A DNA stretch of 32,000 bases, taken from positions 444,137-476,136 of the forward strand of contig NZ_CP046640.1 of assembly GCF_017751145.1 (NCBI RefSeq). Direction: 5' to 3'. A program made the position numbers and the translations under genes. This stretch comes from Iocasia fonsfrigidae. Lineage in GTDB: Bacteria > Bacillota > Halanaerobiia > Halanaerobiales > DTU029. Below the pieces are notes generated by a model. The model was not told the DNA's origin, made no database searches, and worked only from the letters and a program-made list of their open reading frames with translations. This document shows positions 1 through 32,000 of the stretch, piece after piece; positions within the stretch are counted from its first letter, which is position 1; each line of letters opens with the position of its first letter.

Positions 1-84
1 ACAGGTTTAAGTGAAGAACCCTCACTTTATTTTCAGTTGATAAATGCTGAAGGGCCGATCGACCCCCGTGAATACATAAAATAA
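1..84 (+). CDS. 3' end (partial) of a LytM/M23-peptidase-like gene with a degenerate active site; possibly SpoIIQ-type
   Basis: Frame 1 reads TGLSEEPSLYFQLINAEGPIDPREYIK*. This fits the C-terminal M23 signature TG.S.GPHLHFE...G..vDP..Y, but both His positions are substituted (S and Y). Its position upstream of spoIIID recalls the clostridial spoIIQ-spoIIID-mreB order. Confidence 0.35.
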   Translation, partial: TGLSEEPSLYFQLINAEGPIDPREYIK

Positions 85-138
85 GAAATTTTTAAAAAAT
101 ATTATCAGCTGTCGGCCTAGTTTATATTTAAGCGTCTT

Positions 139-234
139 GCATAATTGATTGTTGCCGTCCAAAAACTTCTCTGTTTAAATAGGGAGTGCCCTAGGTGCTC
201 TGTTTTAATCGGCTGGTCAACAATTCAATTATGC
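139..234. repeat. Imperfect palindrome A (about 96 bp)
   Basis: GCATAATTGATTGTTG (139-154) pairs with CAACAATTCAATTATGC (218-234), with one extra T. There is a central mini-hairpin TAGGG-AGTG-CCCTA and an internal direct repeat CTCTGTTT(A/T)AAT. Confidence 0.6.
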
Positions 235-263
235 AAAAGTTCTATTATGAAAGAGTCTTATTT

Positions 264-310
264 AAAAAAGTCCCACCTGTATATATCATATATACAGGTG
301 GGACTTTTTT
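264..310. terminator. Bidirectional rho-independent terminator (serves cstA on the - strand and the M23-like gene on the + strand)
   Basis: AAAAAAGTCCCACCTGTATATAT-CAT-ATATACAGGTGGGACTTTTTT is a perfect stem of about 20 bp, flanked by an A-run on one side and a T-run on the other. Confidence 0.85.
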
Positions 311-361
311 AAATAGCTGGCTTAAATAGTTAATATTACCCTACCTTTGTCATCCTTCATA

Positions 362-2041
362 TTAGGCACTAATATTGCTACTGAGTTCTTCTTTTCTGGT
401 CTTATTAAAGACATTACAGGATTCGACAACCATCCAGACTTCGAGTACAAAGAGGATGGCACCGATAGTTGTTAGTAAGGTATTACCCTGTCCATAGAAT
501 TGATTTATATTATAGAGCAGGGCCCAGGTTTCGATAATGACCATAAAAATAAAGGGCAGCATGGTAACATAGATAGGTTTCTGCTTTTTAAGTAGATAAA
601 CAGTCACAACCAGCAAGGCCAGGGCAGCCAGCATTTGATTGGCAGCACCAAATAGTGGCCAAAGAATCATACCCCCTGCACCACCATTAATACTGGCCAA
701 TAGGAAAGCAGCTATTACAGCGACGAGTGTTGCGCCATGTTTGCTAGCCAGTGGTTTAATTTTGAAATCGCTGGCCAGTTCAGATATTACATAACGCTGG
801 ATACGTGTGGCACTATCAAGAGTTGTGGCAGCAAAACTTACTACTAGTACAGAGAGAATAGCCGTACCTATGGTATGGGTAAGACCAAGACTTGTCAGGA
901 AGGAAGAACCCCCTTCTACAAAGGCACTAACCTTGGCAGCCAATCCATTAGCAGCACTCCAGCTGGCATAGTGAGAGGTCCAGGCCTCTAAAGAGGCAAA
1001 TCCGGCAATACAAACCAGGATAGTTATAGTAGCTAAAATTCCCTCAGCCAGCATACCACCATAACCAATAAAGCGGGCATCTTTTTCACTTTCCAATTGT
1101 TTAACTGTTGTACCAGAGGAAACAGTGGAGTGGAAACCAGAGATAGCCCCACAGGCAATAGTAATAAACAAGAAGGGTATAATAGGTGGTGCTCCAGCCG
1201 CATTGTGGTTAAAGGCTGGTGCTACAATCTCTGGTCTGGCAATAAATAAACCAGCAATAATCAAAATAAGCCCGACCATTAATTCATGGGAGTTAATAAA
1301 ATCTCTTGCTTGTAAAAGTGTCCAGACAGGTAATACAGAAGCAATATAGGCATAAATCATTAAGATAATAACCCAGACCATTCTGGGTGATAGGCCTAGT
1401 ATGGCAGGCATTTTAAAAGGCAGATAAATACCTATCCAGATAGTTACATACATAAGTGCCAGGGCAATTAGTGAAGGTATTAGTACATTTTTGCCTTTCT
1501 TATAAACCAGAAAGCCCAGGGTTATAGCTATTGGAATTTCCATCCAGACCGGAAAAACACTCTGTGGATATGTTTCAAACAAGATAGCAATAATTAAAGC
1601 AAAAACGGCAATTAGGATTAGTAGTGTAAAAAATATAAATAATAAGAAGAGAGTACGCACCCTGTTATTAACAATATTACCACTGATTTCACCGATGCTT
1701 TTACCTTCATTTCGGGCAGAGATCATTAAGGAACTAAAGTCATGGACAGCACCCAGAAAGATTGAACCGAAAATTACCCACAATATAGCTGGAACCCAGC
1801 CCCAGATCACGGCAATAGCAGGACCGACTATTGGAGCAGCGCCAGCAATAGATGTGAAATGATGACCAAATAGGATAGGGCTGCTTGTTGGGACATAATC
1901 AACACCATCTTTATATTGATGGGATGGTGTTTCATTAGCTGGATTCACTTCAAATATCCTGGTACTGATATACTTCCCATAGAAATTATAGGCAATAATA
2001 AAACCAACAAAGGTACCTAAAGCAATTAAAATCGAACCCAT
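362..2041 (-). CDS. cstA: Carbon starvation protein CstA family (peptide/pyruvate transporter)
   Basis: 559-aa polytopic membrane ORF. The N-terminus FYGKYIS...DYVPT...LFGHHFTSIAGAAPIVGPAIAVIWGWVPAILWVIFGSIFLGAVHDF is the characteristic CstA signature. An RBS AAGGAGGA lies upstream on the minus strand. Confidence 0.9.
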   Translation of the reverse strand: MGSILIALGTFVGFIIAYNFYGKYISTRIFEVNPANETPSHQYKDGVDYVPTSSPILFGHHFTSIAGAAPIVGPAIAVIWGWVPAILWVIFGSIFLGAVHDFSSLMISARNEGKSIGEISGNIVNNRVRTLFLLFIFFTLLILIAVFALIIAILFETYPQSVFPVWMEIPIAITLGFLVYKKGKNVLIPSLIALALMYVTIWIGIYLPFKMPAILGLSPRMVWVIILMIYAYIASVLPVWTLLQARDFINSHELMVGLILIIAGLFIARPEIVAPAFNHNAAGAPPIIPFLFITIACGAISGFHSTVSSGTTVKQLESEKDARFIGYGGMLAEGILATITILVCIAGFASLEAWTSHYASWSAANGLAAKVSAFVEGGSSFLTSLGLTHTIGTAILSVLVVSFAATTLDSATRIQRYVISELASDFKIKPLASKHGATLVAVIAAFLLASINGGAGGMILWPLFGAANQMLAALALLVVTVYLLKKQKPIYVTMLPFIFMVIIETWALLYNINQFYGQGNTLLTTIGAILFVLEVWMVVESCNVFNKTRKEELSSNISA

Positions 2042-2236
2042 AAAATTAAATCCTCCTTAATTTGTTTTGTTTATGGCAGCCAGCTTCTTTGAACAATCCT
2101 CCTTTCAGACCTTAAGTAACTACCATAATATAACTTAATCCCCATTATAAGGTTCTGCATCAAACAATAAACTCCTGCTAAAAAATAGATATTACTGTAA
2201 AAAATAGATATAAATTTACTGATTAAAGATGCCTTT

Positions 2237-2268
2237 GGTATATTTCACCTTAACCCCTGCATATAAAT
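2237..2268 (+). promoter_or_regulatory. Candidate mother-cell (sigma-E/K-type) promoter of spoIIID
   Basis: GGTATATT (2237-2244), then 15 nt, then CATATAAAT (2260-2268). This resembles the B. subtilis sigma-E consensus (kHATAxx - about 14 nt - CATACAhT). It lies 40 nt upstream of the TTG start preferred for spoIIID. Confidence 0.3.
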
Positions 2269-2306
2269 TAATTAGTATTGGGTATTTGATCTGGGGGGAA
2301 TTAAGA

Positions 2307-2564
2307 TTGAAGGATTATATTAGAGAAAGGGTAATAGAGGTGGCAAACTATATTTATGAAACACGGGCCACTGTCCGGCAGACAGCAAAAATCTATGGTG
2401 TTAGCAAGAGTACAATTCATAAAGATGTTACCGAGCGCTTAACACGTATTGATGCTGAGCTTGCTTCCCGGGTGAAAAAAGTTCTTGAGTTTAATAAAGC
2501 AGAACGTCATATCAGGGGTGGTGAAGCAACTAAAAGGAAATATAAGAATTTGAAGAATAATTAG
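2307..2564 (+). CDS. spoIIID: Stage III sporulation transcriptional regulator SpoIIID
   Basis: KDYIRERVIEVANYIYETRATVRQTAKIYGVSKSTIHKDVTERL...HIRGGEATKRKYK aligns along its whole length with B. subtilis SpoIIID (about 93 aa, HTH). I prefer the TTG at 2307, which has a GGGGGGAA RBS 7 nt upstream. The ORF-track start at 2229 would add 26 non-homologous residues. Confidence 0.9.
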   Translation: MKDYIRERVIEVANYIYETRATVRQTAKIYGVSKSTIHKDVTERLTRIDAELASRVKKVLEFNKAERHIRGGEATKRKYKNLKNN

Positions 2565-2596
2565 GTAAAATGTCGCATATTCTTTATCATTATGAT

Positions 2597-2625
2597 GCAG
2601 GAGAAAAATGATAAACCTAGAATAT
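2597..2625 (+). promoter_or_regulatory. Sigma-H-type promoter-like motif upstream of mreB/mbl
   Basis: GCAGGAgaa, 11 nt, then ctaGAATAT. AGGA (2599-2602) and GAAT (2620-2623) are separated by exactly 17 nt. The two motifs upstream of ompM have the same spacing and the same extended sequence (TGCAGGA / GAATATA). Confidence 0.4.
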
Positions 2626-2640
2626 AATATTTAGAGTGTG

Positions 2641-2752
2641 TGTTCGAAAAGGCATGAATAGGGGATTATATATCCCTGAACGAAGTTAAGGTGTTACCGT
2701 TGAGTGAAGGGATATATAATCCCCGGCGGTATATACTGATACTTTTCGAACA
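2641..2752 (+). repeat. Nested hairpin B in the mreB/mbl leader region
   Basis: The outer stem is TGTTCGAAAAG (2641-2651) with CTTTTCGAACA (2742-2752), 11/11 bp. The inner stem is GGGGATTATATATCCCT (2661-2677) with AGGGATATATAATCCCC (2708-2724), 17/17 bp. The loop is 30 nt and no T-run follows. Confidence 0.6.
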
Positions 2753-2790
2753 GGCTCTTAGAGTTATGCAAATGAGGGGAGTTGGATAAG

Positions 2791-3819
2791 ATGCTAGGGC
2801 TTTCCAAAAAAATAGGGATAGATCTAGGTACAGCGAATATTTTAGTATATGAAAAAGGAAAGGGTATTGTCGTACAAGAACCATCGGTTGTAGCGATGGA
2901 TACTGAAACCAATAAAGTCGTTGCTGTGGGGACAGAAGCCAGGAGGATGCTCGGGAGGACACCAGGGAATATTGTGGCTATAAGGCCTTTAAAGGATGGG
3001 GTTATAGCTGATTTTGATGTTACAGAATTAATGTTAAAACACTTCATTACTGCTGCCGTAAAGAGGCGCAGACTCTTTAAACCAATTGTGATGGTTTGTA
3101 TACCAGTTGGTATTACAGGTGTTGAAAAAAGGGCTGTTATTGAATCAGCTATGCAGGTAGGGGCCAGAAAGACCTTTTTAATCGAAGAACCGCTGGCAGC
3201 AGCCATTGGTGCTGGCCTGCCGATTGAAGAACCACGGGGTAGTATGGTCATAGATATTGGTGGTGGCACATCAGAGATAGCAGTTATTTCCCTGGGAGGA
3301 ATAGTTGTCAGTGAGTCCCTGAGAATTGGCGGTGACCGCTTTGATGAGGCTGTTATCCGTTATATTAGGGATAAGTATAACCTTATTATTGGGGATAAGA
3401 CTGCTGAAGAGATTAAAACAACGATCGGGTCAGCCTTTGTAGAAGAAAGCAGGGAATTTGAAGTAAGAGGCAGGAGTGTCCTTACTGGTCTTCCTAAAAA
3501 TTTGAATATTACGTCAGAGGAGACTGTAGAGGCTTTTCAAGAGCCAATAAATGCTATTATAGCAGCTGTAACCCGTGTTCTGGAACAGACTCCACCTGAA
3601 TTATCATCAGATATTATGGACAGGGGAATTATTATGACAGGTGGAGGCTCTTTATTGAATAATTTGACCAAATTAATTAGTCAGAAAACTGAGATTCCTG
3701 TATTTTTAGCTGATGACCCTTTGACTTGTGTTGCAGAGGGTACTGGACATGCCCTGGAAGAAATAGATAATTTAGCAGATGCACTGACATCCAATGATGG
3801 AGTTGGATATAGGCGGTAA
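2791..3819 (+). CDS. mreB: Rod-shape-determining actin homologue MreB/Mbl
   Basis: [14 protein letters not shown]...PSVVA...[14 protein letters not shown]...[14 protein letters not shown]...[19 protein letters not shown]...[11 protein letters not shown]...IMTGGGSLL are actin-fold phosphate/adenosine motifs typical of MreB. I prefer the ATG at 2791, with a GAGGGGA RBS 10 nt upstream, over the TTG at 2782. It follows spoIIID, as mbl does in Bacillus. Confidence 0.93.
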
Positions 3820-3855
3820 AAAATTAGCAAAAGTAATTAGAAGGGATTTGATGTT

Positions 3856-5601
3856 TTGCGTTTTAAAATAAAACACTTTATGTTTGTATTATTGATTATG
3901 ATACTTATTAGTGGTTTTTCTGTTGCTGAAGAGATTATGCCCCTTACAGAGATAGAAGCAGGTATGCAGGGTAAAGCAAAGACGGTTTTTTACGGTGATA
4001 AGGTAGAGGAATTTCCGGTTGAAATAATAGATATTATGCCTGATCAGGGATTAAACAGGGATTTGATATTGATCAGGGCAGGTGGTGAAAAGATAGATGA
4101 AATAGGTGGGATAGCCGCTGGAATGAGCGGTAGCCCTGTCTATATTGAAGGCAAATTGATAGGTGCTATTGGTTATGGATGGAGTTTTAGCGAGGGCAAT
4201 TATGCCCTGGTAACACCTATTGAAGACATGCTGACCTTAATAAATAGTGAAGATAATGAAGGTATAGAGAATAGTAATTTAGCTGAAAGAGGGTTATCAA
4301 CCCCATTATTAGTAAGTGGTTTAACAGGTAGGTCTTTTGATAGATTAAAAAAAGACCTGGAGAGCCTTGGTTTAGAGCTTACTCCCTATAATGTTTCTAC
4401 TGGAGGCCGGGCAGAGTTTAAGACTAAGCTTGAACCAGGTAGTGCTGTTGCTGTACAACTGGTCAGGGGTGATATCAATATCGGTTCTATTGGAACAGTA
4501 AGCTATCTTGATGAAAGTGGTAATATTCTTGCCTTTGGTCACCCTTTTTTCAATAAAGGTGAGGTAGATTATATGTTAAGTAGTGCCACTATTAGGGGTG
4601 TTATCCCCAGTATGCAGCAGCCTTTTAAATTAGGCTCTCCGAATAAAGAACTTTTGGGGTCAATTACAGTTGATAGAGGCGCTGGTATTGCTGGAAAGCT
4701 TAAGAAATACTCCCGGGTAATTCCCCTGAGAATACGGGTCTTTGATCAGGAACGGGAAGTTGAAAACAAGGTAAATGCCCAGCTAATACGTGATGAAGAC
4801 CTGATAACCTCTCTAGTTACCAATATTGGTCTGGAATCACTTGATGCTACTTTAGATAGGATTGGTGAAGGTACAGCCAGGACGAGGTTTAAGATCACAG
4901 CTAATGGTCTGCCTGCCCTGTCTATAGAAAGAGAGAATATGTATTACAGCAGGCGTGATATTGCCTCTCTGGCCCTGCTAGATCTTTATCAGGTAATGGA
5001 TATAATAACTGGTAATCCCTTTCAGGAGGTTAATTTGATAGATATACAATATGATGTAGAGGTAGACCATACTGCCCAGGTTGCCCTGGTTCAGGAGGCT
5101 AGAGTTATTAATCAGGAGATTAGGCCAGGTGATCAGGTAGAAGTTGAGGTTATTCTTCATCCCTACCGGGGAGAGGTTTTTACTAAAAATGTAAAGATTG
5201 AGATACCTGAGGATACCCAACCCGGTATGGCCAGTATGGTAATAGATGGCGGATTTACCGGACAGTCATATCAGCATCTCCCAGAGGATTCTACCCAGGA
5301 GGATGATCTTAATCAGGCAGTTGTACAGGGATATAAGGATTTTCCTTCTATTATCGAGGATTATCTGGAAAAACCAAAAAATAATGATTTAATCATACAG
5401 GTCTATCCAGGATATACACCTGATGATATTGAAGCTGAAGATGAGCATAAACAGGGTCATGAAGCTGGAGATCAAGAAGATGAAAGGAAAGAAAATAAAG
5501 AGGAGTCACCGGAGAATACAGCTGCCCCTGATCAAGAACCCAAAGAAGAGGAAGAAAGAATAGATAATAGGGAAATAGAAGAGACAGAAATAAAGGAATA
5601 G
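3856..5601 (+). CDS. Secreted S55 (SpoIVB-type) serine peptidase domain protein with a long acidic C-terminal tail
   Basis: There is an N-terminal signal/TM segment. DKVEEFPVEIIDIMP...GGIAAGMSGSPVYIEGKLIGAIGYGW (GMSGSP at nt 4120-4137) matches the SpoIVB Ser block. GSIGTVSYLDESGNILAFGHPF (His codon at 4540-4542) matches the SpoIVB His block. I could not recognise a PDZ domain. The last 70 aa or so are a D/E/K-rich low-complexity tail. Confidence 0.7.
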   Translation: MRFKIKHFMFVLLIMILISGFSVAEEIMPLTEIEAGMQGKAKTVFYGDKVEEFPVEIIDIMPDQGLNRDLILIRAGGEKIDEIGGIAAGMSGSPVYIEGKLIGAIGYGWSFSEGNYALVTPIEDMLTLINSEDNEGIENSNLAERGLSTPLLVSGLTGRSFDRLKKDLESLGLELTPYNVSTGGRAEFKTKLEPGSAVAVQLVRGDINIGSIGTVSYLDESGNILAFGHPFFNKGEVDYMLSSATIRGVIPSMQQPFKLGSPNKELLGSITVDRGAGIAGKLKKYSRVIPLRIRVFDQEREVENKVNAQLIRDEDLITSLVTNIGLESLDATLDRIGEGTARTRFKITANGLPALSIERENMYYSRRDIASLALLDLYQVMDIITGNPFQEVNLIDIQYDVEVDHTAQVALVQEARVINQEIRPGDQVEVEVILHPYRGEVFTKNVKIEIPEDTQPGMASMVIDGGFTGQSYQHLPEDSTQEDDLNQAVVQGYKDFPSIIEDYLEKPKNNDLIIQVYPGYTPDDIEAEDEHKQGHEAGDQEDERKENKEESPENTAAPDQEPKEEEERIDNREIEETEIKE

Positions 5602-5736
5602 TTGAAACAGATTATGTATTGGAAGGAAACCTATCTCTAGATATTAATATAAAGGATATAAATAGTAAAAACACCCCTGACATAACAGAGGAAAGAGTAG
5701 AAAAAGGAGAATAGGGCTTAGGAATTTGTGTAAAAT

Positions 5737-5764
5737 AACCCTGGGGATTATCCTCAGGGTTTTC
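5737..5764 (+). terminator. Probable rho-independent terminator after the S55 peptidase gene
   Basis: AACCCTGGGG-ATTA-TCCTCAGGGTTTTCC is a GC-rich stem with one bulge, followed by a short T-run. Confidence 0.5.
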
Positions 5765-5853
5765 CATTAACTACCTGTCTAAATAGTTGATTTAATAGCC
5801 TAAGTATAATATTATGTAATATGGAAAGTTAGCTATTGGGGGGACAGTAATTT

Positions 5854-8800
5854 ATGAAAACAAAATCAATAATCTATCTGTCCTTACTGATGTTTTTTAT
5901 CCTGACTGCTGTTTTTATTATGAAGGTTTCAACAGAGATAATAGATCTGAAAGAAGAAATCATTAATTATATAGATGAGGTTTACCAACTTAAGATTGAA
6001 GTAGGTAGTATTGATTTCTGGTCATTTACTGCTCTGTCTTTATATGATACAGAGGTTTTGCTTGATCATGATAATATAAGTTTTTCTTCCCCGGAGGTAA
6101 AACTATATTATAATCCCCTGGAATTAATTTTCAGCCAGAAAAAGATTATTGATGGTATTAAACAGATTAAATTTATCAATCCTGTTCTTAATGTCAAAAA
6201 TCAAGCTACAGGGGATGCTGGTACAGTTGATCAGGTAATTAAGGATTATCTTCCTTCAGGGAAAAAGCCAGTACAGTTAATTGTTCAGGATGGTACTGTC
6301 CAGTATTCAGGTGAGGGACAGGAAATAAGGCTGGAAAAACTGGATCTGGCACTGCTTATTGATGAAGAGGGCTGGCAGGGTGACCTTAAAACAGGTTTTC
6401 TTGATTTAGCGAAATTAAGTAGTCCTCTGGAGAAAATCTTTAGTGAACAACAGGGGTCTATACAGAATTTAACAGGTCAGGGAAGTCTTGAGCTGATTTT
6501 TCAGGGTAAGGGGGTTGCTGTTCGGGATTATTCCGGCCGGCTGCTTCTTGATGGGGTTGAAGGGCTTATCTCCTGTACTGATTACCTGGATGATGAGGTG
6601 TTTAATGATTTAAGTGGAGAGATTCTATTTGATTCAGCCAGTCAGCAGCTGCAGTTAAACGGCCTCTATCTAAATTTTTTTAAAACAGCAGTACAGCTTA
6701 GCGGTAGTCTAGATTTTAGCAGAGATACCCCTGAGATATTTGCCAGGGTATATTCAAGTGATTTTAATCCTGAGAGAATAGATATCTTAAAGGAGTATCT
6801 ACCTATCAGTGGTACCGGGATGGTCGAATTATTAATAGCTGGTGATCTGTCATCACCTGAACTACAACTGGATTACTCCCTATCTGATGGTGAGCTATTT
6901 AATAGAGAACAGCCGTGGAAACAGGAGATTGCTGGTTTAGATACTGTAATGCGTTATCATGATGGTTTCTTATATCTGGACTATTTCAATCTTAATATAA
7001 ACCAGGAGAGCTATTTTTCTGCCTCTGGTCTAATTAAACAGGATAAACTGGAGTATAGTATTGACCTGCAGGGTAAAAATATTGACCTGGGTTTAGTGGA
7101 AGAATATCTGCCTGACTATAAGCTGCCAACTGCTACAGGGAAAATAGATATTAACAGCAGTATAAGTGGTCAGGGATTAGACCTTGATAGATTAAATCTT
7201 CTGGGGGATTTTAGGATTAATAATTCAGCTGTGAAAGACTATAGACTTGACCTGATTGAAGGTCAGTTCTGGTTATCCCAGAAGGCTTTGCTTATCCAGC
7301 AGGGGTTAGTAAAGACCCCTTATGGTAATATGAACTTCTCAGGGGAATTAAATTTACTTAATAAGAAACTGGCTTTTTCCTATGAGAACAGTCAACTGGA
7401 TTTATCTCTGTTAACCCCACTTTTAGATGACAAACTCTCTCTAAAAGGTCTGGCCAGTATCAAGGGTAGAGTAGATGGTTATCTAGATAAACCTGAGATG
7501 ACAGCCCGAATTTCTATAGATAATGGTATGCTGGATAAATACCAATTCAGCAATCTAAATTTCAGGGCAGAATATATTGAAGACAAGCTGTCAGTACCTG
7601 CTTTAAGCTGTGAATATCAGGGGGCGGCAGTAGAGGCCAGTGGTAACTTAATGCCTTCACTACAGGCCAGTATTATGATTGAGGATTTACCTTATCATGA
7701 TTTAGCTAAAATAAGTGGTATGTCAATACCACTGGAGGGCTTATTTGATTTATCATTGGGTATCAGCGGCAGTTTTACTTCACCCGAAATTAAAGGGGAG
7801 GTTTTTTCACAGGAGACATCTTTAGTATACCAGAATTTCTCATATTCACTTGATAGGCTAAGTGCTTTGTTTAGCTGGGGGGATAATACTCTGCTGCTTG
7901 AAGATCTTGACCTTCACAGAGACAGAACCCATCTGACAGCTGAAGGAGAGATTATAGAAGAGGAAATAAACCTTGATTTTATTTTGAATGAACTTGACTT
8001 TGAAGAGTATTTACCTGAGATGGCTTTAAAGGGAGATGCCAGCATTAAAGGAACTATGACAGGAAAACTAAGCAATCCGGAATTAAATGGACTAATAGTT
8101 GCTGATAGTATTATATATAATAATTATATGATTGATGGTCTGGTTGGTGAATTATCTTATAGTGATGATAAAATAATAATAACGAACTCTTATCTGCGCT
8201 GTGGTTCTGATGATTATAATATACACGGTAAGCTGACTAATCTAAGTAAGGATATAAAGCTAGACCTTATACTGGAGACAGAAAGAGGGAAGATTAAGGA
8301 CCTGCTAAACAGATATTATACCGGACTTCCTATTCCAGAAGACTATTATTTCAGTGGTAGTGTGGTAGTAGGTGGTTCAATTACTACCCCTGAGGCAGAG
8401 GTAGACCTCTCCTTTTTTGGGGCAGAGGAATCCCAGGGTACTGTTACTATGATCGGAGATATTAAAGATGGTTTTAATCTTAAATTAAAGGGGCAGGGGG
8501 TTGAGATAGAGCAGATACCAGCTATTATCGATAGGGATATTAACCTTAAGGGCAAACTGGACTTCCAGGGTGAAATCACCGGTAATTTTGATTCCTATCA
8601 ATTGAAACTGGCTACCTTTCTCCTGGATGCTAGTATAGGTAATAGTACTATCGAGAGTATTAAAGGTAATTTAAGCTTTACTCAGACAGGTCTTCTGTAT
8701 CTGGAGCAGGTTCTGACTGATTCAGCAGATAGGACGTTAACCTTTAGTGGGTACATACCTGTTAAAAAAACTGCTGGTGAATATGACCTCAAGGCAGATT

Positions 8801-10017
8801 TTCAGGGTTTTCCACTCCGGGTAGTGGGGGATTACTTTCCTTCCTTGCCCAGGATAAGGGGATTTGTCAATGGTAATATATCACTCAGTGGGCTAATTGA
8901 TGACCCGCAATTTAACGGTAGATTAGCCCTGGAGGGTGTTGGTTTTAATAGTGACTATCTAAAGATTTCCGGGCTACATGGTGAAGTGTTATTCTCAGGA
9001 GAGACTATTTCTATTCCTCGTTTAAAAGGTAAGTCTGGTAAGGGGGACATTATCATAGAGGGTAAGATCAGGCCCTTTAGCAGAGATGACAATTACCACC
9101 TCAGTATATATGGAGATGATATTCCCCTTGATTATGGTTCATTTGATGGAGAGATTGACCCCAGGCTTAAGATTATTGGTTCTTTTAGCAGACCATTTAT
9201 TCAGGGTGATATCATTACACATGATCTGGAGATAGGCATTCCAATCAAATGGCCGTCAGGAGATGCTAAGGGGGAAATTTATCTAGACCTCACCCTTTAT
9301 CCAGATGAAGATGTTTATTTAAGAAACAAGTATTTTGATATACTGATACAGAGTGGTAGTTTTCGCCTCCTAAATATTAATGGAAACCTTCAGTTTGAGG
9401 GGGAGCTTAGTAGTGAACAGGGGACCTTAAGCTATTACAACAATAAATTTTTTCTGGAAGAGGCTACTGCAGAGTTTAATAGGTATGAAGAATTACTCCC
9501 GAATTTAGATGTCAAGGCCTGGACCAGGATTGATGGTAACAGGATAGAGGTACAATTTAAAGGACTGCCTGGTCAGATGATAACTACCTTTACATCAGAG
9601 CCTACCCTGAGTGAAGAGGAAATAATGTCTTTACTAACCAGGTCTGGAGGCATTGGGGAGTTTGTGGCAGGTAATCTCAGTGGGGTTTTTAGTCAGGAGA
9701 TTTATCGCTATATACGAGACTATATTCAATTAGATATCTTAAAAGAGATAGAATTTGGGGTTAAGGAGGCCTTTAGTCTTGATGAATTTGAGATTGACAC
9801 CTATAATCTGGGGTTTGCTCAGGAGATGACTCTTTATCTAGGAGAATATTTTGGGGATGATATTTATTTACAGTATTCAACAACCCTGGGACCTGGTGGT
9901 AAGAGGGATAATCAGTTTTCATTAAAGTATTATCTAGATGACAATTTTATTATTAAGGGAGACCTATTTGAGGATAATGCTTATTCCATTGGTTTTGAGA
10001 CCGGATTTAACTTTTAA
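5854..10017 (+). CDS. tamB: TamB / AsmA-like translocation and assembly module protein (DUF490 C-terminus)
   Basis: 1387 aa with a single N-terminal TM anchor, a very long beta-rich repetitive body (repeated L.G.v.G.l..P motifs), and a DUF490-like C-terminus ending ...FSLKYYLDDNFIIKGDLFEDNAYSIGFETGFNF. It is encoded just upstream of bamA, which is the usual TamB context in lineages without TamA. Confidence 0.85.
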   Translation: MKTKSIIYLSLLMFFILTAVFIMKVSTEIIDLKEEIINYIDEVYQLKIEVGSIDFWSFTALSLYDTEVLLDHDNISFSSPEVKLYYNPLELIFSQKKIIDGIKQIKFINPVLNVKNQATGDAGTVDQVIKDYLPSGKKPVQLIVQDGTVQYSGEGQEIRLEKLDLALLIDEEGWQGDLKTGFLDLAKLSSPLEKIFSEQQGSIQNLTGQGSLELIFQGKGVAVRDYSGRLLLDGVEGLISCTDYLDDEVFNDLSGEILFDSASQQLQLNGLYLNFFKTAVQLSGSLDFSRDTPEIFARVYSSDFNPERIDILKEYLPISGTGMVELLIAGDLSSPELQLDYSLSDGELFNREQPWKQEIAGLDTVMRYHDGFLYLDYFNLNINQESYFSASGLIKQDKLEYSIDLQGKNIDLGLVEEYLPDYKLPTATGKIDINSSISGQGLDLDRLNLLGDFRINNSAVKDYRLDLIEGQFWLSQKALLIQQGLVKTPYGNMNFSGELNLLNKKLAFSYENSQLDLSLLTPLLDDKLSLKGLASIKGRVDGYLDKPEMTARISIDNGMLDKYQFSNLNFRAEYIEDKLSVPALSCEYQGAAVEASGNLMPSLQASIMIEDLPYHDLAKISGMSIPLEGLFDLSLGISGSFTSPEIKGEVFSQETSLVYQNFSYSLDRLSALFSWGDNTLLLEDLDLHRDRTHLTAEGEIIEEEINLDFILNELDFEEYLPEMALKGDASIKGTMTGKLSNPELNGLIVADSIIYNNYMIDGLVGELSYSDDKIIITNSYLRCGSDDYNIHGKLTNLSKDIKLDLILETERGKIKDLLNRYYTGLPIPEDYYFSGSVVVGGSITTPEAEVDLSFFGAEESQGTVTMIGDIKDGFNLKLKGQGVEIEQIPAIIDRDINLKGKLDFQGEITGNFDSYQLKLATFLLDASIGNSTIESIKGNLSFTQTGLLYLEQVLTDSADRTLTFSGYIPVKKTAGEYDLKADFQGFPLRVVGDYFPSLPRIRGFVNGNISLSGLIDDPQFNGRLALEGVGFNSDYLKISGLHGEVLFSGETISIPRLKGKSGKGDIIIEGKIRPFSRDDNYHLSIYGDDIPLDYGSFDGEIDPRLKIIGSFSRPFIQGDIITHDLEIGIPIKWPSGDAKGEIYLDLTLYPDEDVYLRNKYFDILIQSGSFRLLNINGNLQFEGELSSEQGTLSYYNNKFFLEEATAEFNRYEELLPNLDVKAWTRIDGNRIEVQFKGLPGQMITTFTSEPTLSEEEIMSLLTRSGGIGEFVAGNLSGVFSQEIYRYIRDYIQLDILKEIEFGVKEAFSLDEFEIDTYNLGFAQEMTLYLGEYFGDDIYLQYSTTLGPGGKRDNQFSLKYYLDDNFIIKGDLFEDNAYSIGFETGFNF

Positions 10018-10029
10018 AAGGAGATAGAG

Positions 10030-10626
10030 ATGAAGGAATATTTAAAAAAGATAAGGGATTTAAAATTACCTACATCTGAAGAAGAACAAGCCTTATGGTT
10101 TAGATATAAAAATGAGAATGAGCAGGAGGCCCGCCAGGAGTTGATTAGCTATTACCAGCCTCTGGTCTTTAAACTTGTCCAGCAGTTTAAGGCTGATCGG
10201 GGAGTATTTATGGACCTGATCCAGGAGGGCAATCTAGGGTTGATAGATGCTGTTGATTCCTATAGACCAGGATTTAATACCAGGTTTTCTACCTTTGCTG
10301 TTTATCATATCAGGGGTAGAATTATTGATTACCTTAATAAAGGTAGTAGGGCCAGAAAATTCCCTGTTATGGGAGATATCCTTCCTGAGAAACTGGAGGA
10401 AACTGTAGAAAGGTCAATACTGGCTGACAGGGTTAAAGAGCTTGTCAAAGGCTTACCCTCTAAGGAAAGACAGGTTATTAACAAGCGTTTCCTGGATAGT
10501 AAAAAGGCAGAACTGGCTGCTGCAGAAATGGGAATAAGCCTGTCTTACCTTTACCGCCTACAGAAAAAAGCCGTTAGAAGGCTTCGGGGTAAACTAGCTA
10601 CTTTTATTCATCAGTGGAATAAGTAA
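10030..10626 (+). CDS. Small sigma-70-family sigma factor (group-3/FliA-SigB-SigF-like regions 2 and 4, very short linker)
   Basis: Region 2 reads LISYYQPLVFKLVQQF...DLIQEGNLGLIDAVDSYRPGFNTRFSTFAVYHIRGRIIDYL. Region 4 HTH reads LPSKERQVINKRFLDSKKAELAAAEMGISLSYLYRLQKKAVRRLR. An RBS AAGGAG lies 13 nt after the tamB stop, so the gene is probably co-transcribed with tamB. Confidence 0.85.
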   Translation: MKEYLKKIRDLKLPTSEEEQALWFRYKNENEQEARQELISYYQPLVFKLVQQFKADRGVFMDLIQEGNLGLIDAVDSYRPGFNTRFSTFAVYHIRGRIIDYLNKGSRARKFPVMGDILPEKLEETVERSILADRVKELVKGLPSKERQVINKRFLDSKKAELAAAEMGISLSYLYRLQKKAVRRLRGKLATFIHQWNK

Positions 10627-10828
10627 ACATTGTACAGCAAACAGAAGTAAAACAGTACAAACTTGGTGTGTATTGCATATAATTACAGCTAAACAACTTA
10701 AATGGCTGTTTTTATAAAAATGTGAGCAGTCAAAAATATAAGGCTTAGAAGGATATTAATAGTAGAAGATAGGAGATTAGCTAAATTGAGTAATTATTAA
10801 AGGGGTGGGTTTAGGAGTGCTTGGGATT

Positions 10829-11197
10829 ATGAGACATATTTCTTATGCCCGTGATTGGCTGTGCCGTGCAGAAAAAAAGATTGAGTCTGGTGATCTGGTA
10901 GAAGGTGAGTTTTTTCTTTCCCTTGCCGAAGCAGAGACACGTAAGGCCTGGGAAAGGAGTTATTCTTCTCGAAATAGGTGGCCGTCCAGAAAATTTCCAC
11001 TGGCTCTTACTTTTAGTCTGTTCTTAATGGCTGCGATTGCTTTTGTTTTCTTTTTTAGAGGTGATCCCCAGCTGGAGCCGGTAGAATTAAAGCTGACCGA
11101 AGGGTATCAACAGAGTGTTCGACTGACAGACAGGGGTAATATACGTTTAATCAGTGTTGATCTATCTGTTAATAATAATTTGAATAGGGGGAAGTAA
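10829..11197 (+). CDS. Single-pass membrane protein of unknown function, translationally coupled to bamA (candidate sigma partner)
   Basis: The predicted layout is a cytoplasmic helical N-domain of about 60 aa, a TM segment (LALTFSLFLMAAIAFVFFF), and an external tail of about 40 aa. The start is ambiguous: GTG 10805, GTG 10817, or ATG 10829. I prefer ATG 10829, which has AGGAG 11 nt upstream. The TAA stop lies 1 nt before the bamA GTG. I recognised no family. Confidence 0.55.
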   Translation: MRHISYARDWLCRAEKKIESGDLVEGEFFLSLAEAETRKAWERSYSSRNRWPSRKFPLALTFSLFLMAAIAFVFFFRGDPQLEPVELKLTEGYQQSVRLTDRGNIRLISVDLSVNNNLNRGK

Positions 11198-11198
11198 T

Positions 11199-12908
11199 GT
11201 GAAGCATTTCTTGGTACTTATTATATTATGTAATCTTATATTATTTTCAGGTGTTACTATGGCAGAGAATGAGCTATTAGAGCAGAACCTTCAATTTATT
11301 ACAGCGATTGCCTTCGAAGGGAATGAAAGGGTCTCCGATGAGGAGATTAGATCCTTAATCAGTACTGAAGCTGGTGAATTGCTTGATGAAGAAAAAATAA
11401 AGAATGATATGCAGAAGCTCTATGATACTGGATATTTTCAGGATGTAAAGGTATCTTTTGAAGTCTATAATGCTGGCTTAAAGGCTATTTTTGAACTGTC
11501 TGAATACCCGCTTGTAGAAGATATTATTATTAAAGGTAATGAATCATATAGTGATCAGGAATTAATGAAGGAAATAAAACTGGTCAAAGGTGAGATATTA
11601 AACCATAATGCTATACTTGAAAGTAGAAAAGCTATTGAACGATTATATCAGGAGGCTGGTTATGTCCTGGCGGTTTTAAAAGATATTGACATAGATGATA
11701 ATGGTGTAGTTAGCTTTGAAATTAATGAGGGTTATTTAAATGAACTAATCATAGAGGGTAATGAAAAAACAAAGGATTTTGTTATCCGCCGTGAATTTGA
11801 TTTTAAAAAAGGTGATGTAATTAATATTAAAGAACTCCAGGAGTCCTTTCGTCAACTGGTCAGATTAAATTACTTTGAAGATATAAATCCTAAACTAGAA
11901 AGGGTAGATTTTGAGAAAAATACTGCTAATGTAATTCTGGAGGTAACTGAGGGTCGAACAGGCCGCTTTAATTTTGGTGTTTCTTATAGTACAGCAGAGG
12001 GAAAAGGCTGGGGTGGTTTTATTACAGTTCAGGAAAGAAACCTTTTTGGTAACGGCCAGACCCTTGGTTTTGACTGGGAATTTGGCAGCACAACAAATTA
12101 TGAGATTAACTTTTACGAACCATGGGTTTTGGGAACACCGACTTCTTTTGGAATAGGGGTTTATGATAAATCATATAGTTCTGAGGATTCTGTTAAAGGG
12201 GATTATGATGTTGATAAATCAGGGGGGAGTATTTCCCTGGGACATCCCCTGACAGAGGAATGGAATGGTAGAATTAAATTTAAGGTTGAAAAATCAAAGC
12301 TTGATTGGGAAGATAAGGAATATACAAAAGATGGTAAGACTTATGAAAATGACCCTGAAGATATTGATCTGCGTAGTATTACTCTACAGACCAGTAGAGA
12401 TACCACCAATCATCCCTTTAATCCTACTGGTGGTGGTATAGATGTTCTATCATTAGAATATGCCGGTCACTTCCTTGGTGGGGATGCCGATTTTGTTAAA
12501 TACAGGACTGATTTCAGGAGATTTTACAATGGTTTTAAAGGTAACCAGGCCTGGGCACTCCGCTTACAGACAGGTTTTAGTGATGGGGATCTGCCAGAGC
12601 TTGAAAAATATAGATTAGGTGGGTCAGAGACAATACGTGGTTATGATAAAGGTTCTTTTACTGGTGATGATATGCTTTTGGTAAATCTGGAGTATAGAAT
12701 ACCAATTACTGAGAATTTTACTGGTGTGCTCTTTGCTGATGGTGGTAATACCTGGGATTCTTACCGGGATATACAGCTTGATGACCTACACTATTCGACT
12801 GGTTTGGGAATTAGAATGGATACATTCTTAGGCCAGATTAGATTAGACTATGGTTTCAATGAAGATGGTGAAGGACAACCTCATTTCAGTATTGGTAATA
12901 CATTTTAG
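11199..12908 (+). CDS. bamA: Outer membrane protein assembly factor BamA (Omp85 family), short POTRA arm
   Basis: A signal peptide is present. POTRA-like repeats are I.F.GN..VSDEEIRSLI....G..L.....I..D...LY.TGYF.DV and IIIKGNE..SD.EL.... The Omp85 barrel carries RLGGSETIRGY and a terminal beta-signal HFSIGNTF. At 569 aa there is room for only about 3 POTRA domains. Confidence 0.9.
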   Translation: MKHFLVLIILCNLILFSGVTMAENELLEQNLQFITAIAFEGNERVSDEEIRSLISTEAGELLDEEKIKNDMQKLYDTGYFQDVKVSFEVYNAGLKAIFELSEYPLVEDIIIKGNESYSDQELMKEIKLVKGEILNHNAILESRKAIERLYQEAGYVLAVLKDIDIDDNGVVSFEINEGYLNELIIEGNEKTKDFVIRREFDFKKGDVINIKELQESFRQLVRLNYFEDINPKLERVDFEKNTANVILEVTEGRTGRFNFGVSYSTAEGKGWGGFITVQERNLFGNGQTLGFDWEFGSTTNYEINFYEPWVLGTPTSFGIGVYDKSYSSEDSVKGDYDVDKSGGSISLGHPLTEEWNGRIKFKVEKSKLDWEDKEYTKDGKTYENDPEDIDLRSITLQTSRDTTNHPFNPTGGGIDVLSLEYAGHFLGGDADFVKYRTDFRRFYNGFKGNQAWALRLQTGFSDGDLPELEKYRLGGSETIRGYDKGSFTGDDMLLVNLEYRIPITENFTGVLFADGGNTWDSYRDIQLDDLHYSTGLGIRMDTFLGQIRLDYGFNEDGEGQPHFSIGNTF

Positions 12909-12929
12909 TAAAAGAGGAAGGGGAATAAG

Positions 12930-13454
12930 ATGCAAAATTACAGGCCTAAATTTGCAGTAGTAATTGGATTAATATTAATAATTACTGGATTTCTGGTTTT
13001 GGTTTATCCACAAACTAATATAGCGGCAGGGGATGATGCTAAAGGCAGGATTGCCTATGTTGACCTCTGGACTGTTTTTAATGTTCATCCAGGTAAGGCT
13101 TCTGCCGAGGAGGAACTCAATATGCTTGCCCAGGATATGCAGGCTGAATTAGAGGAGAAAGCCAGTGACCTGCCAGAGGCTCAGCAGCAGGAAATGTTGC
13201 AGGAATACCAGACTAAATTGAGTCAGCAGGAGCAGGAATTAATCGAGGGTATTATTGATCAAATCAAAGCAGCTATAGTAGATGTAGCTGAGGAGAAAGA
13301 AGTTAAGTTAGTGGTTGATAAACAGAGTATTTTCTATGGTGGTTATGATTTGACCCAGGATGTCATAGATTATATTAATAAACAGCAGGGGTCATTACAG
13401 GAACCACTTGATGCAACAGAAGAAGAATTATCAGATGAATTAACTGGGGATTAA
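12930..13454 (+). CDS. skp: Skp/OmpH-family periplasmic chaperone
   Basis: It has an N-terminal hydrophobic signal. IAYVDLWTVFNVHPGKASAEEELN... is followed by a Q/E-rich coiled coil and then VKLVVDKQSIFYGGYDLTQDVIDYIN. This strand, helical tentacle, strand layout is the OmpH pattern. Confidence 0.8.
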   Translation: MQNYRPKFAVVIGLILIITGFLVLVYPQTNIAAGDDAKGRIAYVDLWTVFNVHPGKASAEEELNMLAQDMQAELEEKASDLPEAQQQEMLQEYQTKLSQQEQELIEGIIDQIKAAIVDVAEEKEVKLVVDKQSIFYGGYDLTQDVIDYINKQQGSLQEPLDATEEELSDELTGD

Positions 13455-13469
13455 AAAAGGAGGCAGGAG

Positions 13470-14432
13470 ATGTTGAAGGGAATATTCAGAATTTTGACAG
13501 TTGTGGCAGTTATACTTGGAATTGCTGGACTGGGTCTGTTTTATCTTGTTTCATCAGGGACGGCATCTCCTGAAAGTGTGAATATCAGGACAGTGCTGGA
13601 TAATTATTTAACAGATAATCCTGCTGGGCAACTGAGTGAGGAGATAAGCCTTAAGAGAGAAAACCTCCGCAATCAGCTGGCAAGGTTAAGAAATCAGGAA
13701 AAGCTCTTAAATAATAAAAAGGCTGCTCTGGAGCTAATTGTTGAAGAAGAACTGGCAGAAATCAGAGGAAAATATGAAGAAGAAATTCTTGATTTTAAAA
13801 AAGAACTGGAAGTTTCTTTTGAGAATTTTAGAGAAGAAAAAAGGCAGGAATATCAGGAAAAAATACTGGTTAAGAAGGAATCTTATGAGCAAAGACTTGA
13901 TGAATTAATCGAAGGATATAAGGATAAAAAAAGGCAGGAACTAGCAGATTATCAGCAGCAGCTACTTGATAATTACCATAAGGAAACTTTAAATTACCGT
14001 CTTAAACTCCTGGCTCTGGAGCTTAGTGAGGAAGAAGAGAGGGCTTATAAGGATAAAATAACTGGCCTGGAGCAGAGTCAGGAGGAAGCGGTCAAGGCTA
14101 AAGAAGATCAAATGAATGAGAGTCTTCAGGAAGAAACCAGCCGCTTAAGACAGGAATTTGACGAGGACTTCCTTGAGCTGCAGGAGAAAATGGAACAGGA
14201 GATGAAGCGTGAGATAAACAGTAAACTGCTTTCTAATGAGCAGGCATTGGAGGGTTTTATTGCTGAACAGGAAGTGCTGCTAAATGAGGAAATGGTACAA
14301 AGGCGTAGGGAATTAAGTGAACGAAGCAAAGAAGAGATTGTATTACTGGAGAATTTAGTCAGGGAGATAAGGAATGATTATCTTACCCTCCAGTCACAAA
14401 TTGCTAAACTGGAGAAGGAAGTGATTAAATAG
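13470..14432 (+). CDS. Membrane-anchored, very long E/K/Q-rich coiled-coil protein (Skp-like N-terminus only)
   Basis: An N-terminal TM/signal (ILTVVAVILGIAGLGLFYLV) is followed by about 280 aa of almost uninterrupted heptad-like charged sequence. The Skp C-terminal strand motif is missing. The gene is wedged between two skp-like genes, and its stop abuts the next start (14432/14433). Confidence 0.55.
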   Translation: MLKGIFRILTVVAVILGIAGLGLFYLVSSGTASPESVNIRTVLDNYLTDNPAGQLSEEISLKRENLRNQLARLRNQEKLLNNKKAALELIVEEELAEIRGKYEEEILDFKKELEVSFENFREEKRQEYQEKILVKKESYEQRLDELIEGYKDKKRQELADYQQQLLDNYHKETLNYRLKLLALELSEEEERAYKDKITGLEQSQEEAVKAKEDQMNESLQEETSRLRQEFDEDFLELQEKMEQEMKREINSKLLSNEQALEGFIAEQEVLLNEEMVQRRRELSERSKEEIVLLENLVREIRNDYLTLQSQIAKLEKEVIK

Positions 14433-14876
14433 ATGTTAAAAAAGATTATTTTGTTAGGTATCAGTATATCGTTTGTCTTACTGGCTGGTTGTACCTCGCG
14501 CTCACCTGAGATTGCGGTACTGGATATAGAAGAAGTACTGGCCAGAAGTAGAAGAGCTCAGGAATTGCAGGAGGAACTGCTTAATATAGGTAATACCCTG
14601 GAAGAAGAATACAGTCAGCAAGAGGATGAAGAAGAAGACCAGAACCATCTAGAACGGGTTTATCAGGAATACCTTAGTAATAAACAGAGATTAGAGAACA
14701 GTTTTAATGAAGAAGTAAAAGTGGTTATTGAGGAAATAAGAAAGGATAAAAATATAGACACAGTTTTATATAAAGACAGTGTTTATTATGGTGGTCTCGA
14801 TATTACTGAAAAGCTGGTTGAAATGCTTGATAGCAAATATGATGAGGAAGAAGGTAGTGATAATGACAGAGAATGA
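14433..14876 (+). CDS. Skp/OmpH-like lipoprotein
   Basis: A lipobox VLLAGC follows the signal peptide. IAVLDIEEVLARSRRAQELQEEL... then a coiled coil, then IDTVLYKDSVYYGGLDITEKLVEMLD, give the same layout as the 12930 gene. Confidence 0.7.
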   Translation: MLKKIILLGISISFVLLAGCTSRSPEIAVLDIEEVLARSRRAQELQEELLNIGNTLEEEYSQQEDEEEDQNHLERVYQEYLSNKQRLENSFNEEVKVVIEEIRKDKNIDTVLYKDSVYYGGLDITEKLVEMLDSKYDEEEGSDNDRE

Positions 14877-15903
14877 GGGTCTTAGTATTACTGAACTAGC
14901 CCGGCGGGTTAATGGTAAAGTGCTGGGTGACCCGGCCTATCTTATATATGGTGTTTCCGGGGTTAGTGAGAGTACAGCTGAGACTATTACTTTTGCCGAA
15001 ACAGAGCAATACCTCTCCGAGGCTTTAAAGTCAAAAGCCGGGGCTGTAATTGTGCCTGATGGTTTTACAGCTAAAGGGAAGAATATGATTGTAGTTAAAA
15101 AACCGCGTCTGGCTTTTGCCAGAATAGCTGCTGTTTTTGCCCCGAATGTTTTTTATAGGCCGGGGATAGACCCGACATCGACAATTGCTGATTCGGTTGT
15201 AATTGGAGAAAATGTCTCTATCCATCCCTATGTAGTGATTGATGAGGGGGCTGAAATAGCTGACCATGTAATCCTGGCCCCTGGTGTTTATATTGGTGCC
15301 GGGGTAAAGGTGGGAGAGAGTAGTATACTTCACCCTGGAGTTGTAGTCGAATATGACACAGTAATCGGCAAAAAGGTTATGATCCATAGTGGAACAGTGA
15401 TTGGTTCAGATGGCTATGGTTTTGTGACTGACCAGGACGGCCACCATAAAATACCCCAGCTGGGGAAGGTAATTATTGAAGATGATGTAGAGATAGGGGC
15501 CAATGTGACTATTGACCGGGGGACAAGCGGTCCTACTGTTATCGGCAGAGGGACCAAGACAGATAATCTTATCCAATTAGCTCATAATGTTCAAATTGGT
15601 GAAGAAAACCTACTGGTGGCTCAGGTGGGTATCGCTGGTAGTAGTAAGACTGGAAGAAGGGTTACACTTGGCGGCAAAACCGGTGTTGTAGGTCACCTGG
15701 AGATAGGGGATAATACTACTGTTGCTTCTGCTAGTGTAATAACTAAAGACACCCCATCAGGTGTTTTTTATTCGGGCAGCCCAGCCCAGGATCATAAAAA
15801 GGAATTACGTGAACAGGCTGCCAGGCGAAAAATGCCTCAGCTTTTAAAGAGGATAAGTAAGTTGGAGAAGAGGATAGGAGAATTAGAAAAGAAACTTAAT
15901 TAA
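14863..15903 (+). CDS. lpxD: UDP-3-O-(3-hydroxyacyl)glucosamine N-acyltransferase LpxD
   Basis: LSITELARRVNGKVLGD..., a long left-handed beta-helix of hexapeptide repeats, the GSDGYGF block and the IGDNTTV..ASVITKD tail are typical of LpxD. I prefer the ATG at 14863 (RBS GAGGAAGAAGG), which overlaps the previous stop by 14 nt. The ORF-track start at 14779 adds 28 residues read from the upstream gene. Confidence 0.9.
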   Translation: MTENEGLSITELARRVNGKVLGDPAYLIYGVSGVSESTAETITFAETEQYLSEALKSKAGAVIVPDGFTAKGKNMIVVKKPRLAFARIAAVFAPNVFYRPGIDPTSTIADSVVIGENVSIHPYVVIDEGAEIADHVILAPGVYIGAGVKVGESSILHPGVVVEYDTVIGKKVMIHSGTVIGSDGYGFVTDQDGHHKIPQLGKVIIEDDVEIGANVTIDRGTSGPTVIGRGTKTDNLIQLAHNVQIGEENLLVAQVGIAGSSKTGRRVTLGGKTGVVGHLEIGDNTTVASASVITKDTPSGVFYSGSPAQDHKKELREQAARRKMPQLLKRISKLEKRIGELEKKLN

Positions 15904-15934
15904 TAAACTTTTTGTTAAATTTATAAATGCCCAG

Positions 15935-16137
15935 CCTATTTTGTCATATATTCATTCACTAAAAAAGCTAATTTCACCACAGGTACTCCGTAAGGTTGCC
16001 ATCTCCTCCTTAAGCCAATTAGCAACAAAATAAACTCACTTCACTACGTTGCGTTCAAACAGGATTTTGTTAATCGCTAATTGGCTTAAGTGCGGGGATG
16101 GAGCTTTTTCAAGTTCATTCATATATGCTAAAATAGG
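15935..16137. repeat. Nested imperfect palindrome C of about 200 bp (may also act as the lpxD terminator)
   Basis: There are three concentric arm pairs. CCTATTTTGTCATATAT (15935-15951) pairs with ATATATGCTAAAATAGG (16121-16137), 15/17. AAAAAGCT pairs with AGCTTTTT. CTTAAGCCAATTAGC (16009-16023) pairs with GCTAATTGGCTTAAG (16076-16090), 15/15, extended by CCATCTCC / GGGGATGG and AACAAAAT / ATTTTGTT. The 5' arm has an unpaired bulge of about 29 nt. The 3' side is followed by TTTTT. Confidence 0.6.
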
Positions 16138-16209
16138 CATGTTTTGTTTAATTTAGCGATTATAAATATTCCAGTATTACTTAAATATACCAATAAAGGG
16201 GAAATAGAT

Positions 16210-16818
16210 GTGAGAAGATATGTAGTAGGATTTCTTTTTTTAGTAGTATTAGTGAATGTAGCTGGGAGTGTTATGGCTGTGGACAGGCTTTTGGAGATGC
16301 CGACAGCGGGGTTGATTCATGGTGATGTATTAGTTCGCGGAGAGATAATTCCGGGTTCGCACAGGAATATTGAGGGAGTTTTTGCTCTGGCTGACAGGGT
16401 TCAGTTGGGTGTTGTTGGTAATTATCTGGATAAGGATGATGAGCTGGAGACTGCTGGTAGTCTAAAGCTTCTGTTATTTGATGAGAAGGATGGTTTTCCT
16501 TCAGTTAGTATAGGGGCTAGAGAGAAAGATTTTTATTTTGTAATGAGCAAAAATCTTGGTCATGATATTAGGGCACACCTGGGGATAGGCAACGGGGAAT
16601 TTGATGGTTTGTTTCTTGGTTTTAATAAACTGATCAACCCGGTGGCTGTCCAGACTTCTTCTTCAACAGGTGTCCCCCTTCCCATTAATCTGATGGCGGA
16701 ATATGCTAATCGACAGGTTAATCTTGGTGTCAGGGTTTATTTCCGTGAAGCGATAGCTGTTGATGCCGGGTTAATGGATTTTGAGAAGGTAAAATTAGGG
16801 ATGAATTATAGTTTTTAA
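16210..16818 (+). CDS. Small predicted outer-membrane beta-barrel protein, family unknown
   Basis: I prefer the GTG at 16210 (RBS AAAGGGG), which gives 202 aa. A signal peptide MRRYVVGFLFLVVLVNVAGSVMA is present. Alternating hydrophobic strands (VNLGVRVYF, IAVDAGLMDF) and a C-terminal beta-signal KLGMNYSF ending in Phe support a barrel. Confidence 0.55.
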   Translation: MRRYVVGFLFLVVLVNVAGSVMAVDRLLEMPTAGLIHGDVLVRGEIIPGSHRNIEGVFALADRVQLGVVGNYLDKDDELETAGSLKLLLFDEKDGFPSVSIGAREKDFYFVMSKNLGHDIRAHLGIGNGEFDGLFLGFNKLINPVAVQTSSSTGVPLPINLMAEYANRQVNLGVRVYFREAIAVDAGLMDFEKVKLGMNYSF

Positions 16819-16831
16819 AATATACGGTAAG

Positions 16832-16860
16832 AAAAGTCCTCAGTAATGGGGACTTTTTCT
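16832..16860 (+). terminator. Rho-independent terminator after the small OMP gene
   Basis: AAAAGTCC-TCAGTAATGG-GGACTTTTTCTT is a stem followed by a T-run. Confidence 0.6.
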
Positions 16861-16884
16861 TGTAAAAATATAATTATAAAGATC

Positions 16885-17008
16885 GACAAATATATTTACT
16901 TCCCTTGTCGTGCGCTGCGGTGTCCTACCTCCACTTACTGTCGAGAAATTCTCCTTCGGCGTCCTGCCTACGGATAATTTCTAGAGTCGTACAGCAAATA
17001 TATTTGTC
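16885..17008 (+). repeat. 124-bp structured intergenic repeat, copy 1
   Basis: The termini are GACAAATATATTTACT...AAATATATTTGTC. Aligned by eye, most positions match copies 2 and 3. All copies have the same orientation. Confidence 0.85.
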
Positions 17009-17086
17009 TGAGTTAAGATAGAATAGTAATAATTTTTATTTTGATAAAACTCAATTCATTTACCATATATTGCATAGCACTGGGCG

Positions 17087-17116
17087 TTTACAGGTGCTTG
17101 TGGCTGATGGTATAAT
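17087..17116 (+). promoter_or_regulatory. Sigma-A-type promoter for the ABC-lpxC operon
   Basis: TTTACA (17087-17092), 18 nt, then an extended -10 TGGTATAAT (-10 hexamer at 17111-17116). The RBS AGGGGTGA and the ATG at 17143 follow about 12-27 nt downstream. Confidence 0.5.
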
Positions 17117-17142
17117 ATTTGTTAGATAGGGGTGACAGATAT

Positions 17143-19491
17143 ATGTTTTGGATGAAAACTGCTTTCAGGAAAGATATCTTTTTACTGATGGCTGCTGCTA
17201 TTCTGCTGGGGGTTATCCTGGCTCTGGCTGGGGGTTATCTCGCTGATAATTATTTTGCTAATATGGTCAGCGGTCTTATTGGTGATTCTGGAGAATATGA
17301 CCTTTTGTTTACTATCTCCAGTGATAAGGAAGATATCGCTATAGAGCAGATTAAAAATATAGCTGCTGATACTCTCCCGGGTTCTTCTTTTAAGACAGGA
17401 CCTAAGGTGGCAGGGAGTAGTAATTACTTATTGAAAATACCTGATAAATATAAGAATGAAGAGGTATATGTTAATCTGGGCAAATATTTCTCTGATATCC
17501 CTGGGTTAATGAGCAAGACTATCATGACAGAACCGAAACTGTCTATCAGAGGTTTCAGGGGGGATACTCTGCCGGTTATTAGACCACTTATAGCTGAGAT
17601 AGAGGGAATAGACTTTATCTATCCTAGTAGTGATGGCCTTGATATTATTGTAAAAAAACCGGAGTTTCTTACTGAAGTTAAGAAAGAGATAAATAGTATT
17701 CTGAGTAATTATCATATCCTGGAGGTCAGATATCCCCTCAACCAGCACCCGTCTAACCTCGGCCAGTTGAGGGGAGAGGTTGTTGAACTGGTAGAGGGTA
17801 ACCTTGATGAGGTTATTGATGTGACGATCAGTAATGAGTCAGATCGGGTTTCTCTTTTGACCAGTTTAAAACAGATGAAGACTTTTCTGATGTCCTATGC
17901 TACTAAAGTGCTTATTAGTGATCTTGAAAATAGTGAGGCTGTTCTGGAAGGGAGTACCCTGCTGGCCAGTAATGAAGATGGTGAGCAATTTGTCCTGGAG
18001 GTAATCAGTAATACTGATCAGCAGGTCATTGCTCTGGTTCAGGAGGGGAGTATTAATAAACCCATTTCTCTGGAGGTTTATTTTCAGGACTATGGGGATG
18101 AGGTAAAATACCTGGGTAAAGGCATAGTAGATAACCCGCGCCAGGAGCTGGCTGATGCCCTGGAACAACTTAATGAAATAGCCCCTAAACTGGAGGGTTT
18201 CCTGGAACAGAGTGAACAGCTTGTTGAGTTTAGTAATATGCTCAGTGAGGATTTAGCGGGGATAAATGATGGTTTAGGTCAACTGGAAAATACCAGTCAG
18301 AAACTGAGCAGTTCTCTAGAAGAATGGCAGCAGGAGGGGCTGTCAAACTTTCTGTCTGAGTTACTGGGTATCCTTGATGATATTAAGAAAAATACAGGTG
18401 ATATTACAGATATTCAGCGGGAGCTGGTTATGACCAGTAATAATCTAAAAGAAGGTGCTGCACTGATTGAAGAAAAGATAGCCTATGTGCCGCGTAGTAA
18501 CGGTATGTATCAGCAGTTAGATGAACTGAAAGATATCTTTCTACGGCTTTCTGAAGGTTTAGATGATAATTATGACCTGGTGGCCATGAGACTGGCAGAT
18601 ATGGATCCGGTTCTAAGTTCTATTGGGAGCTGGGAGGAAAAGATTGCTTCACTACTCAAGGTTGAGGAGACCTTAAATAGTGGGGCGAACTGGCAGGAGA
18701 TCGAAGGGATTATTGCAGACATTGATCAGACTGCCAGGATTATAGATGCCAGTCAATTACAGGATAAGCTGACATCTATTCAGGAATTACTACAGGACTT
18801 AAATACCAACCGCTTACCTGTTGTTTTGAATCAACTCTCTTATATTCAGAATTCATTACCTGATCTTGAAGAATCTGAGATTGTTGAGACGATTAATTTG
18901 ATTGATAGTTATATAGCTGGTCAGGTGATTCCAGGTGATCAGATTCAACTGTTAATTAAAGGAAAATATAATAGCAAGGGGCTTGTTAATAAGATAGAAG
19001 GGGTTGTAAACAACCCGACTGTTACCTATATAGAGATGGATGCCGGGGTTTTACAGCCCAATACACGGGGGGAGATTTTTAATGTCTTAAACCAGGTCAG
19101 GGCTGTTATTTCAACAATTGTTGCTTTTGTATTTACTATACTGGTAATGATTATGGATCAATCATTGATTATAAGTACACTGAGGCTTAATGGCAGCAGG
19201 GGATATTTTTATGGTTTTGTAAGTGGGGGTTTAATCTTTAGTTTGATCTGCCTGCTGAGTGGGATAGATTTTCCTTATCTTAATTTTAGTACAGAATTTA
19301 TTGTCGGTGGTTTGTCAGGTGTTTTGATCGCATTTTTATCTAAGATGCTTAATCCAGTAGATAGAGAAGAATGGGAGGCAGGTAAGGCTCTGGGTTTTTC
19401 CACAGCAGAGATAATGCATGAGATTATTATACCGGCTGGTAAACCTGGATTACTCTACCTAATGAATTACCCCAGAATTATTTTTAAATAA
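17143..19491 (+). CDS. Atypical ABC-transporter membrane component: TM1, extracytoplasmic domain of about 610 aa, 3 TM helices, C-terminal EAA coupling loop
   Basis: I prefer the ATG at 17143, because the TTG at 17119 lies upstream of the predicted TSS. TM1 is IFLLMAAAILLGVILALAGGYLA. The large soluble region has a helical L..G / L...L heptad-like stretch of about 250 aa (LSEDLAGINDGLGQLENTSQKLSSSLEEW...). Three C-terminal TMs follow. Then EAGKALGFSTAEIMHEIIIP (nt 19375-19434) fits EAA-x3-G-x9-I-x-LP. Only 18 residues follow the motif. Confidence 0.6.
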   Translation: MFWMKTAFRKDIFLLMAAAILLGVILALAGGYLADNYFANMVSGLIGDSGEYDLLFTISSDKEDIAIEQIKNIAADTLPGSSFKTGPKVAGSSNYLLKIPDKYKNEEVYVNLGKYFSDIPGLMSKTIMTEPKLSIRGFRGDTLPVIRPLIAEIEGIDFIYPSSDGLDIIVKKPEFLTEVKKEINSILSNYHILEVRYPLNQHPSNLGQLRGEVVELVEGNLDEVIDVTISNESDRVSLLTSLKQMKTFLMSYATKVLISDLENSEAVLEGSTLLASNEDGEQFVLEVISNTDQQVIALVQEGSINKPISLEVYFQDYGDEVKYLGKGIVDNPRQELADALEQLNEIAPKLEGFLEQSEQLVEFSNMLSEDLAGINDGLGQLENTSQKLSSSLEEWQQEGLSNFLSELLGILDDIKKNTGDITDIQRELVMTSNNLKEGAALIEEKIAYVPRSNGMYQQLDELKDIFLRLSEGLDDNYDLVAMRLADMDPVLSSIGSWEEKIASLLKVEETLNSGANWQEIEGIIADIDQTARIIDASQLQDKLTSIQELLQDLNTNRLPVVLNQLSYIQNSLPDLEESEIVETINLIDSYIAGQVIPGDQIQLLIKGKYNSKGLVNKIEGVVNNPTVTYIEMDAGVLQPNTRGEIFNVLNQVRAVISTIVAFVFTILVMIMDQSLIISTLRLNGSRGYFYGFVSGGLIFSLICLLSGIDFPYLNFSTEFIVGGLSGVLIAFLSKMLNPVDREEWEAGKALGFSTAEIMHEIIIPAGKPGLLYLMNYPRIIFK

Positions 19492-19521
19492 GATATTATT
19501 AAATCCCCAGGAGGGAGTATA

Positions 19522-20253
19522 ATGCTGAGGATAAAAGGTTTGAAAAAAAGCTTTAATAATGATATAGTATTAGATGAAATAGACTTTGAACTCAGGTCAG
19601 GTGAGATTACTGCTGTTATGGGGCCGAGTGGTTGTGGAAAATCAACTTTTATCCGTTCAATTAACAGACTTGTTGAACCTGATGATGGAGAGATATTTTT
19701 TAGGGACATACCGGTTCACCAGCTTACCCAGGATAAACTGGAAGGAGTCAGGCAGAATATTGGTTTTGTCTTCCAGCATTTCAATCTAATTAAACGCCTG
19801 GATGTCAAACAGAACGTTGCCCTGGGCCTTATTAAAAAGGGTTATTCAGTAGCTGAGGCCTGTGAAAAGGCAGTTCTTGCCCTGGCTGATGTGGGCCTGG
19901 CAGAGATGGGTGATGCCAGTGTATTAAACCTGAGTGGTGGTGAGAAACAGCGAGTTGGTATTGCCCGGGCCCTTGTGCTGGAACCTGAGCTGATCCTCTT
20001 TGATGAACCAACAGCTTCACTTGACCCGATACTGGTTAGAGAGGTTCTTGATGTTCTGGAGGATATTGTTGTTCGGAAACGCACTTCGATGATAATAGTT
20101 ACCCATGAAGTGACATTTGCCCGTAGAGTAGCTGATCAGGTTTATTTTATGGATAAGGGAAAATTTGTTGAATCAGGAAAACCAACAACGGTTTTTGAAA
20201 ATCCAGGCTCCTGGATAGGTAAAAAATATAAAAAAATTATCAATTATACTTAA
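19522..20253 (+). CDS. ABC transporter ATP-binding protein (GlnQ/MetN-like subfamily)
   Basis: Motifs present: Walker A GPSGCGKST, Q-loop FQHFNL, signature LSGGEKQRVGIARAL, Walker B LILFDEPTASLDP and H-loop IVTHE. The NRLVEPDDGEI pattern is typical of ATPases that partner with EAA-loop permeases. Confidence 0.88.
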   Translation: MLRIKGLKKSFNNDIVLDEIDFELRSGEITAVMGPSGCGKSTFIRSINRLVEPDDGEIFFRDIPVHQLTQDKLEGVRQNIGFVFQHFNLIKRLDVKQNVALGLIKKGYSVAEACEKAVLALADVGLAEMGDASVLNLSGGEKQRVGIARALVLEPELILFDEPTASLDPILVREVLDVLEDIVVRKRTSMIIVTHEVTFARRVADQVYFMDKGKFVESGKPTTVFENPGSWIGKKYKKIINYT

Positions 20254-20328
20254 AAATAATAAAAATATGCAGGAGTTTTTATATTGCTTATTGAATTAAA
20301 GAAGATAGATATTAGAAGGAGGGGGAAA

Positions 20329-21210
20329 ATGACTAAGGGAGGTAGTTTTCAAAAGACAATCACTAAAGCAATAAATTATTCAGGTACTGCGCTTCACAGC
20401 GGTAAAGAAGTAAGTATTAAATGCCTTCCTGCTAAAGCTGATCGGGGTATTGTATTTCGCCGGGTAGACCTGCCGGGTAGTCCGGAGATTAAGGCAGATC
20501 CGTTAAATGTAGTTTCTACCAGGAGATGTACCAGTATTGGCTTGAGTACTAATGAAGAAGCCAGGGTACACACTATAGAACATATTATGTCAGCTTTATG
20601 GGCTATGGGTGTTGATAATGCTATTATAGAGATTGATAATGCTGAGACCCCTGTTGGTGATGGTAGTGCCCTTCCCTTTATTGATTTGATTAAACAGGCT
20701 ACTATCAGGGAATTAGCTGTACCACGTATGAGCTGGCAGATAGAAGAACCAGTTTCAGTTAAAAAAGGGGATATGTATATGGTTGCCCTGCCCTATGATG
20801 GGTTTAAAATAAGTTATACCCTTCATTATGACCACCCTGTGATTGGTTCACAGTTTAGGGAGTTTGACATGGGTAGGGATTCCTTTATAGATGATTTTGC
20901 TCCGGCAAGGACCTTTGGTTTTGAGAGGGAGATTGAGACCCTTCATAGAAGAGGACTGGCCTTAGGGGGAAGTCTGGAGAATGCTGTTTTGATTGGCGAA
21001 GAGGGAACTGTAAATCCCCTGCGTTTCTCTGATGAGTTTGCCAGACATAAGGTGCTTGATGTTGTCGGTGATATGGCCTTAAACGGTTATATTCGCGGGC
21101 ACATTATTTCTGTTAAATCAGGACATTACCTACATGTAGAACTGGCTAAAGAAATAAAGAAAAGGTTTGTTATTGAAGAGGAGGTAGAAGTAAGTAATGA
21201 TGTATATTAA
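20329..21210 (+). CDS. lpxC: UDP-3-O-acyl-N-acetylglucosamine deacetylase LpxC
   Basis: QKTI...SGTALHSGKEV.I...PA.ADRGIVFRRVDL, HTIEHIMSAL, TFGFE.EIE.L...GLALGGSLENAV and FARHKVLDVVGDMAL are LpxC zinc and active-site blocks. I prefer the ATG at 20329, which has a GGAGGGGG RBS. Confidence 0.93.
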   Translation: MTKGGSFQKTITKAINYSGTALHSGKEVSIKCLPAKADRGIVFRRVDLPGSPEIKADPLNVVSTRRCTSIGLSTNEEARVHTIEHIMSALWAMGVDNAIIEIDNAETPVGDGSALPFIDLIKQATIRELAVPRMSWQIEEPVSVKKGDMYMVALPYDGFKISYTLHYDHPVIGSQFREFDMGRDSFIDDFAPARTFGFEREIETLHRRGLALGGSLENAVLIGEEGTVNPLRFSDEFARHKVLDVVGDMALNGYIRGHIISVKSGHYLHVELAKEIKKRFVIEEEVEVSNDVY

Positions 21211-21625
21211 TGAGATTCAGGAAATATTACCACACCGATATCCTTTTTTACTGGTAGACAGGATAGTGGAATTGAAAGAGGAAAAGGTTGTTGGTCTTAA
21301 GAATGTAACAATGAATGAAGAATTTTTTCAGGGGCATTATCCAGGACACCCTATTATGCCTGGTGTTTTAATTGTAGAATCAATGGCCCAAGTATCAGGT
21401 TTTTTATTGATGCACAGTCATAGTGATCTGGAAGATAAGATACCACTATTTGCAGGTATTGATAAGGTCAGGATCCGCCGGCCGGTTATACCTGGCGACA
21501 CCTTAAAGATTGAGGCTGAAATTATCAGGGCCAGGGGTCGAATTGCTAAAGTTTTGGCCAATGCCTATGTGGAAGATAAACTAGTGACTGAGGCAGAATT
21601 GATGTTTGCCTTTGAAGATAAATAG
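21197..21625 (+). CDS. fabZ: 3-hydroxyacyl-ACP dehydratase FabZ
   Basis: ILPHRYPFLLVDRIVEL...FFQGHYPGHPIMPGVLIVESMAQV is the FabZ hot-dog signature. The gene overlaps the lpxC stop by 14 nt. Confidence 0.93.
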   Translation: MMYINEIQEILPHRYPFLLVDRIVELKEEKVVGLKNVTMNEEFFQGHYPGHPIMPGVLIVESMAQVSGFLLMHSHSDLEDKIPLFAGIDKVRIRRPVIPGDTLKIEAEIIRARGRIAKVLANAYVEDKLVTEAELMFAFEDK

Positions 21626-21674
21626 AAGGGAGAGAGGGGTTTTGAGTCAAAGAGCGGAAAGGAAACTGCTCCAT

Positions 21675-22451
21675 ATGGCTGATATACATTCAACAGCCAT
21701 TATTAAGCCTGGAGCAAAACTTGGTAAGGGTGTAGAGATAGGCCCTTACAGTATTATTGGAGAGAATGTTGAGATAGGGGAGGGTACAAAAGTTGGTCCA
21801 CATGTACTCATAGAAGGCTGGACCAAGCTAGGTAAGAATAATCAAATTTTTCACGGGGCCTCGATAGGTCTGGAACCACAGGATATGAAATTCAAGGGTG
21901 AAGAGAGTTATCTCTTTATCGGTGATAATAATACTATCCGGGAAAATGCTACCATACACCGTGGAACAGAAGAGGGTGGTGGGGAGACCTGGATTGGTAA
22001 TGATAACCTAATTATGGCTTATTGTCATGTGGCTCATGATTGTCAACTGGGTAATCATATTATTATGTCAAATGCTACTAATTTAGCTGGACATGTTATT
22101 GTTGAAGATTATGCTGTACTTACCGGTTTAACTGGTATCCATCAGTTTGTTAGAATAGGTAAGATGGCTATGGTTGGTGCCCATTCCAAGGTGGTTAAGG
22201 ATGTACCACCTTATGTTTTAGTAGACGGCCACCCGGCCCGGGTCAATGGTATTAATGTAGTCGGCCTGCGGCGCAATGGTGTTTCGCCAGAATTAAGGTC
22301 AGAGATAAAGCGGGCATATAAATTACTTTATCGTTCCAATCTTAATATCTCTCAGGCCATTGAAAAAATGGATCAAGAACTGGATGCCAGTGAAGAGATA
22401 GAACACTTTCTGCGGTTTTTACGGAATGCTCAGCGCGGTATCTGTAGGTAG
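21675..22451 (+). CDS. lpxA: Acyl-ACP--UDP-N-acetylglucosamine O-acyltransferase LpxA
   Basis: IHSTAIIKPGAKLGKGVEIGPYSIIGENVEIGEGT is followed by a hexapeptide beta-helix, then HVAHDC.LGN, then the C-terminal helical domain (NVVGLRRNG...AYKLLYRS). The ATG at 21675 fits homologues best. The TTG at 21642 is an alternative start. Confidence 0.9.
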   Translation: MADIHSTAIIKPGAKLGKGVEIGPYSIIGENVEIGEGTKVGPHVLIEGWTKLGKNNQIFHGASIGLEPQDMKFKGEESYLFIGDNNTIRENATIHRGTEEGGGETWIGNDNLIMAYCHVAHDCQLGNHIIMSNATNLAGHVIVEDYAVLTGLTGIHQFVRIGKMAMVGAHSKVVKDVPPYVLVDGHPARVNGINVVGLRRNGVSPELRSEIKRAYKLLYRSNLNISQAIEKMDQELDASEEIEHFLRFLRNAQRGICR

Positions 22452-22462
22452 TGTGATTTGAT

Positions 22463-23275
22463 ATGTCCAGGATAGGTTTGCTTGCTGGTAAAGGACGCTT
22501 GCCATTTATCTGGGCGAAAGCAGCCCAGCAAAATGGACATGAGGTATATATTTATAGATTAATAAAAGAAGAGAAAAGAGAGCTGGAGGGAATTGCTGAT
22601 CAGGTAAGAGATATTAATGTTGCTGCCCTGGATGAACTTATCAATACCATTAAAGCAGACGGCATTAAAGAATTAGTTATGATTGGTAAGGTCGAAAAAA
22701 CACTGCTTTTTCAGGGTGTTCAACTAGATCAGAGGATGGAGAGACTCCTGGCAGGGCTTGATGTCCTTCAGGATGATAATATTATGCTGGCTTTTGTGGC
22801 AGAACTGGCCAGTGAGGGTATTAAAGTAATAGATCAGGCTACTTATATAAGGGAATTGTTTCCTGAAGCAGGATTATTAACTTCAGGCAAACCTGATGAG
22901 CAATTACTTTCAGATATGAAGTACGGCTTTCAGATAGCCCGTGAGATAGGCAGGCTGGATATTGGACAGACGGTTGTTGTTAAAAACAAGGCTGTACTGG
23001 CTGTTGAAGCTATTGAGGGCACTGACCTGGCCATAAAACGCGCTGGTCAGCTCGGTGGTCCAGGGGCTGTGGTTGCTAAAGTGAGTAAACCACAGCAGGA
23101 CTGGCGGTTTGATATACCAACAATTGGTGAAACAACTATTAGAAATTTAATAGAGATTAATGCCAGAGGGCTGGTCATAGAAGCCGGTAAGACTTTTATA
23201 ATCGAACAGGAGAGCTTAATTAAGGAAGCAGAGAGACATGGTATTATAATTATGGCTATGGAAGCTTCAGGTTAG
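22463..23275 (+). CDS. lpxI: UDP-2,3-diacylglucosamine pyrophosphatase LpxI (DUF1009 family)
   Basis: IGLLAGKGRLP..., DIGQTVVVKNKAVLAVEAIEGTDLAIKRAG, VVAKVSKPQQDWRFDIPTIG..T and GLVIEAGKT.II are the LpxI pattern. Its position between lpxA and lpxB matches lpxI-type clusters, which lack lpxH. Confidence 0.8.
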   Translation: MSRIGLLAGKGRLPFIWAKAAQQNGHEVYIYRLIKEEKRELEGIADQVRDINVAALDELINTIKADGIKELVMIGKVEKTLLFQGVQLDQRMERLLAGLDVLQDDNIMLAFVAELASEGIKVIDQATYIRELFPEAGLLTSGKPDEQLLSDMKYGFQIAREIGRLDIGQTVVVKNKAVLAVEAIEGTDLAIKRAGQLGGPGAVVAKVSKPQQDWRFDIPTIGETTIRNLIEINARGLVIEAGKTFIIEQESLIKEAERHGIIIMAMEASG

Positions 23276-23279
23276 TGAG

Positions 23280-24425
23280 GTGGGCCTTTTGGGTAAGATA
23301 ATGGTTGTTACAGGTGAAGTCTCCGGTGATATGCATGCTGCACAGGTGGTAAAGGCTATTAAGGAGATTGCACCTGATATTACTTTTTATGGGATGGGTT
23401 CTACATTTTTAAAAAAAGAGGGTGTCGAGATATTAATTGACCCGGGGGAACTGAGTACGATTGGTTTTATTGAAGCTTTTAAGAACACCAGACAGCACTT
23501 AGCCAATCTCAGGCTCCTTAAAAAGAGTGTTAAGGAGAGGAGACCAGACCTTATCTTACTGGTAGACAACTCTGGGTTTAATATGCTGCTGGCCCGTGCG
23601 GTTAGTAGACTCGGTGTCCCGCTTGTTAATTACTTTAGTCCTTCTGCCTGGGTGTGGGGCAGCTGGCGGGCCGGATGGATGACCCGCTATCGAGCAACAA
23701 TTGCCTCTGTCTTTCCCATGGAAGCCGAAGTATACCGTCGGGCAGGAGCTGACGTAGAGTTTGTAGGTCACCCGCTCCTGGATATGGTCAGGGTAAATAA
23801 GGAAAAAGAGGAGATCTGTCATGATTTAGAATTATCCCCTGATAGACCGGTTATCGGTCTTCTACCGGGGAGTCGCCGACAGGAAGTAGAAAAACTCCTT
23901 CCTGATATGTTGGAGGCAGCAGCAGAACTTGCTAAAGAGAATAAAGGGTATCAATTTGTGCTACCTCTGGCTGATGGTATTGACAGGTCATTTGTCGCCA
24001 GGAGAGCTGCCAGGTACAGCTTGGTAGTTAAACTGGTTGAGGGCTTTTCTCATGAGGTAATGAAGATTGCTGCTGTGCTGGTTACAGCTTCAGGGACAGC
24101 TACTCTGGAGGCAGCAATTATCGGTACACCGATGTTGATCGTCTATCGGACCAGTGCCTCTACCTATTGGTTGGCTACTAAGCTGATGAAGACTGACTAT
24201 GTTGGCCTGCCCAATATAATTGCTGGTAAAGAGATAGTACCAGAATTAATTCAGCAGAATTTGACAGCTGACAGGATACTCTTTGAGCTGAAGTGTCTGC
24301 TGGAGAGTCCTTTTGCACTCAGAGAAGCTAGAGAACAACTAGCAGGGGTCAAACAGAAACTGGGCTCTAGTGGTGCTGTCAGGCGTGTTGCTGAACTGGT
24401 ATTGAAGAAAGCTAATTTGTCTTAA
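23280..24425 (+). CDS. lpxB: Lipid-A-disaccharide synthase LpxB
   Basis: KIMVVTGEVSGDMHAA..., LILLVDNSGFN, VNYFSPSAWVWG..R, LLPGSRRQEV and ASGTATLEAAI.GTPMLIVYR form the GT19 LpxB signature. The start is uncertain (GTG 23280, TTG 23289, or ATG 23301). Confidence 0.9.
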   Translation: MGLLGKIMVVTGEVSGDMHAAQVVKAIKEIAPDITFYGMGSTFLKKEGVEILIDPGELSTIGFIEAFKNTRQHLANLRLLKKSVKERRPDLILLVDNSGFNMLLARAVSRLGVPLVNYFSPSAWVWGSWRAGWMTRYRATIASVFPMEAEVYRRAGADVEFVGHPLLDMVRVNKEKEEICHDLELSPDRPVIGLLPGSRRQEVEKLLPDMLEAAAELAKENKGYQFVLPLADGIDRSFVARRAARYSLVVKLVEGFSHEVMKIAAVLVTASGTATLEAAIIGTPMLIVYRTSASTYWLATKLMKTDYVGLPNIIAGKEIVPELIQQNLTADRILFELKCLLESPFALREAREQLAGVKQKLGSSGAVRRVAELVLKKANLS

Positions 24426-24446
24426 GATAATTATGAATATATCTTC

Positions 24447-24570
24447 GACAAATATATTTACTTCCCTTGCCGTGCGCTGCGGTGTCCTACCTCCGCTTAC
24501 TGTCGTGAAATTGTCCTTCGGCGTCCTGCCTACGTACAATTTCAAGAGTCATCCAGTAAATATATTTGTC
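24447..24570 (+). repeat. 124-bp structured intergenic repeat, copy 2
   Basis: The perfect 16-bp termini are GACAAATATATTTACT / AGTAAATATATTTGTC. The inner stem is TGAAATTGT / ACAATTTCA. It lies between lpxB and lptC. Confidence 0.85.
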
Positions 24571-24628
24571 TAAGTTACAGAATAATATGTTTGTTTTGGA
24601 TTTCTTTAGTAATAGAGGGGTTGATATT

Positions 24629-25219
24629 ATGTCAGGTAGGGTTTTTGCTCTTGTTTTATTAATTACAGTGGTATTAATAAGCGGGGTTTACTTTGCTTTT
24701 ACCTATCAACCTGCAGTTGATGAAAGCGATGACAGCAGTACAGAGACTCTGGAGGCAGATACAATCCCTGAGAATAAATTTAAGGATATTGATTTGACTG
24801 TTTTTAATGGGGATGATTCTGTTAGCTGGCAGATAAAGTCCAGTGATATTAGCAGTTTTTCACAGGGAGAACTGCTTAAGCTATCACCACTCAAGCTTAC
24901 TGCCTATGATGAGAATGATGAGGTCTTATATACTATTACTGCTGATTACTGTAATTACCGCTCTGCACTGGGTGAGATGGAGATTACTGGTTCTGTTGTG
25001 ATGGAAAAGGATGAACTGAGGATGATGACAGCCCATCTTGACTGGGACAGGGATGAAGAATTAATCAGAGGTAGTGGTGGTGTTAGTTTTACTTCACCAT
25101 CCTATCAGTTGACAGGTGGGAGGTTTCAGGCTAATACTGATTTTAGCCAGATAACTGTCTATAAAGATGAGCAGGAGCGGGCAGCACTTCTCTGGAAAGA
25201 GGTGGGTAAGGGTTCATGA
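24629..25219 (+). CDS. lptC: LPS export system protein LptC (membrane-anchored OstA-like fold)
   Basis: I prefer the ATG at 24629 (RBS AGAGGGG 8 nt upstream), giving 196 aa. An N-terminal TM (VFALVLLITVVLISGVYFAF) is followed by a beta-jellyroll-like repeat pattern (...L.L.AYDENDEVLYTITADY..Y......MEITG.V.M......M.T..L.W......I.G.GGV.F). It sits immediately upstream of lptA-lptB. Confidence 0.75.
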   Translation: MSGRVFALVLLITVVLISGVYFAFTYQPAVDESDDSSTETLEADTIPENKFKDIDLTVFNGDDSVSWQIKSSDISSFSQGELLKLSPLKLTAYDENDEVLYTITADYCNYRSALGEMEITGSVVMEKDELRMMTAHLDWDRDEELIRGSGGVSFTSPSYQLTGGRFQANTDFSQITVYKDEQERAALLWKEVGKGS

Positions 25220-25854
25220 AGATAATAAATAAATGTACTTATTTAATAATATTAATACTTGTTTTAGCAGTAATAATTATTAATGTTACAGTTTTATCTG
25301 CTGAAGGAGAAGATGGTATATTTGGTGATGAGATAAGTATTAGTTCACTGGAACCCTCTGGACAGGAAATAACTGCTCGCGGGAGTGCTCTAGTAATCTA
25401 TAATGACCTCCGTTTGGAGGCAGAGACAATTTATTATAATTCAGTGACTGGGGAAGTAAATTTGGATGAGGATATTTTGCTAGTGGATCAGGATTACCAG
25501 CTCACTGCTGATGAATTAAAAGGAAATCTTACTGAAGAATCTTTTACTGCCAGGGGTAATGTAGAGCTCACAGGTACAGATGCTTTCCTGACAGGTGAAG
25601 AGTTATTCTATGATAGGATAGCAGGGGAAGTAATAGTTAAGGGTAGACCCTATCTGGAATATCAGGATATTAAGGCCAGGGCAGATCAGATTAGATATTA
25701 TACTGATAAAAACCTGGCTTATCTGACAGGGAATGTTAGTGGAGAACAATTGGGACATAGTTTTTCTGGTGAAAAAATGGAACTGGATCTGGTGACTGGT
25801 AAAATGACCCTGGCAGGTGGAGCCCATTTTCTCTATGAGAATAGAGGGGAATAG
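25216..25854 (+). CDS. lptA: LPS transport periplasmic protein LptA (OstA N-terminal domain family)
   Basis: A signal peptide is followed by repeated OstA-like strands (ITARGSALVIYNDLRLEAETIYYN..TGEV.L....L.....QLTADEL.GN......ARGNVEL.G......GEEL.YD...GEV.V.G.P). The start overlaps the lptC stop (ATGA). Confidence 0.8.
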   Translation: MKIINKCTYLIILILVLAVIIINVTVLSAEGEDGIFGDEISISSLEPSGQEITARGSALVIYNDLRLEAETIYYNSVTGEVNLDEDILLVDQDYQLTADELKGNLTEESFTARGNVELTGTDAFLTGEELFYDRIAGEVIVKGRPYLEYQDIKARADQIRYYTDKNLAYLTGNVSGEQLGHSFSGEKMELDLVTGKMTLAGGAHFLYENRGE

Positions 25855-25857
25855 CAG

Positions 25858-26577
25858 ATGACAATCATAGCTAAAGAGCTGATTAAGGAATATAATAAAC
25901 AACGAGTTGTAGATAGAGTGGACTTAAGGGTTGAGCATGGAGAGATAGTAGGGCTGCTGGGACCAAATGGTGCTGGTAAGACTACTACTTTCTATATGGT
26001 AGTCGGTTTGATTAAACCTGAAGGTGGAGAAATCTGGCTTGATAATGATAATATTACCAGACTGCCTGTTTATCTCAGGGCCAGGAAAGGTATTGGTTAT
26101 CTAGCACAGGAGGCTTCTGTTTTTCAGAAACTATCAGTTGCAGATAATATAATGTCTATTTTACAGGCCAGGAATCTGAGTAATGATGAGGCTTGTGAGT
26201 TTATGGAGAAACTGCTGGATGAGTTTGGTATCAGTCGTTTAAGAGATAGAAAGGGCTATCAGTTATCTGGAGGGGAAAGACGCCGGGTGGAAATTGCAAG
26301 GGCTCTGGCCACAGAACCTTCTTTTATCCTGTTAGATGAACCCTTTGCCGGGGTAGATCCAATAGCTGTCTGTGATATACAGAATATTATTAGCTATCTA
26401 AAAGACAGGGGGCTGGGGGTTTTAATTACTGACCATAATGTACGCGAAACACTGACCATCATTGACCGGGCCTATATTATGCATGAAGGTGAAATACTTT
26501 TATCCGGTAATTCAGAAGAGGTAGCCTCCAGTGAGCTGGCCCGTAAATTTTATCTGGGGGAAAGATTTACGATGTAG
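25858..26577 (+). CDS. lptB: LPS export ABC transporter ATP-binding protein LptB
   Basis: GLLGPNGAGKTTTFYMVVGLIKPEGGEIWLDNDNITRLPVYLRARKGIGYLAQEASVF, LSGGERRRVEIARAL, LLDEPFAGVDP and ITDHNVRETL are the LptB-type motif set. It directly follows lptC-lptA. Confidence 0.92.
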   Translation: MTIIAKELIKEYNKQRVVDRVDLRVEHGEIVGLLGPNGAGKTTTFYMVVGLIKPEGGEIWLDNDNITRLPVYLRARKGIGYLAQEASVFQKLSVADNIMSILQARNLSNDEACEFMEKLLDEFGISRLRDRKGYQLSGGERRRVEIARALATEPSFILLDEPFAGVDPIAVCDIQNIISYLKDRGLGVLITDHNVRETLTIIDRAYIMHEGEILLSGNSEEVASSELARKFYLGERFTM

Positions 26578-26596
26578 GTTGGATTGTTATAAGACC

Positions 26597-26721
26597 GACA
26601 AATATATTTACTTCCCTTGTCGTGCGCTACAGTGTCCTACTTTCGCTTACTGTCGAGAAATTGTCTTCCGGCGTCCATGCCTCCAGACAATTTCTAGAGT
26701 CGTCCAGTAAATATATTTGTC
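26597..26721 (+). repeat. 125-bp structured intergenic repeat, copy 3
   Basis: It has the same 16-bp termini as the other copies. The inner stem is AGAAATTGTCT / AGACAATTTCT (11/11). It lies between lptB and the lptF/G-type gene. Confidence 0.85.
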
Positions 26722-26803
26722 TGGATTAATAACAGTGGTGGTCGGGATGCTTTATCTAATAAAGAAATATAGTAAGTTGATGTAAAAAGAGGGGTGCCAG
26801 TAA

Positions 26804-27895
26804 TTGAAGATTATCTACCGTTATATTTTTATCGAATTAATAACACCACTACTATTTGGAATTGCTGCTTTTGCTGCTATTTTTATTGGTACAGATTTAC
26901 TCTTTGAATTAATTGAATACTATAACAACTATGGAGTTGAACTTCTGACCTTGCTTCAGTTGTTTTTCTTAAATCTGCCAACAATTATTGTTATAACTTT
27001 TCCGATGGCTACCCTCTTAGGGACTATTATGTCCTATGGGAGGTTGTCTGGTGATAATGAGATCACTGCTTTAAGGGCAGGTGGTATCAGTGTTTATCGT
27101 TTGGTGCGCCCTGCTTTATTCCTGGGAATATTAATGACTTTATTTACTATCGGTGTTAATGAATATATTGTACCACAGGCTAATTATCTTAATGAACAGA
27201 TAGTCTATCAGTTTAAACATGGGGAGAGGATGCCTTCTACACAACATAATCTCTTCCTTACCCCTTTGAAAGATGGTTACCCTGATTATGTTCTCTATAC
27301 TAAACTTTATGATGGGGAAACAGGTGTTATGCAGGAGATAATCTTTCAGGATTATGAAGAGGGGAAACCTGTTACCTTGATTCAGGCTGAAAACGCTGTT
27401 TATACAGGGGATAGATGGAAGTTTTTAAACGGGCATATTTATCGACTCGAACCTGGTGAGCGGATACCAGATCTGAAATTTGAAGAATATGATGTTAATA
27501 ATCTAAATTATACACCAGCTCAGATGGCTCGTTTAAATAAAAAAATATCTGATATGAATTTTACTGAATTAATAGAATATATTAATCTTAAGAAATCACA
27601 GGGGAATGATGTTAATAAGGAGTTAGTAGAACTTCATCAACGTATATCGATTCCCTTTGCTAGTTTTATTTTTGCTCTGCTGGCAGCAACACTGGGGATT
27701 CAACCCCAACGTTCAGGTGGCTCGGCTACTGGTATGGGTTTGAGTATTATTGTTATTTTTATTTATTATACATTAATGACTGTTGGTAGTGCCCTGGGAG
27801 AGCAGGGAACGATTCCGCCATTTTTGGGGGCCTGGCTACAAAATTTTGTTTTTATGATTACAGGGGGAATAATGCTCTATCGTCTGGGGAGATAA
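26804..27895 (+). CDS. lptG: LPS export ABC permease, LptF/LptG (YjgP/YjgQ) family
   Basis: IIYRYIFIELITPLLFGIAAFAAIFIGTDLLFELIEY is the family N-terminus. Three TMs are followed by a periplasmic beta-jellyroll insert of about 170 aa and three more TMs. The TTG start has an AGAGGGGTG RBS. I cannot assign F versus G, and it is the only copy in the window. Confidence 0.85.
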   Translation: MKIIYRYIFIELITPLLFGIAAFAAIFIGTDLLFELIEYYNNYGVELLTLLQLFFLNLPTIIVITFPMATLLGTIMSYGRLSGDNEITALRAGGISVYRLVRPALFLGILMTLFTIGVNEYIVPQANYLNEQIVYQFKHGERMPSTQHNLFLTPLKDGYPDYVLYTKLYDGETGVMQEIIFQDYEEGKPVTLIQAENAVYTGDRWKFLNGHIYRLEPGERIPDLKFEEYDVNNLNYTPAQMARLNKKISDMNFTELIEYINLKKSQGNDVNKELVELHQRISIPFASFIFALLAATLGIQPQRSGGSATGMGLSIIVIFIYYTLMTVGSALGEQGTIPPFLGAWLQNFVFMITGGIMLYRLGR

Positions 27896-27918
27896 GATAT
27901 CGGAAGGGGTGAAGGCTT

Positions 27919-29199
27919 ATGTATGGGATACTGCTGGTAAGCGTTGTGATAACCCTTAGTGGCTTTATGGCCTATCTGGGGGATCAGATCGGTATGAAAA
28001 TCGGCAAGAAAAGGATATCCCTCTTTGGCCTGCGCCCAAAATATACCTCAATAATCATAACAGTCTTGACAGGTGTCCTGATTGCTACTCTGACTATCAC
28101 AGTTATTCTTCTTACCAATAATGGTGTCCGTAAGGCATTATTTAATATTCAGGAGGTTTTAGTAAGGCTTGATGACCTCAACCAGCAGCTGGCAGTTAAA
28201 GATCGGTCCCTACAGGATAGGGAGGTAGAGATCGCTGAACGGGAAAGGGAACTGGTCCTGATTCAGCAGCAGAAGACTGAACTGGAAGAAAAACTGAACC
28301 AGAATCAGCAGGAATTTGCCAGAACCAGACAAAAACTGTTGGCTACCCAGGATGAACTTACTAATACCCGTAGTGATGTGAAAGAACTGGAAAATAAGCG
28401 AGTAGAGTTGCAGGATACTAATCAGGAATTAAATGAAAGGATAGCCAGCTTGCACGAACAGAGGAAAGAACTGGAAAATAAGATGGTGGTATTAAATGAA
28501 AAGATAGATTCTCTTAATGAAGATTATGAAAAAGCCAGGTTTATGGCCTATAAATATGGTGCTGGACTGCAGTATTACCGGGAAGGGGATATAGTCTTCC
28601 AGCGGGGAGACATAATTTATTCAGATGTGATTGAGACCGGACAGACACAGCAGGAGATAGTTGACCAGCTGTCAGCCTTTCTGGAGAGGGCTGATCAAAA
28701 GGTGAAGGAGTATCCAGTCAGAGTTGACGAAGAACTAGGGACTACCCTTCAGCTTAGAGCAGAAGAGATTTTTACAGTGGCCCGGACAATTATTAATGCC
28801 GATTATGACCGAGTTATTGTCAGTCTGGTGGCTAGTGTTAATGTCCCTCAAGGTGACTGGGTATATGCCAATTTTATTTTAAATGAAGATTTTATTGTTT
28901 TTCAACAAGATGAGTATATTGCTGAATGTGTAATAGATGCTGATGGGAAAGATATTGAAGATAAATTAAGTGAACTACTGACTGATATTAATACTAGGGC
29001 TGTTAGAGAAGGACTCCTGGTTGATAACCAGGGTGATGTCGGTAGTATTGATTATGATGAATTTTACCGGCTCCATAACCAAATCTTGAATTACCATGGT
29101 AAGGTTAAGATAAAGGCCTATGCCGGGGAAGATATCTGGCGTGAGGATAGGTTATCAAATAACCTCAGCTTTGAAATCAGTTCTGTTGAGGGGGAATAG
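27919..29199 (+). CDS. Membrane-anchored coiled-coil protein (DUF3084-like)
   Basis: The N-terminus ILLVSVVITLSGFMAYLGDQIGMKIGKKRISLFGLRPKYTSIIITVLTGVLIA (two TMs) resembles what I recall of DUF3084. A Q/E/L coiled coil of about 120 aa and a globular C-domain of about 200 aa follow. It is tightly linked to the lptF/G-type gene by a 23-nt gap. Confidence 0.55.
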   Translation: MYGILLVSVVITLSGFMAYLGDQIGMKIGKKRISLFGLRPKYTSIIITVLTGVLIATLTITVILLTNNGVRKALFNIQEVLVRLDDLNQQLAVKDRSLQDREVEIAERERELVLIQQQKTELEEKLNQNQQEFARTRQKLLATQDELTNTRSDVKELENKRVELQDTNQELNERIASLHEQRKELENKMVVLNEKIDSLNEDYEKARFMAYKYGAGLQYYREGDIVFQRGDIIYSDVIETGQTQQEIVDQLSAFLERADQKVKEYPVRVDEELGTTLQLRAEEIFTVARTIINADYDRVIVSLVASVNVPQGDWVYANFILNEDFIVFQQDEYIAECVIDADGKDIEDKLSELLTDINTRAVREGLLVDNQGDVGSIDYDEFYRLHNQILNYHGKVKIKAYAGEDIWREDRLSNNLSFEISSVEGE

Positions 29200-29201
29200 T
29201 T

Positions 29202-29597
29202 ATGCTGCTGGCCATTGACCCCGGGAGGGATAAGTGTGGGATAGCTGTTATGACAGGCGATGCTGCTGTCATTTTTCAGGAAATAGTGGCAACAGAAAAA
29301 ATTGAATCATATCTGCTTGAACTCCTGAATAGGTATAAAATAGAGGAGGTTGTCCTTGGTAATGGGACATTTTCAGAGGAGGTTGCCAGGAAGATTGAGA
29401 AAAACTATGACTTGCCTCTGATGTTAATAAAGGAGGCCTATACTACGCTGGCTGCTGAAGAGAGATACCGCCAGGTAAAATACTCCGGTATTAAGCGCTT
29501 CTTCCTGTCTTTTATCAAGTGGAAACCCTCTTTTCCGGTAGATGATTATGCAGCTGTAATTTTGGGAGAGAGGTATCTGAAAGATAAGGGGTTATAA
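29202..29597 (+). CDS. YqgF/RuvX-like RNase H-fold nuclease (Holliday-junction-resolvase-like)
   Basis: MLLAIDPGRDKCGIAVM... has the Asp-containing first strand typical of the YqgF/RuvC fold. ...EVVLGNGT.S and ...EAYTTLAAEERY follow, in 131 aa. The start lies 2 nt after the previous stop. Confidence 0.55.
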   Translation: MLLAIDPGRDKCGIAVMTGDAAVIFQEIVATEKIESYLLELLNRYKIEEVVLGNGTFSEEVARKIEKNYDLPLMLIKEAYTTLAAEERYRQVKYSGIKRFFLSFIKWKPSFPVDDYAAVILGERYLKDKGL

Positions 29598-29635
29598 TAC
29601 TGGATAATACTAACAGATAATTTTTATCTTTTTTT

Positions 29636-29664
29636 GCAGGACTTTAGGAGGAAAAGTGGAATAT
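29636..29664 (+). promoter_or_regulatory. Sigma-H-type promoter-like motif, distal copy upstream of ompM
   Basis: GCAGGActt, 11 nt, then gtgGAATAT. AGGA (29638-29641) and GAAT (29659-29662) are 17 nt apart. Confidence 0.4.
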
Positions 29665-29754
29665 ATATAGACAGAATCAGATAAAACACTTATAATTATA
29701 GGTGTTGTATTGGAAAAAGGATTTTTAAAAAATATTAAAAAACTTTATTTCCTT

Positions 29755-29783
29755 GCAGGAGTTTTAGGATTTGTGTTGAATAT
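29755..29783 (+). promoter_or_regulatory. Sigma-H-type promoter-like motif, proximal copy upstream of ompM
   Basis: GCAGGAgtt, 11 nt, then gttGAATAT(AAT). AGGA (29757-29760) and GAAT (29778-29781) are 17 nt apart. This copy is the best fit to RnAGGAwWW-N11-RnnGAATww. Confidence 0.45.
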
Positions 29784-29867
29784 AATACAGTGATAGTCGA
29801 TTTTTACTTATATTGTTGATAGTTAATTACTTAATTTTTTTGTGTAAAATTTAATTATGTCAAAAGT

Positions 29868-30038
29868 CTTATCATCTCAGGCTAAACATGTGTGGAGAGG
29901 AGGTGCCCCCCGATTCACAGAGCTGTGAGAGATGATAGGGTTCTATATAATAGTTCATTGACAACTGAAGGAGAACGAGATGAGGAAACTAGGAGACTCA
30001 TTTTCTGTTCCCTTAGGTGAGAAATGAACTGGTAGAAC
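29868..30038 (+). promoter_or_regulatory. Structured 5' leader candidate of ompM (two long hairpins)
   Basis: In hairpin 1, CTTATCATCTC (29868-29878) pairs with GAGATGATAGG (29929-39), with an inner CACAG-AG-CTGTG. In hairpin 2, GTTCTA / TAGAAC and AGTTCATT (29952-59) / AATGAACT (30023-30) form the outer stems. The inner helix GAGATGAG / CTCATTTT needs two G-U pairs, so it forms only as + strand RNA. Confidence 0.35.
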
Positions 30039-30080
30039 TATTTTATTTTAAACCTAAAAAATCAAGGGGGAATTATTGTA

Positions 30081-31889
30081 ATGAAGAGAATTGTTATTGC
30101 TGCATTTTTAGTATTGGCTTTAACTGCTTCTGCCTTTGCCGCTTCTTTCGCAGATGTGCCTTCAAGTCACTGGGCATACGGAGCAGTTAACAAACTTGTT
30201 GCTTCCGGTATTCTTTCCGGTTATCCAGATGGGACTTTTAAAGGCCAGAATAACCTGAGCCGTTATGAAATCGCTGTTGTTGTTGCCCGTGTTCTCGACC
30301 AGATTGAAGCAGAACAGGCTGCTTTAGCTGATGAAATTGCTGACGCTGATAGCCTGAGTGTTGGTCAAGCACAACAGGTTAACGAAATTGTTAAGGCTAT
30401 TGTTGCCAAAAATACTGGTGAAGAATTAAGTAATGAACAGGCTAACGAAGTTCGTAGTATAGTTCAGGCCCTGACCTTTGAATTCAGGCCAGAACTGAAA
30501 GAACTCGGTGCTGCTGTTGATGCCTTAGCAGTAGATGTTGACGAATTAGACTCCAGGGTAGCTGCTTTAGAAGCAGAACCAAGAGACAATGTAAGTTTCT
30601 CAGGTACTGTAGATACTATCTTTGAAACAGCTAACTATGGTGATAATCCTTATGCAACTATGCTTGTATGGGCTGATGATGATGCCTTAGATGAATTAGA
30701 TGATGATAATGCAATTACAGGTGTTGATGATGGTGATATGCCAGCTGCCAAGGCCTTTTATCAGGAAATTGGTTTAGATATAGCAGCTAATGTTGGTGAT
30801 GTTAATTTTGATTTAGCAATAGATACTCTTAAAAATCTATTTAGTGAAACTGATACTGTAGTAGATGGTATTAAACTTGGTGAAACTGCAGACAGTGATG
30901 CTTTTGAAATGGATACAGCATTACTAACCATTTCTAAAGATGATTATACCTTTAAAGCGGGTAGTTTTGAGGATTATGATGTTGACCCTTACTTTATTGA
31001 TGATGAAGATATGGAAGGTATCGAAATAACTGCCCCACTTGCTGGTATTGATTTCAAGGCCTTTGCCGTAGGTGATGAAGATGATGATGCTGATGAGTTT
31101 GAAAAAGATTACTATGGTGTAACTGCTACAGCAGATATGGATATCTTCAAATTAATCGGTAAGTTATATCATGCACGTCTTGAAAGTGAAGATGCGGTAA
31201 CTGATTTTGCTATAGCAGCTGAAGCTGATGTTACTGATGAGCTGACTATGGGTGGAGAGGTTGTTTTCAATACAAATGACGGTAGTAGTGATGAAAATGA
31301 TACACTCTTTAACTTAAATGGTAGCTATATCCTTAGTGATGTAGTAACATTGCGCGGTCTATTTGAAACAGTTGGTGAAGACTTCAATTCTACTGATACT
31401 GTCTTATCTGACCTGGAAGAAGATAACAACTATGACAAATATAATGTAGGTGCAGACTTTGCCTTGAATGCTAACAATACTGTTACAGCTGACTATACTT
31501 TAGTAGATGCTGATAAAGACGAAAATAAAAACAAATTCGAAGTTGGCTTAGAAAATACTACTGGTAAATTCACTAATCATGCATCCGTTGAATTTACCCA
31601 AAATGATGACTATGATGAAAATGGCGGAGAAGATGTAACACTCCTGACCTTAGGTACAAAGTATGCTATGTCTGATGCAACTACCATTGCTGCTGACTTA
31701 GTAAACAAATCAGCTGATGCAGCTGACTTAAGCTATACCTATCTGGTAGGAAGTATTGACCATAAACTATCAGATAACATAAGCTGGATTAATGAAGTTC
31801 AGTTAATCAATGGTGAAATAGATATACTTGGTAATACAGAAGATGCTGAAGGTAATTCCTTCAAATCTCAATTATCTGTAAGCTTCTAA
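30081..31889 (+). CDS. ompM: SLH-domain outer-membrane porin (OmpM/Mep45-type OM-peptidoglycan tether)
   Basis: A signal peptide (ALTASAFA) is followed by an SLH domain FADVPSSHWAYGAVNKLVASGILSGYPDGTFKGQNNLSRYEIAVVVARVL. A coiled-coil linker comes next, then an alternating-strand barrel region of about 400 aa ending in the beta-signal KSQLSVSF. The protein is extremely D/E-rich. A strong RBS AAGGGGGAA is present. Confidence 0.85.
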   Translation: MKRIVIAAFLVLALTASAFAASFADVPSSHWAYGAVNKLVASGILSGYPDGTFKGQNNLSRYEIAVVVARVLDQIEAEQAALADEIADADSLSVGQAQQVNEIVKAIVAKNTGEELSNEQANEVRSIVQALTFEFRPELKELGAAVDALAVDVDELDSRVAALEAEPRDNVSFSGTVDTIFETANYGDNPYATMLVWADDDALDELDDDNAITGVDDGDMPAAKAFYQEIGLDIAANVGDVNFDLAIDTLKNLFSETDTVVDGIKLGETADSDAFEMDTALLTISKDDYTFKAGSFEDYDVDPYFIDDEDMEGIEITAPLAGIDFKAFAVGDEDDDADEFEKDYYGVTATADMDIFKLIGKLYHARLESEDAVTDFAIAAEADVTDELTMGGEVVFNTNDGSSDENDTLFNLNGSYILSDVVTLRGLFETVGEDFNSTDTVLSDLEEDNNYDKYNVGADFALNANNTVTADYTLVDADKDENKNKFEVGLENTTGKFTNHASVEFTQNDDYDENGGEDVTLLTLGTKYAMSDATTIAADLVNKSADAADLSYTYLVGSIDHKLSDNISWINEVQLINGEIDILGNTEDAEGNSFKSQLSVSF

Positions 31890-31911
31890 ACAGGCTGAGA
31901 GAAGAAACAGA

Positions 31912-31946
31912 GTCCTGGAGGGGTTTTCTCTCCAGGGCTTTTTTTA
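31912..31946 (+). terminator. Rho-independent terminator after ompM
   Basis: CCTGGAG-GGGTTTTCT-CTCCAGG is followed by GCTTTTTTTATT. Confidence 0.8.
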
Positions 31947-31990
31947 TTAGTTAAGGAAATTATGTGAGTTTGAAATTATGAATAACTTTG

Positions 31991-32000
31991 AAGATCGACA
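31991..32000 (+). repeat. Start of a fourth copy of the 124-bp repeat (cut by the window end)
   Basis: AAGATCGACA matches the left flank and first bases of copy 1 (AAAGATCGACAAATAT...) exactly. Only 10 nt are visible. Confidence 0.45.

Follow-up and report, generated by a model that had tools for sequence, protein, structure and literature searches.

A conserved sigma factor and single-pass membrane protein between tamB and bamA, a candidate regulatory pair for outer-membrane assembly in diderm Terrabacteria

The targets of sigma-E (RpoE) in Proteobacteria include bamA, skp and LPS genes; outside this group the regulation of outer-membrane (OM) biogenesis is, to our knowledge, essentially unknown. 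In the 32,000-nucleotide stretch of Iocasia fonsfrigidae DNA analysed here (the window), a gene for a small sigma factor and a gene for a membrane protein, referred to as X, lie between tamB and bamA, which raises the question of whether their products form a regulator of the OM assembly genes that surround them. An initial annotation of the window had put forward this possibility. A literature search found no paper describing the pair, and the sigma factor is not mentioned in the report on the OM gene cluster of diderm Firmicutes (eLife 2016, PMC5007114), in that on the OM proteome of V. parvula (PMC5491611) or in a study of Mla and TamB (PMC10665443).

Gene order and its conservation

The presence of a sigma factor and a single-pass membrane protein between tamB and bamA, as initially annotated, was confirmed in the sequence (Table 1). 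The sigma gene is preceded by the ribosome-binding site AAGGAG, and its ATG (10030) follows the TAA of tamB (ending at 10017) after 12 nt, which bears out the closeness first noted; both genes are probably co-transcribed. Three in-frame starts are available for X, namely GTG 10805 (130 aa), GTG 10817 (126 aa) and ATG 10829 (122 aa), of which the second is preferred because it matches the N-termini of the NCBI homologue P0121 (126 aa, 98% identical) and of the H. orenii and Natronospora proteins. Depending on this choice, 190-202 nt separate the sigma stop from the X start. At its other end, the TAA of X (11195-11197) lies 1 nt before the GTG of bamA (11199), just as had been described, and X heads the gene string X-bamA-skp-lpxD, the genes after bamA being probably the remainder of its operon. 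Their order (skp/ompH, coiled-coil gene, skp/ompH, lpxD) is matched in loci L001, L084, L004, L086, L087 and L208. The gene for an S55 peptidase is likewise found 5' of tamB in L001, L003, L084, L085, L087 and L208; we treat it as context only, and any part of this enzyme in the sigma-X system would be speculative.

Table 1. Features of the tamB-bamA region (coordinates are positions within the window)
Feature	Coordinates	Strand	Basis or remark
SpoIVB-like S55 serine peptidase	3856..5601	+	Pfam Peptidase_S55 5.5e-12; conserved neighbour on the 5' side of tamB
tamB, AsmA-like inner-membrane-anchored bridge protein	5854..10017	+	Pfam TamB 2.4e-25
Sigma-70-family factor, 198 aa	10030..10626	+	Pfam Sigma70_r2 and Sigma70_r4
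Weak hairpin and U-run	10685..10714	+	7-bp stem, 11-nt loop, UUUUU; minimum-energy and centroid folds
Tentative -35-like GTCAAAA	10729..10735	+	16 nt 5' of the box; weak information content
-10-like box GGATATTA	10751..10758	+	59 nt 5' of X GTG 10817; candidate X-bamA promoter
X, single-pass membrane protein, N-in, 126 aa	10817..11197	+	Candidate anti-sigma factor or sigma partner
bamA, Omp85 protein with POTRA domains	11199..12908	+	TIGR03303 314 bits (above the cut-off of 297); Pfam Omp85 and POTRA
skp/ompH, 320-aa coiled-coil protein, skp/ompH, lpxD	12930..15903	+	Pfam OmpH and LpxD

The comparison was extended to metagenome contigs by means of a family-specific DNA pattern for YQPLVFK[LIV], directed at the sigma gene only, which retrieved 75 distinct loci. 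Directly 5' of the sigma gene, tamB was found in 67 of 67 loci; X follows the sigma gene in 57 of 57, and bamA comes next after X in 44 of 44. The initial annotation had made its proposal depend on the pair keeping its place in related genomes, and the four-gene order is indeed kept in every related locus examined, including those of Halanaerobiales (H. orenii, L001, and Natronospora, L084), of Negativicutes (Phascolarctobacterium, L004, and Allisonella) and of metagenome-assembled genomes (MAGs) labelled Armatimonadota and GAL15/Sysuimicrobiota. The pair is, then, much older and wider than a Halanaerobiales oddity.

The two genes always co-occur in the loci examined, X having been seen only next to the sigma gene, and X ends directly at or within the start of bamA. 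Moreover, the sigma gene runs directly up to or into X in 11 high-GC loci (gap of -4 to 11 nt), and translational coupling of the two genes is probable there. The model diderm Firmicute V. parvula, judged from consecutive locus tags, has TamB and BamA and is apparently without both sigma and X, which suggests that they were lost jointly and that the machinery itself can do without them.

The sigma factor and its membrane partner

The sigma factor had been described as having regions 2 and 4 and almost no region 3, and the Pfam scan agrees: Sigma70_r2 (PF04542, 6.5e-17, residues 38-107) and Sigma70_r4 (PF04545, 4.2e-7, residues 140-186) were matched above their gathering scores, and region 3 (PF04539) gave no match. 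In the AlphaFold model (pLDDT 85), residues 1-108 form a sigma-2 domain and residues 120-197 a sigma-4 domain, with disorder at 107-122 between them, and throughout the family alignment the linker between the domains consists of 15-45 variable residues. Residues of regions 2.2, 2.4 and 4.2 are invariant or nearly so, among them DLIQEG..GL, F..A..I.GR and the S..Y..L.K of region 4.2 in an alignment of 30 sequences. With both the core-binding and -10-recognising region 2 and the -35-recognising region 4 present and intact, the protein is a bona fide member of the sigma-70 family.

Its placing within this family is less usual. Region 2.4 (FSTFAVYHIRGRIIDYL) is of the FliA/WhiG/SigB type, the N-terminus aligns with regions 1.2-2.4 of RpoH, RpoS and SigA, and region 1.2 (PF00140) was matched in its relatives. 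Profile and fold comparisons with the PDB placed it nearest to SigA, RpoS, RpoH, FliA, WhiG and SigB/D, and ECF sigma factors are missing from the top 60 profile matches and the top 50 fold matches. The early assessment of the protein as closer to FliA, SigB and SigF than to ECF factors thus agrees with both lines of comparison. With ECF factors it shares the restriction to sigma-2 and sigma-4 without sigma-3, but region 1.2 is present, its nearest relatives are non-ECF, and no partner with an ECF-style anti-sigma domain or zinc site is encoded with it in an autoregulated operon. The sigma-3 domain expected of group 3 is absent as well, given the lack of a PF04539 match and the disordered linker.

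Furthermore, among the NCBIfam models only the cut-off of the generic superfamily TIGR02937 was passed, all specific models being far under theirs: RpoH (85.7 bits, cut-off 323), SigBFG (82.3, cut-off 234), SigK (76.5, cut-off 252), SigG (76, cut-off 372), WhiG (72.4, cut-off 343) and FliA_WhiG (TIGR02479; 57.4, cut-off 190). The protein therefore does not fall into any of the sporulation or flagellar sigma families, whereas a robust grouping with one of them was what the initial annotation had named as fatal to its proposal. The factor belongs to a distinct family, resembling groups 1-3 (RpoH, RpoS, FliA/WhiG, SigB/F) and not the ECF factors. This family is well delimited, with 46 matches between E = 3.5e-116 and 2.8e-24 before the next drop to 5e-14, and with 75 cluster representatives at E<=1e-30; a search with the Phascolarctobacterium protein gave 1052 matches, of which the 120 listed were near-identical and did not widen the taxonomic range. 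The tightness of the sigma family and the existence of X homologues indicate that both are genuine, conserved genes rather than chance reading frames.

X is far more variable. A sequence search alone recovered just 3 relatives, because the protein evolves too fast, and further homologues were collected by gene position and with a local HMM, giving 62 distinct sequences. All of them (62/62) have one transmembrane (TM) helix, and in 58 of the 62 lysine and arginine are more numerous before this helix than after it, that is, the N-terminus is inside. Only the first ~45 cytoplasmic residues are conserved, with a hairpin consensus hI..A..WL.+AE...G.L.L.LAEAE followed by a basic stretch and the TM helix; the tail after it is variable, of low complexity and 44-176 aa long. 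A structure model of moderate quality, built from a 4-sequence alignment, has helices at 2-19 and 23-49 (pLDDT about 90), the TM helix at 56-77 and then a tail of low confidence. X has only one Cys, and the HxxxCxxC motif is absent. The topology first assigned to it (N-in, single pass, cytoplasmic helices, no zinc motif) is thus upheld by the model and by the homologues.

The attribution of X to a known family was not successful. A Pfam scan of 10 homologues at E<=1 gave scattered chance matches only, with no zf-HC2, RskA or RseA match and none to RsgI_N even at this threshold; the PDB profile search returned nothing relevant, and the best Foldseek match in the PDB (E 0.37) belonged to unrelated helical proteins, the two-helix hairpin being too generic for identification by fold. 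X is therefore unlike the known membrane anti-sigma families (RseA, the ZAS/class I domain, RsgI_N and RskA) in sequence and fold. Nevertheless, its architecture, a single N-in pass, conservation on the cytoplasmic side and a sigma gene adjacent, fits that of a membrane anti-sigma factor, and X may be regarded as a candidate for this function.

Four known systems offer partial parallels. The RpoE-RseA pair likewise combines a small alternative sigma factor with a single-pass N-in partner whose cytoplasmic domain binds it, and acts on bamA and skp, the targets proposed here, but there is no homology: the present factor is non-ECF, with region 1.2 and a group-3-type region 2.4, X lacks the RseA or anti-sigma-domain fold, the genes lie within the tamB-bamA locus and not in an autoregulated operon such as rpoE-rseABC, and no input of the DegS/RseP type was identified. 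FliA and WhiG are among the nearest sigma-2 relatives in sequence and fold, with an IRGxIxDxL-type region 2.4, and RsiG is a helical-hairpin anti-sigma factor; however, FliA and WhiG carry a sigma-3 domain and serve flagella or development and not OM assembly, while FlgM and RsiG are soluble and unrelated in sequence to the membrane-anchored X. In CnrY, a class II short anti-sigma factor, a very short two-helix cytoplasmic segment at the N-terminus precedes a single TM helix and a short tail on the external side, an architecture similar to that of X, although no sequence or fold similarity to it was found by PDB profile or Foldseek; its sigma factor CnrH is of the ECF type, and CnrY works with the periplasmic sensor CnrX, no counterpart of which is encoded at the present locus. 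Finally, in the SigI-RsgI system of Bacilli and Clostridia a two-domain sigma factor is bound by the small N-terminal domain of an N-in single-pass anti-sigma factor, as could be the case here, but our factor has an ordinary region 4 in place of the SigI-type C-terminal domain, and X has, instead of a sensing module, a low-complexity external tail.

A promoter-like box upstream of X

The initial annotation had suggested looking for motifs upstream of the operons of the cluster, and a conserved box was found before X-bamA. Its form varies with the lineage (GATATTA, GAyTATAyA or GGATACTA), and it occurs almost exclusively 5' of X-bamA. GATATT is present in all 5 gaps of the Halanaerobiales type; 26 of the 47 occurrences of GAyTATAyA in 395 kb fall inside the sigma-X gap, and 21 of the 30 occurrences of GATA[CGT]TA in 288 kb fall <=133 nt 5' of X. 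Where the genomic GC content is ~63-74%, the box hardly varies (GGATACTA or GGATAGTA) and does not match TAnnnT. Some of these loci have it between the genes, others have it overlapping with the final codons of the sigma gene (G-Y-stop), and the conservation is thus at the DNA level. Only three other copies were found on the + strand of the high-GC loci, all of them just 5' of the next OM genes, and at one of the three, outside any sigma coding sequence, the arrangement GCGCACC-N17-GGATACTA is repeated. Given this specificity of location, the sigma factor most likely acts on the bamA operon, the box being a candidate element assigned to it by position. In the window itself, GGATATTA is too short to exceed chance (3 occurrences against 2.7 expected).

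The accompanying -35-like element is weak, and its distance from the box shifts by 2-3 nt between lineages. At the same distance as in the window, GTCAAAA is found in Natronospora, GACATAA in L003, GTCGTAT in H. orenii and GACACAT in L145, and loci of the Negativicutes type have tGAAAA 15-16 nt from the box. The hairpin that precedes these elements in the window (Table 1) is possibly the terminator of the tamB-sigma transcript, as its predicted fold suggests; it fails the criteria of the terminator scan, and similar stem-loops are seen by eye 3' of the sigma gene in other loci. A generic promoter and terminator scan of 9500-11700 gave nothing above shuffle level on the + strand of the gap. Moreover, Rfam gave no match in the window and the folding of the gap is not unusual (z = +0.5), which makes it unlikely that the gap contains a riboswitch or a small RNA.

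No box beyond chance was found 5' of tamB or of the S55 gene, and there is thus no sign of classical autoregulation; before other operons, too, copies did not exceed chance in the low-GC loci, and the tight high-GC clade had none. In the 11 high-GC loci with abutting sigma and X genes the box was not found, and the target promoter must lie elsewhere there. Two further motifs were discarded as probable chance occurrences: GATATTAATA, a 10/10 copy of the box at 5640-5649 with no matching -35 and followed by a hairpin, and the 11-mer AGAAGTAAAAC, common to the gaps of the window and L004 and missing from the other gaps shown.

A possible circuit and its alternatives

On balance, we favour the view that the sigma factor and X form a dedicated two-gene regulatory module inside the OM assembly locus, controlling the X-bamA-skp operon. 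The sigma factor would be made together with TamB and would guide RNA polymerase to the promoter that carries the box before X-bamA, as well as to promoters before the next OM genes in some lineages. X may then tether the sigma factor at the membrane through its cytoplasmic hairpin, acting as an anti-sigma factor, and, being the first product of a sigma-dependent operon, it would provide negative feedback. The variable external tail of X, or its degradation, could signal periplasmic conditions or the state of OM assembly and so release the sigma factor. Either envelope-stress sensing or control of OM biogenesis would be compatible with such a pair, which, by analogy, would be a functional Terrabacterial counterpart of RpoE-RseA made from unrelated parts. 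The S55 peptidase was considered as a site-1 protease of X and rejected, since V. parvula retains an S55 enzyme (Vpar_0521) apparently without the pair, a co-occurrence that does not support this role.

In the reading that comes closest to this one in probability, the position of the sigma gene is an accident of operon history and its regulon lies elsewhere, the box serving the bamA operon as an ordinary housekeeping (sigma-A) promoter. It is rich in A and T, and in combination with the TGAAAA or GTCAAA found 5' of it resembles TTGACA...TATAAT; its Halanaerobiales version can be read as a TAnnnT element, extra copies near other operons do not exceed chance in the low-GC loci, and the loci with abutting genes have none. 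Against this, the high-GC genomes keep the box nearly invariant and away from TAnnnT. In addition, the elements before X stand ~19 nt apart, against the canonical 17 nt of the sigma-A-like promoter of tamB that follows the hairpin in Natronospora (TTGAAT-N17-TATAAT) and H. orenii (TTGAAT-N17-TATGAT). The -10 element of sigma-28, GCCGATAA, contains GATA as does the candidate box, and by this analogy a FliA/WhiG-like region 2.4 may suit a GATA-containing -10. We thus consider the sigma-A interpretation rather unlikely, if still a serious one.

A somewhat lower probability is given to the idea that the sigma factor is a genuine regulator and X merely the first gene of the bamA operon, encoding a structural or accessory component of TamB/BamA (an anchor or adaptor) or a positive tether. 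Diderm Firmicutes are without the BamB-E lipoproteins (PMC10665443), and accessory factors of another kind are accordingly to be expected; X always directly precedes bamA, with its stop at or over the bamA start, and resembles no anti-sigma family. However, it is the cytoplasmic part of X that is conserved, whereas on the side of TamB and BamA its sequence is variable and of low complexity, and X accompanies the sigma gene even to the point of overlapping it in high-GC loci, while V. parvula apparently manages TamB and BamA with neither. That the sigma factor is developmental, switching on OM genes when the spore outer membrane is rebuilt during sporulation or germination, seems very improbable. 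Several members do bear the JGI label 'sporulation-specific sigma factor', weak partial similarity to SigK, SigG, SigE and SigF exists, and spoIID, spoIIID, mbl and the SpoIVB-like peptidase gene lie around the locus in Halanaerobiales; but the sporulation models reach only 64-77 bits against cut-offs of 252-457, and the neighbours in Negativicutes are mlaEFD and tolC, with no sporulation genes. Furthermore, the family is found in MAGs labelled Armatimonadota and Sysuimicrobiota and in Phascolarctobacterium and Allisonella, the last two being genera not known as spore formers.

The regulatory module can also be taken further, to a possible, more tentative proposal, in which the order tamB-sigma-X-bamA is an ancestral circuit of diderm Terrabacteria with a new hairpin class of anti-sigma factor, the logic of RpoE-RseA having been invented independently. 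The cassette would then be shared by the Halanaerobiales, the Negativicutes and the Armatimonadota-like and Sysuimicrobiota-like lineages; in it, a group-3-derived sigma factor without sigma-3, restrained by X, would make transcription of bamA, skp and OM genes follow the production of TamB, and the external tail of X would read the state of OM assembly. It would possibly go back to the diderm ancestor of the Bacillati and have been lost in Veillonella.

The conserved order of these genes suggests an undescribed regulator of outer-membrane building, and the pair constitutes a concrete candidate for the control of BAM and TAM expression in Terrabacteria. The sigma factor provides an example of a sigma-3-less protein derived from groups 1-3 and not from the ECF lineage, X offers a possible new anti-sigma fold, and the two together may be used as a marker to follow the evolution of the outer membrane through the Bacillati.

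Gene order around the sigma gene and its distribution

The window comes from a diderm Firmicute and covers its outer-membrane (OM) gene cluster, in which the genes for a 198-aa sigma-70-family protein (sigma) and a small single-pass membrane protein (X) stand between tamB and bamA. These features, reported in the initial annotation, were all recovered from the window sequence at the positions assigned there. X shares 98% identity with a hypothetical protein from Halocella sp. SP3-1 (Halanaerobiales).

Features of the window and of related loci (L-numbers denote fetched sigma loci)
Feature	Position	Remark
cstA	362-2041	minus strand
spoIIID	2229-2564	
GATTATATA, inverted pair	2663-2671 (+), 2712-2720 (-)	spoIIID-mbl spacer
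mbl	2782-3819	
SpoIVB-like S55 peptidase	3856-5601	
GATTATGTA	5610	S55-tamB spacer (5602-5853)
GATATTAATA	5640-5649	S55-tamB spacer
Hairpin AACCCTGGGGATTATCCTCAGGGTT	about 5735-5763	strong
tamB	5854-10017	
sigma	10030-10626	
AGAAGTAAAAC	10643-10653	just past sigma stop
Box GGATATTA	10751-10758	sigma-X gap
X	10817-11197	
bamA	11199-12908	
ompH (skp), first copy	12930-13454	
320-aa coiled-coil protein	13470-14432	
ompH (skp), second copy	14433-14876	
lpxD	14779-15903	mechanical ORF, GTG start
ORF, 224 aa	16144-16818	LPS part of cluster
ORF, 790 aa	17119-19491	LPS part of cluster
ABC ATPase, lpxC, fabZ, lpxA, lpxI, lpxB, lptC, lptA, lptB, lptF/G		in this order after the two ORFs
DUF3084, RuvX-like and SLH-domain proteins		beyond lptF/G
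Post-bamA protein	L003:13407-14663	
Post-bamA protein	L004:11306-12577	Phascolarctobacterium
Post-bamA protein	L086:11419-12720	
Post-bamA protein	L087:11607-12902	
Post-bamA protein	L208:13367-14542	MAG
Post-bamA protein	L123:6201-7470	oriented coordinates; signal peptide
Post-bamA protein	L201:13059-14379	oriented coordinates; signal peptide

Every individually inspected context of sigma homologues showed the order tamB-sigma-X-bamA-ompH...lpxD. The initial annotation had asked whether the order is kept in other Halanaerobiales and in Negativicutes, and it is, in Halothermothrix orenii and Natronospora as well as in Phascolarctobacterium and Allisonella histaminiformans. It was also found in an ENA contig with a 40%-identical sigma, a high-GC JGI contig and MAGs labelled Bacteroidota, Armatimonadota and candidate division GAL15 (Ca. 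Sysuimicrobiota), these phylum names being depositors' labels that may be wrong. Moreover, metagenome contigs were scanned with a DNA pattern encoding the family-specific sigma peptide YQPLVFK[LIV], and the fetched loci were annotated by local HMMs for sigma, the TamB C-terminus, BamA and the X N-domain. The distinct sigma loci numbered 75; counting only those whose contig extends far enough, tamB lies directly upstream of sigma in 67/67, X downstream in 57/57, and bamA next after X in 44/44. Since the loci were chosen on sigma alone, this synteny is no selection artefact, and the order is unbroken across deep lineages.

The sigma-X gap measures 125-250 nt in low-GC lineages (Halanaerobiales, Negativicutes and relatives; single outlier, 307 nt), while in high-GC lineages (0.63-0.74 GC) the spacing runs from a 4-nt overlap to a gap of about 190 nt. 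The values of -4 to 11 nt in 11 high-GC loci suggest that both genes may be co-translated there. The pair occurs in Phascolarctobacterium and in Allisonella (Veillonellaceae in the NCBI taxonomy). Veillonella parvula DSM 2008, a diderm-Firmicute model amenable to genetics, nevertheless seems to lack it, since the locus tags of TolC, TamB and BamA run there without a break from Vpar_0525 to Vpar_0527 (PMC5491611).

As regards the neighbouring genes, Halanaerobiales and high-GC lineages have the S55 peptidase gene ahead of tamB (also L001, which is H. orenii, L003, L084, which is Natronospora, L085, L087 and L208), duplicated in L085 and L208, and Negativicutes have mlaEFD-tolC in its place; the V. 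parvula homologue, Vpar_0521, has been discussed as an OM protein whose role is unknown (PMC5491611). Directly after bamA, most lineages encode a conserved protein, about 390-450 aa long and unmatched in Pfam, which is not at that position in the window, H. orenii or Natronospora. The 320-aa product encoded between both skp/ompH genes is rich in Glu and Lys, looks like a coiled coil, has a TM or signal segment at its N-terminus and drew no Pfam match; H. orenii, Natronospora, Allisonella and L208 have a protein of similar size at this place. The lpxD ORF runs about 100 nt into the preceding ompH gene, and its true start is probably an internal codon downstream of the GTG. The two ORFs after lpxD gave no Pfam match at E<=1e-5, and in L208 a 597-aa protein, also without Pfam matches, sits between lpxD and lpxC.

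The sigma factor and its membrane partner

Pfam matched region 2 and region 4 of sigma, with no match for region 3. Among NCBIfam models, the generic TIGR02937 alone exceeded its cut-off; the best specific ones (RpoH, SigB/F/G, SigK, SigG, RpoS and WhiG) reached 57-86 bits against cut-offs of 190-457 and covered just the N-terminal ~100 residues (regions 1.2-2.4). With a 30-member family profile, SigA, WhiG, RpoS, FliA, RpoH and SigF ranked first among PDB sequences, and no ECF sigma appeared among the best 60 matches listed. The AlphaFold model (pLDDT 85) comprises a sigma-2 domain, disordered residues 107-122 and a sigma-4 domain; for this model Foldseek ranked sigma-32, SigD, SigB, sigma-S, SigA, SigH, WhiG and FliA. 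On these results, sigma descends from the group 1-3 lineage minus the sigma-3 domain, and belongs neither to the ECF sigmas nor to any named group-3 family. Pfam, the PDB profile and Foldseek thus agree with its first description as a small protein with regions 2 and 4, nearer the FliA/SigB/SigF group than ECF. The nearest relatives of its sigma-2 domain are FliA/WhiG, RpoH, RpoS and SigB/F, but sigma lacks sigma-3 and falls under every curated cut-off.

The family is sharply delimited (46 matches with E from 3.5e-116 to 2.8e-24, the next at 5e-14), and a 50%-identity library yielded 75 representatives at E<=1e-30. Regions 2.2 (DLIQEG..GL), 2.4 (F..A..I.GR) and 4.2 (S.SY.Y.L.K) vary little or not at all, and sigma is therefore expected to bind to core RNA polymerase and to recognise a promoter that is conserved.

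As a query, X retrieved three relatives only; the same-position gene in other genomes is a clear homologue. All 62 distinct homologues have a single TM helix, starting at residues 57-91, and in 58 of them basic residues lie mostly ahead of it, which indicates an N-in topology, as the initial annotation had predicted. The external tail is of low complexity (44-176 residues); conservation is confined to the first ~45 cytoplasmic residues (hI..A..WL.+AE...G.L.L.LAEAE), predicted to form a helical hairpin (pLDDT about 90). Searches against Pfam families, PDB sequences and PDB folds gave no match. The architecture recalls CnrY, a short class II anti-sigma, and the N-domain-plus-TM layout is shared with RsgI, homology being detected with neither.

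A promoter-like box upstream of X and bamA

The sigma-X gaps are otherwise unalignable, and nearly all contain a short -10-like box 19-90 nt upstream of X: (T)GAyTATAyA in Negativicutes-type loci, GATATT(A/G) in Halanaerobiales-type loci (5/5) and GGATA(C/G/T)TA in high-GC loci. In the AT-rich window alone the box is indistinguishable from chance, and it is the comparative data that set it apart. Of the 47 copies of GAyTATAyA in 395 kb (both strands), 26 are inside the sigma-X gap, and the remaining 21 equal the shuffle expectation of the whole set. For GATA[CGT]TA, 19 of the 30 copies in 288 kb of high-GC loci lie no more than 130 nt ahead of X and two more at 133 nt, against a shuffle expectation of about 17 over all high-GC-locus sequence. 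The box is thus location-specific, at the head of X-bamA; it is absent from the 11 high-GC loci with abutting sigma and X genes.

In many high-GC loci (e.g. L085:10640-10651, L101, L108, L123, L130, L132) the box overlaps the final sigma codons, Gly-Tyr-stop (GGA TAC TAA/TAG). Being intergenic in L087, L117, L118, L129, L196 and L197, it is conserved at the DNA and not the protein level, and since these codons coincide exactly with the promoter-like box, an embedded DNA signal appears to dictate the C-terminus in many high-GC members. The high-GC set holds only three other plus-strand copies, each lying shortly before the next OM genes: before ompH in L087, and 6-8 nt before the start codon of the secreted post-bamA protein (420-450 aa) in L201 and L123, a distance that suggests a leaderless transcript. 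The L123 copy, outside any sigma coding sequence, repeats the GCGCACC found 17 nt upstream of the box before X in that clade.

Tentative -35 elements, weakly assigned, are tGAAAA for Negativicutes-type loci, at a distance of 15-16 nt, and GTCAAAA for Halocella and Natronospora, at 16 nt; about 19 nt separate the two elements of the X promoter candidate. The region upstream of tamB carries, past a hairpin, putative promoters of canonical sigma-A-like type: TTGAAT-N17-TATAAT in Natronospora and TTGAAT-N17-TATGAT in H. orenii. No box was found ahead of tamB or of the S55 gene, save for one copy in the S55-tamB spacer of the window. There, GATATTAATA matches the box before X at 10/10 positions, with no corresponding -35 element; it precedes the hairpin AACCCTGGGGATTATCCTCAGGGTT, beyond which lies the sigma-A-like tamB promoter region, and represents either chance or a short transcript terminating at the hairpin. 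The scan for the box also brought up the GATTATATA pair upstream of mbl, its copies ~40 nt apart. The 11-mer AGAAGTAAAAC, identical past the sigma stop in Phascolarctobacterium, was rejected as a conserved gap element: not in the other gaps compared, it is probably due to chance.

A candidate regulatory circuit for OM assembly

The sigma looks functional and represents a distinct family; beside it stands a conserved partner gene with a conserved cytoplasmic part. We are highly confident that this sigma is real and dedicated, with a functional link to BAM/TAM. In the proposed model, sigma would be co-expressed with TamB and would drive X-bamA-skp and sometimes further OM genes; X, a membrane-anchored anti-sigma and the operon's first product, would close a negative feedback loop, with its external tail or its turnover as input. 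That X binds and controls sigma is reasonably probable; whether the boxed promoter is a target of sigma is an even question, and the combined model is only slightly favoured, as judged from sequence comparison.

X could instead be a BAM/TAM accessory protein, which its unbroken position before bamA would also allow, but we consider this rather unlikely. It is somewhat less doubtful, though still improbable, that the box is a sigma-A promoter and that the sigma regulon lies elsewhere. A sporulation-linked role for sigma is very improbable, since the family is present in lineages not labelled Firmicute and in two genera that are not known as spore formers, Phascolarctobacterium and Allisonella, and sigma scores far under the model cut-offs.

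The favoured sigma-X module would resemble RpoE-RseA in its small sigma, N-in single-pass partner and proposed OM-biogenesis targets; however, it lies outside that family, because its sigma is not of ECF type and X has no anti-sigma domain. No mention of sigma or X was found in full-text searches or in key diderm-Firmicute papers and their supplements. Whereas a sigma/anti-sigma-type module is known as such, the sigma subfamily, the partner family and the fixed genomic setting are new, the main new result being the distribution and synteny of tamB-sigma-X-bamA.

Follow-up and report, generated by a model that had tools for sequence, protein, structure and literature searches.

A putative importer-derived ABC machine encoded beside the lipid A genes of diderm Firmicutes

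The assembly and upkeep of the outer membrane in diderm Firmicutes pose a question: these bacteria have neither LptE nor the BamB-E lipoproteins, most have no Lol, and Halanaerobiales have no Mla (PMC13018214, PMC10665443, PMC5007114). The locus studied here, from Iocasia fonsfrigidae, bears on this question through a permease-ATPase pair encoded at the head of a lipid A gene cluster. What kind of ABC system is it, and what does it do among these genes? The window, to which all coordinates refer, is the whole stretch of DNA that was analysed (32,000 nucleotides). The pair and its surroundings comprise the following features:

17087..17116, + strand: predicted SigA-like/sigma-70 promoter, called by consensus match (TTTACA, 18-nt spacer, TG-extended TATAAT)
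17143..19491, + strand: open reading frame for the membrane subunit of the ABC pair, 782 aa, start ATG 17143
19522..20253, + strand: ABC ATPase of the polar-amino-acid-importer type, 243 aa (ABC_tran, E=4.5e-34)
20284..24425, + strand: lpxC, fabZ, lpxA, lpxI and lpxB, in the same orientation as the pair (Pfam LpxC and LpxI, gene order)

ORF calling returned both frames of the pair as the preliminary description had given them, and the 782-aa product is matched over its full length, at 100% identity, by a Halocella sp. SP3-1 protein that NCBI annotates as 'ABC transporter permease'. The sigma-A-like promoter that had been ascribed to the pair is the sole 11/12 consensus match (TTTACA-18-TGgTATAAT) in the 8.9 kb scanned (15800-24700); this predicted element ends 27 nt 5' of ATG 17143, and the upstream gene is closed by a 12-bp hairpin followed by a U-run. 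The lpx genes had been said to follow the pair without a visible terminator, and a scan of the short intergenic gaps between 19491 and 24425 indeed detected no terminator-like site. Genes for LptB2FG, LptC, LptA and a TamB homologue lie nearby, and the same cluster contains a gene for a SpoIVB-like peptidase.

From its N-terminus, the membrane subunit runs through one transmembrane (TM) helix, about 610 residues of extracytoplasmic sequence and three further TM helices to a cytoplasmic tail, arranged as follows:

17176..17241, + strand: TM1, residues ~12-33, N-terminus inside (hydropathy peak 2.81; three K/R before it; AlphaFold2 (AF2) helix 8-46)
17281..18135, + strand: N-terminal ectodomain, residues 47-331, with ferredoxin/ACT-like alpha/beta units and a small beta-barrel (AF2)
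18136..18933, + strand: helical stalk, residues 332-597, four long AF2 helices of 46-57 residues in hairpins
18934..19065, + strand: membrane-proximal beta-alpha-beta-beta unit, residues 598-641 (AF2 strands 600-606, 628-633 and 636-638; helix 611-622)
19075..19350, + strand: TM2-TM4, residues ~645-736 (hydropathy; AF2 helices 641-682, 687-706 and 715-736)
19375..19434, + strand: EAA-type coupling loop EAGKALGFSTAEIMHEIIIP, residues 745-764, followed by 18 residues and the stop codon, in register with MetI

Hydropathy gave four TM segments (residues ~12-33, 650-672, 688-708 and 716-735), AF2 recovered the same four helices (pLDDT 75.3), and K/R residues occur at the N-terminus, between TM2 and TM3 and in the C-tail. 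The C-terminus can be placed in the cytoplasm because natural relatives carry an ABC ATPase fused to it. Hydropathy, K/R distribution, AF2 and ATPase fusions thus agree on the topology proposed at the outset, that is, TM1, a big external domain, three TM helices and a cytoplasmic C-terminus. The TM2-TM3 loop counts 4 residues between AF2 helices 641-682 and 687-706 (sequence RLNGSRG), and after residue 736 AF2 predicts short helices only. The EAA motif had likewise been located correctly at nt 19375-19434, with 18 residues and no TM helix after it, as confirmed from the sequence and AF2.

This EAA loop is the best-conserved segment across the family; E743, G751, P764 and P768-G769 are invariant in distant members, and the canonical E745 is often substituted. 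When the whole membrane subunit was scanned against Pfam and NCBIfam, no family matched at E<=0.01. Its last ~110 residues nevertheless resemble the first half only of type I importer permeases (BPD_transp_1, MetI, ArtQ, PotC). The C-terminal 149 residues match BPD_transp_1 (PF00528) at E=1e-4 and 22.4 bits, below the Pfam gathering cut-off of 26.4 bits, a threshold that one relative (P0034) exceeds with 27.2 bits. BPD_transp_1 is matched by 15 of 29 diverse members at E<0.1, no second family recurs, and the match of the membrane subunit stops at model position 111 of 184. In a C-terminal profile search against the PDB, the top four matches were MetI, MetI again, ArtQ and PotC (E-values 0.03-0.07), and the EAA loop fell in register with that of MetI (residues 78-149). 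Judged from sequence, the resemblance to importer permeases appears weak for any single member. The two core helices normally found 3' of the EAA loop are absent in every family member, leaving three core helices per subunit, whereas a type I permease is defined by 5-6 or more (PMC8386196, Table 1). The gene directly after this EAA-ending subunit is the ATPase gene, replaced in fusions by an ATPase domain. Among the genes scanned around the pair, here and in related loci, no binding-protein family was matched.

The ATPase has intact Walker A, Q-loop, LSGGE, Walker B and H-loop motifs. Its best NCBIfam models are TcyN, PhnC and GlnQ (218, 208 and 207 bits, all under their own cut-offs), with FtsE and LolD scoring 162 and 154 bits, and its nearest solved relatives are ArtN (4yms_J, 2e-54), ArtP and HisP. 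Its initial assignment to the GlnQ/MetN type is borne out by these matches, since the top families and structures are importer ATPases. ArtN and ArtQ are partners in the same Art(QN)2 complex.

The ectodomain opens just outside TM1 with an invariant G-x-x-G-E-Y-D motif. Modelled separately, its N-terminal part reached a pLDDT of 87.3, and Foldseek found no PDB match for it at E<1e-3; the ectodomain matches were limited to generic ones, to ACT folds and to the barrel of eIF2-gamma domain III, with no MacB/LolC/FtsX structure, no MCE structure and no substrate-binding-protein fold among them. The stalk has a hydrophobic periodicity that peaks at 3.5 residues, and its two halves are weakly similar to each other. 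Stalks of relatives come in two lengths, ~265-285 and ~152-168 residues, which differ by one hairpin, whereas the EAA loop, the TM helices and the membrane-proximal parts do not vary in this way. The unit before TM2, which starts with a conserved VIPGDQIQ motif, is 43-47 residues long in all 41 distinct relatives compared. Of the helical L..G/heptad-like repeats that the preliminary description placed in the stalk, the helices and their 3.5-residue periodicity hold up, but L..G is unenriched, occurring 3 times in the 266 stalk residues and 5 times in the rest of the subunit. The suggested kinship with YhgE/Pip/EsaA falls with that motif, as no such family matched in Pfam or NCBIfam at E<=0.01. 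That the machine spans the periplasm, as had been suggested, is a conjecture; judged from their length, its helices would reach roughly 7-9 nm.

A search of 1.84 billion proteins yielded a family of 209 clusters, annotated everywhere as 'hypothetical' or generic permease, and we found no publications on this permease/ATPase family. That the family is uncharacterised, as had been claimed, was exposed beforehand to refutation by profile searches, which assigned the permease to no characterised family. It was encountered in Halanaerobiales, Sporomusa-type Negativicutes, Limnochordia and related MAGs only; the pair was not seen in monoderm contexts, in keeping with the predicted restriction to diderms. 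None of the names Veillonella, Selenomonas, Megasphaera and Halanaerobium occurs in the family hit lists, and the apparent absence from other Negativicutes is read from the names in those lists. The pair adjoins lpx or lpt genes in 70 of 72 informative loci, in lineages only 25% identical. The next gene is lpxC in 57 of the 72 and fabZ or lpxB in 8, and lptB lies within ~1.7 kb of the pair in 5. Divergent members show the order lptF/G-(~800 aa)-lptC-lptA on one side and lpxC on the other, and the gene immediately 5' of the pair in Sporomusa encodes an lpxL-type acyltransferase. The expected synteny with outer-membrane genes is therefore tight and widespread in diderm Firmicutes. The membrane and ATPase genes are adjacent at every locus of sufficient length, and in five relatives permease and ATPase are fused into one 930-990-aa protein; one such fusion is also placed directly before lpxC.

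The pair is thus a hybrid, as originally recognised: its EAA loop and ATPase are in the style of type I importers, its topology is like that of MacB. With type I importers (Art(QN)2, HisQMP2, GlnPQ, MetNI) the pair shares the EAA loop in MetI register, three preceding helices that give the sole recurrent family match, and an ATPase most like ArtN, ArtP and HisP. Type I polar-amino-acid/methionine importers are thus the probable evolutionary source of both subunits. In contrast with these importers, the pair adds an N-terminal helix and a ~600-residue ectodomain, has no post-EAA helix pair, binding protein or binding-protein fold, and sits among LPS rather than nutrient genes. Type VII systems (MacB, LolCDE, FtsEX, YbbAP) share with it four TM helices per subunit and a large ectodomain between TM1 and TM2 (PMC5985334; PMC12646458), two beta-alpha-beta units, immediately after TM1 and immediately before TM2, that flank a variable insert, a short C-terminal helix facing the ATPase and, for the pair, a likely action outside the membrane. 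The constant membrane-proximal parts and variable stalk recall the Porter and Sabre of type VII systems, which are constant and variable, respectively (PMC5985334). However, neither FtsX (PF02687) nor MacB_PCD (PF12704) was matched, even with the C-terminal part scanned at E<=10, or in 29 members at E<=0.1, and the ATPase is of importer type, not LolD/FtsE/MacB-type. Because the TM2-TM3 loop has only a few residues, the membrane subunit contains no type VII-style major coupling helix; coupling is predicted to occur via the C-terminal EAA loop instead. The Mla/MCE systems (MlaFEDB, Pqi, Let, Mce) resemble the pair in a proposed role in envelope lipid trafficking, in proximity to outer-membrane genes and in having long helices behind a beta-barrel. 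Neither MlaE nor MCE was matched in Pfam, where only chance-level helical matches appeared (E=0.35, and E=0.25 in the PDB). Mla is reported to be absent from Halanaerobiales, leaving a gap that the pair could fill, although the pair also occurs in Sporomusa-type Negativicutes, and Mla is reported for the Negativicutes as a group (PMC10665443). YhgE/Pip/EsaA proteins also have an N-terminal helix, a big helical ectodomain and C-terminal TM helices, whereas our subunit ends in three helices and an EAA loop and has an ATPase partner.

The explanation that we favour, with about even confidence, is that the pair is an importer-derived ABC mechanotransducer working in LPS/outer-membrane biogenesis. 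It would be a self-contained machine, most likely of two membrane subunits and two ATPases, descended from a polar-amino-acid-type (type I) importer. Core helices 1-3 and the EAA coupling loop are all that the membrane subunit would have retained of the importer permease; the helix pair with which the translocation pathway is normally completed would have been lost. Newly acquired would be an anchor helix at the N-terminus and a periplasmic module of ~600 residues (alpha/beta domains, small barrel and helical-hairpin stalk). ATP binding and hydrolysis at the ATPase dimer would move the C-terminal EAA helix and, through it, the four-helix membrane bundle and then the conserved membrane-proximal periplasmic domain. 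A putative contact of the EAA loop with the ATPase has indirect support from the permease-ATPase fusions, from how well the loop is conserved and from the ATPase being of importer type. Such movement would perform work outside the cytoplasmic membrane, by mechanotransmission or extraction as in MacB, LolCDE, FtsEX and YbbAP, and not import a solute, although the eight helices of a dimer might yet make a transmembrane pathway. A role in LPS or outer-membrane assembly is most likely because the pair almost always lies between lpt and lpx genes; it may, for example, handle LPS or lipid A-related lipids on the outer side of the inner membrane or aid the Lpt bridge. Such synteny indicates association with LPS genes, not function. 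Moreover, with LptB2FG, LptC, LptA and a TamB homologue encoded close by, LPS transport has no obvious gap that demands the pair, and given the missing Veillonella, Selenomonas, Megasphaera and Halanaerobium names it is not indispensable for LPS biogenesis in all diderm Firmicutes.

Other readings share part of this evidence. Motion of the ectodomain might, as in FtsEX, switch on or place a partner in the periplasm, be it an enzyme or a tether (for instance a peptidoglycan hydrolase or a factor that remodels the outer membrane), perhaps in sporulation or germination. The named hosts all belong to Sporomusa-type Negativicutes, Halanaerobiales or Limnochordia, which we take to be linked to sporulation, and non-sporulating host-associated Negativicutes are not named in the hit lists, although the apparent lack of the pair in other Negativicutes is itself drawn from those names. 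The SpoIVB-like peptidase gene in the same cluster and the long coiled-coil element, of the kind that mediates contacts between FtsX and its partners, also speak for such a switch, as does the combination of four helices and a large ectodomain found in FtsX (PMC5985334). In sporulation or germination, a layer derived from the inner membrane must turn into an outer membrane, and how this remodelling proceeds in sporulating diderm Firmicutes is a standing question (PMC13018214). Yet a hydrolase gene is linked to the pair at none of the loci examined and the neighbours that recur serve lipid A synthesis and Lpt rather than the cell wall, so that we consider this switch unlikely. Those same neighbours could point to a sensor, in which the ectodomain would gauge the load of LPS or lipid on the outer side of the inner membrane, while the cycle of the ATPase would tune lipid A synthesis through LpxC level or activity, in place of the LapB/YejM-type control of Proteobacteria. 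The gene for the committed step, lpxC, comes directly next in most loci and here apparently shares one predicted promoter with the pair, and Firmicutes do have ABC systems that serve as sensors, not transporters (PMC7828314). Gene position is nonetheless the whole basis of this proposal, and the cytoplasmic parts amount to the ATPase and a ~45-residue tail with no evident domain for contacting LpxC or a protease, which makes it decidedly improbable.

The pair might still be a nutrient importer, with the ectodomain as a fused substrate-binding module (cf. GlnPQ, OpuA), a slim type I translocator and an accidental position beside lpxC. The ATPase and EAA loop are of the polar-amino-acid importer type, the nearest generic ectodomain matches include ACT-like folds, often amino-acid binders, and JGI calls one relative an amino-acid transport permease. 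We regard this as very unlikely, given that every member is missing the post-EAA core helix pair, that Foldseek found no periplasmic-binding-protein fold, that lpx/lpt surroundings persist among such divergent lineages, and that the family is limited to LPS-bearing Firmicutes. The preliminary description had instead suggested a lipoprotein sorter replacing the Lol pathway, on the premise that diderm Firmicutes lack Lol. The topology is like that of LolC/E, and Negativicutes are without LolA and LolB (PMC5007114), but the premise is wrong for the host order: Halanaerobiales carry LolA and LolCDE (PMC5007114; PMC11784454), and the lipoprotein reading therefore has no rationale here. With no similarity to LolC/E or MacB periplasmic domains, no FtsX-family match and an ATPase nearer the importer type than LolD (218 versus 154 bits), such a sorter is scarcely credible.

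The importer-derived mechanotransducer, if real, would be an importer turned into a machine unable to import in the usual way, converging on the topology of mechanotransmission systems. More tentatively, and at less than even odds, it may represent an ABC architecture beyond the seven recognised TMD types, in which a half-importer coupling module drives a large periplasmic machine; it would be ancestral in the LPS-outer-membrane gene cluster of Firmicutes, with an as yet unassigned step in envelope lipid or LPS handling, and lost elsewhere with or before the outer membrane. The pair could also mark outer-membrane loss in Firmicutes. In each of the three diderm lineages it is conserved where the genes for LPS transport and lipid A synthesis meet, a position that, together with its generic annotation, makes it a concrete and testable candidate for a missing function, and a strong one for a missing step in building the outer membrane. 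The two-gene unit is also kept together in two paralogous copies elsewhere in the genome.

The permease and its partner ABC ATPase constitute an ABC system of an uncharacterised family, with a membrane-domain design outside all seven recognised types. They are encoded in a large outer-membrane gene cluster of Halocella sp. SP3-1 (Halanaerobiales), of which the window is part. Its + strand carries mreB, a gene for a SpoIVB-like peptidase, tamB, a gene for a sigma factor, and bamA, then two copies of skp, lpxD, and a short gene of YjbH-like type, after these the pair and lpxC-fabZ-lpxA-lpxI-lpxB, and at the end of the cluster lptC, lptA, lptB, lptF/G, and a DUF3084 gene. The pair and its promoter-like site are located as follows:

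17087-17116, + strand: promoter-like site (11 of 12 matches, extended -10), the best in the 8.9 kb scanned
17143-19491, + strand: permease ORF, 782 aa
19522-20253, + strand: ABC ATPase ORF, 243 aa

A hairpin with a U-run closes the gene upstream of the pair, and between the permease gene and lpxB no gap exceeds 75 nt or showed a terminator-like site when scanned; together with the promoter-like site, these signals make a single seven-gene transcript from the permease gene to lpxB plausible. A TTG at 17119 was discarded as the permease start since only a few bases separate it from the -10 box, and ATG 17143 is where the protein in the database begins. A frameshifted or split permease was also rejected, as the C-terminal end is kept in all relatives, with an ATPase gene or domain directly after it.

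The whole permease had no match in Pfam or NCBIfam scans, and its full-length profile retrieved only coiled-coil noise from the PDB sequences, plus MetI at E=2.8. The C-terminal part alone matches only BPD_transp_1 (model positions 60-111 of 184, E=1e-4), with a score of 22.4 bits that falls below the cut-off of 26.4 bits; one relative, P0034, clears this cut-off (27.2 bits, model positions 22-111). The same model was matched at E<0.1 by 15 of 29 diverse C-terminal fragments, with no second family recurring, and a profile of these fragments ranked MetI, ArtQ, and PotC first among PDB sequences (E=0.03-0.07) and aligned the EAA loops, the importer-type coupling motifs. The best solved relatives of the ATPase are ArtN (2e-54; from the same Art(QN)2 complex as ArtQ), ArtP, and HisP, and its best NCBIfam models, TcyN, PhnC, and GlnQ, score far above FtsE and LolD. 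The two subunits thus agree in pointing to descent from a type I importer of the polar-amino-acid kind. The helix count of type I permeases is 5-6 or more (PMC8386196). 

The permease described here ends where the Pfam BPD_transp_1 model is only 60% covered and therefore differs from every type I permease in lacking the two helices that come after the EAA loop.

Hydropathy revealed four membrane segments in the permease (residues 12-33, 650-672, 688-708, and 716-735), with basic residues on the N-terminus, the TM2-TM3 loop, and the tail, and the same four helices were predicted by AlphaFold2 (40 homologues, pLDDT 75.3). The EAA loop reported in the preliminary description was found as described, EAGKALGFSTAEIMHEIIIP at nt 19375-19434, with exactly 18 residues beyond it. 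No stretch is better conserved in the family: the loop persists in relatives at 17-27% identity, although many of these have another residue in place of its first E, and positions E743, G751, P764, P768, and G769 are invariant. The ATPase possesses the full set of catalytic motifs. Outside the membrane helices, AlphaFold2 predicted the following elements in the permease:

Residues 54-330: alpha/beta units and a small beta-barrel
Residues 346-571: four helices of 46-57 residues
Residues 600-638: beta-alpha-beta-beta unit
Residues 741-781: three short cytoplasmic helices

The helical stalk of the ectodomain (residues 332-597) has a hydrophobic period of 3.5 residues and weak similarity between its two halves, and exists in two sizes across relatives that differ by one hairpin. 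The L..G repeats that had been read in it are not enriched, and the proposed likeness to YhgE/Pip found no profile match in Pfam or NCBIfam. The membrane-proximal ectodomain is conserved, with GxxGEYD directly after TM1 as well as TEPR, VIPGDQIQ, and R642, and the unit preceding TM2 measures 43-47 residues in all 41 relatives compared. A Foldseek search with the full permease model gave only weak matches, to the RND pumps MmpL5, CusA, and SecDF, chemoreceptors, and helical bundles, with TM-scores near 0.1, which we do not take as homology. Residues 47-335, modelled separately, gave a better model (pLDDT 87.3), for which Foldseek detected no PDB match at E<1e-3; the nearest folds, the eIF2-gamma domain III barrel and ACT-like ferredoxin folds, are generic. 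No MacB, LolC, FtsX, MCE, or binding-protein structure was among the Foldseek matches.

The family appears restricted in size and distribution: only 209 clusters were retrieved at E<=1e-3 when its profile was run against 1.84 billion representative proteins, and 105 relatives came from scanning GTDB with one genome for each species. Every named protein of the family is annotated as 'hypothetical' or generic permease. A second word-indexed homologue search, with a diverse alignment, recovered the identical Halanaerobiales set and added none. The hosts of the 80 loci sampled from the 105 relatives are Halanaerobiales (including Halothermothrix and Fuchsiella, with Orenia from a separate search), Sporomusa-type Negativicutes (Sporomusa, Pelosinus, Propionispora, Anaerospora, Dendrosporobacter, and Massilibacillus, with Thermosinus and Methylomusa from a separate search), Limnochordia, and Bacillota MAGs. 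No Veillonella, Selenomonas, Megasphaera, or Halanaerobium was named among the matches of this incomplete survey, which is only suggestive of the absence of the pair from them. When the window proteins were mapped onto the 80 loci by tblastn, 72 had informative downstream sequence, where the next recognised gene after the ATPase was:

lpxC, adjacent: 57 of 72 loci
fabZ, adjacent: 6 of 72 loci
lpxB, adjacent: 2 of 72 loci
lptB, within ~1.7 kb: 5 of 72 loci
unrelated genes, second copies at L041 and L047: 2 of 72 loci

The envelope link put forward in the preliminary description is supported, 70 of the 72 informative loci having fabZ or an lpx gene next to the pair or lptB within ~1.7 kb. The Sporomusa-type genomes of loci L041 and L047 also hold a copy of the pair inside the cluster; their second copies lie at 7932-11102 in L041, flanked by genes for an HD-domain protein and a chemoreceptor, and at 8001-11061 in L047, in whose flanks the tblastn map showed no outer-membrane gene. 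Members that have diverged strongly (of 608 aa and 816 aa, and the fused forms) are likewise encoded between lptF/G-(~800 aa)-lptC-lptA and lpxC-fabZ-lpxA-lpxI-lpxB-msbA, and the gene immediately 5' of the pair in Sporomusa ovata encodes an lpxL-type acyltransferase. The pair thus belongs stably to the LPS block in each of the three diderm Firmicute lineages, between which identity is ~25% for the permease, ~50% for the ATPase, and ~62% for LpxA. In five high-GC relatives (930-990 aa) the ATPase domain is fused ~40 residues beyond the EAA loop, one of them at the equivalent position ahead of lpxC. Such natural fusions confirm that permease and ATPase work together, and support a cytoplasmic location of the permease tail.

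The pair is therefore a two-component ABC system whose membrane subunit retains the coupling half of an importer and not its translocation half. As an eight-helix dimer, it would pass the closing of its ATPases, driven by ATP, through the EAA helix to the ectodomain, as described for MacB, LolCDE, FtsEX, and YbbAP, which perform their work outside the membrane (PMC5985334, PMC12646458). The hybrid character recognised earlier is supported, an importer-type EAA loop and ATPase being combined with a MacB-like topology of TM1, a large ectodomain, and three further TM helices. Given the LPS gene context, the task is most likely lipid A/LPS-related or concerned with outer-membrane assembly and, since some diderm Firmicutes seem to be without the pair, it is probably an accessory, not universal, step.

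Several rival explanations can be set beside such an envelope task. The pair might be an importer with a fused binding domain, or an activator of the FtsEX kind, possibly with a part in remodelling the spore envelope. It might also be an LpxC-directed sensor or a lipoprotein sorter. The earlier argument from a missing Lol pathway fails, because Halanaerobiales possess LolA and LolCDE (PMC5007114; PMC11784454). More relevant is Mla, reported to be absent from Halanaerobiales (PMC10665443), although a simple replacement of Mla by the pair is unlikely since the pair occurs in Sporomusa-type Negativicutes, a group in which Mla is reported to be present (PMC10665443 on Negativicutes as a whole). 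Identity with LptB2FG was rejected, as the window has its own separate lptB and lptF/G genes. We found no paper on the pair, and it is not among the other unknown genes of the cluster given by Antunes et al. 2016.

The surroundings of the pair also vary. An lptF/G gene lies 5' of the permease gene in L001, L004, L006, and L010 (positions ~4000-8000 in these four) and in L081, L082, and L083, followed in L081-L083 by an unannotated gene of ~740-800 aa and lptC(-lptA), and only ~3 kb separate lptF/G from the permease gene in the Halanaerobiales loci. In the window there is only a 325-nt gap 5' of the permease gene and the lpt genes stay 3' of lpxB, so that the cluster is rearranged between the window and other lineages. 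The ~800-aa protein between lptF/G and lptC has no Pfam match and may be LptD-like. L082, from a divergent metagenomic lineage, has a nucleotidyl-transferase gene (10596-11579) and a PEMT/ICMT-type methyltransferase gene (13181-13771) inserted within its lpxC-fabZ-lpxA-lpxI block.

Two copies of a ~125-nt intergenic element (16883-17008 and 24444-24566, ~90% identity) lie precisely on either side of the seven genes that run from the permease gene to lpxB. With its inverted-repeat ends, GACAAATATATTT ... AAATATATTTGTC, it looks MITE- or REP-like; no copy was found among 81 related loci, and an Rfam scan of 15800-20400 and 24400-24600, covering both copies, gave no match.

The gene at 16144-16818, which in most Halanaerobiales and Negativicutes loci lies directly 3' of lpxD, encodes a 224-aa protein ending in ...MNYSF, without a Pfam match in the window. 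The counterpart in Sporomusa aligns with the beginning of YjbH (PF06082), and the protein may be a small one of the outer membrane. Between mreB/tamB and bamA, the cluster also encodes a protein carrying a peptidase S55 domain of the SpoIVB type (3856-5601) and a small sigma-70-family factor (10030-10626). Two coiled-coil-rich proteins are encoded at 13470-14432 and 27919-29199, the latter carrying DUF3084 and corresponding to the COG4372 protein flagged by Antunes et al. as a conserved unknown of diderm Firmicutes.

Follow-up and report, generated by a model that had tools for sequence, protein, structure and literature searches.

Putative sigma-H-type promoters before mbl, lpxC and ompM in an outer-membrane gene cluster of Iocasia fonsfrigidae, and a conserved structured leader of ompM

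The 32,000-nucleotide stretch of Iocasia fonsfrigidae DNA analysed here (the window) contains an outer-membrane cluster with genes for TamB, BamA, Skp-like proteins, LptF/G and a small sigma factor; the host belongs to the order Halanaerobiales. Directly after spoIIID (TIGR02844) lies a paralogue of mreB, mbl (2791-3819, + strand), which codes for a 342-aa protein of the MreB family (PF06723 MreB_Mbl, E = 3.5e-146). An ompM-type gene at 30081-31889 (+) encodes a protein of 602 aa with an SLH domain at residues 22-63 (PF00395) followed by a presumed barrel; two further paralogues exist in the genome, and the homologues found are SLH-domain proteins from Halocella and other Halanaerobiales. The motif TGCAGGA-N17-GAATATA, read from the window sequence, occurs in exact form at 2596-2626, 29635-29665 and 29754-29784. 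All three copies are intergenic, on the + strand, and have a gap of exactly 17 nt between AGGA and GAAT. An earlier reading of this DNA made from the sequence only had described three identically spaced sites upstream of an mreB/mbl gene and of ompM. Both the sites and the downstream genes are confirmed, the MreB/Mbl protein following SpoIIID and the 602-aa SLH protein being of the OmpM type, with coordinates that had been off by at most 1 nt. Absent from that reading is a fourth strong site, TGCAGGA-N18-GAAT at 20268-20296 (+), which precedes lpxC.

It had also been argued that three such sites are very unlikely to occur by chance. This is correct for the extended 14-base word, for which three exact matches and one match with two mismatches were found (up to two being allowed) where 0.47 are expected, a total of four that was reached in 0 of 100 shuffles. 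It does not hold for the bare AGGA-N17-GAAT, observed three times against 2.2 expected and present at least three times in 38 of 100 shuffles. The published consensus of Firmicute SigH promoters is RNAGGAWWW for the -35 and RNNGAATWW for the -10 region (PMC8510167). All four sites read G-C-AGGA at -35, in agreement with R and AGGA, and each has one soft mismatch in the WWW triplet (GAA, CTT, GTT and GTT). At -10, GAAT is followed by AT, AT, AT and TA, and the R is present in three of the four sites, the mbl site having a C. The distance between AGGA and GAAT is 17, 17, 17 and 18 nt, equivalent to 11-12 nt between the two 9-mers. The mbl site (2596-2626) is the one with two soft departures from the consensus, AGGAGAA and the C at the R of RnnGAAT. 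A further candidate at 2531-2564 reached a PWM score of 22.3 with a spacer of 16, and was left uncounted given that this spacer shows no enrichment genome-wide.

Genome-wide scans were performed on the complete genome of 3.93 Mb. GCAGGA-Nx-GAAT yields 50 matches at x = 17, whereas each of the other spacers gives 6-23; all seven genomic occurrences of the full 14-mer have x = 17. Even though intergenic DNA represents only ~13% of the genome, 43 of the 50 matches are intergenic, and nearly all have a gene on the same strand 40-300 nt downstream. Searching intergenic DNA with the pattern RnAGGAnWW-Nx-RnnGAAT gave 67 matches at x = 11 and 20 at x = 12, compared to 3-7 at every other spacer. At a PWM score >=18, 118 intergenic sites have a spacer of 17 and 19 a spacer of 18, while the other spacers account for 0-4; at a score >=20, spacer 18 has 20 sites against 0-4 at the other spacers. 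Spacer-17 sites of the same genome served to train the PWM, which makes the spacer-17 counts partly circular; no such circularity affects the enrichment at spacer 18, the counts with the consensus pattern or the conservation across genomes. About 139 strong intergenic sites (PWM >=18, spacer 17 or 18) were obtained in this way, and in 128 of 139 a co-oriented gene begins within 400 nt, versus 43% of random intergenic positions and strands. The sequence-only reading had expected the motif to be more common upstream of genes than elsewhere, and because this enrichment is indeed what the scan reveals, the motif stands.

The profile derived from these sites is tGCAGGAwTTT ... T-R-n-n-GAATwwT. Genome-wide, an R is found at -2 in about 116 of 131 sites, wTTT follows AGGA and an R is enriched 3 nt before GAAT; roughly one third of the sites carry the tGCAGGA extension and the remainder read a(A/G)(A/G)AGGA. 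The genes below the top sites include ftsA, dnaG (upstream of sigA), mraZ and the EF-G gene, all four confirmed by NCBIfam, as well as those for HU, yajC, accB, a CheY-like regulator, an LCP transferase and many LacI-type (sugar) regulators recognised by their N-terminal sequences. Weaker variants occur at the expected position before spoIIAA (AAGAAGGA-N17-GAAAT), spoVS (TTGCAGGA-N17-CTAAT) and spo0A (GCAGGT-N17-GAAG), and promoters of the SigA type precede spoVG and sigH itself. Judged by these matches, the motif defines a putative regulon of roughly 140 promoters of cell division, replication, envelope and sugar-utilisation genes.

Comparison of orthologous loci, which the earlier proposal had called for, shows that the sites before mbl, lpxC and ompM are conserved across Halanaerobiales. 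The mbl promoter (-35 TGCAGGA at 2596-2602, -10 GAATATA at 2620-2626; PWM score 21.9, predicted TSS at ~2630-2634) has its counterpart, TGCAGGA-N17-GAAT, ~35 nt ahead of mbl in those relatives of the same family that could be scored, one of them with a variant -10. It is also kept in several relatives of other families in which the spacer sequence has diverged. The arrangement extends beyond the order: among 80 spoIIID loci across Firmicutes mbl lies directly downstream in 63, and a site is present within 260 nt upstream in 39 of these 63, where fewer than one is expected by chance. Monoderm spore-formers are among the organisms with the mbl site. Neither a SigA-like promoter nor a terminator was found in the spoIIID-mbl gap of the window. 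In Iocasia the distance from the promoter to the ATG is 161 nt instead of ~35 nt because the mbl leader has been invaded by a MITE-like element of 122 nt (2636-2757, +), which lies immediately downstream of the predicted TSS and outside the promoter. The element has a 5-bp target duplication on either side (TTAGA, 2631-2635 and 2758-2762), belongs to a family with at least 18 near-full-length copies in the genome (88-96% identity, unrelated flanks) and would form a long 5' hairpin as RNA (z = -5.46). We rejected the idea that the element had brought in the mbl promoter, as the flanks of 14 other copies are unrelated, and also its identity with the 124-bp repeat of the window, where no BLAST match was obtained.

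The site at 20268-20296 is the putative SigH-type promoter of the lpxC-fabZ-lpxA... lipid A operon and scores 26.0, with a predicted TSS at ~20303-20306. It is found ~25 nt before the lpxC start in most relatives of the same family and in some others, and between orthologous sites the spacer toggles between 17 and 18 nt.

Upstream of ompM two sites are arranged in tandem. The proximal one, P2 (29754-29784, +; predicted TSS ~29790), is the best-scoring site of the entire genome (27.9-28.1, rank 1), and the distal one, P1 (29635-29665, +; predicted TSS ~29670), is the weakest of those considered here (19.4). Between them lies a SigA-like candidate at 29668-29696 (+), TAGACA-17-TATAAT, which matches 11 of 12 consensus positions and is weakly conserved, comparable sites upstream of the proximal SigH site being found in few relatives. 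Of 30 homologue loci, 19, belonging to several families of the Halanaerobiales, carry a proximal site. Its distance to the ompM start is 230-330 nt in 18 of them (the outlier is at 489 nt), and nine of these 19 loci, again of several families, have a second, distal site 76-190 nt further upstream. Conservation of the ompM site reaches spore-forming Negativicutes. No SigH-type site was detected within 800 nt upstream of the other two OmpM paralogues. The tandem sites had been interpreted as a duplicated promoter, partly on account of a TTTAGGA shared between the half-sites. This heptamer is present in both copies but 1 nt out of register. The longest stretch in common between P1 and P2 is a 17-nt repeat (82% identity) around TGCAGGA and the -10 region, and the in-register identity of the spacer is 6 of 17, at consensus positions. 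P1 and P2 thus resemble each other at consensus positions only, and since nine of 19 loci of several families have the same layout with sites 76-190 nt apart, the tandem arrangement is old and does not stem from a recent duplication.

P1 and P2 are positioned to feed an ompM leader of ~290 nt. The final ~185 nt show strong conservation between families, and the leader occurs once in the genome. An alignment of 19 loci delimits a conserved structured element of two domains at 29862-30044 (+), for which RNAalifold predicts 44 base pairs, 14 of them with compensatory changes; the MFE of the single sequence corresponds to z = -5.27. Within the leader, a block AGGAGGTG (~29898-29905) with complementarity to 16S rRNA is followed by CCCCCC (29906-29911). 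Most relatives have AGAAAGGAGGTG, complementary to the 3' end of 16S rRNA, and then CCCCC(C), where the block of the window reads GAGAGGAGGTG; this AGAAAGGAGGTG...CCCCC arrangement occurs in Halanaerobiales and Limnochordia. The leader also contains a 15-codon mini-ORF of non-conserved length and, at 29980-30001, an invariant 22-nt hairpin, ATGAGGAAACnnGGnnACTCAT. Rfam gave no gathering-level match on the window; the ompM upstream region had none even at E<=1, and in five Negativicutes loci the hairpin was likewise unmatched.

Used as an exact probe against 596 Gb of genomes, the hairpin produced 95 matches, whereas ~17 would be expected by chance. Eighty of the 95 were examined as loci, and in 50 of the 80 an SLH/OmpM gene starts 65-147 nt downstream. 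These 50 loci belong to Halanaerobiales and to Negativicutes, the latter comprising Sporomusa, Pelosinus, Dendrosporobacter, Mitsuokella, Phascolarctobacterium and Selenomonadales MAGs. The probe reached the Negativicutes, which OmpM protein homology, returning mostly Halanaerobiales and Synergistota-like matches, had not brought out. A SigH-type site lies within 420 nt upstream of the hairpin on the forward strand in 39 of the 50 loci and on the reverse strand in one. In one Limnochordia MAG the hairpin precedes an OMP-like gene, with no SLH gene detected within 700 nt downstream. Negativicutes have further copies before genes for proteins of ~285-297 aa that carry signal peptides and end in ...VNF. 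These features suggest outer-membrane proteins of the barrel type, and a Pfam search matched no family to these small barrel-like OMPs. By analogy with STAB-SD sequences or the E. coli ompA leader, the complementarity to 16S rRNA and the extreme abundance of the Sporomusa transcript lead us to infer that the leader may act as an mRNA stabiliser. A more speculative proposal, which we hold tentatively and at somewhat less than an even chance, is that a SigH-type promoter joined to a leader with the ATGAGGAAACnnGGnnACTCAT hairpin constitutes an ancestral expression module for the major OMPs of diderm Firmicutes. The leader would then be a lineage-wide post-transcriptional element, either a stabiliser or a docking site for a regulator, coupled to SigH since before the lineages split.

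As to the sigma factor that recognises the motif, the genome encodes a true SigH (3292585-3293178, minus strand; TIGR02859, 333.6 bits for a cut-off of 294.8), and a SigH gene was found in 24 of 26 Halanaerobiales, ten of ten Negativicutes and five of five monoderm genomes tested. It is highly probable that the sites are promoters of the Firmicute sigma-H class, read by RNA polymerase together with this SigH orthologue. The fit to sigma-H advanced in the sequence-only reading is borne out by the match to the published consensus, the presence of a true sigH, the regulon of ~140 promoters and the conservation before the same genes. What the sequences show directly is the motif with its enrichment at specific spacings, how it is placed and oriented with respect to genes, that it is conserved and matches SigH promoters validated in other organisms, and that the genome carries sigH. 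Recognition by SigA, with an unusual -35, could be envisaged from the -10 sequence GAATATAAT, which includes TATAAT, and from the resemblance of TTGCAG to TTGACA. The Sporomusa supplementary table moreover flags SigA as well as SigH at the TSSs of ompM and mbl (PMC12456013), and the Mitsuokella ompM promoter has at the equivalent place TTGCAG-N17-TGcTATAAT, which is of the SigA type. However, TTGCAG and the embedded TATAAT are separated by 22 nt in the window sites, far beyond the 16-18 nt range of SigA, and for this reason the sites should not be SigA promoters. Enrichment restricted to the SigH spacing also argues against this, and the conserved flanks of the ~140 sites, wTTT after AGGA and T-R-n-n before GAAT, suit SigH and not TTGACA/TATAAT. 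We consider it quite improbable that the sites are SigA promoters of this kind or conserved sites of another DNA-binding protein. SigH is still encoded in Mitsuokella and Phascolarctobacterium, both without the motif before ompM, and therefore these two genera offer no co-loss contrast; among the ten Negativicutes tested no lineage that had lost sigH was found.

Two other sigma factors of this genome deserve consideration. A SigH-like paralogue, SigH2 (genome positions 567095-567718), has 46% identity to SigH and a very similar predicted recognition helix (KAVDNALQRARKKIE against KSVDNALQRVKRKLE), and is conserved in nearly all of 25 Halanaerobiales relatives. The existence of two -35 extensions, tGCAGGA in about one third of the sites and a(A/G)(A/G)AGGA in the others, might reflect a reading of the motif by SigH2, alone or beside SigH. 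Yet the GC-class sites and the other sites differ at no other position, and the GCAGGA and AAGAAGGA subclasses were on these grounds rejected as signatures of SigH and SigH2. Moreover, Pelosinus and Dendrosporobacter, each with a single gene of the SigH family, carry the motif before ompM, and the monoderms Thermosediminibacter, Fervidicola, Tepidanaerobacter, Thermincola and Thermovorax, with exactly one such gene, carry it before mbl, which makes a role of SigH2 unlikely. The small sigma factor encoded in the cluster itself (window 10030-10626) had been put forward as a user of a similar motif, and as a dedicated envelope sigma it would be well placed: four motif copies lie in the cluster, and its gene, located between tamB and bamA, is conserved in both diderm lineages (KIAC18_001977 in Sporomusa), the orthologues of Sporomusa and Pelosinus being full-length and scoring 123-132 bits. 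Against this, the protein is not SigH-like, scoring 21.4 bits with TIGR02859 and being matched by the generic TIGR02937, and a dedicated cluster sigma is difficult to reconcile with a motif that heads ~140 promoters genome-wide, including those of ftsA, dnaG and sugar regulators. In the three mbl-site monoderm genomes tested the best match to it is 49 bits, confined to region 2, with no full-length orthologue, and we regard its involvement as very improbable indeed. Since motif-bearing genomes exist among those compared that are devoid of SigH2 or of an orthologue of the cluster sigma, SigH is the sole candidate shared by all.

In the model that we favour, with SigH as the reader, RNA polymerase carrying the SigH orthologue would recognise sites with a -35 RnAGGAwww and a -10 RnnGAATww at an AGGA-GAAT distance of 17-18 nt. 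One such promoter would drive mbl, through a leader that now carries the MITE, and one the lipid A operon; two in tandem, possibly together with the SigA-type promoter between them, would drive ompM via the long conserved structured leader. We infer from the assignment that the SigH holoenzyme initiates at these sites in vivo, and likewise the exact positions of the TSSs and the timing with which the promoters would fire.

The closest known counterpart is Sporomusa sphaeroides, also a spore-forming diderm Firmicute, for which a dRNA-seq study of strain KIAC (mSystems 2025) lists 322 TSSs with a SigH motif of AGGA/GAAT and spacers of 17-18 nt, a regulon enriched in cell-division and envelope genes (PMC12456013). 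SigH is reported there as a broad second sigma factor, and a FIMO search in the same study found the motif in Acetohalobium, which also belongs to the Halanaerobiales (PMC12456013). Data S2 of this study lists a SigH motif at the primary TSS of KIAC18_001945, the most highly expressed SLH/OmpM gene (together with a SigA motif), and at those of the spoIIID-adjacent mbl (001994), of tamB (001978) and of 001942-001944, including lptD (001943) (PMC12456013). The same motif with sites at ompM and mbl is thus shared by both organisms, although Sporomusa belongs to the Negativicutes and Iocasia to the Halanaerobiia, and the TSSs were mapped there whereas here they are predicted. The two tandem ompM sites and the lpxC site distinguish the Iocasia cluster; conversely tamB, which has a SigH motif at its TSS in Sporomusa, is preceded by no site that we could find in the window. 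In the portions of the publication available, the Sporomusa assignments for ompM and mbl stand in the supplementary table without discussion in the main text, and a text search of the supplement gave no match for OmpM or MreB (PMC12456013).

The architecture AGGA-N17-GAAT is also that of the Clostridioides difficile SigH promoters (Saujet 2011; Soutourina 2020), which were validated by the transcriptome of a sigH mutant and by TSS mapping, with ftsZ, minC, fusA1, spo0A, spoIIAA and spoVS among the targets; C. difficile mreB has a SigA promoter and a second one of either the SigF or the SigH type (PMC7438776). In contrast to Iocasia, C. difficile is a monoderm without outer-membrane genes, and most of its promoters extend the -35 as A(A/G)AGGA, in place of the tGCAGGA found consistently at the envelope promoters described here. 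Consensus and spacing agree with the RNAGGAWWW-11/12-RNNGAATWW of B. subtilis (PMC8510167).

The presence of ftsA, dnaG-sigA and fusA below sites in this genome would, on such comparisons, parallel known SigH targets. Examples of sigma-H promoters in B. subtilis are those of spoVG, ftsAZ (P2) and the sigA operon (P3), and ftsA and dnaG-sigA are reportedly sigma-H targets in the work of Britton in 2002 and Carter in 1988. B. subtilis has ~50 sigma-H promoters, compared to ~140 here, and spoVG has a sigma-H promoter in that organism but a SigA-type promoter in Iocasia. We know of no outer-membrane targets of sigma-H in B. subtilis.

A link between outer-membrane remodelling and entry into sporulation, as suggested in the sequence-only reading, does not find support in these data. 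The regulon is broad and largely housekeeping, with ftsA, dnaG, mraZ, the genes for EF-G and HU, yajC, accB and numerous regulators of sugar use; monoderm Firmicutes share the mbl promoter; and SigH is kept in the non-sporulating Negativicutes Mitsuokella and Phascolarctobacterium. The connection is therefore to a general second sigma factor and not to sporulation entry; the genes that carry the motif suggest for SigH a broad, general role in which it helps to drive major envelope genes. The promoters themselves are very probably solid but ordinary representatives of the well-known sigma-H type rather than a special tie between outer membrane and sporulation, and the conserved OMP leader, absent from Rfam, is the more novel lead. 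What the promoters provide is an assignment of SigH as a transcriptional input to ompM, the main outer-membrane tether and porin gene, to the lipid A operon and to mbl in Halanaerobiales. As the same SigH input is found for ompM in Negativicutes, the arrangement is likely old. The assignment should be useful for expressing, depleting or reasoning about outer-membrane genes in diderm Firmicutes, and it bears on, and tempers, the debate over the outer membrane and sporulation in these bacteria.

The 5′ leader of ompM (window 29862-30044) is, judging from its predicted fold, a conserved structured RNA. Of the 44 predicted base pairs, 14 are supported by compensatory changes, the folding z-score is −5.27, and an Rfam search with the leader returned no match. 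Its invariant hairpin, ATGAGGAAACnnGGnnACTCAT, lies at 29980-30001. Among the loci retrieved with this hairpin as a probe (L166-L245), SLH/OmpM genes of Halanaerobiales and Negativicutes start 65-147 nt 3′ of it, and in Negativicutes it is also found upstream of ~290-aa signal-peptide proteins with the C-terminal end ...VNF. One Limnochordia MAG carries the hairpin as well; the 700 nt downstream of it yielded no SLH gene. The length of the 15-codon mini-ORF within the leader is not conserved.

The structured leader occurs only once in this genome, which encodes two further OmpM paralogues, one with 78% identity over its full length (genome 838598-840484) and a third with 80% identity over the N-terminal part (1859532-1861241). 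For neither did the search reveal a SigH-type site within 800 nt; one at 1858072 lies 1.4 kb upstream of the third. Both SigH-type promoters of ompM flank a candidate SigA-like promoter, TAGACA-17-TATAAT (window 29668-29696), matching the consensus at 11 of 12 positions, and only a few relatives have a comparable site.

A fourth SigH-type promoter, TGCAGGA-N18-GAAT (window 20268-20296, score 26.0), is located directly upstream of the lpxC lipid A operon and is kept in relatives, whose spacer is either 17 or 18 nt long. Two further sites were also observed. A weaker SigH-like one, AGGA-N17-GAAC (2146-2180, score 15.9), lies on the minus strand upstream of cstA; the other, on the plus strand with a spacer of 16 nt (2531-2564, score 22.3), is contained in the 3′ end of spoIIID, and genome-wide there is no enrichment at this spacing.

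The mbl leader carries a 122-nt MITE-like element (window 2636-2757), inserted just 3′ of the predicted mbl transcription start. Its terminal inverted repeats are GTGTGTGTTCGAAAAG ... CTTTTCGAACAGRCTC, and it is flanked by a target duplication of 5 bp, TTAGA (2631-2635 and 2758-2762). At least 18 near-full-length copies with 88-96% identity are present in the genome, and another copy directly follows the SigH-type site at genome 779586.

The genome also encodes a SigH-like paralogue (567095-567718, locus L002) with 46% identity to SigH, scoring ~200 bits against TIGR02859, under the cut-off of this SigH model. It is kept in nearly all 25 Halanaerobiales relatives and was found neither in the monoderm genomes tested nor among the Negativicutes tested, two Sporomusa genomes giving a weaker second match (111-130 bits).

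SigH itself is retained (355-374 bits) in the non-sporulating Negativicutes Mitsuokella (L173, L214, L231) and Phascolarctobacterium (L219, L233). These genomes possess the ompM leader hairpin, and a SigH-type site upstream of it is absent. Since Mitsuokella has a SigA-type sequence, TTGCAG-N17-TGcTATAAT, at the equivalent position, the comparison suggests that ompM has switched promoter class in this genus.
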